Source of the DNA: Deltaproteobacteria bacterium
GTDB taxonomy: Bacteria; Desulfobacterota; Anaeroferrophillalia; Anaeroferrophillales; Tharpellaceae
Direction of reading: 5' to 3'
Length of the DNA stretch: 64,000 bases
NCBI GenBank assembly: GCA_016938065.1
Contig: JAFGVI010000063.1
Location: 2,623 to 66,622, forward strand
The stretch's first letter is position 1, and each line of letters opens with the position of its first letter. The position numbers were made by a program, and so were the translations under genes. A model generated the notes under the pieces. That model had not been told where the DNA came from, made no database searches, and saw only the letters and a program-made list of their open reading frames with translations. Shown piece by piece: positions 1-64,000 of this stretch.

Positions 1-294
1 TTTTTCGAGCAGAGGCCAGAGACTGTAGCCCAAACTGAACTCCCTGACCGCAACAAAATCGGCTTTGCCGTCAGCCTCCTTAACCACCAGACCGCCGATC
101 TTAATGCCGCTGAAAAGATCGAGGTTTAAAGAAGCAACCTCGACTTCCCGCCCGAGTGCCTCGCGTAACGGCGGCAAAAGCATAGTCCGCAAACGTTCCT
201 CGGTCAGATAAGCTTTCAGAACGATCCCGGCAACAACCAGCAGACCGACGCAGAGCACACCTGTAATCAACAAAATACGAAACAGCTTCTTCAT
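1..294 (-). CDS. N-terminal fragment of a membrane-anchored protein (AsmA-like N-terminus?). The 3' part lies outside the window.
   Basis: My own reverse translation from the ATG at 294-292 gives MKKLFRILLITGVLCVGLLVVAGIVLKAYLTEERLRTMLLPPLREALGREVEVASLNLDLFSGIKIGGLVVKEADGKADFVAVREFSLGYSLWPLLEK, open to base 1. It has an N-terminal TM anchor. The family call is by resemblance only. Confidence 0.4.
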   Translation of the reverse strand, partial: MKKLFRILLITGVLCVGLLVVAGIVLKAYLTEERLRTMLLPPLREALGREVEVASLNLDLFSGIKIGGLVVKEADGKADFVAVREFSLGYSLWPLLEK

Positions 295-474
295 GACAAA
301 CTCCCGGTCATCAACTGCATAATGAAAGCAACACTGCAATCATAACATATTTTGTTCAGATAGCAAGAGAAAAGTCCAGACCTGCGGTGATCAAACCGGT
401 TCCAAACTTTTTCAGTCAGATTCGGTCAGCTTCGGTCATGCAGCCCTCTTAGCACAGTTTGCAGGCGGCAGGCG

Positions 475-672
475 TCAGACCTGTTTGACCAGATCCGACA
501 TGAGTACCCCTCCTTTGCTGATATTATCCCGGTCTTCTTCATCGATAAAAATGATAATCGACTCTTTCGGCTTATTGGCGGCCTTGGCAATCACCGCCGT
601 GACCCCTTCGCAGATTTCAGCCTTCTGTTCACGATTAAGCTGCCCGGCAACACGAATACTGACATACGGCAT
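475..672 (-). CDS. 4-oxalocrotonate tautomerase family protein
   Basis: 65 aa, starts Met-Pro (MPYVSIRV...), which is the typical size and N-terminal Pro of the tautomerase superfamily. GGAGG-type RBS upstream (ggaggaaagtt on the minus strand). Confidence 0.7.
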   Translation of the reverse strand: MPYVSIRVAGQLNREQKAEICEGVTAVIAKAANKPKESIIIFIDEEDRDNISKGGVLMSDLVKQV

Positions 673-808
673 AACTTTCCTCCATGTCCCTTAAGGTTTA
701 CAATAGAACCGCCTTTTAATTTTTCCAAAAAAACGGTTGCATTCACATTTCATTATGATACATTAGAAAAACAAGATCAACTAACATTTAATTTTACAGG
801 AGCGGATT

Positions 809-1309
809 ATGAGAAAAAAACAGATGATTTTATGTTTGGTCAGCCTGATGTGTGCCATGGTTTTCGGCTCCACCTTCGCCCTGGCGGGGCAAACAGTTAA
901 AATCCCCTATGTCGTTTCTGACGATTCCGGATGGTGGACAGGCCTGGCCATTACCAACCACAGCAGTAGTGCAATCACCGATATGAAACTCTATTTCACA
1001 ACCGACACAGGGGCTTCCAGCAATTTGGAGTCTCCCCCGGTGATGAAAACCGCCATCCTGGATCCGGATCCCATGATAATCCTCCCTATTTACTACAATA
1101 CCGCACTGCCGGAAATTGCCGGCAATGCCATCCTGACAAACACTTTAACGGGCCTCTACACCGGTGAAGGCAGCAAAACCCTACCCTCGAATGCGGGCTC
1201 AGTCGTCCTCACACACAGCGGCAACCAAGAATTTTCAGTAACCGTCTACATCGGCGGCCCGACCGGGTTTGCCTTCCAGGTTTTCAACTCGGAACTGCCC
1301 ACTCTTTAA
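809..1309 (+). CDS. Secreted hypothetical protein with one copy of a GWxTG-type module
   Basis: RBS aggagc upstream. Signal peptide MRKKQMILCLVSLMCAMVFGSTFALA. The motif IPYVVSDDSGWWTGLAITN resembles modules in the 931-aa protein at 51697-54492. Confidence 0.6.
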   Translation: MRKKQMILCLVSLMCAMVFGSTFALAGQTVKIPYVVSDDSGWWTGLAITNHSSSAITDMKLYFTTDTGASSNLESPPVMKTAILDPDPMIILPIYYNTALPEIAGNAILTNTLTGLYTGEGSKTLPSNAGSVVLTHSGNQEFSVTVYIGGPTGFAFQVFNSELPTL

Positions 1310-1325
1310 GCAAAACAGTTTCAGC

Positions 1326-1376
1326 AAAAAACCCTGCCTTCCGGCTTCTGTGACAGAAGCCGGAAGGCAGGGTTTT
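1326..1376. terminator. Bidirectional intrinsic terminator hairpin between convergent genes
   Basis: Perfect inverted repeat aaaaaccctgccttccggcttctg / cagaagccggaaggcagggtttt with a 3-nt loop (tga), flanked by an A-run and a T-run. Confidence 0.8.
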
Positions 1377-1482
1377 GTATAAAAGAGGTAACTATTCTAT
1401 CTTCCATGTGCTCATGGTGCTCAGGTCGGGTACTCAGGTGATTTTCCGTAACGTCCCGCGAAATTCCGGCTGCAGACCGGAG

Positions 1483-2775
1483 TTAATCATAGCGCCGGTC
1501 AAATACCCTCTGGGTTTTACGTTCGCTGCGGGGCAGTTCTCCGTAGGCCAGCAGTTCGACGCGGGGAGTGACCAGAAGACGATGTTTGATCTGGCTGATC
1601 AGCGCTTTCTGCAACAACTCATCCTGCTCCGAACCGACACCAGCCTGCCGCTCAACTTTAAGCGTCAGATAGTCGCGGCCATCAGCCTGATGATCAAGAT
1701 GAATCTGATATTCACTGCCGAGCCCCGCTGTCCCGGAAAGAACCGCGTCAATCTCGCTGGGATAAACATTAACCCCCCGAATAATGAAAACATCATCACT
1801 GCGCCCTAAAATTTCACTGTGCCGCGGCATGATCGAACCACAGGGACAAGGGCCGGCAACCGCCCGGGAAAGATCCCGGGAACGATAACGCACCAGCGGG
1901 GTCGCTTCCTTATAAAGGGTCGTGTAGACCATTTCCCCGATTTCGCCTTCGGGCACCGGTTCCAGGGTCTCCGGATCGAGAAATTCCAAATAATAATAGT
2001 CGGCCCAATAGTGAATGTTCGAGCTGCAATGACAGTTGAGACCTGTCCCCGGACCATAGACCTCAGTCAGACCCGGAATGTCATAAAACTCCTCCAGACC
2101 CAAAAGCTCAACGATGCGCCGGCGCATCGCCTTGCTGGTACGCTCAGAACCGCAGATAACCTTGCGCAGACTGATCTGATCCCGCAGGCCCCGACGCTGC
2201 ACCTCTTCGGCGAGAAGCAGCGCCATCGATGAGGTACAGCACAGGATAGTTGTCGAAAAATCAACGAGAAAAGTACACTGCAGATCAAGATTGCCCGGCC
2301 CGGTCGGCAGAGCCATGGCTCCGTATCGCTCACAGGCCAGCTGAAAACCGGCCCCGGCCGTCCAGACCCCGTATCCGACGCAGATCTGCACCCGATCCTC
2401 CCGGGTCAAGCCCGCCATCTCATAACAACGACAGAACATGGCCAGCCAGTCATCAATATCTTTCTGCGTGTAAGCAACGACTTTGCGTTTTCCAGTAGTT
2501 CCCGAGGATGCATGGATCCTAACGATATCGCGATTCGCGGCCGCCAGCAGCGGCAGAGGATAACCATCTCTAAAATCATCAGCCGTAGTAACTGGAAAAC
2601 GCCGCAAGTCATCGATCGTTTTAAACATCTCCGGATGTACGCCGACCGTATCAAAACGACGGCGGTAAAAGTCACTGTGACTATAAGCGTGTTGTAAGGT
2701 CCAGGCCAGACGCTCGCGCTGAAGCGCGGCCAGCTCACTTTGACTTCTAACTGCAGGGGCATATCTTCTCAACAT
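1483..2775 (-). CDS. paaK: Phenylacetate-CoA ligase family (PaaK-like) adenylate-forming enzyme
   Basis: 430 aa. The N-terminus (...LQRERLAWTLQHAYSHSDFYRRRFD...) and the SSGTTGKRK AMP-binding loop are typical of PaaK-type ligases. Confidence 0.75.
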   Translation of the reverse strand: MLRRYAPAVRSQSELAALQRERLAWTLQHAYSHSDFYRRRFDTVGVHPEMFKTIDDLRRFPVTTADDFRDGYPLPLLAAANRDIVRIHASSGTTGKRKVVAYTQKDIDDWLAMFCRCYEMAGLTREDRVQICVGYGVWTAGAGFQLACERYGAMALPTGPGNLDLQCTFLVDFSTTILCCTSSMALLLAEEVQRRGLRDQISLRKVICGSERTSKAMRRRIVELLGLEEFYDIPGLTEVYGPGTGLNCHCSSNIHYWADYYYLEFLDPETLEPVPEGEIGEMVYTTLYKEATPLVRYRSRDLSRAVAGPCPCGSIMPRHSEILGRSDDVFIIRGVNVYPSEIDAVLSGTAGLGSEYQIHLDHQADGRDYLTLKVERQAGVGSEQDELLQKALISQIKHRLLVTPRVELLAYGELPRSERKTQRVFDRRYD

Positions 2776-3025
2776 CTTTCCTCTCTGATTTTCAGCTGCT
2801 CAACACCGGTTTCCGTAAAAGGGAGTTAACTTTCGCGGGCCGAGCTCTAAAACATCTCCCCCTTTTTGTCAACCGCCAAATCCGGACCCGGAACAGCCAC
2901 CTAAGTATACATCGCCGACAAAAAAAAGTTGCATCATCAGGCAAAAGAAAGTATTGGAGGCAGTCAGTAAAGCCTTAAAGCCTTTAAAAAAACAACATCA
3001 GCATCAGAAAAGAAGGGGAGAACTC

Positions 3026-4057
3026 ATGCTTAAACTAGCCAAACTCAGTTCGAGATTCGCAGCCTTGCTCGCCCTGGCCGGAATTCTGTTGACCCTGGTC
3101 CCCGTAGCCGGAGCCGAAAGTCTGACTTTAAACTATGCAAACTTTCCTCCGGCACCAACGTTCCCCTGCGTACAGATGGAACGCTGGGCCAAGGAGGTGG
3201 AGAGCCGCAGTCATGGCCAGATCAAGGTTATGACCTTTCCGGGAGGTACGCTGCTGGGAGCCAAGAACATGCTCGACGGCGTCAAGAAAGGCATCGCGGA
3301 TATCGGCTGTTTCTGCCCGCCCTACCTGCCGGGACGCTTTCCGCTGCTTGAAGGGGCTGACCTGCCGGTAGGCTTTACCAGCGCCGCCGTGGCCAGCGCC
3401 ACCCTCTGGGATCTCTATGAAAAATACCGGCCGGAAAGCCTCAACGGGGTTAAAGTCCTGACCATGTTTACCTGTGCTCCGGCCAATCTGATGCTCAAAA
3501 CAGCAGGGACGACCCTGGCCGACTTAAAAGGCATGGAGATTCGAGGCACCGGCATTTCGGGCCGCTATCTCGAAGCGATGGGAGCCATACCGGTAGCCAT
3601 GCCGATGTCAGCAGTGCCCGAAGCCCTGCAGAAAGGAGTGGTCAAAGGGGTTTTTTCCTCTCTGGAAATCATGCAGGATTTCAAGTTTGCCGAGCTCTGC
3701 GATCATGTTACCATCATCAATGGCCCGACAACTTCTTTTGCGGTCGTGATGAATCTCGAAAAATGGCAGGGATTAAGCCCGGAGATCCAGAAAATATTCA
3801 ATGACCTGGGTCGCGAACAGGCCCTCTGGACCGGCAACTATGAAGACAACCATGTCAAAGAAGCCCTGGCCTGGTCAGAGAAAACTCATCAGGTCAAAAT
3901 CAACTCCATCGCCCCGGCGGAAAAAAGCGTTGTCAGCGAAAAAGTCCGCTTCATGACCGATGCCTACCTCAATCAGACCGCCAAAGCGGGACTGCCGGGC
4001 CGCGAATTTCTTGAAGACCTTATGACCTTCAAAGCCAAATATGAAAAAGAGTTCTGA
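3026..4057 (+). CDS. TRAP transporter substrate-binding protein (DctP family)
   Basis: ATG at 3026 preceded by aggggag. Signal peptide MLKLAKLSSRFAALLALAGILLTLVPVAGA. Followed by small and large TRAP permease genes. Confidence 0.8.
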   Translation: MLKLAKLSSRFAALLALAGILLTLVPVAGAESLTLNYANFPPAPTFPCVQMERWAKEVESRSHGQIKVMTFPGGTLLGAKNMLDGVKKGIADIGCFCPPYLPGRFPLLEGADLPVGFTSAAVASATLWDLYEKYRPESLNGVKVLTMFTCAPANLMLKTAGTTLADLKGMEIRGTGISGRYLEAMGAIPVAMPMSAVPEALQKGVVKGVFSSLEIMQDFKFAELCDHVTIINGPTTSFAVVMNLEKWQGLSPEIQKIFNDLGREQALWTGNYEDNHVKEALAWSEKTHQVKINSIAPAEKSVVSEKVRFMTDAYLNQTAKAGLPGREFLEDLMTFKAKYEKEF

Positions 4058-4075
4058 TTTGAAAACAACCTGCAG

Positions 4076-4588
4076 ATGAACCAAGACCGCTTTCGTAATC
4101 TTCTCCTCAAAGGCCAGCAGCTGAAACTGCTGCTGGCCGGCATTGCCCTGCTCCTCATGGTGCTTATCGGCTTTGCCAACGTGGTCTGCCGCAACCTCTG
4201 GCAACCGCTGAAAGGATCTTTTGAAATAATCGGCTATCTCGGAGCCGTTACTGTCGCTCTCTCCCTGGGCAGTGCGCAACTCGAAAAAAAACACATCATC
4301 GTTGATATCATAACGCGGCACTACACTCCCGGCTGGGGCCGCCTGACTTCAGCAATCGGCCACTTGTGCAGCGCTCTGTTCTTCATTTTGGCGGCCTGGC
4401 AGACCTGGGCCTGGGCTGACAACATCCGCCTGACCGGAGAAACCTCGGAAACCCTGCACCTCATCTTTTACCCTTTTATCTACCTCACCGCTTTCGGTTT
4501 TGCTTTTCTCGCTCTGGTTCTGCTGTCAGACCTGAGCAGAAGCCTCAAAAACCAGAAAGCGCACCCACCGAGCCGGCATGAGTCCTGA
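4076..4588 (+). CDS. TRAP transporter small permease (DctQ-like)
   Basis: 170 aa with four hydrophobic segments. Sits between the DctP-like and DctM-like genes and overlaps the next gene by 11 nt. Confidence 0.7.
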   Translation: MNQDRFRNLLLKGQQLKLLLAGIALLLMVLIGFANVVCRNLWQPLKGSFEIIGYLGAVTVALSLGSAQLEKKHIIVDIITRHYTPGWGRLTSAIGHLCSALFFILAAWQTWAWADNIRLTGETSETLHLIFYPFIYLTAFGFAFLALVLLSDLSRSLKNQKAHPPSRHES

Positions 4589-5882
4589 AACTATCGGCAT
4601 TATCGGCATCATCATGATGATGGCGGCGATGCTTCTGCTCCAGATTCCAGTCGGTTTTGCCATGGCGCTTACCGGTTTTGCCGGTGTCGCCTGGCTACTC
4701 TCTTTAGATGCCGCCCTGGCGCTGATCGGTAACGACCTGTGGACGACTTTTTCCTCCTACGGTCTGACTATCATCCCGCTCTTTATCTTCATGGGCCATA
4801 TCTGTTTTCACAGCAACGTCAACAACCGACTCTACAGCTGCGCCTACGCCTGGCTGGGGGCAACGCGCGGCGGCCTGGCCATAGCAACCGTTGCGGCCTG
4901 TGCCGGCTTTGCCGCGATCAGCGGCTCCAATACCGCCACCGCCGCCACCATGACCTCGGTAGCCCTTCCTTCAATGCGCAAATACGGCTACAATCCCACC
5001 CTGATTACCGGTTCCATCGCGGCCGGATCAACCCTGGGAGTGGTCATTCCACCAAGTATCGTACTGGTGGTCTACGGCATCTACACCGGCCAATCGATCG
5101 CCAAACTTTTTTTCGGCAGCATCATTCCCGGTCTGATCCTTGCGGCTCTACTGGTTCTGACCGTCGTTATCATCTGTCGCCGCCACCCGGACTGGGGCCC
5201 GCCCGGAGAGAAAACCACCTTCAAGGAAAAAATATTATCCCTCAAAGGCTCTTTCGAAATGCTGCTCCTCTTCGGCCTGGTCATGGGCGGTCTCTTCGGG
5301 GGTTTTTTCACACCCAGTGAAGCCGGAGCCGTAGGCTCATTCTGCGCTGTGGTGTTAAGTTTTTTCCGACGCTCCCTCTCATATAAAAAGTTCCTTGCCG
5401 CCATCAATGATACCTTGAAAATTTCAAGTTTTATCATCGTCATCATTGCCGGAGCTATCATTTTCGGCCGTTTTCTCGCCCTCACCCGGCTCCCCTACGC
5501 CATCGCCGCGGGTGCCGCCGGGCTTCCGGTCGCCCCCGCAGTTATTCTCTGGATCGTTATTCTTTTTTTTATCATCGGCGGCGCCATCATGGATGCCCTG
5601 GGCCTGCTCCTGATTACCATCCCCATTTTCTACCCGCTGGCCGTAAAACTCAACTTTGATCCCATCTGGTTCGGCGTTCTGATTACCATCGTCACAACCA
5701 TGGGCGCCATCACGCCGCCGGTCGGCGTCAACGCCTACGTCGTCGCCGGCATGGCCGAAGATATTCCCCTCTCAACCATCTTTAAAGGCATCGCCTATTT
5801 TCTGCCGACCTACATCATTACCATCATTCTGATCGAAATCTTCCCGCAACTGATCCTCGGACCCGCCGCAGCGGTCTTTTAA
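4578..5882 (+). CDS. TRAP transporter large permease (DctM-like)
   Basis: 434 aa, polytopic membrane protein of typical DctM size in the canonical P-Q-M gene order. Confidence 0.85.
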   Translation: MSPETIGIIGIIMMMAAMLLLQIPVGFAMALTGFAGVAWLLSLDAALALIGNDLWTTFSSYGLTIIPLFIFMGHICFHSNVNNRLYSCAYAWLGATRGGLAIATVAACAGFAAISGSNTATAATMTSVALPSMRKYGYNPTLITGSIAAGSTLGVVIPPSIVLVVYGIYTGQSIAKLFFGSIIPGLILAALLVLTVVIICRRHPDWGPPGEKTTFKEKILSLKGSFEMLLLFGLVMGGLFGGFFTPSEAGAVGSFCAVVLSFFRRSLSYKKFLAAINDTLKISSFIIVIIAGAIIFGRFLALTRLPYAIAAGAAGLPVAPAVILWIVILFFIIGGAIMDALGLLLITIPIFYPLAVKLNFDPIWFGVLITIVTTMGAITPPVGVNAYVVAGMAEDIPLSTIFKGIAYFLPTYIITIILIEIFPQLILGPAAAVF

Positions 5883-6226
5883 CCGGTAACCCAGGCGTTA
5901 AGCCCGTCTTCAACCTGACGCATCAGAAAATTCAGGGTCTCAATCCGGCCGGAACTTTTCGCCTCTCTTTCCATCTCTTTAAAAAGTTCGGCCAGGTGAG
6001 CCAGTTGCGGACCGCTGAAATTATTGAAAGTGCCCTTTAAAGCGTGGGCAAAGAAGGCAACATCGGACAACCCGGCGCCGACGACAGCCCGGCGTAATGG
6101 AGGAAGGTACTCGGTTAAGGTCTCACAAAGCGCCTCGACAACCTCAACCCCCTCCTCCGGACCGAAACCCATTAAAACCAGATCATCACCTAGAAGCTTA
6201 TTTAAAAACTCTCGATCAATTTTCAC
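5879..6226 (-). CDS. Stand-alone histidine phosphotransfer (Hpt) domain protein
   Basis: 115 aa containing the HALKGTFNNF motif (HxxKG phospho-His signature). Divergent from the hybrid kinase gene. Confidence 0.7.
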   Translation of the reverse strand: MKIDREFLNKLLGDDLVLMGFGPEEGVEVVEALCETLTEYLPPLRRAVVGAGLSDVAFFAHALKGTFNNFSGPQLAHLAELFKEMEREAKSSGRIETLNFLMRQVEDGLNAWVTG

Positions 6227-6243
6227 AATTTCACTCCTTTATT

Positions 6244-6269
6244 ATAATTGTACCCGATAATTGTACCCG
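6244..6269. repeat. Perfect tandem direct repeat, 2 x 13 bp (ATAATTGTACCCG)
   Basis: Read directly at 6244-6256 and 6257-6269, in the divergent Hpt / hybrid kinase intergenic region. Confidence 0.9.
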
Positions 6270-6383
6270 CAAATCAGAACTTTGCAGTTGTTCGCAAACC
6301 CCACATAGTGTATGATCGCTGGTGTGGTGAAAAACCATAGCAAAAAAACACTTAACGTGCCAACAAATTAACCGTAATTTGCC

Positions 6384-8966
6384 ATGAAGCTTCAACAAAA
6401 GATAAATATTTCGATCATCACAGCCTTCTTCCCTGTGATGATTACTATCTTAACCATCTCCTTTTACGCCAAGGAGCAGGCCCGCAAAACTTTTTTCCAG
6501 GAAGCTGAAACAACCGCGAATCTGGTTGATTTCGCCTGTCAGCAAGAGATCAGAAAGCTTGATCTGGCAATCAAGGCAGTGCTCAGTGACGACTCACTGG
6601 CAACCAGTTTTCACTATGATCTTAAAAATACACTTAACTTCCGCTGTCGGTCATTAAGTAAAGAATTCGGCCTGACCCTGCTCGCTTTTTTCACCCAGAA
6701 CGGCACCCTCTCCTCTTTTTACGCACCGCCGGTACAGAAAACTGCGGCAGAAGCTGAAAATGAGCATAAAATCTCTCTCCTGCTTAAAACCCTGCAACTC
6801 CCTCACAGCGACGCCAGCAATCAGACCCTGGCCACCATCAACGATCAGCTCTATCTTCTCTGCAGAGCCCCTCTGGTACTGACTGACGATGGCATGGTGG
6901 GCTCTTTTGCTTTCGTCATCCCCTTTCCTTCAGAAACTTTTTTCAATGATATCTACGCCAACTCCTCAGGTACCGTTGAAGTTGCCTTCTGGCGTGGAAC
7001 TGAACTGTTAGCCGGCAGTCCCACCATGATCGCCGCGCCGGACTACAGACGCCAGCGCCCAACGCAAAAAAAACGGGCCCTGCGCCTTGCAAACGGATCA
7101 TCCTGGGCGGGCATCAGCTACCCCCAGCTCGAACTTGCGGCAACCACTGGCATTGTCGATCTGGTCTCTGAAATTATGATCAACACGACCCCGGAAGAAG
7201 AGCGGATCAACCAGATCATCACCCTGACCGTGGCCACCGTCCTGGTGGCTATCTTAATTTTTTCGTTAATCCTCTTTACTCTCGGTCACTACATTGTCAA
7301 ACCACTGAGAAGCATAACACAGGCTACGAAAGATGTTATTGAAAAAGGCACCCTGCCCGAATACAAACCCATGCAACGCCGCGATGAAATCGGCTATCTC
7401 TGGAGTGTCGGAGCCAAAATGGCGGCAACCCTGCATCAGGAAAAAATCAGAGCGGAAGAGGCCAACCGCGCCAAATCAGAATTTCTGGCCAACATGAGTC
7501 ACGAAATCCGCACCCCTTTAAACGCAATTTTAGGCTTCACCCAGATCCTGCAGGAACACCCCCTGAATCAGGAAGAAAAAACCTATTTAAATTACATCAG
7601 CGAATCCGGCCACCATCTTTTACAGATCATCAACGAGATTCTTGATATTGCCAAAATTGAAAGCGGCTCAATGCTGCTTGAAGAACTCGATTTCGACCTC
7701 AACCAGCTTCTGGATGAGGTCGCCGTCATCATTCGCGGTCACATGAAACCTGAAATTGAGTATCGCCTGCCCCGGGTTCAAGGGCTGCCGCGGGTCTGCG
7801 GTGACGAGCTTAAACTCAAACAGGTTCTTATCAATCTTATCAACAACGCCAGCAAATTCACCGACAAAGGCACGATCGAAATTCAGGTTACAGTCAAGGA
7901 GATGGATGAAAAGGCCCTCGAACTGCTCTTTTTTGTCCGCGATACCGGCAAAGGAATTGCTCTGGAAAACCAGCCCCTGGTATTTCAGAGTTTCACTCAG
8001 GAAGACTCTTCCATTACCCGTAAATATGGCGGTACCGGCCTGGGCCTGACGATTTCCAAAAAAATCGTCGAACTCATGGGCGGTCGCATGTGGCTCGAAA
8101 GTGAGCCCGGAAAAGGCACCACCTTCTATTTTACCGTGCGGCTGGCGCGTTCCCATAAACCCGCCCCCAGCCCCGCATTCAACCCCGCCAGCAATCTGAT
8201 GATCCAGGATTGCAAAATTGCGGTAGTTGACGACAATCCGCTTAACATCTTGATTATTGATAAGATTCTGCGCCCTTATGGAGCCCGGGTTTCCGGATTT
8301 GCAACCGCTGAGGAATTTCTCAACCACCTGAAAAACATTGCCCCCGCAGACTGCGACCTGATTATCAGTGACATTCAAATGCCTAAAACCTCGGGCATCG
8401 AGCTGCTGACCCTCTTGCGCGCTCAGGGCTGCAAAACACCAGTGATTGCCGCATCATCCGAAAATATTCTGAAACAGAACCTGCAGAACAAATTTGAGGC
8501 CTTCATCTACAAACCGATTATTAAAGATGAACTCTTAAACGCAATTGCCGGGGTGCTGGCGCAACCGACTCCTGGCCAACCCGCCCCCAGCGACAACAGC
8601 CTTTATCAGAATCTGCGGATTCTTGTGGCCGAAGACAACAAAATCAACCAGATGCTGATTAAAAAGATTTTGGGCGGTTTAAAACCCCGGGTTCTTACCC
8701 TCAAGGCCGACGGCCGGGCAACGCTGGAGGAAGCCCTGAAAGAACCTTACGATCTGGTTTTAATGGATATCAATATGCCGATTATGGATGGTCTGACGGC
8801 GACCCGGGAAATCCGTAAAACCCTGCCGGAGTTGCCGATTTACGCACTGACCGCCAACACCATGTCCGGCGATCGCGAAAAATGCCTTAACGCCGGCATG
8901 AACGGTTTCCTGGAAAAACCCATTAATCCTGATCATCTGAAAGAAATCCTGCAACGCTATGTCTGA
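6384..8966 (+). CDS. Hybrid sensor histidine kinase (2 TM + periplasmic sensor, HAMP, HisKA, HATPase, two receiver domains)
   Basis: H-box SHEIRTPLNAILG, N-box NLINNASKFT, G-boxes DTGKGI and GGTGLGLTISKKIVELMGG. Receiver 1 has ...LIISDIQMPKTSG... and receiver 2 has ...LVLMDINMPIMDG.... Confidence 0.9.
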   Translation: MKLQQKINISIITAFFPVMITILTISFYAKEQARKTFFQEAETTANLVDFACQQEIRKLDLAIKAVLSDDSLATSFHYDLKNTLNFRCRSLSKEFGLTLLAFFTQNGTLSSFYAPPVQKTAAEAENEHKISLLLKTLQLPHSDASNQTLATINDQLYLLCRAPLVLTDDGMVGSFAFVIPFPSETFFNDIYANSSGTVEVAFWRGTELLAGSPTMIAAPDYRRQRPTQKKRALRLANGSSWAGISYPQLELAATTGIVDLVSEIMINTTPEEERINQIITLTVATVLVAILIFSLILFTLGHYIVKPLRSITQATKDVIEKGTLPEYKPMQRRDEIGYLWSVGAKMAATLHQEKIRAEEANRAKSEFLANMSHEIRTPLNAILGFTQILQEHPLNQEEKTYLNYISESGHHLLQIINEILDIAKIESGSMLLEELDFDLNQLLDEVAVIIRGHMKPEIEYRLPRVQGLPRVCGDELKLKQVLINLINNASKFTDKGTIEIQVTVKEMDEKALELLFFVRDTGKGIALENQPLVFQSFTQEDSSITRKYGGTGLGLTISKKIVELMGGRMWLESEPGKGTTFYFTVRLARSHKPAPSPAFNPASNLMIQDCKIAVVDDNPLNILIIDKILRPYGARVSGFATAEEFLNHLKNIAPADCDLIISDIQMPKTSGIELLTLLRAQGCKTPVIAASSENILKQNLQNKFEAFIYKPIIKDELLNAIAGVLAQPTPGQPAPSDNSLYQNLRILVAEDNKINQMLIKKILGGLKPRVLTLKADGRATLEEALKEPYDLVLMDINMPIMDGLTATREIRKTLPELPIYALTANTMSGDREKCLNAGMNGFLEKPINPDHLKEILQRYV

Positions 8967-8975
8967 TGCGAAATA

Positions 8976-11003
8976 ATGAGACAATCGGTTCCCACTTCCG
9001 ACATTATCAATGACCTCCTCGCCGAAAACTGGCAATTACGCTGGCAGGTTCTTACAATCTTTTACCAGACGCAAATCATGTTGCGTGATTTTGCCCGTTC
9101 GTCACGCGAGTACAAACAGGCCAGCGCTTTATGCTCTGAGATGGCGGGCCGCCTTAACGGCCCGAGCGATGTCAATCTCAATCTGGTTCTGACCGCAGCC
9201 TGGTTTCTGGGAGGCAGCTCTTTTCTGCTCCTGGCCCTAGAAAAGATCGGAGTGACTGACCCGGAAACTGGCGACCAGGAAACCATCCTCCTGAAAAAAC
9301 CGCTTATCAGCAACAATTCTAAAATCTCTTTTTTTGACTATTTTCACTCCCTTTTGCGCCGCAACAAAGCCGTTGACGCAACCACGGCAACTGCCGGCAG
9401 AATTTTCCCCCCGGAAATCTGCCTGACCCTGCTCTGTGCCATTGCTGAAGCCGAACCCCGCCGCAGGGGGCTCGCCCTTTTGAGAAACCATTACCCGAAA
9501 GTTTTCTTCAATGAGCTGCTCCTCGGAGATAAGCTTTCGCTCCTGCAGGAAAAACCTGAACTGCTGGACTTTATCGCCCCCCCGCTCTCCTCCGCGGCTG
9601 AAATTATTATCACGGAGATGGTATCTGAACTGCTGCACGCCGACAATCCCGCCAGGGACGTGGCCGTTGCTGCGGCAGGACGCCTAAAGCTTGAAAAATG
9701 CCGTCCGCAATTACGCAAACTTCTCGATATCAGCCCGTTTGCGGCAGGCGCTCTAGCTCGTCTCGGCGACGAAGAAGGCTGCAGAAAATTACTTAAAGCC
9801 GGCAAATCATGGCGCCGCAAGATACGCACGGCCGTACTGGCCGACCTCGCGGGCTGTAACGACCCGGCAGCCCTTGATCTCCTGGAAAACCGGGCGCGTC
9901 AGGGCAGTCTTGATGAAAAAAAAGAAGCTTTAGCGGCTTTGGGAGAAAGGCGCAGTCCCGAAGCACTGCGCACCATCTGCGCCCTCCTTAAGCAGACCAG
10001 CCGGACAGATGAGCTTAATCTGCTCCTTCAGACCCTGTCGGGCACACCCTGGCCGGGAGAAAGTCGAGCGGCCGCCAACCAGCTGGCCCGCCTGGCTGAA
10101 AACCTTGAGCTCTACCCGAAACTGTTGCAGGCGCTGGCAGCCCTTGAATATGGCGAAGAGTGGGGCGATATTTTAGATAAAATCAAAAGCCCCGTTCTAA
10201 AACCGCACTACCGGGAAATCGCCCTGTTCATGACCCGCTTCGCTGAGCAACCCAAAATCCGCCAGCGCCTGATAGCTCTAACCAGAGACATTGACTGGTC
10301 TTTTTCCTATCGCCTGCTGAATCTTCTAACTCCGGAGCTGAAACGCACCGACATTCCGCAGTTGCTCACCCTGCTTGACGACCGCGAAGAGGGTCGGGCC
10401 CTGACCATTAAAGAACGTCTGACCAAAGGCCAGGACCTTGAACGCCTCCCGGAGGCTCTGGCCGAATTTTTCGGCATCCATCCGGAGATAGCCAATTTGA
10501 CCATCGACCGGCTCCTGACCGCTGTCATCTGCGGCAACCAGCCCACCAGCGAAGAACTCTTTGCCATCCTGGCCCGCCAACCATCGGGTTTAAGTGAACT
10601 GCTGCTCGGTTACCCTCCCGGCAGCGATTACAAGGCCGATGCCGAGCAGTATTTCCCCTTGCTCATGGCCACGCACTGGCTTGCTCAAATCGAGGTTGAC
10701 GGCAGCGATTGTTTTGCGATAGTAATACACCGGACCCGGCGTTACAGCGGATTTTTCCGCCAAAGCATCATTGCGGCTCTCAACCTTCTGCTGGATCGAA
10801 AAAACGAGCTTGACAATTTCGACTGCCTGCCTGTTCTAAACAGGATTATTGACTTTATCCGCGGGCGACCCCACTATGAGGCGCTGCGCGAGAAGCTCCT
10901 GTTGCGCATCACCCGCATCACCCGCAACTGCAGGGAGCTTAAGGTCTACAATGAAGCCTCGCAAACCAGGGAACTGCGCATTTTCAAGGTAAAGAAACTC
11001 TAA
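8976..11003 (+). CDS. HEAT-repeat (PBS-lyase-type) protein, function unknown
   Basis: 675 aa, helical and Leu/Ala-rich with repeats such as AAGALARLGDEEGCRKLL, NDPAALDLLENRARQGS and KKEALAALGERRSPEALRTI. Starts 9 nt after the kinase stop. Confidence 0.55.
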   Translation: MRQSVPTSDIINDLLAENWQLRWQVLTIFYQTQIMLRDFARSSREYKQASALCSEMAGRLNGPSDVNLNLVLTAAWFLGGSSFLLLALEKIGVTDPETGDQETILLKKPLISNNSKISFFDYFHSLLRRNKAVDATTATAGRIFPPEICLTLLCAIAEAEPRRRGLALLRNHYPKVFFNELLLGDKLSLLQEKPELLDFIAPPLSSAAEIIITEMVSELLHADNPARDVAVAAAGRLKLEKCRPQLRKLLDISPFAAGALARLGDEEGCRKLLKAGKSWRRKIRTAVLADLAGCNDPAALDLLENRARQGSLDEKKEALAALGERRSPEALRTICALLKQTSRTDELNLLLQTLSGTPWPGESRAAANQLARLAENLELYPKLLQALAALEYGEEWGDILDKIKSPVLKPHYREIALFMTRFAEQPKIRQRLIALTRDIDWSFSYRLLNLLTPELKRTDIPQLLTLLDDREEGRALTIKERLTKGQDLERLPEALAEFFGIHPEIANLTIDRLLTAVICGNQPTSEELFAILARQPSGLSELLLGYPPGSDYKADAEQYFPLLMATHWLAQIEVDGSDCFAIVIHRTRRYSGFFRQSIIAALNLLLDRKNELDNFDCLPVLNRIIDFIRGRPHYEALREKLLLRITRITRNCRELKVYNEASQTRELRIFKVKKL

Positions 11004-11017
11004 GGTTAAAGGTACTG

Positions 11018-12535
11018 ATGGCTAAAACAGTCTCTATCTTCTTTAACAATGTCAACCTGCAGATCTATAGTCAGGATGAGGAGAGCGGGCGGATTGAATC
11101 GGTTCATCTGGGCGAAATTTCGACCACAGTCGAGATTAACACCCCCAAGGGTCCGGAGAAGATCCATCTGGTCCCCGCCATGATCTGTTACGCTGACCGT
11201 ATCTATTGCGGCCAGGAGGTTTTCAGCCAGAAAAAATTCAGCTCCCCGGCCACCTTCAAATACATGAAGCAGTATATGGCCAAGAGGCAATTTCTGCCCC
11301 GGATTATCGGTGACCAGGAGATCAGTACCTTCCAGGCCGCCACCGATCTGCTCATCAATATCATCGACCGCATTCATGATCTCTACGGCAAGGATCAGGT
11401 GGCGATGATCGTCTTTATCGTCGAACCCCTTAACTTTTCGGTTTTCGCCGCAACGATTGAAGAGTTCTGTCTGCGTATCGGCCTGATCAACTACAAGGTT
11501 GTCGACGAGGCGGTATGCGCGCTGCTGGCCTACGATCTGGCCAACCAGATCGACCAGCACCTGATCTATCTCCACTTCGGCTACACGACCATTGATCTCT
11601 ACCTGGTCAAAATTGTTGAAAGCAGCCGCGAACCCCGGCTTCAGAGCGTCATCATCTGCAGTATGCATAAAAATTACGGCGGAGCCGACATCGACAAGGT
11701 TATTCAGAACTACTTTGCCGACAAAGTCCCCCTCAATATGAAAAAAGCCCGCGAGATCAGAGGTAAACTCAATATAAATCCGCAATACCGGGAAACTTTT
11801 AATGACGTCGAACTCAGCCTGGAACGCAGCGAGCTGCACAAGATGCTTGACCAGAAGGGTTATGGCCGGGAATTGCAGGTTCTTTTACGCGACCTTTTCG
11901 ACCTTGCTTCAGGTTTCGGGGTTACCTATGAAAATGTCGGTTATGTTCTCGGTACCGGCCTGAGCCTGCCGACCCATTACTATAAAGACATTATGAAAAG
12001 TTTTTTCGGGCCGAAATTCCTGAGCCAGAAAGCGCATGAAGCCATTCCTATCGGGGCCTTGCGCTACCTCAAAAAAGGAGGGCTGCAGGCGACGATCAAG
12101 GCCAATTACGCCATCCGCAGCCGCACCGCCAAAGGAGACGGCTACCGCTACGACATTATCGTCCCCAAAGGTACCCCCTACCCCACCCAGAACGGCATCA
12201 CCAGTATCGTCGCCAACGGCTTCTTTGCCGGACAGCTGGAGGTCGAACTTGATATCTTCCGCATGGATCGTCCCGAAAGCAGCTGCGACCGGGAAATCGT
12301 TATTGACGATACCGGACGCATGCAGCTCGAAGAAAACCTGGGCGACGAACAGCAGTCATTTATCAATGAGGCGCGCCCGGAGATTATTCCGCTCGACCCA
12401 CCGGCTCTGGATAATGAACAGCGCCTGGAGATCACTTTCGATATCAGTTTAAATTGTGATCTGCTGATTACCGTTAAAGACCTGCGCCGTAATCAGACGA
12501 TCTGGAAACGAAAAAAATCGGTGCGTCTGGAATGA
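11018..12535 (+). CDS. Hsp70/DnaK-fold protein with substrate-binding beta domain, no helical lid and degenerate nucleotide-binding motifs
   Basis: Segments align by eye to DnaK: VVDEAVCALLAYDL vs IINEPTAAALAYGL, GGADIDKVIQNYF vs GGEDFDSRLINYL, AHEAIPIGALRYL vs PDEAVAIGAAVQG, RLEITFDISLNCDLLITVKDLRRNQ vs [25 protein letters not shown]. The phosphate loops are altered (see finding). Confidence 0.75.
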   Translation: MAKTVSIFFNNVNLQIYSQDEESGRIESVHLGEISTTVEINTPKGPEKIHLVPAMICYADRIYCGQEVFSQKKFSSPATFKYMKQYMAKRQFLPRIIGDQEISTFQAATDLLINIIDRIHDLYGKDQVAMIVFIVEPLNFSVFAATIEEFCLRIGLINYKVVDEAVCALLAYDLANQIDQHLIYLHFGYTTIDLYLVKIVESSREPRLQSVIICSMHKNYGGADIDKVIQNYFADKVPLNMKKAREIRGKLNINPQYRETFNDVELSLERSELHKMLDQKGYGRELQVLLRDLFDLASGFGVTYENVGYVLGTGLSLPTHYYKDIMKSFFGPKFLSQKAHEAIPIGALRYLKKGGLQATIKANYAIRSRTAKGDGYRYDIIVPKGTPYPTQNGITSIVANGFFAGQLEVELDIFRMDRPESSCDREIVIDDTGRMQLEENLGDEQQSFINEARPEIIPLDPPALDNEQRLEITFDISLNCDLLITVKDLRRNQTIWKRKKSVRLE

Positions 12536-12741
12536 ATAAAAAATCACAGAACCAGAACCTGTCAACCGGCCCCGGCACAAGCATGGACCAGGAACCGCAC
12601 ATTCACATCAGGATTACGGCAGACGGTGAAATCTGCGCCTGGGGCCTGGATCGGAAAGGCGAAGAGCGGATTTTCAGCTTGACCGGCAATCAGGATTTGA
12701 TTAATAAATGCAAAGCAATGTCCTATAATTTATGCGGTTAA
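12532..12741 (+). CDS. Small hypothetical protein (69 aa), translationally coupled to the Hsp70-like gene
   Basis: Its ATG overlaps the upstream stop (ATGA at 12532-12535). No recognisable motif. Coding status rests on coupling and operon position. Confidence 0.4.
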   Translation: MNKKSQNQNLSTGPGTSMDQEPHIHIRITADGEICAWGLDRKGEERIFSLTGNQDLINKCKAMSYNLCG

Positions 12742-12771
12742 ATCCGACATCTCAGGAGCAGGGGAGCGGCA

Positions 12772-14262
12772 ATGACTTTTCTTGATCGTTTCAACACCAC
12801 AATCCGCAGCAACCATTCACTGATCAACATTGTCACCTACGAAGAGGCCCGTTTTCTTTCGATGATGGGCGAGTCGCCTCTTTTCAAAGACAAGAATATT
12901 ATCATGTGGGATCTCGGCAATGGTTTTAAAGCAATCAAAGGTGAGTTGGGCGGCATTAAAAACAAAGATCGCGCCGACCCCATCAACTGCCTCTCCGAAA
13001 TCGGCAAATTCACCGGCAATGCGATCTTCATCCTGCGAGATTTCCACCTCCATTTTCGGGAAAGTATTATTTTACGCTCGCTAAGAAACCTCAATCATGA
13101 TTTACAGTTCACCAAGAAAACTATCATTCTGACCACCCCGACAGCGACCCTTCCCGTCGAGCTGCGCGAAGATGTCTGCCAGATCGAATTAGAACTGCCC
13201 GGCTATCCTGAAATTGAAAAAGAGCTTGACAGTGTTGTTGTCAGTGCCGCCCAGGGAAAACCGCCAACCCCGCAACTGAAAGAGAAGATTGTTGAATCTA
13301 CCCTTGGCCTCTCGATGGTCAATATCAAGAATCTTTTTTCTAAAATCATCATCACCCACGGCTCAATTGATGAGCGCGCAATTGAAATAATTCTCCAGGA
13401 GAAGCGCGGCATCATCAAAAAAGGGGAAATTCTTGAGTTTTTTCCGGTACAGGAGAGCCTCAACGATATCGGCGGCCTTGAAAATCTTAAGGCCTGGCTG
13501 CGCAAACGAAGTCAGGTTTTCACTCACAAAGCCAAAGATTACGGCCTCCCCGCACCCAAAGGCATTTTAATTATAGGCATTCAGGGAACTGGTAAAAGCC
13601 TGACTGCCAAGGCGACGGCCGGCCTGTGGAAACTGCCCCTGCTACGCATGGATCTGGGCAAGGTTTTCGGCAGTCTGCTGGGGGAGTCGGAACAGAACCT
13701 GCGCCAGGCGATTCACCTGGCGGAAACCATCTCTCCCTGCATTCTCTGGGTTGATGAACTTGAGAAAGCTTTCGCCGGCAGTTCGGGTTCAGCCGGCGAC
13801 GGCGGTACCTCGGCCCGCATTCTCGGAACCTTTTTGACCTGGATGCAGGAAAAAACCAAGCCGGTTTTTATCATCGCCACCGGCAACGATGTGGCCCAGC
13901 TTCCCCCGGAACTGATGCGCAAAGGACGTTTTGACGAAATCTTTTTCGTTGATCTGCCCTCAGCCTCGGAGCGTCAGGCAATCTTTAAGGTTCTGCTCGA
14001 AAAAGTGCGTCCCGTGATTCGCCAGTTCGATCTGGAAAAACTGGCGGCCGCGACCACCGACTACAGCGGAGCTGAAATCGAACAGATTATCTACGACGCC
14101 ATGTTCAACGCCTTTGACGACAATCAACGCGAATTTACCGAAGCTGACATTCTCGCCAGCGTCAGTGAAATCATACCAATATCACGCTTGATGAGTGAGA
14201 AAATCGACGCACTTAAAGCCTGGGCGGCCCAACGCACCCGCAAGGCCAACAGTGAGTTATAA
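12772..14262 (+). CDS. AAA+ ATPase, single C-terminal AAA module with ~250-aa N-domain (Ycf46-like architecture)
   Basis: Walker [14 protein letters not shown], Walker [11 protein letters not shown], sensor/Arg region [23 protein letters not shown]. 496 aa. Confidence 0.85.
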
Positions 14263-14307
14263 TCATCTCAAGCAACAGCTTTAAACGCTTGCAAATGGAG
14301 AGCAGCC

Positions 14308-14685
14308 ATGTCCCACTTCACCAAGATTAAAAGTAAGATAGCCGACTTAGTCTTTCTCAAAAAAGCAATCAGCGATATGGAGCTGGAGTATCAGGAGGGC
14401 AAATTGAAAGCCAAAGGCTGGCTCTGGAAAAAAGAGAAAGCCGAACTTATCATCCCCACCAAAAGTGGCTACGATATCGGCTTTCGCTTTAATGGTGAAA
14501 CCTACGATGTTGTCGCTGACTGGGACTCCATTAAGGACGTTGACCAGACAACCTTCATGAACACCCTGAACCAGCGCTACGCCTACAACGTGGTCAAAGA
14601 CACTCTGACGCAGCAGGGTTTCCTGCTCACTAATGAGGAAAATAAAAGCGGTACCCTGAATTTGACCTTGAGCCGCAATCTATAA
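14308..14685 (+). CDS. DUF1257 (Ycf35-like) family protein
   Basis: 125 aa. The N-terminus MSHFTKIKSKIADLVFLKKAISDMELEY matches my memory of the DUF1257/ycf35 consensus (MSHF..IKT.I.D...L..AL). Not verified by search. Confidence 0.55.
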   Translation: MSHFTKIKSKIADLVFLKKAISDMELEYQEGKLKAKGWLWKKEKAELIIPTKSGYDIGFRFNGETYDVVADWDSIKDVDQTTFMNTLNQRYAYNVVKDTLTQQGFLLTNEENKSGTLNLTLSRNL

Positions 14686-14717
14686 AACTGCCTGCGAAAC
14701 CTACGGGAGCTATAAAA

Positions 14718-14915
14718 ATGGAAAAAATCGATATCTCTATAACGGAAGATGGAGCTGTCAACCTGCAGCTGGCCGGCTTCGAGGGAGGAAAATGCCTCGA
14801 AATAACCAAGATCCTGGAAACTCTGCTCGGCAATGAAATTGTGGAACGAAATCTGACCAGTGAATATTACACTGCTGAAAACGTTAAAATTGAAGAAAAG
14901 CTGCCCGGCTCTTGA
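14718..14915 (+). CDS. DUF2997-like small protein
   Basis: 65 aa. ISITEDGAVNLQLAGFEGGKCLEITKILETLLG...TSEYY resembles the DUF2997 pattern and has the usual position next to DUF1257/AAA+ genes. Not verified by search. Confidence 0.5.
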   Translation: MEKIDISITEDGAVNLQLAGFEGGKCLEITKILETLLGNEIVERNLTSEYYTAENVKIEEKLPGS

Positions 14916-14997
14916 GTGTAAAAAAACCTGCAGCTTCGCGCCCCTGCACCATAAATTAAAAAAAACCAATTTTTTTTCGAAAAATTTTGCAAATAAC

Positions 14998-15025
14998 TTG
15001 ACTTGCAGCACCAGTCAGCTATAAT
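14998..15025 (+). promoter_or_regulatory. Near-consensus sigma70-type promoter
   Basis: TTGACT (14998-15003), 16-nt spacer, TATAAT (15020-15025), about 85 nt upstream of the ATG at 15108. Confidence 0.45.
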
Positions 15026-15107
15026 AGCATTATCAATATATCTGAACGTTTTTTTCGAGCTGCAAAGCACTAAAATTCACATAATTTTAATTTTCCGGAG
15101 AGCAGAG

Positions 15108-15527
15108 ATGAGCCCCAGTCAGATACGGAGTTACAGTCGCAGTTACAGCTGCCAGAACAATGATTCAGCCGATATTTTTGAACTCATCCAGAGCATTCCA
15201 ACCCTGACCAAGATAGGGGCTGTCTGCTTGGTGCTGGGTAAGTTCATGGGCATCATGGCTATTCCGGCGGCTTTTATCCCCTCTCTCAACATTCTCGTTA
15301 TCCCCCTGATTTTCGCTTGGGGATCTTTGGTTTTTTGCGCCATCGCTCTCTGCTCGGTTGACCACTTTAAAAAGAAAAGAGTTGAGTCAAGAAAGCAGAC
15401 GGTCACTGATATAACCGCACTGTTGCAGGGATCATCAGCATTAAGTGAGGAGGAGACGCTTGAAGAACTAGGCCAGGAAGTGCTGGAATCAGCGGTTATC
15501 ATTCCTTTTGCTGTCGGCCAACGTTAG
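15108..15527 (+). CDS. Small integral membrane protein, unknown function
   Basis: ATG at 15108 with ggagagcagag upstream. Hydrophobic segments IGAVCLVLGKFMGIMAIPAAFI and LVIPLIFAWGSLVFCAIALC. Has its own promoter and terminator. Confidence 0.5.
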   Translation: MSPSQIRSYSRSYSCQNNDSADIFELIQSIPTLTKIGAVCLVLGKFMGIMAIPAAFIPSLNILVIPLIFAWGSLVFCAIALCSVDHFKKKRVESRKQTVTDITALLQGSSALSEEETLEELGQEVLESAVIIPFAVGQR

Positions 15528-15563
15528 AACGAACCCCGAACAAAACTGTCTGCGGACATTGAC

Positions 15564-15600
15564 AAAGCACTCGCATTTATTTGCGAGTGCTTTGTTATTT
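15564..15600 (+). terminator. Rho-independent terminator
   Basis: 12-bp stem aaagcactcgca / tgcgagtgcttt, loop tttatt, then gttattt. Confidence 0.75.
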
Positions 15601-15831
15601 GATTCATGACTTCCCATCTGACCATCACAGCAACCGAAACGGAAAAAACTCCTCCGCCAAAAAAACATCGCCTCAGTCCTGGCTGTGAACCACCTTGTAA
15701 GCATACGCCGAAAACCCCTCAATCCAGTTACAATAACCATCAAAAACAAAAAACATAGTCTTCTGATACAGGAAATAATGGGTTTGCTCCTGTTTTTCGT
15801 TGACTATATAACTCAATTAATGTAATTTAAT

Positions 15832-15845
15832 GTGTCATATGACAC
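15832..15845. promoter_or_regulatory. Perfect 14-bp palindrome GTGTCATATGACAC (candidate operator)
   Basis: Read directly. Lies ~77 nt upstream of the ATG at 15922 and just downstream of a TTGACT...TAATTT promoter-like pair. Confidence 0.35.
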
Positions 15846-15921
15846 CAGGCTATTTTTGGCAACATTCGCCGGTGCAAAAACCAGAAAGCGCAGGCGGACT
15901 ATTTAGACAGAGGATTTTTAA

Positions 15922-17319
15922 ATGGCTGGATTACAATGGCGAAAGCTGAGGCTTGTGGCCGGGCTGATCTTGGGATGTTGTTTGCTGGCAACATCCGGAT
16001 TTGCCCTGGAATTGGGTGGGGCGGATCTGTCGATGAGAAGCTCCACTAAGTATCAAATGCAGTGGTCGGATAGTCCAGCAGACCGCATGAGCGTCGATGA
16101 CAGAAGGGATCAGGATATTTTCGAAACCCTGAGTATCGATGCCAACTGGCGTAACCTGGGTTTGACCTTCTCCTCCATGGCTACCTATGCCAAAGACCTG
16201 GACGGTACACCTCAGGGATCAATCTTTCAGGATTATACCGACAGCCGCGGATCGCATCGCCAGGATTTTGAGTGCTACTACGCTTACCTGGAAAAAACCG
16301 GGCTCTTTACCGAAGGCCTCAGCGTGCGGGTCGGACGCCAATATGCCTATGGCGCTGAGACCGTACAGTTTGATGGTCTCTGGACCCGCTATGAACAACC
16401 TCAATGGTTCGGTTTGGAGGTTGAAGCTTTTGGCGGTCTTGCAGTCCAGCACTACCATGATCTCGGCCCCGACGGAATCGGCGGCGCCAATCTGCGCGTC
16501 CGCCCTCTGCCGGGACTGGCCCTGGATTTGAATGCGCTGTTTTTCGAAGAAACCTCATGGGAAAGTTCTCTCTGCTGGCAGCCTTCAGAACTCTGGAAAT
16601 TCCGCAGTCGTCTTGCTTTTATCAACGACAATACCCGCTTTTTCGACAGCAGTCTGGAAACTACGATTGCGGCAACCGGGACTGTCCTGGACTTCTCATT
16701 CTATCGGCGCTATGCAATCGCAGCCAAAGCCGACTATCTTTTCGACTTCAGCTATAGCCTTGATGAAGCGTTAAGTTCGGAAATGAACCGCCTCTCTCTG
16801 ATGCAGGAACAGGGTTATCTCGAATTTGACATCCGCATCAATCAGCCCATTCCTCAGGTAAAAGGCCTCAGCCTTTTCGCGCGCTATACCAATCGCAGTC
16901 TCGCGCATGGCGAGGACGAGAATCTCTACAATACCGACTTTGAGAGGGTCACGGCCGGTTTTGACCTTGATCAGTGTTTCGGCTGGCAGGGCTTTCACTG
17001 CAGTGCCGGAGTCAGTCAATGGTGGGAGGATCGTGATAAATTCTACGAAGGGGAATCAACCTCATGGTTCGTCGATCTGGAACAGGAGATCTTCCATCGT
17101 CTCAAGCTTGAAGCCGGCTACTATCATAAAAGTGAAGACGTCAACAGTCTGATCGAAGATGAGGCTTCAACCAGCTACAGAGCGGCGGTAGCCTATCGCC
17201 TCTGCGACTATTCCAAAGTCGAAATTGCCTACGAATATGCTCAGGATGATTTCTATAAAGATGAACTGGGGGTTGACTATATTAATACTTTAACCATAAC
17301 GCTGGATCTCAACTTCTGA
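15922..17319 (+). CDS. Outer-membrane beta-barrel (porin-like) protein associated with multihaem cytochromes
   Basis: Signal peptide (...LILGCCLLATSGFA), alternating Tyr/Asp-rich strand-like segments, C-terminal ...TITLDLNF ending in Phe. First gene of the cytochrome cluster. Confidence 0.6.
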   Translation: MAGLQWRKLRLVAGLILGCCLLATSGFALELGGADLSMRSSTKYQMQWSDSPADRMSVDDRRDQDIFETLSIDANWRNLGLTFSSMATYAKDLDGTPQGSIFQDYTDSRGSHRQDFECYYAYLEKTGLFTEGLSVRVGRQYAYGAETVQFDGLWTRYEQPQWFGLEVEAFGGLAVQHYHDLGPDGIGGANLRVRPLPGLALDLNALFFEETSWESSLCWQPSELWKFRSRLAFINDNTRFFDSSLETTIAATGTVLDFSFYRRYAIAAKADYLFDFSYSLDEALSSEMNRLSLMQEQGYLEFDIRINQPIPQVKGLSLFARYTNRSLAHGEDENLYNTDFERVTAGFDLDQCFGWQGFHCSAGVSQWWEDRDKFYEGESTSWFVDLEQEIFHRLKLEAGYYHKSEDVNSLIEDEASTSYRAAVAYRLCDYSKVEIAYEYAQDDFYKDELGVDYINTLTITLDLNF

Positions 17320-17366
17320 ATTCAGAACTCCAAGCCGAAAACTTTTTACTATAACAGGCAAATTCT

Positions 17367-18266
17367 ATGAGTAAGCAAAAGAGAAAATTATTCTGGTTCG
17401 GGCTTGCCGCGCTCGTCATCGGGGCTCTGGGTCTTGGAGCCTGCAAAACTTCAGTAGGCCTGAAATTCAGTCACCGCTTTCATATTGTCGAACAGGAAGC
17501 AAGCTGTGATCAGTGTCATAAAAAAGGCGACAACGGCAACTTTCTTGCCGCCACGATGGCTGACTGTCAGGAGTGTCACGAGTTTAATCCGGAGGAACCA
17601 TCTGAAGCATGTCTCCTCTGTCACACCCCGGAGAGTGCAACTAAGGATTACGCCATTGAAAAATCAGAAAAACCAGCCAAATACGCTGACCTGATTTTCA
17701 GTCATGAGCCGCACGCCGACTTCAACTGTGACAGCTGTCATAAATCTTCAAGCAAAGATTTCGACCTGAACAACAGCCCGCTGATGACAACATGTATCAG
17801 CTGTCACACAAAACAGGGTGCGCCGCAGGAGTGTGAAGCCTGCCACAAGGTCATCAGAGCTGAACAAGCGCCGGAAAGCCATGCGCAGGATTGGGAAAGT
17901 AGACACGGCTTCGCCAGCCGGCTCTCCAACAGTTGCGCGTATTGCCATCCGAACCGCCAGGCCTTCTGTGAAAAATGCCACCAGACTGAGAAACCCAAAG
18001 ACCACATCTTCAGCTGGAAGACCACAGGGCACGGAGTTGAGGCCAGCCATGACCGGCGGATCTGCGCCACCTGCCACACGGCAGGTTACTGTATCGATTG
18101 CCATAAGCATCAGAAGCCGGTTTCGCATTTTACCGGAGACTGGATGGCTTACCAGAGAGAAAACGGGCATGCTGAAGCGGCGCGCCGTAATTTCCGCAGC
18201 TGCAACGTCTGCCATGAAACCGGAGAATGCATGAAATGTCACAAAGGCATAATTTTAAGAAAGTAG
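17367..18266 (+). CDS. Dodecahaem c-type cytochrome lipoprotein (c7-like repeat units)
   Basis: 12 CXXCH motifs by my count: CDQCH, CQECH, CLLCH, CDSCH, CISCH, CEACH, CAYCH, CEKCH, CATCH, CIDCH, CNVCH, CMKCH. Lipobox LGLGAC. FSHRFH / FSHEPH segments resemble cytochrome c7. Confidence 0.9.
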   Translation: MSKQKRKLFWFGLAALVIGALGLGACKTSVGLKFSHRFHIVEQEASCDQCHKKGDNGNFLAATMADCQECHEFNPEEPSEACLLCHTPESATKDYAIEKSEKPAKYADLIFSHEPHADFNCDSCHKSSSKDFDLNNSPLMTTCISCHTKQGAPQECEACHKVIRAEQAPESHAQDWESRHGFASRLSNSCAYCHPNRQAFCEKCHQTEKPKDHIFSWKTTGHGVEASHDRRICATCHTAGYCIDCHKHQKPVSHFTGDWMAYQRENGHAEAARRNFRSCNVCHETGECMKCHKGIILRK

Positions 18267-18328
18267 TAAACCATAAAATCACTTATTTATTGAATGTTGC
18301 AAATATTTTAACCTTCGGAGGTAGCTCG

Positions 18329-21300
18329 ATGAAAAAACTTATCCCCATTATCCTGGGGGCCTTCCTCATGGCCCTCGCCCCGTTGCTGGCAAGTGCGGCA
18401 CATCCCCCGGTAGTGCTTTACGATACGCAGGGCAACCGCATTATCGACCAGTTGAACGATGCTGATACCACAACGGCAGTCAGTGGCGCAGTGTACAAAC
18501 AGGGCCCGGCATACAGCCCCAAACAGACCTGCGGCAAGTGCCATGACTACAACTCAATCACTAAAGCCTACCACTTCCGCGAAGGAACTACCCCCGGGGT
18601 TAACGGCGGTATAAGCGATACCTGGGTGAGCGAAAACAAAGATAACAATCTGCAGAAATATCTGACCCATGCCTACGGCCATCTGTTGAGTCCCGGCCAG
18701 TTTGGAGCGTGGTGACCCCCCTCCTACCGCCAGTTGGCGGCAAAAGGAGTTCGCGGCAGCAAGAATGCAACATTCACTTCGGAAGGAAAACCTTACTTTT
18801 TTGATATGGGCGCTGCTGACCATATGACCGTCTGTTATTCCTGTCATCCTGGCGGCGGCCCGGTTGAAGGTGTGGTCAACAGTGATAATACGGTAACCCA
18901 GTTTACCGACGAAAATCTCGCTCCGCTCCATACCTATGACCGTGATTTCTACGGCTACGATTCAAATGATCTGGTCAAAGCCCTCTATGGCGCCGACATG
19001 ACCTCAACCGCTTCCATAGCTGACACCATGTCTGACATCGGCGAGCCCCGCCCCCATGACTGGAGCAAATCCGGGGTTATGGAAGCCGATTGCCTGCTCT
19101 GCCATGTCGACCCTGAAAGCAGCTACGCCTATCAGGCGGCTGACGGTCTCAAGGTTCAGCCTTTTCGTCCGCGCTTGATGATTTTTGCCGATCGTGACCC
19201 CCAGACCCAGAAAGTCCAGGAGATTTCACTGGGCATGCCGACCAGAGTAGGGCTCGAAAACAGCACAGCCATGAACTATACCGACGGAGCTCAGCGAATG
19301 GGCCGCCCGACCCCGTTTATGGCGCTGGCGCATCTGCCCAAGGAGATCGTCGGCGAAATGATGCAGATGTGGGTTGATGGTCTACAGCAGATACAATCCA
19401 GCGGAGTACAGCTGCCGTACGCACTGTATGGCCAGAACGTCATGAAAATCTGGGATCCGGCCACCGGCATGCTCAAATCCGAATATTGCGCCAACCCCAA
19501 TGGGGTAGCCGATGAAATGGGTCGTCTGCAGAACGCTCAGGCCGCTCTCGGTCAGTTCTTCATGGGCTTTCTTCAGTATTTTAAGGATAAAGGTCTGATG
19601 CCGCCGAACGGCGACATGAATATGCTGATGGGCATGATGTTCAACGACTTTATTTATGCCTATCAGATCAAATTCAACATGCCCGGCAGCGATATGTTTC
19701 TACCGGTACCCTACGGGCTCAGGGCCTATGAACCGGGAAAATTCTACTCCAACTGGGACAGCTGCGACGCCTCAGTACGTGACTTCGTCCGGGCCGGTGT
19801 CATTGAAGGCGAAGGCATCCCCTACACCGGCAAAGTTGGTGAAGAGTACAGCGGCGCAATGTACGCCATGGGTCTGGTCATGCAGGGCAACTATCAGTAT
19901 GTTGACCAAGCGACCGGACAGATTGATCTTTCACTGGTCATCAAGGATATTCAGGAAGGCAACATTCCCAACGGCATGGTCAGCCCCACTTTACACGAAC
20001 TCCTGCCCAGTTTTTTTGACATGATGCCGACCGCAAACCTCATGGGCCTTGATTTCAACCACGATGGCTCCCCCACATCCTACGTCAAAATCAACCGTAA
20101 CGGGGATGAATGGCAGGCTAAAGCCTATTACAATACCGGCGACCTCGACAGCAACGGTGCCATCCCCATGGCCGAAATGTTTGGCGGCGAAGCAGACATC
20201 AACAGCTCTAAATGGGTTAAGGTCTGCGGGCAGTGCCATGTCATGACCAAAGATCACGGCAACAGCGAATGGACCCGGGGCCGTACCTATATGCTGGGCA
20301 TGCCGGCAGACTGGGTTAAAAACGGCAACTACGTTAACTTTACGGATGATCGCGACGCCATCGGCTACGACGTGCATATGTCGAGTCAAAAAATCGGCTG
20401 TGGTGCCTGCCATCTGCGTACAACCGGTAATAATGAGAATAAACACAACTTCCTCAAAGGGGTTGATACCGCCCATATGGTGCGTAACGACCTCGACGCC
20501 AATCCTCGGCCCAAAAGTTGCGAGGGTTGTCATCTGGCCGGTGAAGATAGCCATGCTCCAAGCCCCATCGCCAAACACGAAGAGGTCTTCGGCGAGAATA
20601 CTGGACGTCATCTGGCAGTGGTTTCCTGTCAGGCCTGTCATACCCCGTATCGCAAAACCTGGCGGTTCCGGACTTTCGATGATACCTTGGGCTACTATGC
20701 CAACTTTGACAACCTGATGGGTTACAATGTTCTGGCGGATCAGCAGGCCGGCATCATGGGCGATGGTAAAGGTATGGCTTTCCCCGGCCCCGCCTATGCC
20801 CTGCAACCGGTATACGGGACATCACCCGGTTACGGTATCCCCCATTTCAATATGGTCAGTCAGCAGATTTCTGCTGATGGAAAGGGCATCCAGTCGATGG
20901 ATTTCGTCTCCCAGATGGTCAACTATTTCAATATGGATGGTGAAGCCGATCCCGGACATCTGGTCAACGGTATGCCGACCAACTTTAAATTTGATTTCTG
21001 GAACTATTTCCTCCAGATCAGCTATGAAGGCTACAAACAGATGGGCGTACCGCTTGACTATAATCCGCAGCAGCCCAATCTGAGCTTTCCACCGCTTTAC
21101 TATGCTAATGGCATCAACGGTTATCCGCAGGTCGTTATCGGCAACCCGATTACTGTTATGACCTGGGTTGATGTTAATCCGCAGCCTGATGCCGAAATGT
21201 CCGATCTGCCTTATGGCGGAGCCAAGGTCCTTTATATCAAAGAGCTTAACGCCACCGTCCAGGCATACAAACGGCCTATTCAGCTGAATATGATTTCACC

Positions 21301-22372
21301 GATGGAAATGGCCATGATTCCGGCCAACGACCCGACCTATGCTGAAAATCCCTATGTCGGCAAAGTTATCCTCAAAGACAGCGGCTATGTCATTTATGAT
21401 CATACCGGCGACATGTTTCCCGATATCTGGTGGGATGAGGATGTAAAAGCCGTCCAGGCCGCCCTAACCACCGTACTTAAATCAGAAGGTGAGACTGATC
21501 CGCATCCGGTGCTGTTTATTGCAGCTCACTATTTTTCGGATACACACGGGGTTAAACCGGCGGATGTCGCCCTTGGCGCCAAATCCTGTAATGACTGTCA
21601 CGGCAGCTCAGCTACTTCTGCCGGGGCCCATCGGGTCACCGACCGGAACATCGTCTATATGCCGTGGTCACCGCCCTGGTTTACTGAAGCAAACCGCTTC
21701 ATGCGCTACAACCCGGAAAGCGGCAAGATGGATATGAAGAACCCCGATGGACTCTTTCTTGTTGATGGTGAGGTTGACTATATTCAACCCATGGTAGCCA
21801 ACGGCCTACATTTTCTCGGCGCCAAGGCCGAAGATGTGCTTAAGTTGAGCCAGCATCATGCTGAAGAACTATTCAAGATGATGGGCGAAGGTACAGTGAC
21901 GGGCAACCAGATAGCGGATATTGATCCGAGCCTGTTGACTGTGGCCGAACAGAGTGCCACATACGTTAAACAGGTTGTAAACGGCCCGTGGATGGATAAG
22001 ATGTACTTTTATGTTCCCGCTGAACTTAAAAACCACCTTGAAGCCTGCGGCTTTACGGTCGGCAGCGAAGAGAGCGTCTATCTTGAAGGTCGGGGCTTTG
22101 CCAGCGTCCATCCGCTGCAGTACGAGTATGCCGAATCAAGCGAGCTCGGCTCGATCCTGCGTCTCCCCTTTGCCGGGGCGGAACCTGAAATCTGGAGTCT
22201 GGGTGAGGACGACACCTTCTACAAGTTTGATCATGAAGCCGAAGTCGTCGGCTATCAGGGCGGATATGTACTGGTCAAGGTTTATGAACCCGGTGAATAT
22301 ATCGCCGTTGAACAGGGTGCCGGCAGCGGTAATGCACTGCTGTATGACCTCTGGGGAGCTTTCTTTAAATAG
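18329..22372 (+). CDS. Giant secreted octahaem c-type cytochrome, read through one in-frame TGA (18713-18715). Candidate selenoprotein of 1347 codons, or alternatively a disrupted gene.
   Basis: RBS ggaggt at 18317 and ATG at 18329. Signal peptide MKKLIPIILGAFLMALAPLLASA and CGKCH lie before the TGA. The same frame continues without a stop from 18716 to 22372 with CYSCH, CLLCH, CGQCH, CGACH, CEGCH, CQACH and CNDCH. The downstream part has no ATG start, RBS or signal peptide of its own. Confidence 0.6.
18721..18749 (+). promoter_or_regulatory. SECIS-like stem-loop downstream of the in-frame UGA
   Basis: The upper hairpin CCGCC-AGUU-GGCGG (18727-18740) starts exactly 11 nt after the UGA. The lower stem is CUCCU (18721-25) / AGGAG (18745-49). 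There is a G-U in the apical loop. Confidence 0.5.
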
Positions 22373-22402
22373 TTCCTGAGTTAATTTAATCGTTAACCTG
22401 AT

Positions 22403-22448
22403 AGAGGGGGCATTTTCTTAGATCCGAAAATGTCCCCTCTATTTTTTT
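22403..22448 (+). terminator. Rho-independent terminator of the cytochrome operon
   Basis: 15-bp stem agagggggcattttc / gaaaatgtcccctct (one G-U pair), 8-nt loop, followed by attttttt. Confidence 0.8.
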
Positions 22449-22605
22449 GCCTGACAGAGATATCCCGGCTGAACAAGAATAAATATATAATACTGATGTT
22501 ATTCTTGCCAGTCGAGAGAAGCTGATGTATATATTGGGGGCAACCGTAAATTTGTGTTTAAAGTAATCGACCTTTGGTCAACTGTGAGCCGACGAGGACA
22601 AACCT

Positions 22606-23484
22606 ATGGAGAACAAACAACTGCTGACCACCAAAGAGATTGCGATTTATCTCAAAATCAACGAAAAAAAGATCTATCAGTTAATCCAGGAAGGCTCCAT
22701 TCCCTGCACCAGAGTGGTCGGCAAATGGCTTTTCCCCATGGCTCAGATCAATCGCTGGCTTGAGGAAAACACTGAATCAAGCAAAAATATTCTTGTCGCC
22801 GGCAGTGATGACCCCCTTTTGATTAACCTGATCGAGGAATTTAACCGGACATATTTTCCCCAATACCTTGCTTTTCATGCTTCGGTCGGCAGCCAGAAAG
22901 GGCTGATCTCTCTGGCTGAGGGCAAAGCCCAGATTGCCGGTGTTCACCTGTTTCATCCCCCTACCGGAGAATATAATCTTCCCTATATAAAAAAACATCT
23001 GGCCGGCAAGAAATATACGGTCATTAATCTGGCCTATCGCCGCCAGGGCCTTCTGCTTTCTCCGGGCAACCCTCACAACATTAAGAAGATTACAGACCTG
23101 ACCCGAAAAGAGATCCGTTTTATCAATCGCAACCCCGGCTCCGGCACGCGCTATCTTTTCGATTTCATGCTGGAAAAGGACAAAATTACCGCGAGCCAGA
23201 TAAATGGTTACATGACTGAACGAATGACCCATCTGGAAACCGCCCTGGAGATTCTCAAAGGTACAGCTGATGTCGGTATGGGACTCGAATATTCGGCCCA
23301 TCTTCTGAAATTAGACTTTATTCCTCTGATCGAGGAGCGATTTGATCTGGTAACCTTGAAAGAAGGCTTTACCGCCCATCCTCTCAAGGATTTCTTTGCC
23401 TTTCTTGAACCGGAAAAACTCACTCTGAAAACTGCCGCCTTCAAAGGTTATGATTTTAGAAATTGCGGGAGCAGCCTGATTTAA
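22606..23484 (+). CDS. Transcriptional regulator: excisionase/MerR-type HTH (HTH_17-like) fused to a periplasmic-binding-protein-like ligand domain
   Basis: The N-terminus LLTTKEIAIYLKINEKKIYQLIQEGSIPCTRVVGKWLFPMAQINRWL is a typical HTH_17. The remaining ~230 aa resemble the PBP-like domain commonly fused to it. Confidence 0.65.
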   Translation: MENKQLLTTKEIAIYLKINEKKIYQLIQEGSIPCTRVVGKWLFPMAQINRWLEENTESSKNILVAGSDDPLLINLIEEFNRTYFPQYLAFHASVGSQKGLISLAEGKAQIAGVHLFHPPTGEYNLPYIKKHLAGKKYTVINLAYRRQGLLLSPGNPHNIKKITDLTRKEIRFINRNPGSGTRYLFDFMLEKDKITASQINGYMTERMTHLETALEILKGTADVGMGLEYSAHLLKLDFIPLIEERFDLVTLKEGFTAHPLKDFFAFLEPEKLTLKTAAFKGYDFRNCGSSLI

Positions 23485-23770
23485 AACTCCGCCGCAAGCT
23501 TAAACACCTCCAGTGAACAGGTCGGGACACCGGTTCCGACTAACAGTTTCTCCATCCTACAAGAATACCTTCTTTCCGGGCATAAATTTGCGTAATAAAC
23601 GTGGGCCGACCTTACCCGAGTGCAAAGTTATACATCTAATAAAAATATTTTCACAAGCAAAATTTATATTGTATACGCACTAAATAAAATTTAGATCATT
23701 AAATTGTGTATTTATAGGTCAAGGTAAAGTAAAATTCTCTATTGCATGAGAATTCTCTTAAAAAAAATCC

Positions 23771-23798
23771 TTGCACTGGCCAAATTTCCTGCTATAGT
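23771..23798 (+). promoter_or_regulatory. Sigma70-type promoter candidate for the decahaem cluster
   Basis: TTGCAC (23771-76), 16-nt spacer, TATAGT (23793-98), within a very AT-rich 470-bp intergenic region. Confidence 0.35.
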
Positions 23799-23959
23799 CG
23801 AGCAGTAAGGTCAACTTAGACCAAGCAGATACACAATCAGTATAAAATATTTAAACATTACAGAACAGCCATCGTCCCATGCGTTTTCATCAACTGTTTC
23901 GAGTTCAACGATCAGCCTGAATAAATCAGGTTTAATATCAATAAAAAAGGAGGAACGTT

Positions 23960-25969
23960 ATGAAAAAGAGAAGATTTTCTTTTATTCTGGGGATTTTGGC
24001 TCTCTCTCTGCTCTTTGCAGCTCCTGCATTATCGGAAGATTCTTTCATGTTTAACCTGGACCTGATTTTTAATAAATGGATCAGCTCGGGACATGCCGAT
24101 GCCACATCGGAATCTTTCAACCACTGGAATGCTGAGGGCGAGGTTTCGACCAGCTGCGCCCGCTGTCACAGCAGTCCCGGCTACCTTGACTTTCTCGGGG
24201 CAGACGGCACTAAAGCCGGACAAGTCGATAAAGCCGCCCCCATAGGCACTGTTGTCGGCTGCCTCACCTGCCATAACGAAGAGGCCACCTGGCTTGATGA
24301 AGTGACTTTTCCTTCCGGAGCAACTATTCGCGGCCTGGGCTCTGAAGCCCGCTGTCTGGTCTGTCACCAGGGTCGGGAATCGGGCGCCAGCGTAGACGCA
24401 GCGATTACCGCGTCCGGCGTCGCCGATGACGACACCGTCAGCCGCTCTCTCGGTTTTATAAATATTCACTATTTTGCCGCCGCCGCAACCCAGTACGGAG
24501 CCCAGGCCCACAGCGGATACGAATATGCAGGCCAGAGTTACGACCTCAAATTTGATCATGTAGCCGGCTATGACACCTGCATCGGCTGTCACGATCAGCA
24601 TTCGCTCGAAGTCAGAATCAATGAAACTGTCCGCGGCAGTGAATGTAAAGACTGCCACGCCAAAGTTGCGACCTTTGCCGATCTGAAAAATATCCGCATG
24701 AACGGATCCATGGTCGATTATGACGGCGACGGCGACACCAGCGAAGGCATTGCCGGAGAGATCAGTACCTTGCAGGAAAAACTCTATACGACCGTTCAGG
24801 CTTATGCCTCCAACGTAATCGGCAGCCCGATTATCTACAACGGCCTGGCCTACCCTTACTGGTTTGTTGACGCAAACGGCAACGGCCTCGCTGATGCCGA
24901 TGAAACCAGCCGTTACGGTTCCTGGACGGCACGTCTGGTCAAAGCAACTTATAATTATCAGGCTTCCCTTAAAGATCCCGGAGCCTATGCTCACAACGCC
25001 AAATATGTCATTGAACTGCTTTACGATTCAATTGCCGACCTCAACAGTGCCCTGCCCGAAGCTGTAAAAATCGACATCAGTGCCCTGCACCGGGTTGACG
25101 GACCGCACTTTGACGGCTCCAAGGAGGCTTTCCGTCACTGGGACGCAGAGGGCGAAGTTTCGGCGAGCTGTTCAAAATGTCACGGCCGCTACGGGCTCGC
25201 AGAATTCCTCAACTACGGCAACGACCGTCCGACCGAACTTACGACTGACGGCATGGCCTGTATCAACTGTCACGGTCTTGACGCTGAAGGGCGCACCGCT
25301 TATACTGAAATCTGGGATACCGGCAAGGGCGTAGTTTTTCCTTCGGGCGCCGAAGTTTCTCTCGACAACAACAGTCAGCTCTGCATGAACTGTCATAGCG
25401 GTCGGGCTTTCGGCGGGACTGTCGTCGCAGCTAAATTCAGCAATATCCACTACTATCCTTCAGCGGCGGTTTTTTTCGGAGCCGATGTGCAAGGAGGCTA
25501 CGAATATGCCGGCAAGAGTTATGCGGGACAGAACCTCTACCCCAGCCACCCGGCCGACCTGAGCACCTGTACCGGCTGCCATATTCAGATGGACAACCGG
25601 ATCAAACATCAGTTCAAACCTTCACTTGATCTTTGTAACTGGTGCCATACCGGCGATTCATTTGAAGAACTGAGCGGCCGACCTAAAACTTATCACACTA
25701 GCCTGGCTAACCTGGCAGATCAACTTTACACTCAGATTCAAAGCTACGCTGCAGCTCACGGAATGACGGCAACACATCTGGAAAGCTATCCCTACTGGTC
25801 AGGCACCAACACTTGGGATATTAATGTCGCTGCCGCTGCCTATAACTATCAACTTTATCTTAAAGAACCAGCCGCTTACATGCATAACGGAGCCTATGTC
25901 GGTCAGTTACTCTACGATGCCATCGAAAATCTCGGCGGCACTCCGGCAGAAAACCGTCCCGCTAATTAA
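23960..25969 (+). CDS. Secreted decahaem c-type cytochrome built from two pentahaem halves (occupies the MtrC position)
   Basis: RBS aggagg. Signal peptide MKKRRFSFILGILALSLLFAAPALS with no lipobox Cys. 10 CXXCH motifs: CARCH, CLTCH, CLVCH, CIGCH, CKDCH, CSKCH, CINCH, CMNCH, CTGCH, CNWCH. Confidence 0.9.
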   Translation: MKKRRFSFILGILALSLLFAAPALSEDSFMFNLDLIFNKWISSGHADATSESFNHWNAEGEVSTSCARCHSSPGYLDFLGADGTKAGQVDKAAPIGTVVGCLTCHNEEATWLDEVTFPSGATIRGLGSEARCLVCHQGRESGASVDAAITASGVADDDTVSRSLGFINIHYFAAAATQYGAQAHSGYEYAGQSYDLKFDHVAGYDTCIGCHDQHSLEVRINETVRGSECKDCHAKVATFADLKNIRMNGSMVDYDGDGDTSEGIAGEISTLQEKLYTTVQAYASNVIGSPIIYNGLAYPYWFVDANGNGLADADETSRYGSWTARLVKATYNYQASLKDPGAYAHNAKYVIELLYDSIADLNSALPEAVKIDISALHRVDGPHFDGSKEAFRHWDAEGEVSASCSKCHGRYGLAEFLNYGNDRPTELTTDGMACINCHGLDAEGRTAYTEIWDTGKGVVFPSGAEVSLDNNSQLCMNCHSGRAFGGTVVAAKFSNIHYYPSAAVFFGADVQGGYEYAGKSYAGQNLYPSHPADLSTCTGCHIQMDNRIKHQFKPSLDLCNWCHTGDSFEELSGRPKTYHTSLANLADQLYTQIQSYAAAHGMTATHLESYPYWSGTNTWDINVAAAAYNYQLYLKEPAAYMHNGAYVGQLLYDAIENLGGTPAENRPAN

Positions 25970-26054
25970 AGGCTATTGATGGGCAGCCAGGGCCATCCCC
26001 ATTCCGGGATGGCCCTGTTTAACACAGGCCCGCAACCACAGAGGAGGAGAAGGG

Positions 26055-26945
26055 ATGCCCTTAAAAGAAAAAAACTGGCTCTGGCCATTACGACTAGGTC
26101 TTTTACTGGTGCTTTTTGGAGGCATCCTCCAAGCTTTGCCCGCCCAGGCCGCAGCCATCAGCTGTGGCGAATGTCACGATCAGATTACCACGGATTACGG
26201 CCACACTTATCATGGCCGAGCCGGACTCGCCCAGGGTTTCGACTGTCTCGCCTGTCACGGTCCGGACGAGCGCCATCTCAACGATCCCTCCCGGGAAAAT
26301 ATTGTCTCCTACGGCAAAAATTCAATTCAGACCATTACCGAGCAGAATCAGCTCTGCCTTGAGTGCCACAAGAGTACACCTGAGGTCTCTTTATGGGAGA
26401 TGAGTCGTCACTGCCACAATGACGTCGCCTGCGTCAACTGCCACAAGATCCACAGCCGCAACTCCAAGGTTAATGAACCCGCCGTCTGCTATACCTGCCA
26501 CCGCGACCTGCGCCTGGCTTTCAACAAGATCTCGCATCATCCTATTGTCGAAGGCAAAATCAAATGCAGTGACTGCCATAACAGCCATGGCACTTTAACC
26601 CCCAAAATGTTGACGGATGATGACTTAAACCAGCTCTGCTACCGCTGCCATGCCGAAAAACGCGGACCTTTTGCCTGGGAGCACCCACCGGTTTCTGAAA
26701 ACTGTGCTATCTGCCACGATCCGCACGGCAGCCGCCATGAAAAATTACTAAAAGATAAAGTCGCCAACCTCTGCCAGGACTGCCACAATGCCGATCTCCA
26801 TTCAAGCCGGGCCTACGATGCCGGATCCGGCTTCGCCAAGGCCAAACGGGCCGGCAGCATTGGTTTCGCCGGGCGCTCCTGTTTGAACTGCCACGGCAAT
26901 ATTCACGGCAGCACCCACTTTGAAAAACGCGCTTTTACGCGATAA
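26055..26945 (+). CDS. Periplasmic decahaem cytochrome, MtrA/DmsE family
   Basis: 296 aa with a signal peptide and 10 CXXCH motifs: CGECH, CLACH, CLECH, CVNCH, CYTCH, CSDCH, CYRCH, CAICH, CQDCH, CLNCH. Size and haem density are typical of MtrA/DmsE, and it immediately precedes a large barrel gene. Confidence 0.85.
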   Translation: MPLKEKNWLWPLRLGLLLVLFGGILQALPAQAAAISCGECHDQITTDYGHTYHGRAGLAQGFDCLACHGPDERHLNDPSRENIVSYGKNSIQTITEQNQLCLECHKSTPEVSLWEMSRHCHNDVACVNCHKIHSRNSKVNEPAVCYTCHRDLRLAFNKISHHPIVEGKIKCSDCHNSHGTLTPKMLTDDDLNQLCYRCHAEKRGPFAWEHPPVSENCAICHDPHGSRHEKLLKDKVANLCQDCHNADLHSSRAYDAGSGFAKAKRAGSIGFAGRSCLNCHGNIHGSTHFEKRAFTR

Positions 26946-26958
26946 AAGGGAGGCAGAG

Positions 26959-28971
26959 ATGAAAAAAGCAGTTTATGTTCTGATCATTGCGGTGGTTTTT
27001 GCCTCAATGACATTTGCCGCGGAAAACCCGAAGGTCGACGTATCCGGCTCAATCACAGCCGGTTACCGCCTGACGGACGACCGCTCAAACAACAAGGCCC
27101 GTTTTCTCGAATACCGGGATCTTGATGACAATCCCTTCGGCGCTTTTGCCTTATCCCTGCAGCGGGGAACCTATTATTTGACTTTAGAGGGGTGCAATAT
27201 TGGCCAGGATGACCAGTCCTACCGGATCAAAGGCACCGATTACCGCAACTTCTCCGGCGCTTTTTTCTACGATGAAACACCGCACAATCTCAGCTTCGAT
27301 GCCCGGGCGCCCTACAGCGGTATCGGCAGTCCCGATCTACAACTTACCCCGACCCTGACAAAGATGACGACTTTTGACTACAGCGTCGAGCGCAAGGAGT
27401 TCGGAGGCGAGATAACGCTTACCTTGAACACCCCTTTTTATCTGAGTATGGAGCTTCAACGCCGGGAACAAAACGGTTTAAAACCTCTGGGCAGCGGCGA
27501 CTACTGGTCAAACCTTGAACTGCCGGAACCCGTTGATTACACTACCAATGATCTTAATTTAACGGGCGGCTATCGCGGCAAAACCATCCAGGCTGCAATC
27601 AGGGGTTACTGGAGCAGATTTGACAACGCCGACAATTCAATGTCCCGGCCGTACACTGACGATACAATAACCCTGCCGCCGGATAACGACTACGGTAAGG
27701 TAGCAGCTGAACTAAGCTGGCGTGACCTGCCTCTAAATTCTCTGCTGGCGCTGCGCCTCAGCTACGATCGGACCGAGAGCGACATCTCCCTCTCCGACCT
27801 TGGCCTCAAACAAAGCAGCGATCTTTACCGAACCACCTTCAGCGGCGATAGAACCTGCACTCGGGCAAACATCGCCCTCTCCTCCCGCCCCGGCCCCCGG
27901 CTGGATACGAGAATCTACTATTCCTATCTGGATCAGAACAATGACTCAAGCTCGATCTCCGCAATGCAGGATACTCAGATTTTTGCCTACAACAGAAACA
28001 TTGCCGGCATCGACATCGATTACGCAATTGCCCGCCATACCAGCCTGGGTACGGGTTATGAATTTGAAAATATCGAGCGCCACAACCGTCTTGACGGAGA
28101 GAGCACCACGGACCACAGCCTTTACTTTGAGGTCAAAAACAGCAGCCTCGACTTCCTCAGTACCAGAATCCGTTATAAAAGACTGGAACGTGACGCGCAG
28201 TTCAAAAACCACAACCAGGGTGTGAACCCGTTTACCGACGGCGATGAGTGGATTAAACGCTATCTGCGCCGCTATGATGTCACAGACAAGAGCATGGATG
28301 AGATTAAACTGGTTCTGGAACTCTATCCGCTGCCGCAACTGGATTTCGGGGTTGAGTACAGCTACCAGATGAATGATTATGACAAAACCGACCTCGGTTT
28401 GACCGAAGATAAGCACCACGCCGTCTATACCGATTTTATCTGGCGGGCGAGCAACCGCATCTCCCTCAGCGGTTTTGCCGGTTACGAAAAAACCGAGGCC
28501 GACAGCCGGCACCGGCAGTTTGCCGCCGGCGAATCAGCTGACATTAATGACCTGAGCGACGGAGCCTTCAACTGGCAGAAGAATCGGGATGATGACTTCT
28601 GGAGCTGCGGAGTAGCGTTAGACTGTCCCGATATCATCAAAAAACTGAGTCTGCACTGCGCCTGGCAATACCAGGATTCTAATGGCAAAGTCAGCTTCAG
28701 CTCGGCCGAAAACCAGCTGGCCGACATTAATCAGTCCGACGATTACGACCTGCAGAAACTTGAGATCAAGCTTGCCTATGTCGTGCAGGCCCATACTACG
28801 GTGACCATTGGTTACCTATACGAAAAATATGATGCCGACGATCTGCAATTCGCCGATTATACAGCCTTCACCCCTACCGGCACAATACCCGGGAGCTACC
28901 TGACCGGGGCCTATTACGACCAGGACTACAAGGCAAATGTCGGCTATCTCATGCTCTCTTATAATTTTTGA
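26959..28971 (+). CDS. MtrB/PioB-family decahaem-associated outer-membrane barrel
   Basis: ATG at 26959 after gggagg. Signal peptide MKKAVYVLIIAVVFASMTFA. ~670 aa, Tyr/Asp-rich strand pattern, C-terminus ...YLMLSYNF. Gene order is cytochrome-cytochrome-barrel. Confidence 0.75.
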   Translation: MKKAVYVLIIAVVFASMTFAAENPKVDVSGSITAGYRLTDDRSNNKARFLEYRDLDDNPFGAFALSLQRGTYYLTLEGCNIGQDDQSYRIKGTDYRNFSGAFFYDETPHNLSFDARAPYSGIGSPDLQLTPTLTKMTTFDYSVERKEFGGEITLTLNTPFYLSMELQRREQNGLKPLGSGDYWSNLELPEPVDYTTNDLNLTGGYRGKTIQAAIRGYWSRFDNADNSMSRPYTDDTITLPPDNDYGKVAAELSWRDLPLNSLLALRLSYDRTESDISLSDLGLKQSSDLYRTTFSGDRTCTRANIALSSRPGPRLDTRIYYSYLDQNNDSSSISAMQDTQIFAYNRNIAGIDIDYAIARHTSLGTGYEFENIERHNRLDGESTTDHSLYFEVKNSSLDFLSTRIRYKRLERDAQFKNHNQGVNPFTDGDEWIKRYLRRYDVTDKSMDEIKLVLELYPLPQLDFGVEYSYQMNDYDKTDLGLTEDKHHAVYTDFIWRASNRISLSGFAGYEKTEADSRHRQFAAGESADINDLSDGAFNWQKNRDDDFWSCGVALDCPDIIKKLSLHCAWQYQDSNGKVSFSSAENQLADINQSDDYDLQKLEIKLAYVVQAHTTVTIGYLYEKYDADDLQFADYTAFTPTGTIPGSYLTGAYYDQDYKANVGYLMLSYNF

Positions 28972-29198
28972 TACCCTCGTAAAACGTCGTAAACTGAAAA
29001 ATCAGACCTCAAGACAAATGGTTTGCGCAACGCTCCCTCGCCCATATTCTGGACTGGTTTGACTGGATTGAGACGATGCAGGTAAAGACGGCCACGGACA
29101 ACTACCGGCGGCCCACCGAGTCAGCGGCCGGAGACCGGTTGTTCCTGGAGTACTTGGAAGTGGTATGCAGATATTGTGTGCTTTATCCGATCTTCAGC

Positions 29199-30245
29199 TT
29201 AATATTCTCGGATCAGGTTGTAGAGGGTATCGCGCTGCATGGCGTTGAATCCCGCTTCATTAATCGTATCGACAAGTTCTTGAAGAGAGATCGCAAAATG
29301 AACCCCGGCGGCGGCGACAACGTTTTCTTCAATCATGGTCGAGCCGAAATCGTTGGCCCCGAAGTAGAGGGCCACCTGCGCCATTTTCGTCCCCTGGGTA
29401 ACCCAGGAGGCCTGAAGGTTGTCGATATTGTCGAGAACTAAACGGGAGAGAGCGAGAACCCTGAGATAATCAATGCCGGTGGCGGGCAACGCCACTTCTT
29501 CGGCAAGGGCTGTGTTGGTCGGCTGAAAGCTCCAGGGAATAAAGGCAGTAAAGCCGCCGCTGCGATCCTGAACCTCACGCACTCGGAAAAGATGGTCAAT
29601 GAGCTCTTCCGGGGTCTCGATGGAACCGAACATCATCGTCGCCGTACTTCTTAAGCCCAAAGCATGGGCCGTCTCCATAACTTCGAGCCAGCGCTGCCAG
29701 CCGATCTTATTGGGACTGATCAGGGTGCGCACGCGATCGTCGAGGATTTCGGCCCCGCCCCCGGGAATCGAGCCCAATCCGGCCGCTTTCAGCTGAAGCA
29801 GGGTCTCTTTAAGACCGAGTTTCGATAACACCGCAATATGGAAGATCTCGGGCGGTGAGAAGCCATGAATATGGATGGCCGGGAAATCCTTTTTGATGGT
29901 CTTTAGCAGCCCCAGATAGTAATCAATCTTCAAGTCGGGATGAAGACCCCCCTGAAGCAGAATCTGGGTGCCGCCGAGCTCAATGGTTTCGGCAATTTTA
30001 TGCCGCAATAGAGCTTCATCGATAACAAAGGCATCGGCATCTTCAGGCCGGCGATAATAGGCGCAGAAACGACACTGGCACTGACAGATATTGGTATAGT
30101 TGATATTGCGGTCGATAGCAAAGGTAACCTTTTTCTGCGGATGCCGGCGCAGGCGGGCGGCATGAGCGCGCGCGCCCAGTTCTAAAAGATCACAATGTTT
30201 AAAAAGATCGAGAGCCTGCTGCCGGTCCAGTCTCACATCATTCAT
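29199..30245 (-). CDS. mqnC: Radical SAM menaquinone (futalosine pathway) enzyme, probably cyclic dehypoxanthinyl futalosine synthase
   Basis: Start taken at MNDVRLDRQQ... (ATG at 30245, 8-nt overlap with the upstream gene). Motifs VTFAIDRNINYTNICQCQCRFCAYYRRP and ILLQGGLHP. The MqnC vs MqnE assignment is from remembered family patterns. Confidence 0.6.
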   Translation of the reverse strand: MNDVRLDRQQALDLFKHCDLLELGARAHAARLRRHPQKKVTFAIDRNINYTNICQCQCRFCAYYRRPEDADAFVIDEALLRHKIAETIELGGTQILLQGGLHPDLKIDYYLGLLKTIKKDFPAIHIHGFSPPEIFHIAVLSKLGLKETLLQLKAAGLGSIPGGGAEILDDRVRTLISPNKIGWQRWLEVMETAHALGLRSTATMMFGSIETPEELIDHLFRVREVQDRSGGFTAFIPWSFQPTNTALAEEVALPATGIDYLRVLALSRLVLDNIDNLQASWVTQGTKMAQVALYFGANDFGSTMIEENVVAAAGVHFAISLQELVDTINEAGFNAMQRDTLYNLIREY

Positions 30246-31320
30246 CACGACCTCCCACCGGCTGATAAAAAGTATCCCGTTCCTGCGGCTGACGTCCCGC
30301 CCGGATGATTGAATTCCTGATATAGGCCTCACTCAAGCCCACCGCACTCCGGGCCCCGGCGGCATGGGTAATCCTTTCTTTGACCACCGTGCCGTCAAGA
30401 TCATTTACCCCGAAAAGCAGGGCAAGCTGGGCGATTTTTTCGCCGAGCATAACCCAGTAGGCCTTGATATGTTGAAAATTATCCAGATAGAGGCGGGCGA
30501 TAGCCAGGGTTTTCAGATCATCAATGGCGCTGGTTTCACCTTTTTTGCGAATATCGGTGTTGGTCGCATGAAAGGCCAGAGGAATAAACACCTGAAAACC
30601 GCCGGTCTGATCCTGCAGGGCGCGCAGTTTCTCCATATGGTCGACGCGATCGGCAAAACTTTCAATGTGACCGTAAAGCATGGTGGCATTGGTCGGAATC
30701 GCCGCCCGATGCGCCAGCGCCATAATCTCAAGCCAGCGGGCACCGCTGATCTTTTCCGGACAGATCAGCTCCCTGACGGCGGGCGCAAAAATCTCGGCAC
30801 CCCCACCGGGCATGGCCTGCAGACCGGCATCCTGTAACTGTTTAAGAACCGTCGGAATATCAAGCCCGCTGATTTTGGCAAAATAGTCGATTTCAACTGC
30901 GGTAAAGGCCTTAATGACGATAGCCGGATGTTCGCGTTTAAGAGCGCGCAACAACTCCAGATAGTGAGCAAAAGGCCAGTCGGGGTGCAGTCCGCCGACA
31001 ATATGAAACTCCCGGATTCCCAGGGTTTCCGCCTCTTTTACCTGTTCCAGAATATCATCAATACACTCTTCGTAAGCCCCCTCTTCGCCTTTGAGTTTGC
31101 TGTAGGCGCAGAAACGGCACTGATTGACACAGATATTGGTCGGATTAATATGCCGGTTTATATTGTAGTAAACCACGTCGCCATTAATCTTCTGATTGAT
31201 CTCGGCCGCGAGTTTGCCGAGAGCAAAAAAATCACCCGCTTCGTAGAGAAACAGCGCATCGCTGGACGACAGGCGCTCTCCGGCGCGCCGTTTGGCGGCA
31301 ATTTCATCGAATTTTTTCAA
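30238..31320 (-). CDS. mqnE: Radical SAM menaquinone (futalosine pathway) enzyme, probably aminofutalosine synthase
   Basis: 360 aa. Motifs NINRHINPTNICVNQCRFCAY and HIVGGLHPDWPFAHY. Paralogous to the adjacent gene. Confidence 0.6.
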   Translation of the reverse strand: MKKFDEIAAKRRAGERLSSSDALFLYEAGDFFALGKLAAEINQKINGDVVYYNINRHINPTNICVNQCRFCAYSKLKGEEGAYEECIDDILEQVKEAETLGIREFHIVGGLHPDWPFAHYLELLRALKREHPAIVIKAFTAVEIDYFAKISGLDIPTVLKQLQDAGLQAMPGGGAEIFAPAVRELICPEKISGARWLEIMALAHRAAIPTNATMLYGHIESFADRVDHMEKLRALQDQTGGFQVFIPLAFHATNTDIRKKGETSAIDDLKTLAIARLYLDNFQHIKAYWVMLGEKIAQLALLFGVNDLDGTVVKERITHAAGARSAVGLSEAYIRNSIIRAGRQPQERDTFYQPVGGRDE

Positions 31321-31341
31321 GATAATATAGTTTCCTTAAAT

Positions 31342-32172
31342 CTAAGCTTCCAGGGTTGCGCCAACACAGGCAAAAAAGAAACGCTCCGGCATATGGGCGT
31401 AGAGCCGGGCAGATTTTTCGAGACCGGTGCAGTGGGAGACTCCAAGCTTTGCAATCTGATAACTGTCGATCACTTTGAGGGTTTCGGCAAACTGTACTTC
31501 ACCGGAAAAACCCATATGGGTACCGCCGATTACGGCATGAATCCGATCACGGGGAAATTTATCCCTGACATAATCGAGAATATTGACGATACCGGCGTGA
31601 GCACAACCTAAGATAACAATCAAACCTTGGTCGGAATCGATGACCAATGAGAGATCATCATTGATGGGATCAGGTTGAAGCTCCTGTCCTGCGGCCGTAA
31701 CCGCCACCATATTGGGATCACCGGTTTCATAGGTGGTATGACGGGGAATCTCACCGGTCAGAAAAAGACCGGGTCCGATCTCGCGCAGCTCCCGGGAAAA
31801 ATCAAATTGAGCCCCTAACGACTCCAGATAAGAGCGCCGATAGGGAATGCCGATGGCCCGCCGTGCCTCTCCCCAGAAACGTTCAATAAAGATCTCAGGA
31901 TGAGCATAAACCGGGACCGGTCCGCGCTGACGTAAAACCTGAGGCAGGCCGCCGGTATGATCGTAGTGACCGTGGCTGATCATAATTGCTTTGATCGACG
32001 CCAGATCTTTTTTCAGGAGCATCGCGTTCTGACTGAGCCCCAGCCCCTGACCCGTATCAAAAAGATAGTTTCCATTTTCGGTCTCAATAAAACAGGCAAA
32101 GCCATGTTCGCCGATGCCGCCAAAGGGCATGCCCACAGAATTTTCACAGAGAATCGTAATTTTGACCTTCAT
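31342..32172 (-). CDS. MBL-fold metallo-hydrolase
   Basis: 276 aa with ISHGHYDHTGGL (HxHxDH metal motif). Confidence 0.7.
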   Translation of the reverse strand: MKVKITILCENSVGMPFGGIGEHGFACFIETENGNYLFDTGQGLGLSQNAMLLKKDLASIKAIMISHGHYDHTGGLPQVLRQRGPVPVYAHPEIFIERFWGEARRAIGIPYRRSYLESLGAQFDFSRELREIGPGLFLTGEIPRHTTYETGDPNMVAVTAAGQELQPDPINDDLSLVIDSDQGLIVILGCAHAGIVNILDYVRDKFPRDRIHAVIGGTHMGFSGEVQFAETLKVIDSYQIAKLGVSHCTGLEKSARLYAHMPERFFFACVGATLEA

Positions 32173-32229
32173 GATCCTGCTCCTTTGCTTAAACGGAATC
32201 CTGCGACTGACTTACAGGCAATCTCAGAC

Positions 32230-33033
32230 TCAGGAAAAATAGTTGACGGCATTTTCAAAAATGATCCGGCCCGGCCCGGGCTGCTGCCAGTCGCTATCGG
32301 GATTCCGGGCGAGAATTTGCGGCCACTCCGGCAGATGACTCAGGCGAAAAGCCCGTTCGGGATGAGGCATAAGCCCGAAAATCCGTCCCTGGGCCGCGCA
32401 TAAAGCGGCAACATCGTCGAGAGAACCATTCGGATTCGCAGGAAAAGAGCCGTGGGCCGGCAGTTTTTCGGCATCGGCATAACGCAAGGCAATCTGACGA
32501 CGCTGTTTGAGTTCGGTCAGGGTTTCCGGCGGGGCATAAAAACGCCCTTCACCATGCGCCACAGGTAAACTCAAGAAGCTGACGCCGCGCAGAAAAACTG
32601 CATCCGTTTCGGCCGCCAGAAGATTTACCCAACGGCACTCATAGCGGGCCGTACGATTGGCAATCAGGGCAACCCGACGCGAGCCGAACGTGTTATCCGT
32701 TGCTCCCGGCAGCAGACCGAGGTTGACAAGCACCTGAAAACCATTACAGATCCCCAGAACAAGATGGTCGGCCGCAACAAAGGCCATGAGCTCGGGCCAG
32801 AGGGTATGACGCATCTTGTTGGCCAGGGCATTACCGGAACCGGTATCATCACCATAAGAGAAGCCTCCCGGAACGACAAATATCTGATAGTCACCAAGCT
32901 GACCCGGAGCCGCAATCAGATCGTTGACATGCACAATCGCAGTCCGGGCGCCGCAGGCCTGAAAGGCATAAGCGGTCTCCTCTTCACAATTAATACCGTA
33001 ACCGGTCAACAAAAGAACCTTAGGTTGAACCAT
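32230..33033 (-). CDS. purQ: Phosphoribosylformylglycinamidine synthase I, glutamine amidotransferase subunit
   Basis: ATG at 33033 preceded by GGAG (the track's 33045 start is a GTG). Motifs LLLTGYGINCEEE and the nucleophile elbow GICNGFQVL. Directly downstream of purL. Confidence 0.8.
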   Translation of the reverse strand: MVQPKVLLLTGYGINCEEETAYAFQACGARTAIVHVNDLIAAPGQLGDYQIFVVPGGFSYGDDTGSGNALANKMRHTLWPELMAFVAADHLVLGICNGFQVLVNLGLLPGATDNTFGSRRVALIANRTARYECRWVNLLAAETDAVFLRGVSFLSLPVAHGEGRFYAPPETLTELKQRRQIALRYADAEKLPAHGSFPANPNGSLDDVAALCAAQGRIFGLMPHPERAFRLSHLPEWPQILARNPDSDWQQPGPGRIIFENAVNYFS

Positions 33034-33062
33034 TATATTCTCCACATCCGGCAGCCGCCGGG

Positions 33063-36000
33063 TTAATAACCGGCAAAGGTCGACCGATAAGCGGTTGACA
33101 GCTTAGTTACACTCGTCTGCAGTACGATTTCACCACCCTGATGCATGACAATCTCACCATCCTCCTGCACTTGGCCAAGCCTTATACAGCCGTAATCGGC
33201 AAACGCTTTTTCGATGGCGGGCCCCACTGCTAAAGCCACGCTGACTAAAAAACGACCCGGATATTCGTTGAAAAGAAAAATATCGGCCCGTTCCGCCGTC
33301 GGCATTTCCAGCGTAAAGCCGAAACCTTCCGCCATCGCCCCTTTCCCCAGAGCCAGCGCCAGCCCACCCTGAGCCAGAGGATAGAGGGAGCGAAAATCAC
33401 CGGCCGCCGTAAACTTCTGTAAAGAGTTGTAGAGGGGAAGCAGGGCCTGCGGAGCAAACTTCGGCACCCGGCCCCAGTCTCCGGCAGCAACCAGCTTTTC
33501 ATCTTTTAAAAGATTCAGATATTCACTGCCCCCGAGCTCGGCGCCACCCGACCCCAGAAGATAGAGAAGATCCCCGGGCTTAACAAAAGCAAAGGAGCGC
33601 AGCCGCTTGATATCGGGCATGACCCCGATCGCCGAAATCAGAATGGTCGGCGGCACCGAGATCGTAACCTTCCGGTCCTGACTGTCGTAACCACTGAAAT
33701 CATTATACATGCTGTCTTTGCCCGAAATAAAGGGCGTACCATAAACAACGGCGGTCTCATAACAGGCCCGGGCACACTCTTTGAGCTGCCAGAGGCGCTC
33801 CGGATCATCTGAGGAACACCAGCAAAAATTATCGAGCAGAGCAATATGTGACAAAGGGGTACCGACTGCGAGCAAATTGCGTACGGCGGTATCAATCGCC
33901 GTCGCCGCCGCCGCATAGGTATCAAGATCACTTAAGGCCGGGTAGAGACTCTGCGAAAGCGCCACCGCTTTGGCCGATTGCGGCAAAGGCTGAACCACTG
34001 TCGTAAAACCGTCCACCTGGCCGCGACCGACCTGGGGCTTAAGCACCGAGCCCCCCTGCACCTCAAAATCATACTGAGTCGAAATATAAGCATGGGAAGC
34101 CAGATTAAGCCGCCCGAAGAGCCCGACAAAAAGATCTTCCAGGGCCAGGGTACCGGGATCAGGCAAGGTGAGTGAATTTTCCTGCGAAGGGCGCATCCGG
34201 GTCAGCAGGCGCTTGCGCGGCTGACCGTTATGGAGGAACTCCAGATCCATATCCATAACAGTTTCGCCCTGAAAGCTGACCTGACAGCGGCCAGAGTCTG
34301 TAAATTCGCCGATGACGGTAGCCTCAACCCCGCGACTGACCAGCAGACGCTCGAGTTCAGGCCATTTTTCCGGGGCCACCGCCAGGGTCATCCGCTCCTG
34401 CGATTCACTGATCCAGATCTCCCAGGGCGCCATACCCGGATACTTGACCGGCACTTTCTCCAGTTCAACCCGGCAGCCGCCGCATTCGCGCGCCATTTCC
34501 GCGACCGAGCAGGATATACCGCCGGCCCCGTTATCGGTTATACTGCTGTAAAGATTACGCTGACGCGCCTCTTTGACAATCGCATCGGAAAACTTTTTCT
34601 GCGTAATCGGATCACCGATCTGAACCGCGGTCGCCGGGCTGCCGCCGGTCAGAGCTTCGGAAGAGAAGGTCGCCCCGTGAATCCCGTCGAGACCGACGCG
34701 GCCGCCAAGAACGACTATATAATCACCGGCCCGGGCGGCTTTTTCATGACTTAAGCGCCCGGCCGCGGTCTTTCTCGGAATCAGACCCACGGTTCCGACA
34801 AAAACCAGCGGTTTACCTTTGTAGCCGGGATGAAAGGTCAAAAAACCCTGGGTCGTCGGAATTCCGGAACAGTTACCACCGACCCGAACCCCATCAACAA
34901 TACCGTCGAGAATACGACGCGGACGCAGGGCCTGATTAACCCCTCCCGGGGAACGATAAAGGGGTTCGCAATCCGTGGGATCGGCAACGCAGAAACCGTA
35001 ACGGTTAATTATGGGTTTGGCCCCGAGGCCGAAGCCGACGGTATCCCGGTTAACCCCGACAATGCCGGTGATCGAACCACCGAAAGGATCGAGAGCCGAA
35101 GGGGAGTTGTGGGTTTCAACCTTGTCGGTCACCAGATATTCATCGTCAAAGCTGATAGCCCCGGAGTTGTCGACAAAAACTGAGACGCAGATATCGTCGG
35201 CCCCGCGCATCTGCCGGATCTTCCGGGTTGCCCCCTTGATATAGGTCTTGTAGAGACCCTCTTCGAGATCATCAAGAGCCGCCGCAAAAATCGTATGCTT
35301 ACAATGCTCAGACCAAGTCTGAGCCAGGGCTTCGAGTTCAAGATCGGTGGGCTGACGCTTTTCCACCTTGGAAAAATAGTCGGCAATCGCGCCCAGGGAA
35401 GGCAGATCCAGAGCCAGCGGCCCGCGCCGCACAACTTTACCCAGATCGTCATAGTGATCAATAATCCCCTCTTTACCGAGAGCCATAAGCTCGGTTTCGG
35501 GAATCTCAAGATCGACCAGGCTGACCTTTTTCCCGGCCGCCAGCCGCACCCGGGGAATAATCAGATCCATGCCCTGATCGGCAAGGTAAGCAGCCCGCTC
35601 CTTCCAGTTGAGACGTTGAATCAGACCATTAGCCAAAAAGCGACCGATAAGCCGCCGATCGGCCACAGTCAGATTTACGGCCTGAAGATAGTAGATGGTA
35701 CTGGAATAGATGGCCTGGTCGGCAGCCAGTGGCGCCCCCCAGGCATCAGCCAGGGTTTCAGCGGCACTGTGAGCAATATTATCGGTAACCCCTGGCAGAA
35801 AACCCACCTCCAGGACAACAGTTGCCGCCCCCGGCGGCCGCACGCCATCAATCAGACAATCATGCACTACCGGATTGAGCAAAAGGGCAGCAGCAGCCTG
35901 CAGACGGGACGAACTGAAATCACCCTCAAACGTGTAGACTTCGGAAAGCCAGACCTGATTGATCACCCCCGACAACCCCAGAGCATTAAGTTTATCCTGC

Positions 36001-36077
36001 AGAAGCAGACCGCGGGTATCAAGCTCGGAATCACGGAAAAAGATCTCCAGACGATGTCCTGCATTATTTCTATTCAT
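33063..36077 (-). CDS. purL: Phosphoribosylformylglycinamidine synthase II (long form with N-terminal extension, possibly PurS-like)
   Basis: ~1004 aa from the ATG at 36077 (MNRNNAGHRLEIFF...). PurL core motifs such as ETHNSPSALDPFGGS, and two AIR-synthase-like halves. Confidence 0.9.
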   Translation of the reverse strand: MNRNNAGHRLEIFFRDSELDTRGLLLQDKLNALGLSGVINQVWLSEVYTFEGDFSSSRLQAAAALLLNPVVHDCLIDGVRPPGAATVVLEVGFLPGVTDNIAHSAAETLADAWGAPLAADQAIYSSTIYYLQAVNLTVADRRLIGRFLANGLIQRLNWKERAAYLADQGMDLIIPRVRLAAGKKVSLVDLEIPETELMALGKEGIIDHYDDLGKVVRRGPLALDLPSLGAIADYFSKVEKRQPTDLELEALAQTWSEHCKHTIFAAALDDLEEGLYKTYIKGATRKIRQMRGADDICVSVFVDNSGAISFDDEYLVTDKVETHNSPSALDPFGGSITGIVGVNRDTVGFGLGAKPIINRYGFCVADPTDCEPLYRSPGGVNQALRPRRILDGIVDGVRVGGNCSGIPTTQGFLTFHPGYKGKPLVFVGTVGLIPRKTAAGRLSHEKAARAGDYIVVLGGRVGLDGIHGATFSSEALTGGSPATAVQIGDPITQKKFSDAIVKEARQRNLYSSITDNGAGGISCSVAEMARECGGCRVELEKVPVKYPGMAPWEIWISESQERMTLAVAPEKWPELERLLVSRGVEATVIGEFTDSGRCQVSFQGETVMDMDLEFLHNGQPRKRLLTRMRPSQENSLTLPDPGTLALEDLFVGLFGRLNLASHAYISTQYDFEVQGGSVLKPQVGRGQVDGFTTVVQPLPQSAKAVALSQSLYPALSDLDTYAAAATAIDTAVRNLLAVGTPLSHIALLDNFCWCSSDDPERLWQLKECARACYETAVVYGTPFISGKDSMYNDFSGYDSQDRKVTISVPPTILISAIGVMPDIKRLRSFAFVKPGDLLYLLGSGGAELGGSEYLNLLKDEKLVAAGDWGRVPKFAPQALLPLYNSLQKFTAAGDFRSLYPLAQGGLALALGKGAMAEGFGFTLEMPTAERADIFLFNEYPGRFLVSVALAVGPAIEKAFADYGCIRLGQVQEDGEIVMHQGGEIVLQTSVTKLSTAYRSTFAGY

Positions 36078-36151
36078 ATTAATTTCCCAGCCCGGCAAAA
36101 CCGGAAAAACAAATTCCACCGGTTACAGTTCGTATTCAGTTAATTTCGTAA

Positions 36152-36691
36152 TTAACGCTGTTCATCCGCCGCCAGCGCCCGGATATAGGGCAACTCGCGA
36201 TATTGCTCATTATAATCAAGCCCGTAACCGACAATAAAAACATCGGGAATCACGGCTCCGCAATAATCGGGTTCCAGTACCACCCGATGGCTGGCCTCTT
36301 TACGCAGCAGAACACAGGTTTTCACCTTTGCCGCCCCATTTTCGTAAAGTCTCGAGACCACACTCTGCAGAGTCAAACCCGTGTCAAATATATCATCGAC
36401 GACAATCACCTCGCAACCCTGACCCAGCCCCTCCGGCAACCCACAATCAAACGTCACCTTACCACTGCTGGCAGTACCGCAATAACTGCTGACCTGAAGA
36501 TACTCGACCGCCAGGGAAAGCGAATAACGGCTCAGCTCCCGGCAGAGATCGGCAAGAAAGGGCTGACAACCTTTCAAAAGACCGAGCAGCAAAAGTTTCC
36601 GCCCGGCAAAATCGGCGGCAATCGCAGCCGCCAGCTCCGCAACCACGCCTTTGATTTCACTTTCAGTATAGAGGGTCTGCTTCATTGTCAT
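36152..36691 (-). CDS. hpt: Hypoxanthine phosphoribosyltransferase
   Basis: 179 aa with the PRPP-binding loop VIVVDDIFDTGLTL and C-terminal VGYGLDYNEQYRELPYI. Confidence 0.85.
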   Translation of the reverse strand: MTMKQTLYTESEIKGVVAELAAAIAADFAGRKLLLLGLLKGCQPFLADLCRELSRYSLSLAVEYLQVSSYCGTASSGKVTFDCGLPEGLGQGCEVIVVDDIFDTGLTLQSVVSRLYENGAAKVKTCVLLRKEASHRVVLEPDYCGAVIPDVFIVGYGLDYNEQYRELPYIRALAADEQR

Positions 36692-36928
36692 GGCTCAATC
36701 GGCACACCGCTGTCAGTCATAAGCCCTCGACCGGACGACAACATCCGCCGATGTCGGATTAAGGTTAATGCACCATTTTGGGGCTGCCGTCTGTCTATAA
36801 CGAATGGACTCTCCTTGTCAAGAAAGGAAGGATTTTTCTTGACTCATAGTGATTACACGTCTATATGAGGCACCGAATCTTTATATAATATTATATGTTT
36901 AATTAAAGCGATAAAAACGTCGAAAGCA

Positions 36929-37585
36929 ATGTTTACCGGCATAATTGAAGAGACAGGTGCAGTCATCAGCTCGAATCTGAGCGGAGGCTCCGGGATCCTG
37001 CGGCTTGAAGCGGCCCTCATTCCTGAAGATTGTCGCCCTGGTGACAGTATTGCCGTCAACGGCGTCTGCCTGACGGTTACCAGTCTCGGCCGCCGGCAGA
37101 TAAGTTTCGATGTCTCGGCTGAAACTCTGCGCCGCTCCAGTCTCGGCGGCCTGAAAAGAGGTGAACGGGTAAATCTGGAACGGGCCTTGGCCGCCAATGG
37201 TCGTTTCGGCGGCCATCTGGTTTCCGGTCACATTGACGGAACCGGCACTCTCATTAAACGCCAGCCGGAGGGTAATGCGATCATTTTCACCTTCAGTGCG
37301 CCGCCCAATATCACCCGCTACCTGATAGAGAAGGGTTCTATCGCCATTGACGGCATCAGCCTGACCATCATGCAGCTGAGCGGACAGAACTTTTCGGTTG
37401 CCGTAATTCCGCATTCACTCAAGCTTACCACCTTAGGAGAAAAAGCCGTCGGAGATATTGTGAACCTCGAAAATGATCTGGTTGCCAAATATATCGAAAA
37501 GTTCCTGCAACCCGACATGCGCGGCGCCGCCGACCAGGCCTCAACCCTCAATCTGGATTTGCTGAAAAAGCATGGCTTCGCGTAG
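36929..37585 (+). CDS. ribE: Riboflavin synthase
   Basis: 218 aa, MFTGIIEETG start, two lumazine-binding repeats (SIAVNGVCLTV / SIAIDGISLTI). Confidence 0.9.
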   Translation: MFTGIIEETGAVISSNLSGGSGILRLEAALIPEDCRPGDSIAVNGVCLTVTSLGRRQISFDVSAETLRRSSLGGLKRGERVNLERALAANGRFGGHLVSGHIDGTGTLIKRQPEGNAIIFTFSAPPNITRYLIEKGSIAIDGISLTIMQLSGQNFSVAVIPHSLKLTTLGEKAVGDIVNLENDLVAKYIEKFLQPDMRGAADQASTLNLDLLKKHGFA

Positions 37586-37666
37586 ACGGTTTAATTACAA
37601 ATTTAAAATTACGAATTAAGAACTGACAATTCCTGATTCAATTTTCATTAACAGGAACATAGAGAT

Positions 37667-38899
37667 ATGGTTATTTCACGGATTGAACATGCACTAAATG
37701 AGATCAAAGCCGGAAAAATGGTTATTCTGGTTGATGACGAAGATCGCGAAAATGAGGGCGATCTGGTCATGGCGGCGGAAAAAGCCACTCCGGAAGCAGT
37801 TAATTTCATGGCGACCCACGGTCGCGGCCTGATCTGTCTGACCCTGACGGAAGAGCGCGCCGATTTTCTCAACCTGCCGCCGATGGTCTCCGACAACACC
37901 TCTCAGTATGAAACCGCCTTTACGGTTTCCATCGAGGCGCGCCGGGGAGTAACCACCGGCATCTCGGCCGCCGACCGCTGCCATACCATTCTGACTGCGA
38001 TTGATGAACGCAGCGGCGCCCATGATCTGGCCCGCCCCGGCCATATCTTTCCTTTACGGGCCCGCACCGGCGGCGTCCTGGTTCGCACCGGCCAGACCGA
38101 AGGTTCGGTCGATCTTGCCCGGCTGGCCGGCCTGAAACCGGCTGGAGTCATCTGCGAGATCATGAATGAGGACGGCACCATGGCGCGAATGCCCGAACTT
38201 CGGGTCTTTGCCGACAAACATAATATGAGTATTATTTCGATAGCCGATATCATTGAGTACCGGATGCGCACCGAATCCCTGGTCAAAAAAGCGGTACGGG
38301 CACAACTGCCGACCCGCTACGGAGAATTTGAGATTATTGTCTATGAGAACCAGCTCGATAAACATGAACATCTGGCTCTCGTTAAAGGCGATCTTTCCGG
38401 CGATGAACCGGTTCTGGTGCGGGTCCATTCCGAATGTTTCACCGGCGACACCTTAGGTTCACTGCGCTGCGACTGTGCCGACCAGCTCCATACCGCCATG
38501 CAGCGCATCGAAGAGGAGGGGCGCGGCGCCATTCTCTACATGCGCCAGGAGGGGCGCGGCATCGGTCTGGTCAACAAGCTGCGGGCCTATTGCCTGCAGG
38601 AACACGGCCGCGATACGGTTGAAGCCAACGAAGAACTCGGCTTCAAACCGGATCTGCGCGATTACGGTGTCGGGGCGCAGATGCTGGTAGACCTGGGCTT
38701 AAAAAAAATCCGCCTGCTCACCAATAACCCGACTAAAATCGTCGGCCTGCAAGGCTACGATATCGAGATTGTCGAACGGGTGCAACTTGAATGTGCCCCC
38801 AATGCCAACAACCTCTGTTACCTGCAGACCAAGCGGGAAAAGATGGGACACCTGCTCGATCAGGTTCCGGAACATAAAGAAGACCTGCCAACCAAATAA
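37667..38899 (+). CDS. ribBA: Bifunctional 3,4-dihydroxy-2-butanone-4-phosphate synthase / GTP cyclohydrolase II
   Basis: 410 aa. The DHBP synthase half has [13 protein letters not shown]. The GCHII half has [19 protein letters not shown]. Confidence 0.9.
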
Positions 38900-38914
38900 A
38901 CCGGGAGAAAAATA

Positions 38915-39382
38915 ATGATCACCTTTATCGAAGGATCCCTGAATCAGTGCGGCGACGCCAAGGTCGCCATCATCAACAGTCGTTTTAACAGTTTCATCTG
39001 CGACCGTCTGCAGGAAGGCGCCCTGGACGCATTAAAACGCCACGGCATAACCGATGACGCGGTTACCGTCTATAAAGTTCCAGGAGCTTTTGAAATTCCC
39101 CTGCTCGCTAAAAAGCTGGCGGTTTCCGGTAAATATGACGGCATTGTCTGTCTCGGAGCCGTCATCCGCGGCGACACCCCGCATTTTGACTATGTCGCCT
39201 CTGAAGTCAGTAAAGGAATCGCTGTAACCAGTCTTGAAACCGGAGTACCAGTCGCTTTCGGCATTCTCACCACCAACACGATTGAGCAAGCGATAGAGCG
39301 AGCCGGCAGTAAAGCCGGCAATAAGGGCTGGGATGCCACTGTTACCCTGCTGGAAATGATCGACCTCCTGCGCCAGGTTTAA
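38915..39382 (+). CDS. ribH: 6,7-dimethyl-8-ribityllumazine synthase
   Basis: 155 aa with [24 protein letters not shown] and operon position. Confidence 0.9.
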
Positions 39383-39387
39383 AAACA

Positions 39388-39870
39388 ATGGCCAATAAAC
39401 GTCGCAAAGCCCGGGAGGCGGCCCTGCAGATCCTCTACATGCACGATCTCGGCAAGCCGGAAAAATTGCCCGTCGCAATTCGCCGCTACTGGGAAAATGA
39501 CTGGGTCGTAGAAAGTGACTGCCACCTCTGCACCGAGGATTGCAGAGATCGGGGCAAACCCAAAAGCCGTTTCTCCTCCCCGGTTAACCGTCTGGCCGAG
39601 ATTCCGTTCGCCGAACAGCTGGCCAGTGGTGTTCTTGAGCATCTGAAAGAGATCGACCAGGAGATAGAGGAGCGTTCGCATCACTGGAAATTGAGCCGCA
39701 TGTCTTTTATCGACCGCAATATTTTAAGAATTGCTCTCTATGAACTGATATTCTGCGACGATATCCCCCCCAACGTCTCAATTAACGAGGCCATCGAGGT
39801 TGCCAAAACCTACGGCGATAAAAATTCTGCCGCATTCATTAACGGCATTCTTGATCAGGTAAAGAAATAG
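39388..39870 (+). CDS. nusB: Transcription antitermination factor NusB
   Basis: 160 aa, RRKAREAALQILY start, C-terminal INEAIEVAKTYGDKNSAAFINGILD. Classic ribH-nusB linkage. Confidence 0.85.
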   Translation: MANKRRKAREAALQILYMHDLGKPEKLPVAIRRYWENDWVVESDCHLCTEDCRDRGKPKSRFSSPVNRLAEIPFAEQLASGVLEHLKEIDQEIEERSHHWKLSRMSFIDRNILRIALYELIFCDDIPPNVSINEAIEVAKTYGDKNSAAFINGILDQVKK

Positions 39871-39901
39871 CGGACCAATGAAAATAACGAGCCCTTAACG
39901 T

Positions 39902-39936
39902 AAAAAGCCCGACCGCAAATGCGGCCGGGCTTTTTT
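39902..39936. terminator. Bidirectional intrinsic terminator between convergent nusB and metF-like genes
   Basis: aaaaagcccgaccgc-aaat-gcggccgggctttttt: GC-rich stem with one mismatch, flanked by an A-run and a T-run. Confidence 0.8.
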
Positions 39937-39979
39937 CAGATCAGGCTGGTGAGCCGGGCAAAGCCGCGGCGCCTCATCA

Positions 39980-41521
39980 TCAATCCTTTTTCGCCGGCGG
40001 CTGAATGCCGACTTTTTTAGCCGAATGATCGCGGCCGAGAAAGTAGTTCGCCCAAGATGAAGTATGGAAAAAATCCCAGTTCGGCGGCGGTACCATGTTC
40101 TTTTCGATCTTGCCCTCTTCATCATAATTTTTCAGACGGTCATAAGCCTGCACCCAGACACACTGCTTTTTGTTGGGATAAACTTCGCACCAGCCCTCAA
40201 AGCTGCCGCCGCAGGCGCCGTTGCGCTGATTTTTGGGACACTGTGACATGGGGCAGACATAGGCAACATCAGTCAAAGCGCAGTCGCCGCAGTCCATACA
40301 TTCAAACAGAGCAACCTTCGACATATGTTCCATGAAACGGAAAAAACCGCCATTATCAGCACTCTTGCTCATACCGGTCATGAGACCAAAAAGCGCGCCT
40401 TTGGGCTCAAAACAGACATTGTGCATAAGCCGTGAAAACTTATAGTTGAAGGGCACAACCGGGCGTGAAGTGCGCGGCGCTTCTTCAGAGGTGTTGAGAC
40501 CGGTTTTTTCATCCCGGTTGAAATAGTAAAAGCCGCCTTTCTGCGGGAAATCAAATTTGGCGACCTCATCCTGCCAGTTGGGCAGGAGCTCTTCACCTTT
40601 TTCAATGATGAAGAGGGCATCATCAACCTTCATGCCGTGACCGCCAATATGGACACCATCAAAACCCATGCCTTTCATAAAAGCATACATTTGAGCGCCG
40701 CGCAGGAGACGTGCGCCCTTACCCTTGTCTTCCGCCTGGCGCTCGCCGTCAATAACCTTGACCAGCTCCTTCGTCACCACGCAGCCGGGAATCATATTCT
40801 TGCTCATAACATTTGCGGCCCCGAACGGCAGAATATAAATATTGCCGATAAACGGGACTTCAAAGCCATATTTCTGCTTGATCTGCAGAACTTCATTAAT
40901 CTTGCGCGCGTCATAACCCAGCTGAGTAATGACAAACTGAGCACCGCCGTCAATTTTCTTCTTCAGCTTGTAGTACTGCACCATCTGCTCCGATTCCAGC
41001 CCTTTAAAGGGAGAAACCGCAGCGCCGGCAAAGAAATGAGCCGGCTGCAACTTGATGGTTGAACCGGGTTTCATCCCGGGATACTCGAAACCGTTATTCA
41101 TATCGGTGATCATCTGCAGGATGTGAATCGGATCAAGGTCAAATACCGGCCGCGAACGCCCCTTGTAACCGGAGACCGGATAATCACCCGTCATAACCAG
41201 CAGATTATTCACATTAGCCCGCTCAAGACCATAGAGCAGATTTTCTATCTCATTACGACTCTTATCTTTGCAGGTAAAGTGCACCAGCGGCTCAATCCCC
41301 AGCTTCAAAACCTCAAGACCGAGAAACTCGGCCGAGATCGCCGGATTGCCGCCCGGGTTATCGGTTATGGTCAAGGCATGGATCTTACCGCACTTGGCAG
41401 CATCTTCCGCACTGCGGATAAGCTCTTCCTGACCTTTTTCAACGGCACCGCGACCGGGTACCAGCTCCCAGGTTACCGATAATTCTTTATCAAGCAACGA
41501 CTTTTTAAAAATTTCTCCCAT
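39980..41521 (-). CDS. metF: Methylenetetrahydrofolate reductase fused to a Cys-rich C-terminal (MetV-like) domain
   Basis: ATG at 41521 preceded by GGAGG (the track's 41611 start is a GTG). The MTHFR core has HFTCKDKSRNEIENLLYGL and NLLVMTGDYP. The C-terminus has ECMDCGDCALTDVAYVCPMSQCPKNQRNGACGG. Confidence 0.75.
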   Translation of the reverse strand: MGEIFKKSLLDKELSVTWELVPGRGAVEKGQEELIRSAEDAAKCGKIHALTITDNPGGNPAISAEFLGLEVLKLGIEPLVHFTCKDKSRNEIENLLYGLERANVNNLLVMTGDYPVSGYKGRSRPVFDLDPIHILQMITDMNNGFEYPGMKPGSTIKLQPAHFFAGAAVSPFKGLESEQMVQYYKLKKKIDGGAQFVITQLGYDARKINEVLQIKQKYGFEVPFIGNIYILPFGAANVMSKNMIPGCVVTKELVKVIDGERQAEDKGKGARLLRGAQMYAFMKGMGFDGVHIGGHGMKVDDALFIIEKGEELLPNWQDEVAKFDFPQKGGFYYFNRDEKTGLNTSEEAPRTSRPVVPFNYKFSRLMHNVCFEPKGALFGLMTGMSKSADNGGFFRFMEHMSKVALFECMDCGDCALTDVAYVCPMSQCPKNQRNGACGGSFEGWCEVYPNKKQCVWVQAYDRLKNYDEEGKIEKNMVPPPNWDFFHTSSWANYFLGRDHSAKKVGIQPPAKKD

Positions 41522-41823
41522 GCCTGTACCTCCCTGAAGTGCGCCGATGTACACGGAATCAAACCCCTGGCCGCCAGGCTGCAGAGACCCGAGGGTTCCG
41601 GTATTACTCACCGTCTGGTTTCTATTTATGTATTTTGTCGACCGACAATTAAAAAGCCGCGTCCCTCATACAGTATAATCATACAAAAAACAAGTCCATT
41701 TTCCCGCCTTTTTTGGAGTCGGCAGATTAGAGGCAACACCATTAATTTTCGGCAAAAACAGTGAAAACTACGTTTTTCAAACCCTTGCAGCCGACCCTTT
41801 AGAGGGCTGCTACGGAATAGTAT

Positions 41824-42570
41824 TCAGGAAAGGGCATCATCCCTGAGACTGCGAGCCCCCGGATTACGCTGTTGTTTGAGGACCATATCAATCTCCGGCA
41901 GAGGCAGCCGGGTCAGTGATGCCAGGGTGGCGCTGCGCACCAAAGCCTGGGGACGGTTTTCATAAATATGAAAGCCGTTTTCAAAAAGACCCAGCCTTAT
42001 GGCGGTGGCCGTGGAGTAGGTGGTGACCAAAAGATCGGCCCGGCCCAGCCGTTTCAGCTGCGCAAAATATTCACGGGTCCAGAGACTGTGATTGTGAACC
42101 GGGCTGAAAGGATCGTGGAACACAACATCGACCGGACCTTCCTGCCCGGCCAGCCAGCCGCGGGCTTCAAGCGGAAAGATATCGAGCGAGAGGTTAAATG
42201 ATCTGTAACAATGGTGTTCGGCCAGCGCCCGGATTACCGGGGTTAGCTCTTTAAACTCCTCAGGATAGGGAAAATCAGTCAGACCGGAAAGCAGTTTTGA
42301 GTCATGTTCCGGCGAGAGAACACGAACCGAGCCGGTATAATTTTTCCGGGCCAGATACCAGAGCAGTGCCAGTGTATTGTAACCCAGGCCGAAACAGATA
42401 TCGAGTACGGTAACCCTCTGGCGCCCGGCAATAACATACTCCCAGGCCGGCAGCACATGCTTGAACAGAGCCTCGCTGAAAGCTCCATCTCTGGTCGAGT
42501 GATAATGCTCGCCGACACTTTCACAGTACAGCGTCCGGCTGCCGTCGCCGGTGACAATCTTAGCAGACAA
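41824..42570 (-). CDS. MnmC/MnmD-like SAM-dependent tRNA methyltransferase domain protein (DUF752-type)
   Basis: 248 aa. VTVLDICFGLGYNTLALL and HDPFSPVHNHSLWTREYF resemble the methyltransferase half of MnmC. Confidence 0.55.
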   Translation of the reverse strand: MSAKIVTGDGSRTLYCESVGEHYHSTRDGAFSEALFKHVLPAWEYVIAGRQRVTVLDICFGLGYNTLALLWYLARKNYTGSVRVLSPEHDSKLLSGLTDFPYPEEFKELTPVIRALAEHHCYRSFNLSLDIFPLEARGWLAGQEGPVDVVFHDPFSPVHNHSLWTREYFAQLKRLGRADLLVTTYSTATAIRLGLFENGFHIYENRPQALVRSATLASLTRLPLPEIDMVLKQQRNPGARSLRDDALS

Positions 42571-42988
42571 GAAAACCTCTTGAAATTATAAATTACGAAT
42601 TACGAATTATCGGACACTGATCTGCCTTGAAGAAGATCCGCCTTGAAATAGTAGACAGGTTAAGTCAGCGATACGGGATTGGTTCAAGGGGGAGTTATAA
42701 AACAATTATCGGTTGCTTTGCACCATTTTTTCTGCAATAGTCCAAGAGTGTTGCAAAATTAACGCACAGCGGTTAAAATTGACAGCATTCAACCGATAGA
42801 CAGCTTGACAAGCTGTTAATTTTCCCTGATAGTGGGCGATTTGCGGCATATAACCGCACAAGCTTTTAGCAAAACAGGCTGGCATCATAATTGAAGTGTT
42901 ACAAGCGGCGGCTTGATACAAGAAATTGAGAATCCGTCGATCACCGACCATAAGGGCAGTACCTGCAGAGACTGCCGAGGAGAGCATA

Positions 42989-43432
42989 ATGAAATTAAAA
43001 CAGATCTCAATTTTTCTGGAAAATTCCCCCGGACGACTCTACGAAACGACCCGGGCTTTAGGGGAGGCAGGCATCAACCTGCGGGCCCTGACCTTAAGTG
43101 AAGCGGCAGATTACGGAGTGCTCCGTCTGCTGGTCTCAAATGTCGGCAAGGCCCGCCAGATCATGATGGAAAAACAGTTTCCAGCCCGCGTCGATGAAGT
43201 GGTGGCAGTCGAAATCAAGGATCAGGCCGGCAGCCTGGCCGAGGTGCTGCAACCCCTGATGCAGGAAAATATCAGCGTCCGTTATATGTATGCCTTCAGC
43301 GGCTTCGCCGATAATCGGGCCGTCATGATTTTCAGTTTCTCCGATATTGACAGGGCAATTGAGGTGTTACAGAAAACCGGACAGCATCTGCTGACGGCGA
43401 AAGCCTTCGACATGCTCGACAGTGTCGATTGA
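42989..43432 (+). CDS. ACT domain-containing protein (two ACT repeats)
   Basis: ATG at 42989 after gaggagag. MKLKQISIFLENSPGRLYETTRALGEAGINLRAL and VAVEIKDQAGSLAEVLQPLMQENISV are ACT-type beta-alpha motifs. Confidence 0.7.
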   Translation: MKLKQISIFLENSPGRLYETTRALGEAGINLRALTLSEAADYGVLRLLVSNVGKARQIMMEKQFPARVDEVVAVEIKDQAGSLAEVLQPLMQENISVRYMYAFSGFADNRAVMIFSFSDIDRAIEVLQKTGQHLLTAKAFDMLDSVD

Positions 43433-43512
43433 AAATGATGAGATGCTCCCCAAACCATAAATGACGATACCGGCTCCGCGCAAGCAGAGAACCGGGCAGG
43501 AGGAAACAACTG

Positions 43513-44451
43513 ATGACCGAGAAAAAAGAGTTTAAAAAATTTGCCGTAATCGGAGCCGGCCCCGTCGGCTGTATTGTTGCGGCCTATCTGGCCCATGGCG
43601 GCTATGAGGTCACCCTCTGCGATATCGTTGCCGATCTGGTCAATGTCGCAGCTGACCCCGGCATCAAAATTGACGGCACCGAAGCCCTGGAACAGAAAGT
43701 GAGCCGGGCCATCACCAATATCGACGACCTTGCCAGCGACCCGCCGGATGTCATTATTATCACCGTTAAAGCGACGGTTCTGCACCTGATCGCCTCGGCC
43801 ATCGAAAGTTTTTTTCACAAAGATATGTATGTCGTCAGCTGGCAGAACGGCATCGATACCGAGCTGGTTCTGGCCGAAACCCTAGGCCGCGACAATGTCA
43901 TCCGGGCCGTGGTCAATTACGGCTGCGGTCTGGTTAAACCTGGTCACGTTCACCTGGCTTTTCACCACCCGCCCCATCTGCTGCAGGAGTTGGAGCCTGC
44001 AGGCAAAGCCGCAGCCATCGCCATTGCCGAGGCTTTAACCAGGAGTGGACTGCCGACCGAGAGAACCGAAACCATCGTCGATATGGTCTGGCGTAAGTCA
44101 ATCATGAACGCCTGTATGAATCCGGTCTGTGCCGCAACCGGTCTGACCATGGCTCAAGTCATCCGCGACCCCATCGTCTTTCAGATAGTTGACAATCTGG
44201 TCAAAGAGGGTGTACAGGTGGCGCGCGCCAACGAGATCTCTTTAGGCTGGAACTACTATCCCTACGCCATCGGCTATATGAAAAACGCCGGCGACCATAA
44301 ACCCTCAATGCTGGTTGATATTGAAAATAAAAGACGCACCGAAGTTGACTTTATCAACGGCAAAATTGTCGAATATGGGCGCCAGGCCGGTATCGAGACC
44401 CCTTACAACCTGATGATCAGGGCCCTGGTTAAAGCCCTGGAACCCAAGTAA
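43513..44451 (+). CDS. panE: 2-dehydropantoate 2-reductase (ketopantoate reductase) family
   Basis: 312 aa. Rossmann fold FAVIGAGPVGCIVAAYL, then KPSMLVDIENKRRTEVDFINGKIV typical of ApbA/PanE. Confidence 0.7.
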   Translation: MTEKKEFKKFAVIGAGPVGCIVAAYLAHGGYEVTLCDIVADLVNVAADPGIKIDGTEALEQKVSRAITNIDDLASDPPDVIIITVKATVLHLIASAIESFFHKDMYVVSWQNGIDTELVLAETLGRDNVIRAVVNYGCGLVKPGHVHLAFHHPPHLLQELEPAGKAAAIAIAEALTRSGLPTERTETIVDMVWRKSIMNACMNPVCAATGLTMAQVIRDPIVFQIVDNLVKEGVQVARANEISLGWNYYPYAIGYMKNAGDHKPSMLVDIENKRRTEVDFINGKIVEYGRQAGIETPYNLMIRALVKALEPK

Positions 44452-44464
44452 ACAAAGATTAATT

Positions 44465-45151
44465 ATGGATCGTGATTTTTATCTGCAGTTTCTCAACACC
44501 AGCGCTCAGGATCAGGAGAGTTTCGCCACCCTGAAAACCTTGATTGAAGAACACCTTAACAGTCCGGTTGAGCTGCTGGTACAGATCAAGGGAGAAAACT
44601 CGCTGCCGATTATCACTGCCCGCCTGGAAAAAGGCGGGCGCATCGTCCATCCCCAGGGCGGGATGGCCACCATTCCAGCCTCCTTCGGGGATGATCAGAT
44701 TCGCCTGATTCCGCTATTCATCTATGAAACGGAAAAAATCGAGGGCCGTTTTCTCGACTATGAAGCGGCCCATATCACAGCCCTGCTCGACCGTGAAGGT
44801 GAATATAAGAACTATAAAGAATATTTTCTTAACACCCCAAACAAAAATTCAAGCTACACCAAAAAACTTGCCTTTCTGCAACATATCACCCGCCGCATTC
44901 TGTTTCATGATCAGAGTGCTTTTTTTCTCCTCCATCCCGAGAAAGCCCAGGAAACGGTGCGCTCGCTGGTACTCTATCAACTCGGGGAACGGCTCTCCTG
45001 GTATCTTGATAAACTGGAAATCGAGCGCGAACAGGCCGTGGATGATCTCTGTCTGCTCCTGGATAAGTTTGCCGCCAGCGACCCTTTCTACAAAGATTTC
45101 GATGTCAGTGGCTATTTTCGCCAAACTTTGATCGCCTTAAGTATGTTTTAA
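44465..45151 (+). CDS. Hypothetical protein
   Basis: 228-aa ORF with no motif I recognise. Its stop overlaps the trmFO start (TAATG), suggesting co-translation. Confidence 0.5.
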   Translation: MDRDFYLQFLNTSAQDQESFATLKTLIEEHLNSPVELLVQIKGENSLPIITARLEKGGRIVHPQGGMATIPASFGDDQIRLIPLFIYETEKIEGRFLDYEAAHITALLDREGEYKNYKEYFLNTPNKNSSYTKKLAFLQHITRRILFHDQSAFFLLHPEKAQETVRSLVLYQLGERLSWYLDKLEIEREQAVDDLCLLLDKFAASDPFYKDFDVSGYFRQTLIALSMF

Positions 45152-46485
45152 TGACGAAAATCACCATCATCGGGGCCGGCCTGGCGGGCTGTGAAGCGGC
45201 CTGGCAGCTGGCTCAGCGGCAGATTCCGGTTACCCTGTACGAGATGAAGCCGGAACGGTTCTCGCCGGCCCACACCAATCCCGATCTCGCCGAACTGGTC
45301 TGCTCCAACTCGCTCCGGGCCGAGCCTCCGACGAATGCCGCCGGCCTTTTAAAAGAGGAGATGCGCCGTTTTAACTCTCTGATTATGGCGGCGGCCGAAA
45401 AGACCAGGGTGGCCGCCGGCAATGCCCTGGCGGTCGATCGCGCCGCATTCGCGCGGGAGATTACCGAAAAGATCGAAGCCCATCCGCTGATTACCACGAT
45501 TCGCCGGGAAGTGACGGCCCTGCCGGAAGAGGGTATTGTCATTATCGCCAGCGGCCCTCTGACGTCAGAAGCCCTGGCTTCTGCCCTGACGCCGCTGCTT
45601 GGAGAACGCCTCTATTTTTACGATGCCACGGCCCCAATAGTCGCCGCCGACAGTATTGATTATGCTGTCGCCTTTCGCGCCAACCGCTATGGCGAAGAGG
45701 GGGAGGTGGGAGATTATCTCAACTGCCCCATGGATGAAAAACAATATTCGAAATTTATAGAAACCGTAGCCGAAGGAGATCTGGTCAGAAGTCGGAATTT
45801 CGAGGATGAAAAGGTTTTTGAAGGGTGTATGCCGATTGAGGCGATGGTCGCCCGCGGACCTTTGACCTTAGCTTTCGGCCCGCTTAAACCCAGAGGACTT
45901 AAAGATCCCAGAACCGGTCGTGAAGCCTATGCAACAGTGCAGCTCCGCAGCGAAAATGCTAATAATACCATGTATAACCTGGTCGGCTTTCAGACCCGTC
46001 TGACCTTTCCCTGGCAGGAGAAAATCATTCGTCTGATTCCCGGTCTCGAAAAGGCCGAAATTTTTCGTTTCGGCACCATGCACCGCAATACCTTTATCGA
46101 TGCCCCGCGGATTTTAACCCCCTTTTTTCAGCATAAAAAAGAGAGCCGCGTCTTCTTTGCCGGTCAAATCAGCGGCGTTGAAGGCTACCCCGAATCAACA
46201 GCCTCGGGCCTCATCGTCGGCCTGCAAATTGCGGCCCTGGTCAACAACCAGGAACTTTTCACTTTTCCCAATACCACTGCCTTAGGTGCCTTGAGCACTC
46301 ACATCAGCAATGACCAGAGCCCCAACTTCCAACCCATGAATATCAATTTCGGTCTCGTGCCCCCGTTAGCTGACAAAAAAAGACGTAAACGCGAGCGCAT
46401 TGAGGCCTACGTAGAAAGAGCCCGCCGGGATCTGGAAGGCACCTTTATAAACCTGCCACCTCTGATTCGTCCGAATCTACCATAA
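45151..46485 (+). CDS. trmFO: Methylenetetrahydrofolate--tRNA-(uracil-5-)-methyltransferase
   Basis: 444 aa. ITIIGAGLAGCEAAWQLA FAD fold, then LAELVCSNSLR and FAGQISGVEGYPES typical of TrmFO/Gid. Confidence 0.9.
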   Translation: MTKITIIGAGLAGCEAAWQLAQRQIPVTLYEMKPERFSPAHTNPDLAELVCSNSLRAEPPTNAAGLLKEEMRRFNSLIMAAAEKTRVAAGNALAVDRAAFAREITEKIEAHPLITTIRREVTALPEEGIVIIASGPLTSEALASALTPLLGERLYFYDATAPIVAADSIDYAVAFRANRYGEEGEVGDYLNCPMDEKQYSKFIETVAEGDLVRSRNFEDEKVFEGCMPIEAMVARGPLTLAFGPLKPRGLKDPRTGREAYATVQLRSENANNTMYNLVGFQTRLTFPWQEKIIRLIPGLEKAEIFRFGTMHRNTFIDAPRILTPFFQHKKESRVFFAGQISGVEGYPESTASGLIVGLQIAALVNNQELFTFPNTTALGALSTHISNDQSPNFQPMNINFGLVPPLADKKRRKRERIEAYVERARRDLEGTFINLPPLIRPNLP

Positions 46486-46890
46486 TCACACCCCCCAAAA
46501 AACTGAAAACCGCCCTTATTCGTTTATTCACTTTCATAACCATTCAGAATCTCTATTACAGAATATGCCTCACTATAATAAAACCGAGGTATAAAATAGT
46601 CCTAATACTGAGGGCATCAGCACAACCAAGATACACTAAGATACAACTATTCATAAAATATCCGCAACAATTACATAATCTTAAATAAAATAAGCGCCCA
46701 CACGTAGACATAACAAAAATAATCAGGTATAAATATTTACTTGACATATTATTAATTTTTAATTAAGCGACTTAATCACTGTTTTCACTGGTAGTGATAT
46801 CATCCAGCTAAACTTTGATAATATCTACCAATCGTCCGACGGTAATTTTTTTTCGACAAAGCTTTCTAAACTCAATTTTATTTGAGTCCA

Positions 46891-48333
46891 ATGCCAAACA
46901 TACCCCCAAATATCGGGAAATACCGGATTGAAAAAGTCCTCGGCCACGGCGCCATGGGGGTTGTCTACTTGGGCTTTGACTGCACCCTTGAGCGCAAGGT
47001 TGCAATCAAAACCATCAAAAGTGAATACCTGGCCTGCAGCAGCGACAATAAAGACTATCTGATTCGTTTAAAAAGAGAAGCCCAGGCCGCAGGCCGCCTT
47101 CATCATCCCAATATTGCAGTGATCCATGACTTCGGCATTGACGATGACAAACGACCCTTTATTGTCATGGAGTACATTGCCGGACGGGAATTAAAAGAGA
47201 TTCTGGAACAGGGTCCGGGTAAATCTGATTTAAGTTTTACCTGCGAAATTGTCACTCAGGTTCTAGATGCCTTAAATTATGCCCATCGTCGGGGAGTCGT
47301 CCATCGCGACATCAAGCCCTCCAATCTTTTGATCAAAGCCGACAACTCAGTCGCGATTACCGATTTCGGCATCGCCCATATCGACACATCAGAGCTTACT
47401 CTTGACGGCTCGATAATGGGTACTCCAAATTATATGGCTCCCGAACAACTGCTCGGACAGCAGATCGACCAACGGGCCGATCTCTTTTCGGTCGGGGTTC
47501 TTCTATATGAGATGGTGACTGGAGAAAAACCCTACCCGGGAAAAGGGGCCGCCGGGAAAATCACCAGTATGCTGAAAGAACCTCTGATTGAAGCCGGCAC
47601 TTTAAATTTACGCCTACTGCCTGAACTTAACCGGATTATCAATAAAGCTCTGGCTATCGACAAAGAAGAACGCTATCAATCCGCCAGTGAATTTTTACTG
47701 GACCTGACAAAATTAAATCCATCCACGACAAAGGCTGCCGCCGCTGACAATAACCTAGAAAATCTGACCATCATAACTTCCGGAGCAAGTCCGAAAACAG
47801 AAAAAAAAGAGGTCAGTTACGATCTCAATGAAACCATCTTCACTACGACTTGCGAAGAAACCATCTTTGCGGAAACACCGAAGAAAACGCCTGCCCCGGC
47901 CGGCCCCACAGAGCCGACGCCGCCCCCCGGCCTGCCGCCCTACCGCTCCCTGAAAACCGGCATCGCTCTCTTTGCCGTGCTGGTTCTCGTTGCCGCGGCT
48001 TTAGGCGGCAGACATTTTTTTCTACCATCAACAAAAGATACACCTTTACAAAAAGCTGAAGTTAATCTGCAAAATACGAAAGAGGTGCAGCTGCAGGTAA
48101 ACAGCGCCAGCCGCGGTAAACTTCCAGGCAGAGTCAGAATTGACAGCGCTCCCCCGGGCAGTGAGGTTCTGCTGGCAGGCGAAATAAAAGGGAAAACCCC
48201 GTGCCTTATAACTTTACCCCAAGGTGACTATGATCTGGTTCTGCAACAAACAGGATATGAGGAGCTGGCTGTCATGGTTAGCGTCTTGACTGACAGAGAG
48301 ATTGATTTTACCGTCAATCTCAAGGCTCGATAA
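46891..48333 (+). CDS. Transmembrane Ser/Thr protein kinase with extracytoplasmic PEGA-like domain
   Basis: ATG at 46891. G-loop GHGAMGVVY, VAIK, HRDIKPSNLL, DFG, APE. TM segment IALFAVLVLVAAALGG. C-terminus VRIDSAPPGSEVLLAGEIKGKTPCLITLPQGDYDLVL. Confidence 0.85.
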   Translation: MPNIPPNIGKYRIEKVLGHGAMGVVYLGFDCTLERKVAIKTIKSEYLACSSDNKDYLIRLKREAQAAGRLHHPNIAVIHDFGIDDDKRPFIVMEYIAGRELKEILEQGPGKSDLSFTCEIVTQVLDALNYAHRRGVVHRDIKPSNLLIKADNSVAITDFGIAHIDTSELTLDGSIMGTPNYMAPEQLLGQQIDQRADLFSVGVLLYEMVTGEKPYPGKGAAGKITSMLKEPLIEAGTLNLRLLPELNRIINKALAIDKEERYQSASEFLLDLTKLNPSTTKAAAADNNLENLTIITSGASPKTEKKEVSYDLNETIFTTTCEETIFAETPKKTPAPAGPTEPTPPPGLPPYRSLKTGIALFAVLVLVAAALGGRHFFLPSTKDTPLQKAEVNLQNTKEVQLQVNSASRGKLPGRVRIDSAPPGSEVLLAGEIKGKTPCLITLPQGDYDLVLQQTGYEELAVMVSVLTDREIDFTVNLKAR

Positions 48334-48342
48334 TTTACTAAA

Positions 48343-49293
48343 ATGCAGAAATTAATCTGTAAGGCACTGCTCCTTTTCATTATAATTTCGCTGCAGCTGC
48401 AAACTTCGGGAAAACTGTGGGCGCAGAGCCCGGAAACGTCGCAAGTCGACAATGAGAATTCCGGCTACATCATCTCCCGTTCCATCGTGTGCAGTGCCGA
48501 CATCTATACGATTATCGACAAGGATATAAGCGCCGAGAAAGCCCGCCAGAAAGCAGTAAACGCGGGTCGACGCAAAATTTTACACAAAGGCAGAGCACTC
48601 ATTCTGGAAATCCTGCACAACAGCGGCCTGAAAAACGGGGAGGAACAACTACAGCTACCGACAGCAGATGAACTTGTCATCGTTGAACAAAAGGAGATAC
48701 AATCCCCTATCAGCAGCACGAGCGGGCGGGCGACCGCAATTTTCATGACCGCCGAGATTTGCTACAAGCTTAAACTGCCACTCAGCGAAACTCTGAGCAA
48801 TCCGGCTCTGCCTTTGACCGTGAAACTCTGGGCCTCACAGAATCGCTACTACGCAGGGGAAGCAATGAAATTTTTTTTTCAGAGCAACCGGGATTGCTAT
48901 CTAACCCTTATAGACCAGGCCCCGGACGGGACTCTGCTTCAACTGCTGCCCAACGGTTTTCGTAAAGATGAGATCATCCACCCGGACAAAACCTACCAGC
49001 TGCCTGATCTTCTGGCCGGGGATTTCTACTCTTTTAATGTCTCGGCCCCGTTCGGAACCGAGAAGATAATAATCTTTGCTGGAGATGGCCCGCTTAACCG
49101 AAAATCGGAACTCGCAGAAAAAGAAAAAACAGAGCTTTTTCAAAAATTAAAACTTCCACTTGAGGACTTTCGCAAAGAACTGATAAGCATAAGGAACACG
49201 ACAACAACAACGCCGGAAACTAATAACGACACTAACAGGAGTCAGCAATTTTTCACAGGCTATCTCTCCTTGGAAACACTTATAAAGAAATAA
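48343..49293 (+). CDS. Secreted DUF4384-like protein
   Basis: Signal peptide MQKLICKALLLFIIISLQLQTSG. YYAGEAMKFFFQSNRDCYLTLIDQAPDGTLLQLLPN resembles the DUF4384 core. Starts 9 nt after the kinase gene. Confidence 0.55.
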   Translation: MQKLICKALLLFIIISLQLQTSGKLWAQSPETSQVDNENSGYIISRSIVCSADIYTIIDKDISAEKARQKAVNAGRRKILHKGRALILEILHNSGLKNGEEQLQLPTADELVIVEQKEIQSPISSTSGRATAIFMTAEICYKLKLPLSETLSNPALPLTVKLWASQNRYYAGEAMKFFFQSNRDCYLTLIDQAPDGTLLQLLPNGFRKDEIIHPDKTYQLPDLLAGDFYSFNVSAPFGTEKIIIFAGDGPLNRKSELAEKEKTELFQKLKLPLEDFRKELISIRNTTTTTPETNNDTNRSQQFFTGYLSLETLIKK

Positions 49294-49352
49294 AGATTAG
49301 AACCTTAGAGGTTTTTTTCACCAGTTTTCAGCAGGTAACCGGCGCAACAATC

Positions 49353-50174
49353 ATGGTGGGCTTTTTCTGCCTCGTGACTGGTTGCGGATATTTTCCATCC
49401 GGGAGATATCAACTCAATAACGCAGCCCGAACCGGGCTAAAAAAAGTTCGTTTTAGCGCCGAGGAGTTTGTGCTTTACGGGGCTCTAAAAAATACTGATA
49501 ACCGGACAGACACCCTGGTTATTTATATCGAAGGAGATGGTTCAGCCTGGCTAACCAAAAATGACCCATCCGAGGACCCGACCCCACAAAAGCCGCTGGC
49601 TTTAGGATTGGCTATAAAGGATCCGGCCGATAAAATTCTCTATCTGGCGCGACCGGGACAGTTTCTACAAAGTAAAGATCCTCAATGTCAGTCCTGTTAC
49701 TGGTTGAAGGCGGAGCGTTATTCGGAAAAGGTGATCAAGGCCTACATGATAGTCATTGACTTGGTCAAAAATGAACAAAAAGTCAAAAAAATCGCTTTAG
49801 TGGGCTATTCCGGCGGGGGAGTTATCGCCGCCCTGCTTGCCGCGCGCCGCGATGATATTCTCTGGCTGGCAACAGTGGCCGCAAACCTGGATCTGCAGTT
49901 GTATTGTTCACAACATCAAATAACACCGCTTGATGATTCTTTAAAACCGATTGATTTTACCGCGACCCTACAGAAAATTCCACAGTTCCATTTTGTTGGG
50001 GGTCGGGATCAGATTGTACCACCGGAAATCGTTCAATCTTACATTAATGCCATGCCCGAAAAAAAGTTTGTGACCATGATAACCAAAAAAAAGTTTGATC
50101 ACCACTGTTGCTGGGAAAAGGAGTGGCCCCAGCTACTGAATTGGATCTTAAAAGATAATTCACCTGATTTTTAA
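49353..50174 (+). CDS. Alpha/beta-hydrolase-fold lipoprotein
   Basis: Lipobox LVTGC. Nucleophile elbow VGYSGGG. No convincing RBS, so the start is uncertain. Confidence 0.5.
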   Translation: MVGFFCLVTGCGYFPSGRYQLNNAARTGLKKVRFSAEEFVLYGALKNTDNRTDTLVIYIEGDGSAWLTKNDPSEDPTPQKPLALGLAIKDPADKILYLARPGQFLQSKDPQCQSCYWLKAERYSEKVIKAYMIVIDLVKNEQKVKKIALVGYSGGGVIAALLAARRDDILWLATVAANLDLQLYCSQHQITPLDDSLKPIDFTATLQKIPQFHFVGGRDQIVPPEIVQSYINAMPEKKFVTMITKKKFDHHCCWEKEWPQLLNWILKDNSPDF

Positions 50175-50288
50175 TTTTCTGTGGCAACAGCATGTCCTTA
50201 AAAATTCACATTACTGGCACAGATGTTTGAATTGTTTTTGTAAACTTGTTGTTTTAATCTTTTCAATTTTTAGGAGGAGAGTTTGGTT

Positions 50289-51569
50289 ATGCTGAAAAAG
50301 AGAATAATATGTTTGGCAATGATCGTTCTGGCATTGTTATTCACGGGAGTCGCTTTTGCGACAACATTTGACTGGCAGGCAATGGATAACTATTCAAAAT
50401 CCCAGGTCGATTGCTTTGACGTGACCAGTAGTACGTTTTGGGACAACACGGAAAATTATTCTCTGACCGTCGATCAGAAGGATAAAACAGGGGTCTGTAA
50501 TTCAGGGTTTGACCTGCTCACCCTGACCGATGCTTCCGGAACTTCAATATGGTCTGAAGACGTTGCCGATGGTACGGCGGGTTCATTCGCTAAAGCCAAC
50601 TGGAGCATGATGCTGGGCGATGATGAAATAGGTTCTACGGTTACTGCATCCCAGGTGCTGAGGACATCAGTGACTCAAACCGCGGGAATGATCAGCAAGC
50701 GAGTCGCCAATATCATGTCACCAAAAAGCTCGGCAAAGGCTAAAAAACTCGCAGTGCTCGGGATCAGTGGAATCTCGGCCGGTGATGCCGCACCCCAGTA
50801 TGGCTTCTGGGTTAATGCCGGCTATACGGACTGGAAAATCGACAGCCGAAACGAGGAGAGTGACGGAGAGCTGGCAACTCTGATTGCCGGAGCTGACTAT
50901 AAAATTACCGACAAGATTGTTTTAGGTTTTTCTCTCGCGTATGAAAACTCCGACATTGACACCGATTACAACGATGGCTGGGTAGAGCAGGACGGTGTAA
51001 CTTTAGCTCCTTACATGGCGATAGTGTTTAACGAATATCTCTCTTTTGACGCAACCTTGGGTTATGCCTGGCTGAACACTGATCAGGAACGCGATAAAGG
51101 AGTCGGCAATAAAGTGAAAAGTTCACTTGATTCAAATCGTTACTTTGCCTCGGCCCGCCTTAACGCCTACTACAACGTTGAAAACTTAAAATTGTCCGGG
51201 GTTCTGGGCTGGCTCTATGCTACGGAAGATCAGGACTCATTTACCGAAAATGACGGTAACGAAGTTGATTCAAACAGTGTCCATCTCGGCCAGTTATCGC
51301 TAGGAAGCGAAGTCAGTTACGATTTCGTAGGTTGGGAACCCTACCTGTCCGCAACCTTTGTCTACGATTACCAGTATGATGATGTAAAGAGCAAAGGTTA
51401 CGATGATATCGACCAGAGTAATTACGATGATACCTCCTTTGAGGTCAACCCAGGGGTTCGCATCCGTTTCAACAATAATTTAAGCGCCGATCTTCAGGGA
51501 GGTTTCGTCCTGGGTCGTAACGATTATGACGAATATTCCATCTCGGCAAATCTGCGTTACGAATTTTAG
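50289..51569 (+). CDS. Autotransporter-type outer-membrane beta-barrel protein with short passenger
   Basis: ATG at 50289 after aggaggagag. Signal peptide. The C-terminal ~270 aa have an alternating strand pattern ending ...ISANLRYEF. Confidence 0.6.
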   Translation: MLKKRIICLAMIVLALLFTGVAFATTFDWQAMDNYSKSQVDCFDVTSSTFWDNTENYSLTVDQKDKTGVCNSGFDLLTLTDASGTSIWSEDVADGTAGSFAKANWSMMLGDDEIGSTVTASQVLRTSVTQTAGMISKRVANIMSPKSSAKAKKLAVLGISGISAGDAAPQYGFWVNAGYTDWKIDSRNEESDGELATLIAGADYKITDKIVLGFSLAYENSDIDTDYNDGWVEQDGVTLAPYMAIVFNEYLSFDATLGYAWLNTDQERDKGVGNKVKSSLDSNRYFASARLNAYYNVENLKLSGVLGWLYATEDQDSFTENDGNEVDSNSVHLGQLSLGSEVSYDFVGWEPYLSATFVYDYQYDDVKSKGYDDIDQSNYDDTSFEVNPGVRIRFNNNLSADLQGGFVLGRNDYDEYSISANLRYEF

Positions 51570-51696
51570 TACCTTACAGGTTATTTTCGGTTTGAAAACG
51601 TGAGAGTGCTCCGACATAAGTAGCGACCTGCGAACATTCAAATAGTCAATGCAACTTTAATCTGACATTAATATTAAATCTGAGGGAGAAACATAA

Positions 51697-54492
51697 ATGA
51701 AGAGACTGAGATCCTGGTCAATTTTGATACTTTTATTTTGTTGCTGGATAGTATCGGCCAGCGTATGGGCAGCAACTCTAGAGGGTGAAATTTCTGTCAC
51801 CGGAATCCAGACAATTGCAAAAGAGGGAGATTGCACCTATAATGAATACAACTTTACAGGTATGGCTACTGGTACCGTTAATGATGGCAACGGTTTAGAT
51901 AATATATTGTTTAGAGTAGATGATGATGGCGATACTAAAGATTCTAAAACTGTTTCCATCCCGGTAGGTGAAACCATCGATTTTTCGGTAACACTGAGAT
52001 TCGAAGGTATCTACAAAACGGCTGTTGCTGGAGTGGCCTTGGTAGTAGATGAACTAGGCTATTTTGAAGAAAATTATATTCCAGATGAAATAGCAGGAAT
52101 TTGTCCCAGTGAAACCTCTAACGATCCCGACGTAGATGATGACGGTGATGGTTACACGGAAAATCAGGGAGATTGTAACGATGCCGATGCCTCGATTCAC
52201 CCTGAAGGAGCTGTCTGCGGCAATGGCATCGAAATCTGTGGTGATGGCATTGATCAGAATTGCGACGGAGTTGATTCCGCTTGCGGTTCCTACTGCAACG
52301 GATGCCTGATCTTCCCCAGAGTTGTCAGCTGTTCCGGCTGGGAAACCAGAATCGGTCTTATTAACCCGAGTGCAAGTGCAACTCCGGTAAGCGGAATCTT
52401 CAGGGCTTATACCGCCGGCGGTGAGGAAGCTGGCAGTTTAACTGTGACCTTACCTGGTAATGGTCGTAAGGAAATCGAAATAAATGAAATGCCCGAAATT
52501 ACCGCGCCTGAAACCATAGCTTACTGCACCTTTGATGACAATGGTGCAGGTGCGGTGGGTTACGCTGAATGGAATATCGGCAACGCCTTAAAAGCTGCAG
52601 TTCCGGCGCAACGTGAAGCCTTGAGCGGTGCCATCGTACTCGGTAATCTTGTTTGCAGTGAGACCTGGCGCACCGAATGTTCTATGGTAAATACAAACAC
52701 GGAAACTAAGACCCTGACTCTAACATTCAATACGGGTGAAAGTCGAACCATCGAGATCCCTGGAAACGGCGCGAAACGCTTCTGGATTCGTGATCTTTTT
52801 GAAGGAGTCTTTCAGCCCGGGATAACATCAGCCAAGATCGATGATGCGACCGGTATTATCGGATTGCAGATGCGAGTAAGCTATATGGAAGGCTGCTCTT
52901 CGATAGCCGGCGCGCACCAGATAAGCGGCAATAAATCCGCAACTATCTACTTTCCACATGCAATCTGCAGTGAAAAGTGGGCGACAAAAATGTACTTCAA
53001 TAGTTATGACAATGCATCTGAAGTTGACTGCACAACCTTCGACAGTGACGGTGCGGTCATCAACCTGGAGAAAATCTACCTTAACGCCGATGGCGATTAC
53101 TCTACACCTCTTTGTGACGTTACCGGACTTACATGTTTAAAACTCGATACGACCGGTTCTCTGGATGCCGACCTGAGACTCGATACAACCGGATCCCTGG
53201 ATCCCGCCGACTACGACAACTGCTGGCTTAAAGTTGAAAGCAACGGTACTCTTCTGGCCGGCGGCTCCGAAGATCTGATCGGGGTCGATGATGAAAATAT
53301 CGCCCGGCAAATGGCCTCTCTTAACGCCATCTCTACCGGGATTGCAAGTGGGGTGATCGCCACATTGGCAGTGGATGGGGGCTGGACCGGCCTGGGCTTG
53401 ATCAACCCCGCTGATACAACCACTGCAACAGTTGATCTCATTGCCTGTGATGACAACGGCACACCCAAAGGCGCAGCACGTTTAGTAATCGCACCTCATG
53501 CCAAAAAATCGATAGTTGTAGAAGAGCTTTTTGCCGCCTACGATATCAGCTCCGCGACCTGGATCGCTTTTAATTCCAGCAGCGAAATTTTTACCTTCGT
53601 TTTGCAGGGCTCCGCTGATGGCCTGGCACTTGAAGCTCTACCCGGCATTGCGGCTCCGTTTACGTTCATCGACAACGATGGTGACGGTTATCCCGTCGGC
53701 GTTCTTGACTGCGATGATAATGATCCTGCAGTTCATATGAATTGCGCTGAGCCGGTCGATCCCAACACTGTCGATGATGACGGCGACGGCTATAGTGAGG
53801 ACCAGGGTGACTGCAACGACAACGATGCCACAATCCATCCCGGCGCTGATGACATCTGCGGGGATGGCATTGACCAGGACTGTAATGGAAGTGATCTGGT
53901 TTGTGATATTCCCGTTGAGCCGGTCGATCCTAACACTATCGATAACGACGGTGACGGCTATAGTGAGAATCAGGGTGACTGCAACGACAGCAATGCTGCA
54001 ATCCATCCCGGAGCTGATGACATCTGCGGGGATGGCATTGACCAGGACTGTAACGGCAGCGATCTGGTTTGTGATATTCCTGTTGCGGTAGGACTTGCAT
54101 CAAGTCACTATGGCACATATCGTGTTACCAGCATCCAAGCGGACACAAACGGTAGTCAAGACTGCTTGTTTGTTGGAGATGAGGCAACGATTACAGACAA
54201 TCAATCATTACATGATATGGATAATTATGTCTGGATACCACGGAACATAGCAACCTACTCAAATACCTATATAGACTCTGATGGTGATACGGTAACACAG
54301 ACAGAAACCATTTCCGCGAATATGCTAATTATGGATGAAATTGGCACATGGGGAGATGAACCGGACAAAGGGTGGAACGTTCACCTGGAAATTGATTTTG
54401 AAAATTTGACATTTACACTTACAGAGACAGATAGTGAAATATATGATGGGTGCGAAGGAACATATCGAGGGACACTTGTAAAAATCGACTAA
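51697..54492 (+). CDS. Large secreted protein: Cys-rich DGDGY...DCND...HPGA...CGDGIDQ(D/N)C(D/N)G metal-binding-type motifs flanking four GWxTG-type modules
   Basis: Signal peptide MKRLRSWSILILLFCCWIVSASVWA. Four copies of the Cys/Asp-rich motif (aa ~145, ~655, ~700, ~756). It resembles the motif family I recall as putative metal-binding / MopE-like. Confidence 0.7.
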   Translation: MKRLRSWSILILLFCCWIVSASVWAATLEGEISVTGIQTIAKEGDCTYNEYNFTGMATGTVNDGNGLDNILFRVDDDGDTKDSKTVSIPVGETIDFSVTLRFEGIYKTAVAGVALVVDELGYFEENYIPDEIAGICPSETSNDPDVDDDGDGYTENQGDCNDADASIHPEGAVCGNGIEICGDGIDQNCDGVDSACGSYCNGCLIFPRVVSCSGWETRIGLINPSASATPVSGIFRAYTAGGEEAGSLTVTLPGNGRKEIEINEMPEITAPETIAYCTFDDNGAGAVGYAEWNIGNALKAAVPAQREALSGAIVLGNLVCSETWRTECSMVNTNTETKTLTLTFNTGESRTIEIPGNGAKRFWIRDLFEGVFQPGITSAKIDDATGIIGLQMRVSYMEGCSSIAGAHQISGNKSATIYFPHAICSEKWATKMYFNSYDNASEVDCTTFDSDGAVINLEKIYLNADGDYSTPLCDVTGLTCLKLDTTGSLDADLRLDTTGSLDPADYDNCWLKVESNGTLLAGGSEDLIGVDDENIARQMASLNAISTGIASGVIATLAVDGGWTGLGLINPADTTTATVDLIACDDNGTPKGAARLVIAPHAKKSIVVEELFAAYDISSATWIAFNSSSEIFTFVLQGSADGLALEALPGIAAPFTFIDNDGDGYPVGVLDCDDNDPAVHMNCAEPVDPNTVDDDGDGYSEDQGDCNDNDATIHPGADDICGDGIDQDCNGSDLVCDIPVEPVDPNTIDNDGDGYSENQGDCNDSNAAIHPGADDICGDGIDQDCNGSDLVCDIPVAVGLASSHYGTYRVTSIQADTNGSQDCLFVGDEATITDNQSLHDMDNYVWIPRNIATYSNTYIDSDGDTVTQTETISANMLIMDEIGTWGDEPDKGWNVHLEIDFENLTFTLTETDSEIYDGCEGTYRGTLVKID
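53749..54084 (+). repeat. Tandem duplication, 2 x 168 bp (56 codons) inside the 931-aa gene
   Basis: Copy 1 is 53749-53916 and copy 2 is 53917-54084. Both begin gagccggtcgatcc and end gatctggtttgtgatattcc(c/t)gtt, with scattered mostly synonymous or conservative differences. Confidence 0.9.
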
Positions 54493-54531
54493 TTAAAGAA
54501 AACGAGGAACTTAACATTTCATTCCACATTG

Positions 54532-54572
54532 ACTCTGAGCAGGTGAAAAAATATTTTTCACCTGCTCAGAGT
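54532..54572. terminator. Perfect 19-bp hairpin (terminator-like) after the 931-aa gene
   Basis: actctgagcaggtgaaaaa - ata - tttttcacctgctcagagt. The A and T runs are inside the stem and there is no separate U-tail. Confidence 0.55.
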
Positions 54573-54603
54573 ACTCGAACACATCAAAATAAGGAGGCTT
54601 ACC

Positions 54604-55095
54604 ATGAAAAAGTTTTTCTGCACTCTACTGGCCATATTTTTCCTGTTTGTCGCGGCTGGAGCAGTTGCAGCCGAACCGCTGGTCATTACTGAAAACCAGA
54701 TTCCCGATCAGGAGAGTTTGATAAATGCCCTGGCTCTGAAAAAAGATGAATGTCGACGCATGACCGTCAATATGAAGATCCACTTCGACCTTGATTCATC
54801 CGAGATTACAGCCAAAAGTGCGGAAACTTTAGATGCGATTGGCAAAGCCATGCAGGCAGAAAGGTTGCAGGCCTTGCATTTTGACCTGGAAGGCCACACC
54901 GACGCTTCCGGAAGTGAAAACTATAATCAGAAATTATCAGAAAAACGGGCAATGGCGGTAAAATACTATCTGGTAGCCCGTTGCGGCGTTACTGATGAAC
55001 GCCTAACGGCCCAGGGCCGAGGAGAAAGTGACCCGGAAGACCCGAATCCGCTGGCCGAAGCCAATCGCCGGGTCAATATCTATAGCGTCAGATAA
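54604..55095 (+). CDS. OmpA-like (OmpA C-terminal, peptidoglycan-binding) protein
   Basis: Signal peptide MKKFFCTLLAIFFLFVAAGAVAA. HFDLDSSEI..., LEGHTDASGSENYNQKLSEKRAMAVKYYL, GRGESDP, NRRV. Confidence 0.8.
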   Translation: MKKFFCTLLAIFFLFVAAGAVAAEPLVITENQIPDQESLINALALKKDECRRMTVNMKIHFDLDSSEITAKSAETLDAIGKAMQAERLQALHFDLEGHTDASGSENYNQKLSEKRAMAVKYYLVARCGVTDERLTAQGRGESDPEDPNPLAEANRRVNIYSVR

Positions 55096-55207
55096 CTCGG
55101 AAAAATGATCAAAAACCGACGAAGTCAATTTTTTCGGAGCTGATTATTGCTCTCTGGTTAGAACCTCAGAAGCGATTTGGATAAGATAAGCAGGTAGGGG
55201 GGTTACT

Positions 55208-57592
55208 ATGAAAAAAAAATTTTGGCTATTTTTCATCCCAGCCTTGTTGCTGGCCGGTCATTTCACCGGTAATCCCGCGGCAGCGCGCATGAACATTGGT
55301 GGAGCCCGGCAGATAAGCAACGCAATCCACCAGAATGCCCGCCAAAGTCTGCGCCCCCACTTAAATATCAACTCGTCATACGCAGTTCCGGTTATGGGTG
55401 TTAAAGTAAGTCCCGATGGACACACTATGGCCATGCTTGGCAGCGATAATCGAGTTCATCTCTGGAATCTGCAGACCGGTCAGAAATTCTACAGTTTCCA
55501 CGCCGCCGCCGAGGTTGCGAATATGAGTTTTCCGGCCCACGAACAGAGGATTTTGATTACTGATGTAAAAGGCGCTATCAACAGCATCAATTTTAATGGC
55601 GAAAGCGCTAAACCTAAACAAAAGACAGAAATGTACAAATCCTCCAAAATTCTGGCTTTTCATCCGGATGGCAAAATTCTGGCCTGCGCCGGTTCCGACC
55701 AAAATATCGAACTGTGGCAAATCAGTCACACGGGTGAGTTAGCAAAAATAAAAACCTTGCCCAACCCAAAAAATATTTCCCGCTTAGCTTTCAGCGGTGA
55801 CGGTTCCAAACTTTTGAGCGCCGATAACTCAGGTCGGCTGCTCTACTGGAACTGGCAAAAAGAAAAAATTGACCTTAGTGAAAAAATAAATTCACCTATA
55901 ACCGCCATAGCGACCATGCCCGCAGAGAGCATCATGGCCATCGCCAGTGAAAATGGCCAGCTTTACCTGTTAGGACTCTCACAAAATAACCCAATTGCAA
56001 AATTACCCAAGGTTGCAGCTCTGCAAAAAAATTGCCTGACCGGTTTAACTTTCGTCTCTTCCGGTTCACCGTATCTCATCGGCTGCAGCCGAAACGGCAA
56101 TCTCTACAAATGGGAGGTGCCCTCCGGCAATTTACTTTTGAGCTGCGAGTTGAATGAAAATGTAAAATTGAATGGGGTTGCGAGCATCCCAGGGCTGGAG
56201 TACTTCTTTAGTGCCGGCGAGGGTCGCTTTTTGAGGCTCTGCTCGCTTGCCAGTGGCAAGGAGGTCGCAAAACTCGTTGTCCTGAATGAGGGATGGGGCG
56301 CCGTTTCGGCGAACGGCTGCTTTGATGGAACCCTCAAAAACGCTGCCGAGGACCATTTGCAGGCTTTGAACTGGACTTGTAATAATCAGGAGCTTGCCCT
56401 CGACGGTTTTCTGGCAAGTTATTACCGCCCCGCCCTCCTGGGCCGCCTGCTGACCGGAATAACGCCCGAACCCCAAACCGGCGCCCCGGACATCGAAAAC
56501 ATAGCATCCGTGGAAGAATTTCCCATGCCGCCCACTATACAGATCATTAAACCAGCGAAGGAAATTGAAACCTCTGAACAGATGATTGAAATCACTCTCA
56601 AAGCCGCAGATCAGGGCAGCGGCATCCACGATATTCGCCTCTACCATAATGGTAACATTGTTGATGATCAGAAAAGCACTCAGACAACCGGTGAAAAAAA
56701 CGGCGAAGTCAGAAAAACCTATAAGCTATCCCTGCTCGCAGGTGCCAACCAGATCAAAGCTGTTGCGCTAAATGATGCTCTGGTCGAAAGTACACCTGAC
56801 GAAATTTTAGTTACGACAACCTGGAGCGGACCTAAACCCAGACTGCATATTGTGACCGTCGGGATCAGCAAATACGACAATCACCGACTTGATCTCAACT
56901 TCTCGCGTCAAGACGCTGAAAAAATCGGCCAGGCCTTACTGGCGGAAAAAAGCTCCGCCTACAGCGAAATCATTCTTCACCATCTCTATGATGATGAAGC
57001 CAGCCGAACTGCAATCAACAAAAAGCTCGAAGAACTGATAAATTTGCCCCCCCAGGATACGGTTGTGATCTACATGGCCGGCCATGGAGAAACCCTGGAT
57101 GATGAATGGTTTTTTATCCCGCACGAACTGCGCCATCCGGAAAATAAAACAAGCCTTAAAGAAAATGCAATTTCATCCTCACTTCTGGAATTATCTATCG
57201 CTCAGATCGGAGCTCGACGCATTTTTTTAATTCTCGATGCCTGTAAATCGGGCGCCCTGGTCAACGCATTTGCCAACTTTGACAACTACCGCCCGATGGC
57301 CTTACTCTCACGCTTAACCGGCATTCATGTTATCTCCGCCACAACCCGCGACCAATACGCCGGAGAATTCGGCCGCCTGGGCCATGGCTTATTTACCTAC
57401 TCCCTGCTCGAAGGTTTACAGAATAGGGCTGACAACAACCCGAAGGACGGTAACATCTCAGTCTCAGAAATTATGAGTTACGTCGAGACCCAAATGCCGA
57501 TACTGATCGAACGTCACGCCCTGCCAGTGCAGAATCCGCTGATTAATTCACATGGAGAAGATTTTCCTATTGCTGCCAACATCAGAATGTAA
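55208..57592 (+). CDS. Exported WD40-repeat / Ig-like / caspase-fold (peptidase C14) protein
   Basis: Signal peptide MKKKFWLFFIPALLLAGHFTGNPAAA. WD40-type repeats (e.g. LGSDNRVHLWNLQTGQ). Caspase dyad contexts VIYMAGHGE and LILDACKSG. Confidence 0.85.
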   Translation: MKKKFWLFFIPALLLAGHFTGNPAAARMNIGGARQISNAIHQNARQSLRPHLNINSSYAVPVMGVKVSPDGHTMAMLGSDNRVHLWNLQTGQKFYSFHAAAEVANMSFPAHEQRILITDVKGAINSINFNGESAKPKQKTEMYKSSKILAFHPDGKILACAGSDQNIELWQISHTGELAKIKTLPNPKNISRLAFSGDGSKLLSADNSGRLLYWNWQKEKIDLSEKINSPITAIATMPAESIMAIASENGQLYLLGLSQNNPIAKLPKVAALQKNCLTGLTFVSSGSPYLIGCSRNGNLYKWEVPSGNLLLSCELNENVKLNGVASIPGLEYFFSAGEGRFLRLCSLASGKEVAKLVVLNEGWGAVSANGCFDGTLKNAAEDHLQALNWTCNNQELALDGFLASYYRPALLGRLLTGITPEPQTGAPDIENIASVEEFPMPPTIQIIKPAKEIETSEQMIEITLKAADQGSGIHDIRLYHNGNIVDDQKSTQTTGEKNGEVRKTYKLSLLAGANQIKAVALNDALVESTPDEILVTTTWSGPKPRLHIVTVGISKYDNHRLDLNFSRQDAEKIGQALLAEKSSAYSEIILHHLYDDEASRTAINKKLEELINLPPQDTVVIYMAGHGETLDDEWFFIPHELRHPENKTSLKENAISSSLLELSIAQIGARRIFLILDACKSGALVNAFANFDNYRPMALLSRLTGIHVISATTRDQYAGEFGRLGHGLFTYSLLEGLQNRADNNPKDGNISVSEIMSYVETQMPILIERHALPVQNPLINSHGEDFPIAANIRM

Positions 57593-57626
57593 AGCTTTAT
57601 ATGTACATATAATCAGCGAGGGAAGA

Positions 57627-60068
57627 ATGCGCGTCAATCTAAAAAAATGCCTGCCCCTGATCATTGCCCTGTTAACCATTACGGTCTGCACCGACGCCTT
57701 TGAGGCGGCCGCGAATACAACCGCGCTGACAAACACCAGGATTGTCAGCAAAACCATCAACAAGGCAATCCATACAAACACGCGGCAGGCTGTCAAAGCG
57801 ATGATCAGCAGTCAACAGAGCCGACAAGGGAGAAAAACACCGGTATCACGCATTGCTAATGGAACTAAGCAAACCAGAACCGCAAAGCCAACCTTTACTA
57901 TTTCGTCACCTGCCTGCAGTGCGCCAACGGTTTTGGCTATAACTCCTGACGGCCGCTACATGGCCAGCGGCAACGAGAATGGAGACGTACAGATCTGGAA
58001 CCTGGAAACCGGCCAGCGACTCTTTAATCTGGAGGCTAAATCCGGAGCCGTCAGGGCCTTGACTGCAACTGCCGGAAACAATTTTTTTGCCGCCGGTTAC
58101 AATAACGGCAGGGTAATATTATGGAATTTGAAAAACGGAAAAAAAGAGCGGGATTTTACCGCCCACACCCAGGAAATTGTCGAGCTGGCAACCCTTGAAG
58201 GGGGTTTGTTAATCAGTGCCGGAGCTGATAACAAAATCAAAATCTGGGAAAGCAATGGTGAGCTGATACGAGAGTTCAGCGTTGCCCTCCTGTCTGGAAT
58301 GGCGCTGAACCAGGCTCAAACCATTATCATAAGCAGTTCACTTGACGGCAATATCAACACTTGGGAGATGACAACCGGCAAACTGATTAAAACCATGAAT
58401 GCCGGACACGCCGTCCTGACTCTGGCGACCACCGGCAACAATCTGGTGGCCGCAGGTCTGGAAAACGGTGAGGTACAGGTCTGGAACAGTGTTACCGGCC
58501 GCAGGATCATGAAGCAAAAAAGCCATCAAGCGGCAGTCCGAACGGTTGCTTTTTCTCCCGACAACACAATTCTTGCCAGCGCAGGCGATAACCAGCAGAT
58601 CTTCATATGGTCACCCCGCAATCAAGCCAGAATTGCGACCCTGAGCGGACATGAAGCTGAAGTCAAAAATCTCGGCTTCAGCAGCGATGGCCATTTCATT
58701 TTTTCCGCCGGGGCTGACCGCATGATAAGGGTATGGGAAAGAAACTATAAAACTGAAATTGCACGGCTTATCTCATTAGGCTCCGGCTGGGCAGTCGTGA
58801 GTCCTACCGGCTCTTTTGACGGCTCACTAAATGGTAGTGACAGCGAAAGAGTAGCGGCTCTCAAATGGTCAACCGGTAAGGATAATTACTCTTTAGAGGC
58901 CTTCTTAAACGGCTACTACACGCCCGCTCTCCTCGGATACCTGCTGACAGGCTCGACCATAAGCGAAATCAACCCGAATGAAACCCTCGCCGGAGGGTTT
59001 CTGCCGCCACCTCAAATTGAAATCAAAACCTCAAACACCGCAAAAGAATCGCCGGAACGAACGATCAAAGTCACAGTCGTTGCTCATGACATGGGTGGAG
59101 GCGTAAATGAAATCAGACTTTTTCATAACGGAAAAATTGCTGGCGAAAAACTAAACCCGCCTGAAAACGCAGGAGCAGCCGCTTCTTTCACAAATACCTG
59201 GCAGCTTAACCTGTTACCGGGGAAAAATCAAATTCAGGCTATTGCCACAAATACAGCTATGATAGAAGGCCATCCGGCAGAAATTACGGTTACTTTCGCT
59301 GGTAAAAAAGAAAAACGAACCTTACACGTTGTCACAGTGGGTATCAACGAATATGAAAATCCGCGACTGAACCTCTCTTTTGCCGGCAGTGATGCGAAAA
59401 GCGTAGGCGACTATTTCGAAAAAACATACCGGACCACCTTTGATGAGATTAAAATTTACAGACTGTTTAATCAGCAGGCGACCAGGACTAATATTAACCG
59501 GACCCTGAACTTGCTAACCGACAGCTCACCCCAGGACACCGTACTCATCTATTTAGCCGGACACGGCGAAACCTTTGATGAAAACTGGTATTTTATTCCG
59601 CATGAAGTCAGACATCCGGAAAACAATAAAGTCTTAACACAGGAGGCGCTGTCGTCGTCGCTTCTGCAGCTTTCAGCCGTCAAATTCGGCGCGCAGAAAA
59701 TTTTTCTGCTGCTTGACAGTTGCAAGTCTGGGGCGGCCTTAAATGTCTTTGACGATTTCAACTTGCGGCGGCCCCTGGCCCTGCTTTCCCAGAATACAGG
59801 CATTCATGTGGCTGCAGCCTCATCAAGTCTGCAAACCGCCGGAGAATTAGGCCGTTTAGGACATGGTCTGTTCACCTACTCACTGCTTGAAGGACTTAAA
59901 GGGAAGGCAGATCTTGAACCGATTGATAAAACCATAACGGCTCTTGAAATTATGCACTATATCTGCACTGAACTTCCCTTGTTGAGCAATCAATATCAGC
60001 TGCCGCAGCAGGATCCGGCGATCAACTCCCGGGGGAATAATTTCCCCATTTGCAAAAGATCACTGTAG
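57627..60068 (+). CDS. Exported WD40-repeat / Ig-like / caspase-fold protein, tandem paralog
   Basis: Start taken at MRVNLKKCLPLIIALLTITVC (ATG at 57627). WD40 repeats (NGDVQIWNLETGQ, NGEVQVWNSVTGR). Dyad contexts LIYLAGHGE and LLLDSCKSG. Collinear with the preceding gene. Confidence 0.85.
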   Translation: MRVNLKKCLPLIIALLTITVCTDAFEAAANTTALTNTRIVSKTINKAIHTNTRQAVKAMISSQQSRQGRKTPVSRIANGTKQTRTAKPTFTISSPACSAPTVLAITPDGRYMASGNENGDVQIWNLETGQRLFNLEAKSGAVRALTATAGNNFFAAGYNNGRVILWNLKNGKKERDFTAHTQEIVELATLEGGLLISAGADNKIKIWESNGELIREFSVALLSGMALNQAQTIIISSSLDGNINTWEMTTGKLIKTMNAGHAVLTLATTGNNLVAAGLENGEVQVWNSVTGRRIMKQKSHQAAVRTVAFSPDNTILASAGDNQQIFIWSPRNQARIATLSGHEAEVKNLGFSSDGHFIFSAGADRMIRVWERNYKTEIARLISLGSGWAVVSPTGSFDGSLNGSDSERVAALKWSTGKDNYSLEAFLNGYYTPALLGYLLTGSTISEINPNETLAGGFLPPPQIEIKTSNTAKESPERTIKVTVVAHDMGGGVNEIRLFHNGKIAGEKLNPPENAGAAASFTNTWQLNLLPGKNQIQAIATNTAMIEGHPAEITVTFAGKKEKRTLHVVTVGINEYENPRLNLSFAGSDAKSVGDYFEKTYRTTFDEIKIYRLFNQQATRTNINRTLNLLTDSSPQDTVLIYLAGHGETFDENWYFIPHEVRHPENNKVLTQEALSSSLLQLSAVKFGAQKIFLLLDSCKSGAALNVFDDFNLRRPLALLSQNTGIHVAAASSSLQTAGELGRLGHGLFTYSLLEGLKGKADLEPIDKTITALEIMHYICTELPLLSNQYQLPQQDPAINSRGNNFPICKRSL

Positions 60069-60119
60069 ACTTTTATCGATCCTGCAAACTTTGTAAACCC
60101 ATTTAAAAGATATTTTATA

Positions 60120-62207
60120 ATGAATTTCACAAAAAACGGCGAGAGCACCAGGAGAATAGCCATTTTTAATAAAAACCATTCATTAAGAACCAGGCTCAAT
60201 ATATGGTTCATATCGATTTTTTTAGGCCTAGCCCTCTGTAGCATAAGCACTGCTGACTCTGGAAATAAAATTCAGCGCAAAATTATCATAGTCAAGCGCG
60301 GCGACACTCTGGCCAAAATTTGTCGGCAGGAATACGGCAAGTACAGTAATGAACTGCTAAAGATGATAATGGAAAATAATCCTGAAGTTACTGACCCCAA
60401 CCTTATTTTTGTCGGCGAGCAAATAGTTATTCCCAATATTACACCTGGGCCTCAAGCACCGCAAACATTGCCTCCCGCATTCAGGCCTGAGCCCAAACCC
60501 CTCAAGCCCAAGGAAAATGCACCTGAGTACAGTCTCTACCCCAGCCCCATGCCAGGTGAAATAACTCAACTTACCTGGCTCAATGACAACCAGGCCATCG
60601 TCGAAGGAAGGGTCACGACTTCGGCCAGATACCGCTTTTTCATCTACGTTCCGGGGGATACTGAATATGAGCAGCCGGAACTGCAGATGCTGGATGCGCA
60701 TCACTTCAAAGTTCTGACTACCATCGGTCGCCGGGGAAGGGATTACGGCCAGGAATTTGTTCTCAAACTTTCTCTTTACGATACTCAAGATAACAGAATC
60801 GGTGAAATCAGAGAGTCTGTTCAACGTACCCAGCATCAATCCCTTGACATAATACCAATGTTGAAAAAAAAAGGAGCACGAATTTTTGCACCACGTCCAA
60901 CCGGCTGGAATGGACTGGAAAACTGGGTAAAACTTCAAACTCTTGACGCCACAAGCCTTGACAATAATTATTTCAGAATTGCCAATGGAACCGTAGTGCC
61001 AAATTTCCGCTACTTGAGTTTCAGCCCGGATGAGCGCTACCTCTCCTGGTATGGACGTATAACCCTGTACGGTACGTCATGCCTGGCTAAAGCCCTTCTG
61101 ATAAAGGGAGAAATCGAGCAAGCCGAAAGCCTGCTCAGAGTATGGGCGAAACAGGTCGACAAAACCGGTAAAATACCAAGAAGCGCTAATGTCGTTGGCG
61201 ATAATTATATTTCACCAGATGTAAGATCAGGTGAAGTCATCCATTTTCTCGGAGCCTTAGGTCTGGCAAAAAAAATAAATCCATCGAGTGAATGGGATGA
61301 TCCCATTGAAAAAATAATCAAAGGCTACATTAAACCTCTTATGGATCCAAAACTTGGCATTATCTCGGGCGGTTACGACGGCAAAGACAGTAATGGCTAT
61401 GCAAAACCACGCAGCTATGAAAAAATCAGCTGGTTTTCGGCCGAACATAATTTTGATCTTTATCAGGCTCTTAATGTGCTCATTAAAATTGATAACTTGA
61501 ACCCGGAACTAAAAAATGATTGTTTGATGACAATCAGCCTTTTGAATAAAAATATCGAAAAATTTTTCTGGAATAAAGAGACAAATACCTTCAATCGTGG
61601 CTGGCGACCACAAAGCGGCCCTGACTGCTCCCAAGCTCTTGACTGTTCTTCCTGGGGGGCTTTATACCTTTTAAAACGGGCCCGGCTGGCAGGAATTAAG
61701 CAGGACAATGCAACAAAAGAAGAATACCTGAACAAAGCACTCCTTTGCCTCAACTACGCTGACAGCCACTTCAGAAGTAAATGGAACTATCAAACGCCCG
61801 AAGGGGATCGAGGCTCAATTACAGGCTACCGGCCTTATGCCGGTAAAATTGACGACTTAAAATGGGAAGATGGCACAAGAGAGGATGAAACGATAGAGTG
61901 GGATAGCCTGAACAACATGGTCTGGTCCGAAGGAACCCTTGGAGTTGCAATGGCCTGGCATGAATACGGCCTCCAAAAAAAAGACAATAAAGCCCTCCAG
62001 AAAGCACACAGCATTTATCAACAAATGAAAGATCTGCAAGCCTTAAGCGATCAAGGAGGTCTGCTCTACAGTACGACACCGATCAAAGGGCACTTTACAA
62101 TCGGCGAAGAACTAGCTTCATTAAGTTGGCTTGGCTATCTGGCTTTGAACCACGACCTGTCAACCAGTATTCCGAGACCTGAACTTCTCGATTGGGCACC
62201 ATGGTAG
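60120..62207 (+). CDS. Membrane-anchored LysM domain protein with Pro-rich linker and large unknown C-terminal domain
   Basis: TM segment IWFISIFLGLALCSI. LysM IVKRGDTLAKICRQEYGKYSNELLKMIMENNPEVTDPNLIFVGEQIVIP. Linker PGPQAPQTLPPAFRPEPKPLKP. The C-terminal ~450 aa are unassigned (possibly an alpha/alpha-barrel glycosidase-like fold, weak). Confidence 0.65.
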   Translation: MNFTKNGESTRRIAIFNKNHSLRTRLNIWFISIFLGLALCSISTADSGNKIQRKIIIVKRGDTLAKICRQEYGKYSNELLKMIMENNPEVTDPNLIFVGEQIVIPNITPGPQAPQTLPPAFRPEPKPLKPKENAPEYSLYPSPMPGEITQLTWLNDNQAIVEGRVTTSARYRFFIYVPGDTEYEQPELQMLDAHHFKVLTTIGRRGRDYGQEFVLKLSLYDTQDNRIGEIRESVQRTQHQSLDIIPMLKKKGARIFAPRPTGWNGLENWVKLQTLDATSLDNNYFRIANGTVVPNFRYLSFSPDERYLSWYGRITLYGTSCLAKALLIKGEIEQAESLLRVWAKQVDKTGKIPRSANVVGDNYISPDVRSGEVIHFLGALGLAKKINPSSEWDDPIEKIIKGYIKPLMDPKLGIISGGYDGKDSNGYAKPRSYEKISWFSAEHNFDLYQALNVLIKIDNLNPELKNDCLMTISLLNKNIEKFFWNKETNTFNRGWRPQSGPDCSQALDCSSWGALYLLKRARLAGIKQDNATKEEYLNKALLCLNYADSHFRSKWNYQTPEGDRGSITGYRPYAGKIDDLKWEDGTREDETIEWDSLNNMVWSEGTLGVAMAWHEYGLQKKDNKALQKAHSIYQQMKDLQALSDQGGLLYSTTPIKGHFTIGEELASLSWLGYLALNHDLSTSIPRPELLDWAPW

Positions 62208-62363
62208 AAAATAAAAAATTGAACATCAGTGAGCAAAAATCTTCAAACAGGAAAACTACCTATCCAACAAACAAAAAAAGGAGGTGACCAAAATAGTAGA
62301 TGTAAAAGATTACAAATGACGCTTTTAATTTTAACCGTAGAAAGAAAGGGAGAGAAAATCATA

Positions 62364-62837
62364 ATGGAACATGTAACTCAACCAACGCCCTTGAAAATTT
62401 TCAGAAATATAGAATTATATTCTCTAATTCTAATACTACTGATAACACTAACCTTACTGACAGGCTGTACAACCCCTGCATCATCAATTTCAGTGCTCAC
62501 CCCATCATCGACATCAACTCAACTCCTTACTGACCGCTCAGCCGGAGTTCTGCACGACAGGTTGACGATTCTAACCAGCGGTGATTGTGCTTCTGAGTTG
62601 ACTCCGCGGTTTTCTGTATTTAACCGGACGATGCATACACTGACAATCGAATTAAGCGGAAGCAGCGGCTCATACACTCTGCTTTTGGAACCAAAACGAG
62701 ATCACACATGGCTTATAAGAGAGGGCTCTTATCACGTCGAGATCAGTGTTCCGGGATTTCCTCCGGCTGCCGCCGATGGTCTCTCCATCGCAAAAGGGCA
62801 TTGTTATAAATGGGAATTGTGGAAAGATAAACCATGA
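62364..62837 (+). CDS. Small lipoprotein, unknown function
   Basis: ATG at 62364 after gggagag. Hydrophobic leader ending in the lipobox LLTGC. Confidence 0.45.
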   Translation: MEHVTQPTPLKIFRNIELYSLILILLITLTLLTGCTTPASSISVLTPSSTSTQLLTDRSAGVLHDRLTILTSGDCASELTPRFSVFNRTMHTLTIELSGSSGSYTLLLEPKRDHTWLIREGSYHVEISVPGFPPAAADGLSIAKGHCYKWELWKDKP

Positions 62838-62892
62838 TAATAACAGATTTTATGAAGTATCAAGCAAACTTAATAACTCAAGGAGTACTTGT

Positions 62893-63657
62893 ATGAAAAA
62901 GATAATATCCCGGGAAAAAACAATGCGTTATTTAATCTTTACACTTTTATGTCTGGCATTCTGGTTAACCGGATGCGTGGAAAAAGTAGTCATCAGAGAA
63001 CAGGTGGCAACCCCCGATATAGCCCAGGCACAAACAATTTTTTTCGATGACTTCAGCCAAGCTTCGCAAAATATCAATCGCAATCTATGGATGTCAAATG
63101 GTAAAGCTCACTGGGTCTGGCAAGGCAAAACCTCAGATGCTCCCGGATGTGTTGATGGTTGTTTAAAACAGAACAGTGAAGCCGACCGGGCCCTAAATGC
63201 TATTATGTATATCAGCACTCCGCAGATTTCAAATGCGACAATAGAAACCAAAACCAGAATCAATTATGATCTGTCGATTGGACATACGGACGAAGAATTG
63301 AAAAAATTTCGTTATTTTATTGGTACTGGAATAGTTTTCAGACTGGTCGATGACAACAATTACTATATGTTCAGGCTGGCTGGTGAAGAAGGCTGTGTAC
63401 TCGGAAAAATGGTTGACGGCAGGTGGGTTGATCTGAAAAATCCGAGACGCTTAAACTTTCTTGAAGGCGGACGAGTCAGAACGAATACTTGGTACACCCT
63501 GAAAGTAATTGTTAACGGAAATAATATTCAATGTTTTATAAATGATTCACCTGTCATCAACTACACCGACTTTGAATCAGAATTTTCACTCGGCCACTTC
63601 GGCCTGACCACATTTAAATGTTTTGGAGATTTTGAATATATCAAAGTAACCAAGTAG
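62893..63657 (+). CDS. Lipoprotein with DUF1080/LamG-like (concanavalin-type) domain
   Basis: ATG at 62893 after aggag. Lipobox WLTGC. NNYYMFRLAGEEG...WYTLKVIVNGNNIQCFINDSPVINYTD resembles DUF1080-type jelly-roll domains. Confidence 0.5.
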   Translation: MKKIISREKTMRYLIFTLLCLAFWLTGCVEKVVIREQVATPDIAQAQTIFFDDFSQASQNINRNLWMSNGKAHWVWQGKTSDAPGCVDGCLKQNSEADRALNAIMYISTPQISNATIETKTRINYDLSIGHTDEELKKFRYFIGTGIVFRLVDDNNYYMFRLAGEEGCVLGKMVDGRWVDLKNPRRLNFLEGGRVRTNTWYTLKVIVNGNNIQCFINDSPVINYTDFESEFSLGHFGLTTFKCFGDFEYIKVTK

Positions 63658-63676
63658 CTTTCCAGATTAAAATTAA

Positions 63677-63745
63677 AACACTAAAACAAGACGGCTTTTA
63701 CGGGCTCATAAATTAATAAGGCCTCTTGTTTTAGTGTTATTTTCC
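63677..63745 (+). terminator. Long-loop hairpin plus T-run after the DUF1080-like gene
   Basis: 15-bp arms aacactaaaacaaga (63677-91) / tcttgttttagtgtt (63724-38), 32-nt loop, then attttcc. Confidence 0.45.
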
Positions 63746-63767
63746 ACTTCTTATATGAGAATATCTT

Positions 63768-64000
63768 ATGAAAGAGTGCTCGCGAGGCCACCTCTATCCA
63801 GACACCCTGGACCATTGTCCGGTATGCGATAAAGGAATGGAGTTTCAAACAATTTTTGAAAACAGCTACGAAGAAGCCGTAACCCTGAAGAAATCAGAAG
63901 ATTACCATATCGCAGCGGAACAACTTGCCTGGAGCCTCACAAACAAATCGAATTCAAACCGAAATCTAGAGAAAACTATTTTTCTCGGCAACGAAGACGC
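63768..64000 (+). CDS. 5' part of a gene encoding an N-terminal zinc-ribbon-like protein (runs off the window)
   Basis: My translation from the ATG at 63768 gives MKECSRGHLYPDTLDHCPVCDKGMEFQ..., open to the window end. C-x2-H...C-x2-C spacing. No further assignment is possible. Confidence 0.35.
   Translation, partial: MKECSRGHLYPDTLDHCPVCDKGMEFQTIFENSYEEAVTLKKSEDYHIAAEQLAWSLTNKSNSNRNLEKTIFLGNED

Follow-up and report, generated by a model that had tools for sequence, protein, structure and literature searches.

The six genes at positions 8976-14915 of the window (the whole stretch analysed here, 64,000 nucleotides from a Deltaproteobacteria bacterium) may encode a dedicated two-arm protein-remodelling machine, with a phosphorelay as a local add-on. 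We propose this reading with close to, but still short of, even confidence. The preliminary description of this DNA had proposed an uncharacterised chaperone/unfoldase-like module, and the genes from the HEAT-like scaffold to DUF2997 are indeed conserved as a set. They keep their order in every related locus long enough to show it, the gene order of the module being conserved across 17 related loci. This six-gene order, together with the recurrence of the core set in unrelated phyla, is beyond chance. The AAA+ ATPase is the hub of the module, and the DUF1257 and DUF2997 proteins are its core partners. No publication describing this composition was found in the literature searched, in agreement with the earlier statement that no such system was known to its author.

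The features of the locus are listed in Table 1. The gaps computed from the ORF coordinates between the seven same-strand genes are 9, 14, -4, 30, 45 and 32 nt. The eight ORFs and these gaps match exactly what had been described, including the divergent Hpt gene and the ATGA overlap of orf69 with the Hsp70-like gene. The promoter-like site proposed beyond position 14915 is also present; sites with 10 of 12 matches were found within the operon as well. The first strong terminator-like hairpin on the plus strand past the module lies 3' of the gene for the small membrane protein. The module is flanked by genes for a TRAP transporter and multihaem cytochromes. As had been noted, no output-domain response regulator, protease, nuclease or J-protein was seen in the flanks, and no client, protease or J-protein gene is encoded near the module. 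The reported absence of a nucleotide exchange factor holds for the window, where no GrpE was found near the module, and is lineage-specific, since other versions of the module carry GrpE.

Table 1. Features of the module and its immediate surroundings in the window.
Feature	Position	Strand	Remarks
Stand-alone Hpt phosphotransfer protein, 115 aa	5879..6226	-	Pfam Hpt; divergent from the operon
Membrane hybrid histidine kinase, 860 aa	6384..8966	+	HisKA, HATPase_c, two Response_reg stretches (Pfam)
HEAT-like repeat scaffold, 675 aa	8976..11003	+	Sub-threshold HEAT_2, alphaRep, PADLOC HEAT-ARM
Lidless Hsp70-like protein	11018..12535	+	Nucleotide-binding domain and beta substrate-binding domain, without helical lid
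orf69, 69-aa protein	12532..12741	+	Lineage-specific; invariant C-terminal Leu-Cys-Gly
Ycf46-type AAA+ ATPase	12772..14262	+	Pfam AAA and AAA_lid_3, above threshold
DUF1257 (Ycf35-family) protein, 125 aa	14308..14685	+	Pfam 85.9 bits
DUF2997 protein, 65 aa	14718..14915	+	Pfam 49.6 bits
Sigma-70-like promoter match TTGACT-16-TATAAT	14998..15025	+	11/12 matches; ahead of the next gene
Small two-helix membrane protein, 139 aa	15108..15527	+	Lineage-conserved downstream; hydrophobic hairpin
Strong intrinsic-terminator-like hairpin	15560..15597	+	16-bp stem, then T run

In the Pfam check of the domain calls, Hpt, the hybrid kinase, AAA, DUF1257 and DUF2997 passed the gathering score. HSP70 and HEAT fell below it, and both are backed by other evidence given below.

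The AAA+ protein appears, from its sequence and predicted model, to consist of a degenerate D1-like N-domain (residues 1-225) followed by an active AAA domain of the classic clade. The Walker A/B motifs already recognised in the preliminary description are intact in D2, as are sensor 1 and the arginine fingers. The D1-like domain lacks a P-loop and instead conserves E24-E25-R27 and D90-F-H92. When superposed on the D1-D2 tandems of p97, Cdc48, Drg1 and Rix7, the predicted model (pLDDT 84.8) gives TM scores of 0.62-0.70, with about 0.7 for substrate-engaged p97/Cdc48 tandems. The predicted fold is that of a Cdc48/p97-like tandem in which the first domain is dead. Assignment to the Ycf46 family agrees with a full-length identity of 42% to a Pseudanabaena AAA protein whose gene adjoins DUF1257. 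Pore loop 1 reads S-L-L-G in the window; it is Leu-Leu/Val-Gly, not aromatic, and it resembles p97 D1 more closely than a threading D2. Because of this aliphatic, p97-D1-like loop, processive unfolding by the AAA+ protein is uncertain.

DUF1257, the ycf35 family, is paired with DUF2997 in cyanobacteria (PMC4284462). Its N-terminal MSHFT and a D-I-G-F motif are invariant. No solved structural neighbour was found for the predicted DUF1257 model (pLDDT 92.3). In DUF2997, a G-x-x-G-x-x-C motif is invariant in the alignment across phyla. The DUF1257 gene adjoins the AAA+ gene in most contexts, and DUF2997 co-occurs with both across contexts.

The Hsp70-like protein scored 18.4 bits against the Pfam HSP70 cut-off of 20.6. 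The call stands despite this, because the protein shows full-length homology to Pfam-HSP70 proteins (E 2e-18) and aligns with DnaK. The DnaK alignment stops past SBD-beta, which bears out the description of an Hsp70 fold with a beta substrate-binding domain and no lid. The family comprises 252 clusters at E<=1e-30, and its consensus retains the ATPase motifs, unlike the window lineage, in which all members (36/36) lack the residues corresponding to D8 and D194 of DnaK as well as the adenosine-motif GG. Since these catalytic residues are lost, a chaperone ATPase cycle is unlikely for the protein of the window lineage.

For the neighbouring scaffold, HEAT_2 reached 20.6 bits, below the Pfam cut-off of 27.7. 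AlphaRep structures in the PDB match residues 213-352 (E 2e-4), the PADLOC HEAT-ARM model matches at 4e-5, and NblB also supports the call. The 675-aa HEAT scaffold proposed earlier is thus upheld only for about residues 213-385. Identity among relatives is 54-72% for this protein versus 81-92% for the Hsp70-like protein; the scaffold is the fastest-evolving large component. Of ten long members of the Hsp70-like family, seven are fusions of the lidless Hsp70 with HEAT_2 and one is a fusion with WD40. These fusions elsewhere tie the two window genes together, and the scaffold is the predicted partner of the Hsp70-like protein.

The reading frame of orf69 has 18 homologues in related loci, with 1768/1536/3696 differences at the three codon positions, and on this pattern it is a real coding gene. 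It shows weak similarity to DUF2997 (hhalign E 0.003, probability 11%). Homologues of the 139-aa membrane protein come after DUF2997 in most lineage loci, in two copies in L015 and L022, and this protein is a possible accessory of the module. The distant contexts L024 and L028 also have small 2-TM ORFs, which overlap the Hsp70 gene at its end; they are analogous, not established homologues.

Across genomes, the core recurs in unrelated phyla in shuffled orders: AAA+, DUF1257 and DUF2997, joined by a lidless Hsp70-like protein and by one with HEAT or WD40 repeats. It was found in Thermodesulfobacteriota, Chloroflexota and Actinomycetota, on a cyanobacterial plasmid, in a Nanoarchaeia MAG and on an IMG/VR viral contig. 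The module is far more widespread, viral contigs included, than the preliminary description implied. GrpE and an NrdG-like radical SAM protein are added in many relatives. Linkage on the AAA+ side was assessed in eight contexts reached through AAA+ homologues, a small sample of distant contexts in which L024/L028 and L025/L029 are related pairs. DUF1257 and DUF2997 are present in six of the eight, an Hsp70-family gene in five (L024, L025, L026, L028, L029) and a HEAT or WD40 protein also in five. The nearest Hsp70-like homologue outside the lineage, from Dactylosporangium (24% identity), has a 42%-identical AAA+, DUF1257, DUF2997 and the radical SAM protein alongside. A Pseudanabaena galeata plasmid (RefSeq) carries grpE, Hsp70, DUF1257, DUF2997, AAA and WD40 together, and the IMG/VR contig carries DUF1257, the radical SAM gene, Hsp70, AAA and DUF2997. 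Since gene order differs between contexts, the linkage points to selection rather than to shared ancestry of a segment. On viral contigs the AAA+ gene is mostly alone or with DUF1257, DUF2997 or the radical SAM gene. An Hsp70-like gene occurs in only one of 80 viral loci, so the Hsp70 arm is optional.

The preliminary description had called the operon phosphorelay-headed. This is correct in the window, where the first gene encodes a hybrid kinase with two receiver domains (Pfam, above threshold) and the Hpt protein, in whose translation an HALKG motif is visible, scores 28.9 bits against a cut-off of 24.6. It does not hold as a conserved trait, because the kinase is absent or replaced in close relatives. 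Among lineage loci, only the window, L003 and L014 have the hybrid kinase. L016, L014 and L022 have PAS kinases of other kinds, some accompanied by a 194-aa receiver protein, and no signalling gene is present at the module in L004, L007, L010, L012 and L015. We read the hybrid kinase and Hpt as a local regulatory add-on to the module, specific to this lineage. The output of the phosphorelay could, as had been suggested, run through protein-protein contacts.

It is worth noting that the kinase and Hpt could instead form an independent two-component system that merely adjoins the module, the 'operon' being two unrelated units. We regard this as a serious possibility, though one clearly below even. 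Histidine kinases are abundant in the phylum of the window. Of the 11 lineage loci that extend into the upstream region, seven lack the hybrid kinase, and Hpt is missing from several; no two-component genes stand beside the distant versions of the module, and no receiver domain is detectable by Pfam in any module protein. However, directly upstream of HEAT, and on its strand, different relatives have one of three kinds of two-component genes: a hybrid kinase with Hpt, a PAS kinase plus the 194-aa receiver, or two PAS kinases. None of them has a DNA-binding output. The kinase gene is separated from the HEAT-like gene by 9 nt in the window. Hpt homologues adjoin the module in L001, L005 and L014, including loci that lack the kinase; in the close relatives L001 and L005, Hpt has been kept and the kinase is gone. 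The Synechocystis ycf46 operon is, moreover, reportedly regulated by Hik35 (PMC7496141).

A biological-conflict system, either anti-phage defence or a phage counter-measure, is an unlikely reading. The HEAT/WD40 proteins would be invader sensors, the Hsp70-like and AAA+ proteins a threshold or activation device, and small membrane proteins or other partners the effectors. The patchy spread over phyla and domains with shuffled gene orders, the much faster evolution of the repeat scaffolds and the small 2-TM proteins of several module versions are consistent with this, as are a restriction-modification system (type I) and RadC beside L026 and the position of the Pseudanabaena copy on a plasmid amid toxin-antitoxin genes, split by an AbiEii-like ATPase. 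Predicted GTPase-centric conflict systems likewise contain a dedicated Hsp70 with GrpE and repeat proteins in mobile, patchy clusters (Kaur et al. 2020, PMC7159879), and the IetAS/SgiAT AAA+-protease pairs combine a SpoVK/Ycf46/Vps4-type AAA+ with repeat proteins in similar clusters. IetA models match our AAA+, but the match is limited to the generic AAA domain. The systems of PMC7159879 are built on GTPases or MoxR-vWA, both missing here, as are the tubulin components and the IetS/SgiT protease, and neither group includes DUF1257 and DUF2997. DUF1257, DUF2997, the Hsp70-like protein and orf69 all remained unmatched in PADLOC, and no recognisable domain of a nuclease, protease, NADase or pore-forming toxin turned up. 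Synteny of the module in the window lineage is stable, amid housekeeping genes and not in a variable island, and cyanobacterial chromosomes and plastid genomes retain DUF1257/Ycf35 and Ycf46.

Less probable still is a core of radical or redox chemistry, in which an NrdG-like glycyl-radical-type activase or a ferredoxin would have DUF2997 and/or DUF1257 as its target or partner, and the AAA+ and Hsp70-like proteins would assemble, load or recycle the redox-active protein. NrdG-like radical SAM genes, which have no obvious fit with a pure chaperone model, lie inside module versions C, D, E and F and in 7 of 80 viral loci, matching TIGR02491 at 72-118 bits, below the cut-off of 126. The invariant Gly and Cys residues of DUF2997, the clustering of cyanobacterial DUF2997 and ycf35 with the ferredoxin gene fed7 (PMC4284462), and peroxiredoxin, flavodoxin and desulfoferrodoxin genes flanking the module in L022/L023 and L024 point the same way; the best NCBIfam match of the window Hsp70-like protein is the Fe-S chaperone HscA, but its 34 bits fall far short of the cut-off of 743. 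The radical SAM gene is absent from the window and from all 17 lineage loci, and in the window the activase would come in trans or be dispensable. Neither DUF1257 nor DUF2997 has an evident canonical glycyl-radical motif (RVxG[YF]), and no structural neighbour of the DUF1257 model backs any chemistry.

Among known systems, cyanobacterial and plastid Ycf46 (AAA+) and Ycf35 (DUF1257), including the slr0373-slr0374-slr0376 / Synpcc7942_0416-0418 operon, share these two families with the module and, in cyanobacteria, the pairing of DUF1257 with DUF2997. The chromosomal cyanobacterial version seen here lacks the Hsp70-like, HEAT, orf69 and phosphorelay genes, and its Ycf46 has Tyr in the pore loop where the window has Leu. 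The cyanobacterial ycf46 operon is induced by stress and has no assigned function (PMC7496141; bioRxiv 10.1101/2025.07.21.665879); it offers phenotypes (CO2 use, stress, KaiC interaction) and no mechanism. The type II unfoldases Cdc48/p97/VAT resemble the window AAA+ in the predicted D1-D2 fold, the classic-clade D2 with its motifs and the reliance on small partner proteins; the window protein differs in lacking the D1 P-loop and the N-terminal double-psi barrel and in its aliphatic pore loop, and neither a ubiquitin-like tag nor a proteasome partner could be identified here. In Hsp70-ClpB/Hsp104 disaggregases, too, an Hsp70-family protein is coupled to an AAA+ motor, here genetically and with GrpE in some module versions. 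However, the window AAA+ does not belong to the ClpB type, neither an M-domain nor a J-protein was seen, and the module Hsp70 is lidless, has a HEAT/WD40 partner and is catalytically degenerate in the window copy. Yeast Ssz1 of the ribosome-associated complex is an atypical, non-cycling Hsp70. It resembles the window protein in its degenerate ATPase and truncated substrate-binding region, and its structural role within a larger complex is like the one proposed here for the window protein, but the two are related only at the level of the Hsp70 superfamily, and the window partners are HEAT and AAA+ rather than a J-protein on the ribosome.

In the remodelling machine that we prefer, the motor arm would be the Ycf46-type AAA+, with its nucleotide-dead D1-like domain stacked on the active D2. 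It is most likely a hexamer that would spend ATP on pulling at a client protein or remodelling it, and DUF1257 and DUF2997 are most likely ring-docking cofactors or adaptors, or its dedicated substrate. The client-handling arm would comprise the lidless Hsp70-like protein and the HEAT scaffold, the latter replacing the missing helical lid, with orf69 as a lineage-specific extra subunit. Formation of this complex, the identity of its client and the direction of hand-over are what we infer from the genes and models described above. In other lineages, the lidless Hsp70 retains its ATPase motifs and comes with its own GrpE; in the window lineage, it is probably a passive client-holding adaptor, and the AAA+ would be the sole energy source. 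The hybrid kinase and Hpt would then place this machine under a lineage-specific regulatory input, possibly without a DNA-binding regulator.

The eight genes from Hpt to DUF2997 named in the preliminary description were recovered by the ORF list at identical positions. The tight packing claimed for them was also found, with intergenic gaps of 9, 14, -4, 30, 45 and 32 nt from the kinase through DUF2997. In the Pfam domain check, Hpt, the hybrid kinase, AAA, DUF1257 and DUF2997 all passed their gathering scores: the AAA+ protein reached 99.8 bits for AAA and 37 bits for AAA_lid_3, DUF1257 (PF06868) reached 85.9 bits against a cut-off of 22.2 over profile positions 1-102 of 103, and DUF2997 (PF11211) reached 49.6 bits against 24.1. 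The H-box (SHEIRTP in the kinase), the acceptor Asp (DIQMP and DINMP in the receivers) and HxxKG (HALKG in Hpt) are visible in the translations. The HSP70 and HEAT calls were below the Pfam scores (PF00012, 18.4 versus 20.6 bits; HEAT_2, PF13646, 20.6 versus 27.7 bits), although homology to the Hsp70 superfamily is clear.

Features in and around the operon (positions in the window)
Feature	Position	Strand	Basis or remark
TRAP transporter, complete (DctP/Q/M)	2954-5882		Upstream of the module
Hpt	5879-6226	-	ORF list; Pfam above gathering score
Hybrid kinase	6384-8966	+	Pfam HisKA, HATPase_c and two Response_reg stretches, above gathering scores
HEAT-like protein, 675 aa	8976-11003	+	HEAT_2 below gathering score
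Hsp70-like protein, 505 aa	11018-12535	+	HSP70 below gathering score
orf69, 69 aa	12532-12741	+	ORF list
AAA+, 496 aa	12772-14262	+	Pfam AAA, AAA_lid_3
DUF1257	14308-14685	+	Pfam above gathering score
DUF2997	14718-14915	+	Pfam above gathering score
Sigma-70-like site, 11/12	14998-15025	+	Followed by the gene of the 139-aa membrane protein
Two-helix membrane protein, 139 aa	15108-15527	+	Own near-consensus promoter-like site and strong terminator
Strong terminator	15560-15597	+	After the gene of the 139-aa membrane protein
Multihaem c-type cytochromes	17367-22372		Downstream flank; MtrC/MtrF-like domains, cytochrome c7/c3; one protein of 1212 aa

A near-consensus promoter had been thought to appear only after the DUF2997 gene. 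The 11/12 site is indeed located there, but 10/12 promoter-like sites were found within the operon too. No terminator-like site lies between the DUF2997 gene and the 11/12 site, and Rfam and repeat scans of 5000-16500 in the window gave no matches. Within the lineage, the 139-aa membrane protein is conserved 3' of DUF2997, and the related loci L015 and L022 each carry two copies. At L024 and L028, two loci reached via AAA+ homologues, small ORFs with two transmembrane helices overlap the Hsp70 gene at its end; these look unrelated to the 139-aa protein. Genes for flavodoxin, peroxiredoxin (AhpC/TSA) and desulfoferrodoxin lie just 3' of the module at L022 (15270-15719), L023 (12053-13266) and L024 (11882-13089), in two independent lineages, which recalls that the ycf46 operon of cyanobacteria is reported to be induced by oxidative stress.

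When one genome per species was scanned, 19 related loci were found, all in MAGs of Thermodesulfobacteriota, including Candidatus Tharpella; their Hsp70-like proteins are 54-96% identical to the window protein. The order HEAT, Hsp70-like, orf69, AAA+, DUF1257, DUF2997 is conserved at every relative locus long enough. Identities of relatives to the window proteins were 89-96% for AAA+, 81-92% for Hsp70-like, 83-92% for DUF1257, 62-86% for DUF2997, 54-72% for HEAT and 43-75% for orf69. The differences among orf69 homologues are distributed over the three codon positions as 1768/1536/3696. The homologues (L001-L023) all carry a C-terminal Leu-Cys-Gly and share GEI..WGL..TGN motifs. orf69 is a genuine gene. 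It was considered as a possible paralogue of DUF2997, given a similar N-terminal hairpin pattern, but the similarity in hhalign was weak (probability 11%, E 0.003).

The preliminary description had called the operon phosphorelay-headed. This did not survive the comparison, in which the kinase was found outside the conserved unit and the region upstream of HEAT varied among relatives. A hybrid kinase is present there in the window and at L003; Hpt, a hybrid kinase, a solute-binding protein, a PAS kinase and a 194-aa receiver protein at L014; a PAS kinase and a 195-aa receiver protein at L016; two PAS kinases at L022; Hpt only at L001 and L005; and no signalling gene at L004, L007, L010, L012 and L015. 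Distant versions of the module showed no two-component genes. The kinase is thus not what defines the system. That kinase and Hpt are merely adjacent to the module is a reading that we regard as doubtful, yet far from negligible. Three kinds of two-component genes occur repeatedly before the module in relatives, and in view of this recurrence signal control stays under consideration. None of these genes has a DNA-binding output, and no terminal output response regulator was found within the genes flanking the window operon, as had been remarked before. At L014 (6787-7371) and L016 (2957-3544), the receiver protein gene overlaps and directly precedes the HEAT gene; its product consists of a receiver domain and a tail of about 80 residues without domain assignment. 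This protein is a candidate link between the signalling genes and the module.

The AAA+ protein was further analyzed by alignment and structure prediction. In its D2 domain, Walker A and B, sensor 1 and the arginine fingers are intact, RKGRFD is present, and each of these positions is invariant across 64 homologues. Residues 3-487 align collinearly over the full length with residues 21-515 of a Pseudanabaena AAA+ at 42% identity; the label Ycf46-type refers to this comparison, the Pseudanabaena protein being encoded beside ycf35/DUF1257. The predicted model (pLDDT 84.8) matches the D1-D2 tandems of p97, Cdc48, Drg1, Rix7 and NVL from end to end (Foldseek; TMq 0.62-0.70, 530-570 columns), and because of this structural match residues 1-225 are predicted to be a D1-like domain. 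No P-loop was found in these residues; E24, E25, R27 and D90-F-H92 are conserved there instead. The protein resembles Cdc48/p97 in its two stacked AAA domains in the predicted fold. It differs, however, in lacking a nucleotide-binding D1 and the N-terminal cofactor-binding domain, since the model begins at the D1-like domain. Pore loop 1 reads Ser-Leu-Leu/Val-Gly, and the cyanobacterial protein has Tyr-Val-Gly.

The DUF1257 proteins of Thermodesulfobacteriota, cyanobacteria and Dactylosporangium all share strictly the same residues 1-5 (window 14308-14322), Met-Ser-His-Phe-Thr. Such invariance hints that the N-terminus may have a function of its own, whether as a nucleophile, as a metal site or by engaging a pore. 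The motif D-I-G-F is likewise invariant from cyanobacteria to actinobacteria; it was considered as a glycyl-radical motif and rejected, because RVxG[YF] was not fitted on inspection. The predicted model of DUF1257 is confident (pLDDT 92.3). A fold search of the PDB gave a best E of 0.27, that is, no solved structural neighbour, and BFVD gave only two matches, both unnamed viral proteins. Sequence searches of the PDB with DUF1257 and DUF2997 gave no matches. DUF2997 is small, with an invariant G-x-x-G-x-x-C motif in the alignment, and its sequence suggests a beta-beta-alpha-beta fold. In a separate setting, a DUF1257 gene was observed on the Treponema succinifaciens plasmid pTRESU01 (8218-8625) within a contractile-tail-like cluster of gp25, baseplate J, sheath, tube and baseplate V.

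The Hsp70-like protein scored 34 bits against NCBIfam HscA (cut-off 743). Aligned to DnaK, it comprises the nucleotide-binding domain and the beta substrate-binding domain and then reaches its C-terminal end; no helical lid (SBD-alpha) was found in this alignment. The catalytic positions D8, E171 and D194 and the adenosine-motif GG were examined in DnaK numbering. The equivalents of D8, D194 and the GG motif are missing in 36/36 lineage proteins, and that of E171 is also lost in the more divergent half. The window protein carries SIFFNNVN, HFGYTTID and GTGLSL in place of the catalytic motifs, and the family consensus retains IDFGTxNT, DExTAAA, DFGGGT and VGGSSxIP. Because D8, D194 and GG are lost, we conclude that the lineage protein is a putative pseudo-ATPase.

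When 1.8 billion representatives were searched with a profile, 252 Hsp70-like clusters were obtained at E<=1e-30. Most of them are 505-560 aa long and match end to end, and the lidless architecture therefore defines a sizeable Hsp70 subfamily. Ten longer members were inspected: HEAT_2 repeats are present at the C-terminus in seven (P0304, P0309, P0312, P0329, P0337, P0348 and P0360), and a WD40 propeller in one (P0366). The repeat domain occupies the exact position of the normal Hsp70 helical lid. Because such repeats are fused to a lidless Hsp70 elsewhere, we infer that the adjacent HEAT and Hsp70-like proteins of the window (14-nt gap) may work together, the fusions being the strongest evidence. 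The window HEAT protein showed convergent weak matches at residues 213-385. Orthology with the distant scaffolds or fused domains is not claimed, the similarity being at the repeat level only. No GrpE-like or J-protein gene was found in the window neighbourhood, in agreement with the preliminary description.

The gene-neighbourhood survey showed that the core set recurs in distant genomes with a shuffled gene order. The nearest non-lineage Hsp70 relatives are Hsp70-family proteins of Dactylosporangium (23-24% identity, full length), whose neighbourhood contains DUF2997, a radical SAM protein, an AAA+ 42% identical to that of the window, two unknowns, Hsp70 and DUF1257. The AAA+ family comprises >8000 clusters at E<1e-20, from which eight contexts were picked only by contig span and taxonomic spread, a small and partly redundant sample. 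L024 contains AAA, DUF1257, DUF2997, Hsp70 and a 2-TM protein, and L028 the same with HEAT_2. L025 (Chloroflexota) and L029, identical in layout, contain AAA, HEAT/WD40, a GrpE-like ORF, Hsp70, DUF1257, DUF2997, radical SAM and WD40. L026 (Nanoarchaeia MAG) contains Hsp70, an unknown, WD40, an unknown, AAA, DUF1257, DUF2997 and radical SAM, and L030 (Omnitrophica) contains AAA, a zinc-ribbon protein, DUF1257 and DUF2997. In L032, AAA is accompanied by HEAT_2 and an S41 peptidase, and in L031 it adjoins a transposase.

Two versions were found in Pseudanabaena. The chromosome has AAA and DUF1257 only, adjoining psaAB. The plasmid pPg_01 of Pseudanabaena galeata CCNP1313 (NZ_CP112875.1, 129817-137974, RefSeq; L120) has grpE (43 bits, above threshold), Hsp70 (528 aa), DUF1257, DUF2997, AAA and WD40; the module sits among toxin-antitoxin genes, and genes for an AbiEii-like ATPase and a 167-aa product are inserted in it. 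The GrpE-like ORFs of L025 and L029 were sub-threshold in Pfam (E 3-5e-4), with a weak hhalign match to E. coli GrpE (P 0.015). They are tentatively taken as GrpE, an idea supported by the bona fide GrpE of the plasmid version.

The core was also found in viruses. An IMG/VR contig of 48 kb encodes DUF1257, radical SAM, Hsp70, AAA and DUF2997, flanked by an NAD-dependent ligase on one side and a CCA-adding enzyme on the other. Full-length AAA+ relatives (36-45% identity) are present in 276 IMG/VR contigs, many of 100-550 kb. Among the best 80 of these (L040-L119), AAA+ was alone in 61, which may be an overcount as the DUF1257 and DUF2997 HMMs used were narrow; it was accompanied by DUF1257, DUF2997 and/or radical SAM in 19, and Hsp70 was found in only one. 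PHROGs has families for all three core proteins, DUF1257 is encoded by Prochlorococcus phages P-SSM2 and P-SSM5, and shorter AAA+ relatives occur in GenBank phages (Corndog-like Mycobacteriophage, Rhizobium and others). The radical SAM protein (175-188 aa) was found at L020, L025, L026, L029 and L033 and in 7/80 viral loci, and was absent from the window lineage. It is closest to NrdG and other activases of glycyl-radical enzymes, with a score below the NrdG cut-off.

The stable core is therefore AAA+, DUF1257 and DUF2997, often with the NrdG-like protein. In cellular genomes a second arm is frequent, made up of Hsp70-like and HEAT or WD40 and, in some cases, GrpE. Since the gene order is different in every lineage, selection on the linkage itself is argued for.

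Among described systems, the stress operon with ycf46 in cyanobacteria and plastid ycf35 and ycf46 come closest; their function is stated to be unknown (PMC7496141; bioRxiv 10.1101/2025.07.21.665879). In mechanism, the module recalls Cdc48/p97 and its cofactors, but lacks an active D1 and the N-domain. It also resembles the Hsp70-ClpB partnership in pairing Hsp70 with AAA+, but it has no M-domain, J-protein or lid, and the window Hsp70 ATPase appears dead. Of IetAS, only the generic AAA domain matches IetA, and no IetS-type protease is nearby. A catalogued defence system was rejected, as PADLOC gave just generic AAA/IetA and HEAT-ARM matches. No description of the gene set was found in the full-text literature, most subscription journals excepted, whether under the names of the DUFs, their Pfam accessions, Ycf35/Ycf46 or the identifiers of genes. 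We classify the module as an AAA+/Hsp70 chaperone partnership in kind, and as a widespread, previously uncharacterised gene set.

The domain identities, linkage, fusions, predicted fold and motif loss are consistent with a two-armed protein-remodelling machine, which we regard as quite possible, if somewhat short of probable. In one arm, a Cdc48-like motor of the Ycf46 type would act together with DUF1257 and DUF2997, which would serve either as its cofactors or as its dedicated substrate. In the other, the lidless Hsp70 would form a complex with the HEAT scaffold and handle clients, having been reduced to a passive adaptor in the window lineage. The lineage-specific phosphorelay would provide the input and thus the control.

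A conflict system is an unlikely alternative, since no effector was found, the synteny in the window lineage is stable and of a housekeeping kind, and the core is retained in cyanobacteria and plastids, even though it would fit the patchy distribution, the rapid evolution of the repeat proteins and the contexts with mobile elements, and has a precedent in Hsp70/GrpE conflict systems (PMC7159879). A radical or redox function, to which the recurrence of an NrdG-like gene, the conserved Cys, the redox genes beside some copies and the fed7 linkage (PMC4284462) would point, is quite improbable, as no radical SAM protein occurs anywhere in the window lineage.

A broader proposal than the two-armed machine, and a rather unlikely one, is that Ycf46-type AAA+, Ycf35/DUF1257 and DUF2997 are the core of an ancient, mobile and previously unrecognised machine that recruits a lidless Hsp70 and often a glycyl-radical-type activase. 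Under this proposal, the machine would be common to bacteria, DPANN archaea and phages, with a reduced form in cyanobacteria and plastids; HEAT/WD40 repeats would substitute for the Hsp70 lid, with or without GrpE. If so, Hsp70 and a Cdc48-like motor would be coupled in a new way, one of the small proteins might undergo radical chemistry, and the window version would be derived, a pseudo-Hsp70 having been placed under phosphorelay control. If the two-armed model is true, the repeat scaffold would replace the lid and Hsp70 would be free to decay to a pseudo-enzyme, with the AAA+ powering the machine. If a conflict system were the case, it would be a new defence or counter-defence module family missed by current defence catalogues.

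For decades, ycf35 and ycf46 have been listed in the genomes of plastids and cyanobacteria as conserved ORFs without an assigned function. The linkage gives them concrete candidate partners: a dedicated lidless Hsp70, scaffolds of HEAT or WD40 repeats, GrpE and an NrdG-like radical SAM protein. Fuller versions are present in named, cultured carriers, Pseudanabaena galeata (plasmid pPg_01) and Dactylosporangium, which may be experimental entry points. The module linkage therefore suggests a testable role for ycf35 and ycf46, namely protein remodelling by a Cdc48-like motor.

Follow-up and report, generated by a model that had tools for sequence, protein, structure and literature searches.

Within the window, by which we mean the whole 64-kb stretch of DNA that was analyzed, an open frame and a longer one directly behind it make up the last part of a unit of three genes that has a terminator-like hairpin on either side. 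The features are given below, all on the plus strand.

15560..15597, +: terminator-like hairpin, 16-bp stem and T-run, upstream of the three-gene unit and likely closing the transcription unit before it
15922..17319, +: 465-aa outer-membrane beta-barrel partner with signal peptide, about 22 strands and C-terminal ...LDLNF (sequence, AF2, Foldseek)
17367..18266, +: lipoprotein of 299 aa with an LGAC lipobox, a multihaem cytochrome carrying 12 CXXCH motifs
18317..18321, +: Shine-Dalgarno GGAGG, 7 nt before ATG 18329
18329..22372, stop codon included, +: putative complete selenoprotein gene for an octahaem c-type cytochrome, Sec codon 129 (frame and homologous loci)
18329..18397, +: Sec-pathway signal peptide MKKLIPIILGAFLMALAPLLASA, present in 35/35 aligned N-terminal fragments
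18530..18544, +: CGKCH motif for attachment of haem 1 (residues 68-72), with C68, C71 and H72 invariant
18713..18715, +: in-frame UGA, proposed selenocysteine (Sec) codon 129; the codon is TGA in 56/58 loci and encodes Cys in the other 2
18721..18749, +: SECIS-like element in which a lower helix, CUCCU/AGGAG, extends the upper stem-loop (MFE fold; extended-helix pairing)
18727..18740, +: SECIS core, 5-bp stem CCGCC/GGCGG with AGUU loop (codon conservation; stem pairs; bSECIS criteria)
22400..22443, +: strong hairpin resembling an intrinsic terminator, with an 18-bp stem and TTTTT, closing the operon

After the TGA at 18713-18715 the frame is stop-free until the TAA at 22370-22372, and fusion gives a product of 1347 residues in which codon 129 is the UGA, in the protein context ...SPGQFGAW-U-PPSYRQLAAK; the base after this UGA is always C (UGA-C). 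Seven CXXCH motifs lie downstream, at residues 169, 255, 633, 691, 731, 767 and 1087, and no export signal other than MKKLIPIILGAFLMALAPLLASA serves the eight haem sites. An initial annotation of this DNA had proposed ATG 18329, TGA 18713-18715 and an end at 22372 in one shared frame, together with the ribosome-binding site, the signal peptide, CGKCH and the seven further motifs, all of which were confirmed on the sequence, as was the 1347-residue fusion with UGA at residue 129. The genetic code is not reassigned, as TGA also serves as an ordinary stop in the window, where it ends 10 of 39 long open frames.

Patterns in homologous loci point to a single gene. Nearly all of 84 strong homologs are about 1170-1236 aa long and start with LAAK or MAAK just past the UGA position, and every match to the N-terminal segment (109/109) is a protein of 123-145 aa; each of the 35 aligned N-terminal fragments has haem 1 as well as a signal peptide, with ...GAW as its last residues. 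At 58 homologous loci in other genomes the two parts share a frame without exception and are separated by exactly one codon, which is TGA in 56, TGT in one (L057) and TGC in one (L058), and a signal peptide belonging to the downstream part was never seen in the 58. Both flanks of the UGA are conserved in these loci (E 1e-22 to 1e-74), with 42-96% amino-acid identity across loci in both halves of the gene and 57 distinct flanking sequences. Codons +1 to +3 (Pro-Pro-Ser) show 100% amino-acid conservation with all four synonymous codons in use and, being kept as amino acids while free to change synonymously, are translated. Cys-type homologs are single ORFs: a full-length one (P0083) reads FGSW-C-PVSFRQLAAK and a more distant one (P0273) W-C-S, while one paralog carries Leu (CTG) at the Sec position. 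Exchange of Sec and Cys at one site is the classic pairing, and Cys codons are a hallmark of Sec sites. Two features looked for in bacterial selenoproteins, an in-frame UGA with conserved flanks and aligned Cys homologs, are present here. The initial annotation had asked whether homologs might be two separate genes or the TGA private to this strain, neither of which proved to be the case, and whether Cys homologs would align to residue 129, which they do (TGT, TGC and the W-C-P protein). In every public record examined the gene is split into a "hypothetical protein" of about 130 aa and a protein of about 1200 aa, the large part being labelled "cytochrome c3 family". These two annotated genes are very probably one, encoding a secreted eight-haem cytochrome in which UGA is read as selenocysteine, and from the sequence comparisons we hold recoding of UGA 18713-15 to selenocysteine with high confidence.

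The hairpin downstream of the UGA is the second line of evidence. Its core stem begins 11 nt past the UGA, with the loop 16 nt from the UGA, and the lower helix pairs 18721-25 with 18745-49. Across the 57 TGA sequences codons +4 to +8 have a synonymous entropy of about 0 bits, vs 1-2 bits elsewhere; they are TAC in 57/57, CGC in 53 and CGT in 4, CAG in 57/57, TTG in 45/45 and GCG in 57/57. The Cys and Leu variants encode the same peptide with other codons and have lost the hairpin, a GCG-to-GCA change breaking the stem in the Leu variant, so that RNA-level selection is lost along with Sec, as would be looked for in a selenoprotein. Compared with synonymous recodings, TGA loci had a mean z of -2.7, and at 21 of the 57 none of 300 recodings folded as well, vs z of +0.7 and +0.8 for the Cys loci. 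By RNAalifold all five pairs of the core stem were kept in 55/55 sequences, the only change being C-to-U giving G.U; compensatory double changes in the core stem were found in none of the 55 because the stem is invariant. The extended helix was paired in 90.7% of cells vs 28-59% when slid, and its register varies between species; one lower-helix pair, which switches between CG and UA in 9 sequences, is the extent of the covariation support. The geometry and position of the hairpin and its place in the MFE fold stand as initially annotated. In the window sequence by itself the hairpin is no more stable than chance (z -0.25 vs dinucleotide shuffles), and against synonymous recodings its z is about -1, with 54/300 folding as well. 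The case for the hairpin is one of comparison across genomes rather than of folding energy; what goes far beyond chance is how the TGA (56/58 loci) and the stem-loop codons are kept from genome to genome. Constraint on YRQLA at the protein level could explain some of the nucleotide conservation, but Cys homologs retain RQLAA with different codons.

According to PMC13188914, the bSECIS consensus of Zhang and Gladyshev calls for 3-9 nt in the loop, 4-16 bp in the upper stem, G within the first two loop positions, a UGA-to-loop distance of 16-37 nt, and an MFE of at most -7.5 kcal/mol. With an AGUU or AGGU loop, a 5-bp stem, a distance of 16 nt and an MFE of -9.3 kcal/mol (consensus) or -16.2 kcal/mol (window), the element agrees with the published bacterial SECIS criteria on four of four counts, so that comparison with a bSECIS model, which the initial annotation had suggested, came out in its favor, with stem-loop codons frozen in TGA genes and free in Cys and Leu genes. 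Like the E. coli fdhF-type bSECIS it lies within the coding region directly 3' of the UGA and folds below -7.5 kcal/mol, its upper stem being GC-rich and 5 bp long and its 4-nt loop carrying G at position 2 and then U or G; it differs in a spacing at the lower limit of the allowed range. Neither a gathering scan of the whole window nor a permissive scan of 18600-18850 gave an Rfam match, a result of little weight as no bacterial SECIS model matched.

The genes selA, selB, selC and selD were found neither in the 64-kb window nor in about 1 Mb of flanking sequence; NCBIfam annotation of 30 window ORFs gave no Sel genes, and ARAGORN, run on the window and on 53 loci, gave no tRNA-Sec. For the cytochrome MccSep, decoding of Sec is reported from related Thermodesulfobacteriota (PMC13510729). 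We infer that decoding in the source organism is by SelB and tRNA-Sec. The ribosome would meet UGA 18713-15 as UGA-C, a weak-termination context and the leakiest stop context in model bacteria; SelB with Sec-tRNA(Sec) would bind CCGCC-AGUU-GGCGG 11 nt downstream and insert Sec-129, translation would go on through the seven further haem sites, and the lone N-terminal signal peptide would export the whole chain for haem attachment.

An alternative explanation could be that the UGA is a genuine stop, separating a 128-aa monohaem protein from a heptahaem protein of about 1212 aa that starts at TTG 18734. Gene callers split the gene in this way in every public record examined, a TTG or GTG does occur 7 codons past the UGA, and sel genes were not seen in the window. 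That TTG or GTG, however, sits in the hairpin loop without a ribosome-binding site, and the downstream product would have no signal peptide, so that its seven CXXCH sites could not be matured. Nor would two genes account for parts that are in frame and one codon apart at 58/58 loci, for amino-acid selection with free synonymous change in the codons between UGA and TTG, or for single-ORF Cys-type homologs, and we regard a genuine stop as very improbable. It is also possible that ribosomes pass the UGA without selenium, through near-cognate insertion of Trp, Cys or Arg or a suppressor tRNA, and that the hairpin only stimulates leaky termination, for which UGA-C is, as general knowledge has it, the most favorable stop context. 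But sense codons in close homologs are only Cys, bar the one Leu paralog, and the hairpin fits SelB-type bSECIS geometry with G at loop position 2 and 16-nt spacing. A low-level leak would moreover be an inefficient way to make an essential 150-kDa protein, yet TGA is kept in 56/58 lineages, and relatives in the same phylum make the Sec-containing MccSep (PMC13510729); selenium-free read-through is accordingly improbable, with only a slight chance of being right. Finally, a single base change turns TGT, TGC or TGG into TGA, and a sense codon such as TGT or TGG could have been mutated in a pseudogene or miscalled in sequencing or assembly. This is refuted by TGA at the junction in 56/58 loci, whose genomes were assembled independently and show 57 distinct flanking sequences, and by conservation of both halves at 42-96% amino-acid identity, leaving it a negligible probability.

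With selenocysteine insertion as the preferred reading, the neighboring genes bear on what the protein may do. The barrel, with 22 strands, a C-terminal Phe and an AF2 pLDDT of 81, matches outer-membrane barrels in Foldseek (prob 1.00, E about 1e-10), while no Pfam or NCBIfam family and no sequence match to MtrB/PioB was found for it. It neighbors the Sec gene in 41 loci and the 12-haem cytochrome does so in 43; the partners form an operon with it in about three quarters of loci, and about a quarter are without them. The three-gene unit has, as far as its genes indicate, the layout of a porin-cytochrome electron conduit, with an outer-membrane barrel in the same operon and a multihaem cytochrome partner whose periplasmic location is predicted. 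Like MtrCAB of Shewanella and OmaB-OmbB-OmcB and ExtHIJKL of Geobacter, it has genes for an outer-membrane barrel, a periplasmic-type cytochrome dense in haem and a large cytochrome that is secreted; unlike them, its barrel matches neither MtrB/PioB nor Pfam/NCBIfam families by sequence, and its large cytochrome is haem-poor and Sec-bearing, with large non-haem domains without known fold. A downstream MtrB/PioB-DmsE cluster was considered as part of the system and rejected, as it is not conserved beside the gene elsewhere.

No similarity to any characterised enzyme was detected for the Sec cytochrome. A PDB sequence search of solved structures gave noise-level c7 matches only, and Foldseek of the AF2 model against PDB gave no match (best E 0.17), a weak negative in that a multi-domain haem-free model is a hard target. 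None of the NCBIfam selenoprotein models tested covers the family, a literature search found no description of it, and it is absent from the haem-related entries, as found by keyword, in the table of a 2026 review. To our knowledge, no Sec-dependent multihaem enzyme had been characterised before 2026. MccSep, or ExtKL (GSU2937-2936), of Geobacter sulfurreducens is a pentahaem selenocysteine polysulfide reductase that is essential for sulfur respiration (PMC13510729), and given MccSep a Sec-containing multihaem cytochrome is as such no longer unprecedented (PMC13510729). The two share several traits: both are secreted multihaem c-type cytochromes in which a UGA and SECIS-like hairpin led to a two-ORF annotation, both have Sec-type members and Cys-type relatives, both occur in Desulfobacterota/Thermodesulfobacteriota of sulfur-rich habitats, and the Geobacter gene likewise sits among genes for an outer-membrane porin (ExtI) and other cytochromes. 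A sequence relationship is nevertheless absent (NF040886, no match at E <= 1; PDB search), and there are 8 haems in 1347 residues here vs 5 in a subunit of about 50 kDa. Sec lies here between haems 1 and 2 (residue 129, W-U-P), as opposed to after all haems, in a C-terminal Ig-like domain (D-G-U-P, U325), and no invariant non-motif Cys matches the haem-ligating C239. Octahaem cytochromes of the tetrathionate reductase family (TIGR04315) also have GenBank-annotated Sec members (PMC13188914). They share eight CXXCH motifs with the present protein, which is three times longer and matches TIGR04315 only locally and weakly, over haems 5-7 (E 1e-4; 21.5 bits vs a cut-off of 375), in a generic haem-packing stretch; it does not belong to that family. 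NF041027, the model of the GSU2204 family (an MtrB/PioB-type barrel with CXXCH), did not match the Sec cytochrome. Its only, partial match was to an unrelated barrel in the window at 26960-28971 (84.8 bits vs a cut-off of 350), and this MtrB-like barrel was rejected as a GSU2204-type selenoprotein, having its own ribosome-binding site, ATG 26960 and signal peptide and no upstream in-frame part.

The site PGxxGxW-[U/C] is invariant in the family, and no invariant partner Cys for Sec-129 was found among aligned homologs. The initial annotation was right that W-U-P differs from CxxU-type redox motifs, and the role of the residue may, as it suggested, be new. The AF2 model is unreliable around the site, with low confidence just after Sec. 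Low haem density (8 haems in 1347 residues), the invariant site and the surface-type Lcl_C C-terminal domains of some homologs together suggest the catalytic end of the conduit, and there is perhaps an even chance that the Sec cytochrome is an enzyme in that position rather than a wire. Sec could lie beside or on a haem and serve as nucleophile or ligand for a redox reaction. A chalcogen-type substrate, such as polysulfide/S0 or related S/Se species, is a tentative suggestion by analogy with MccSep and from the host range, sulfur-cycling Thermodesulfobacteriota from vents and sulfidic caves. Equally speculative is the fuller proposal of a cell-surface selenoenzyme heading an outer-membrane conduit, in which Sec-129 in the PGxxGxW-U-PP loop might ligate a c-type haem (a natural selenolate-haem) or act beside it as nucleophile, letting sulfur-cycling Thermodesulfobacteriota carry out, outside the cell, the reduction or oxidation of sulfur (or Se/As/metal) species that are insoluble or extracellular. 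If this were true, evolution would have joined selenium to multihaem chemistry a second time, independently of MccSep. Being unrelated to MccSep and linked with a barrel of the outer membrane and a cytochrome of 12 haems, the protein is a candidate for handling extracellular sulfur or minerals. Reading the UGA as Sec would restore a 150-kDa secreted octahaem protein from split, mislabelled records and add a selenoprotein family whose Sec context (W-U-P) has no CxxU-type partner. At least 56 species-level genomes carry the family, and they come from hydrothermal, cave and sediment settings.

The gene at 18329-22372 very probably encodes selenocysteine (Sec) at the UGA at 18713-18715, a reading that draws on comparison of homologous sequences. 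Rechecking the sequence bore out the layout in the initial annotation, in which a frame opening at ATG 18329, with GGAGG 7 nt upstream, encodes a signal peptide (MKKLIPIILGAFLMALAPLLASA) and a single CGKCH motif (residues 68-72), reaches the TGA, and is then uninterrupted to the stop at 22370-22372. The downstream part carries seven further CXXCH motifs (fused residues 169, 255, 633, 691, 731, 767 and 1087) and, as had been claimed, has neither a ribosome binding site nor an export signal of its own: the sole start open to it is TTG 18734, which has no purine-rich binding site, and the product from it would begin LAAKGVRGS... Other genes in the window use TGA as an ordinary stop. The features of the region are as follows.

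15560-15597: strong terminator-like hairpin, bracketing the three-gene unit with that at 22400-22443
15922-17319 (+): first upstream gene, 465-aa protein with signal peptide, C-terminal ...LDLNF and no family assignment
17367-18266 (+): second upstream gene, 299-aa lipoprotein (LGAC lipobox) with 12 CXXCH motifs
18329-22372 (+): giant cytochrome gene, UGA at codon 129
22400-22443: strong terminator-like hairpin
23960-28971: second electron-conduit-type cluster, separate from the Sec-gene unit

Database records divide the gene at the UGA, and it was split in every record seen. Searching with the fused protein recovered 84 strong homologs (38-85% identity), nearly all of 1170-1236 aa and with query coverage of only about 88-90%; the large homologs open at LAAK or MAAK, with the TTG called as start directly past the UGA position. 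The 128-aa N-terminal segment matched stand-alone proteins of 123-145 aa in 109 of 109 cases, named “hypothetical protein” wherever the source names them, and all 35 that were aligned carried haem 1 along with a signal peptide, ending in ...GQxGAW. Many single-haem proteins of about 100 aa also match the TCGxCHDYxxITxAYHF stretch. In two long homologs the frame continues across the site, with Cys in protein entry P0083 (FGSW-C-PVSFRQLAAK) and Leu in P0067; the first is a single-ORF homolog of the kind the initial annotation had proposed to look for, with Cys aligned to the UGA.

The split records could be taken to indicate two independent genes, and a TGA confined to this strain could reflect a pseudogene or sequencing error, but the combined comparative results exclude all three. 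Among 65 loci taken from species-representative genomes, 58 span the site, and in every one of these the N-terminal segment and large ORF lie in the same frame with exactly one codon between them, rather than as separate genes. That codon is TGA in 56 of the 58 and a Cys codon in the other two (TGT in locus L057, TGC in L058), so that the TGA is not private to this strain. Codon-level conservation was computed over 57 distinct TGA sequences, in which the Pro-Pro-Ser codons directly past the UGA, preceding any possible restart codon, specify the same amino acids in 100% of cases, with four synonymous codons in use at each position. Because the amino acids are fixed while synonymous codons vary, these codons must be translated and under protein-level selection. 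Three contigs among the homologous loci (L008, L049 and L064) come from bins assigned to Thermoplasmata, Methylomirabilis or Desulfurococcales; with 57-84% identity to bacterial genes they are probably binning errors and not archaeal carriers.

The five codons after Pro-Pro-Ser show essentially zero synonymous variation in the same 57 sequences and coincide exactly with a stem-loop, and the codons flanking it have 1-2 bits of synonymous entropy.

Codons of the stem-loop in 57 TGA sequences
Tyr: TAC in 57 of 57
Arg: CGC in 53, CGT in 4
Gln: CAG in 57 of 57
Leu: TTG in 45 of 45, the other 12 sequences having Val GTG
Ala: GCG in 57 of 57

The sole stem change is C to U, with a G.U pair retained, and no core-stem covariation was detected across the aligned sequences because the stem is invariant. 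The extended helix has 11 bp and a single bulged C; 90.7% of its cells are paired, compared with 28-59% in slid controls, and one of its pairs alternates between C.G and U.A in 9 sequences. As a control, the peptide of each gene was recoded synonymously 300 times and folded; TGA loci folded better than their recodings (mean z -2.7), with 0 of 300 recodings as good in 21 of 57. The two Cys loci gave z of +0.7 and +0.8; they encode RQLAA as AGG CAG CTT GCT GCA and no longer have the hairpin. In a Leu paralog (CTG) the invariant GCG is now GCA, and one stem pair is therefore broken. Three giant-cytochrome paralogs (loci L046, L057 and L066/L067) occur in one metagenome-assembled genome, JALWJV01, and differ at this site, where one has Sec (TGA), one Cys (TGT) and one Leu (CTG); the Leu copy has an additional N-terminal multihaem extension of about 550 aa and a decayed hairpin.

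The hairpin described in the window copy, CCGCC-AGUU-GGCGG at 18727-18740, does begin 11 nt past the UGA and has the CUCCU/AGGAG extension. Folding of 18700-18770 placed both helices in the minimum free energy (MFE) structure, but stability was no better than that of shuffled sequence (z = -0.25), and against 300 synonymous recodings this copy was unremarkable (54/300). The window sequence by itself does not establish the hairpin as meaningful, and no Rfam model matched the element. Agreement with the published bSECIS model (PMC13188914) extends to the 4-nt loop, in which G stands second and U or G third, the 5-bp upper stem, the UGA-to-loop distance of 16 nt and an MFE of -7.5 kcal/mol or lower.

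The locus is thus one gene with a conserved in-frame UGA and a constrained stem-loop downstream, and the combined comparative results qualify it as a selenoprotein gene by standard computational criteria. By analogy with the established pathway of Sec incorporation in bacteria, SelB carrying Sec-tRNA(Sec) would bind the loop and insert Sec-129, and the UGA-C context would be expected to disfavour release-factor action. Neither tRNA-Sec nor sel genes were found within the 64-kb window or the flanks of homologous loci. The literature lends indirect support, since Sec-type MccSep, the pentahaem polysulfide reductase also called ExtKL, is reported from this phylum, with Desulfurivibrio and Thermosulfurimonas among its carriers (PMC13510729).

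Pfam matches were limited to multihaem signatures of a generic kind, namely MtrC/MtrF domain II/IV and cytochrome c7. NCBIfam release 20 holds models for ExtKL (NF040886), GSU2204 (NF041027) and the octahaem tetrathionate reductase (OTR) family (TIGR04315), and the sole match was to TIGR04315, local and at 21.5 bits against a cut-off of 375; membership of the MccSep, GSU2204 or OTR families was rejected by direct HMM tests. A PDB sequence search found no similar chain, and Foldseek of an AF2 model of residues 130-1328 (pLDDT 78.9, pTM 0.79, unreliable for about 50 residues past Sec) found no PDB match (best E 0.17). Low haem density (8 haems in 1347 residues), the absence of any invariant non-motif Cys among the family sequences compared and the PGxxGxW-[U/C] site suggest an enzyme. 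This site appears to be a superfamily feature, because more distant N-terminal fragments stop directly past the conserved Trp (...SPGQFGSW, ...SAGMYGKW, ...SPGHSGAW) and one relative reads W-C-SP (entries P0260, P0263, P0330, P0359 and P0273), suggesting a wider superfamily that may hold more unannotated Sec genes. Some homologs, of Sec and Cys types alike, have C-terminal Lcl_C (PF07603) domains, and long extensions combining Lcl_C with Cys-rich CGxCDxDxxNDC repeats occur in P0072 (the L046 protein), P0079, P0083 and P0084. Such domains and repeats are characteristic of proteins at the cell surface or outside the cell.

The Sec gene is preceded by both partner genes, with order and orientation kept, in 41-43 loci; about a quarter of loci, that of isolate B35 (JBKIWM01) among them, are without these partners. 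The AF2 model of the 465-aa partner has 22 beta-strands (pLDDT 81) and matches outer-membrane barrels with Foldseek probability 1.00. The three-gene operon would have a porin-cytochrome conduit layout, and the giant cytochrome, poor in haem and bearing Sec, would more likely be its catalytic terminus than a wire. MccSep reduces polysulfide with Sec beside a His/Cys haem (PMC13510729), and hosts of the present family are Desulfobulbia, Dissulfuribacterales and Thermodesulfatator-like metagenome-assembled genomes from vents and sulfidic caves; on these grounds our best guess at a putative substrate is polysulfide, S0 or a related chalcogen species. That a bacterial selenoprotein can be a multihaem cytochrome is already known from MccSep (2026), which shares this combination. 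The giant octahaem family is apart from it, differing from the MccSep, GSU2204 and OTR families in size, operon, and Sec position and context, with no partner Cys, and no description of such a family was found in the literature.

The cluster at 23960-28971 encodes a multihaem cytochrome of 669 aa, a decahaem cytochrome resembling DmsE/GSU2203 (26055-26945) and an MtrB/PioB barrel. The barrel gene truly starts at ATG 26960, where it has a ribosome binding site and signal peptide of its own; it partially matches the GSU2204 (seleno)protein model, with no in-frame UGA part. In the loci of other genomes, this MtrB/PioB-DmsE-type cluster is not a conserved neighbour of the Sec gene. Directly 3′ of the Sec gene, 22606-23484 encodes a regulator-like protein with HTH_17 and PBP_like (molybdate/tungstate-type) binding domains, likewise of no conserved adjacency in other loci. 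Two adjoining large proteins (794 and 838 aa) at 55208-60068 each have an EACC1-associated caspase-type domain, the second with a weak BamB-like beta-propeller match too. At 29199-31320 (- strand) the MqnC and MqnE genes adjoin, and the organism therefore probably makes menaquinone via the futalosine pathway.
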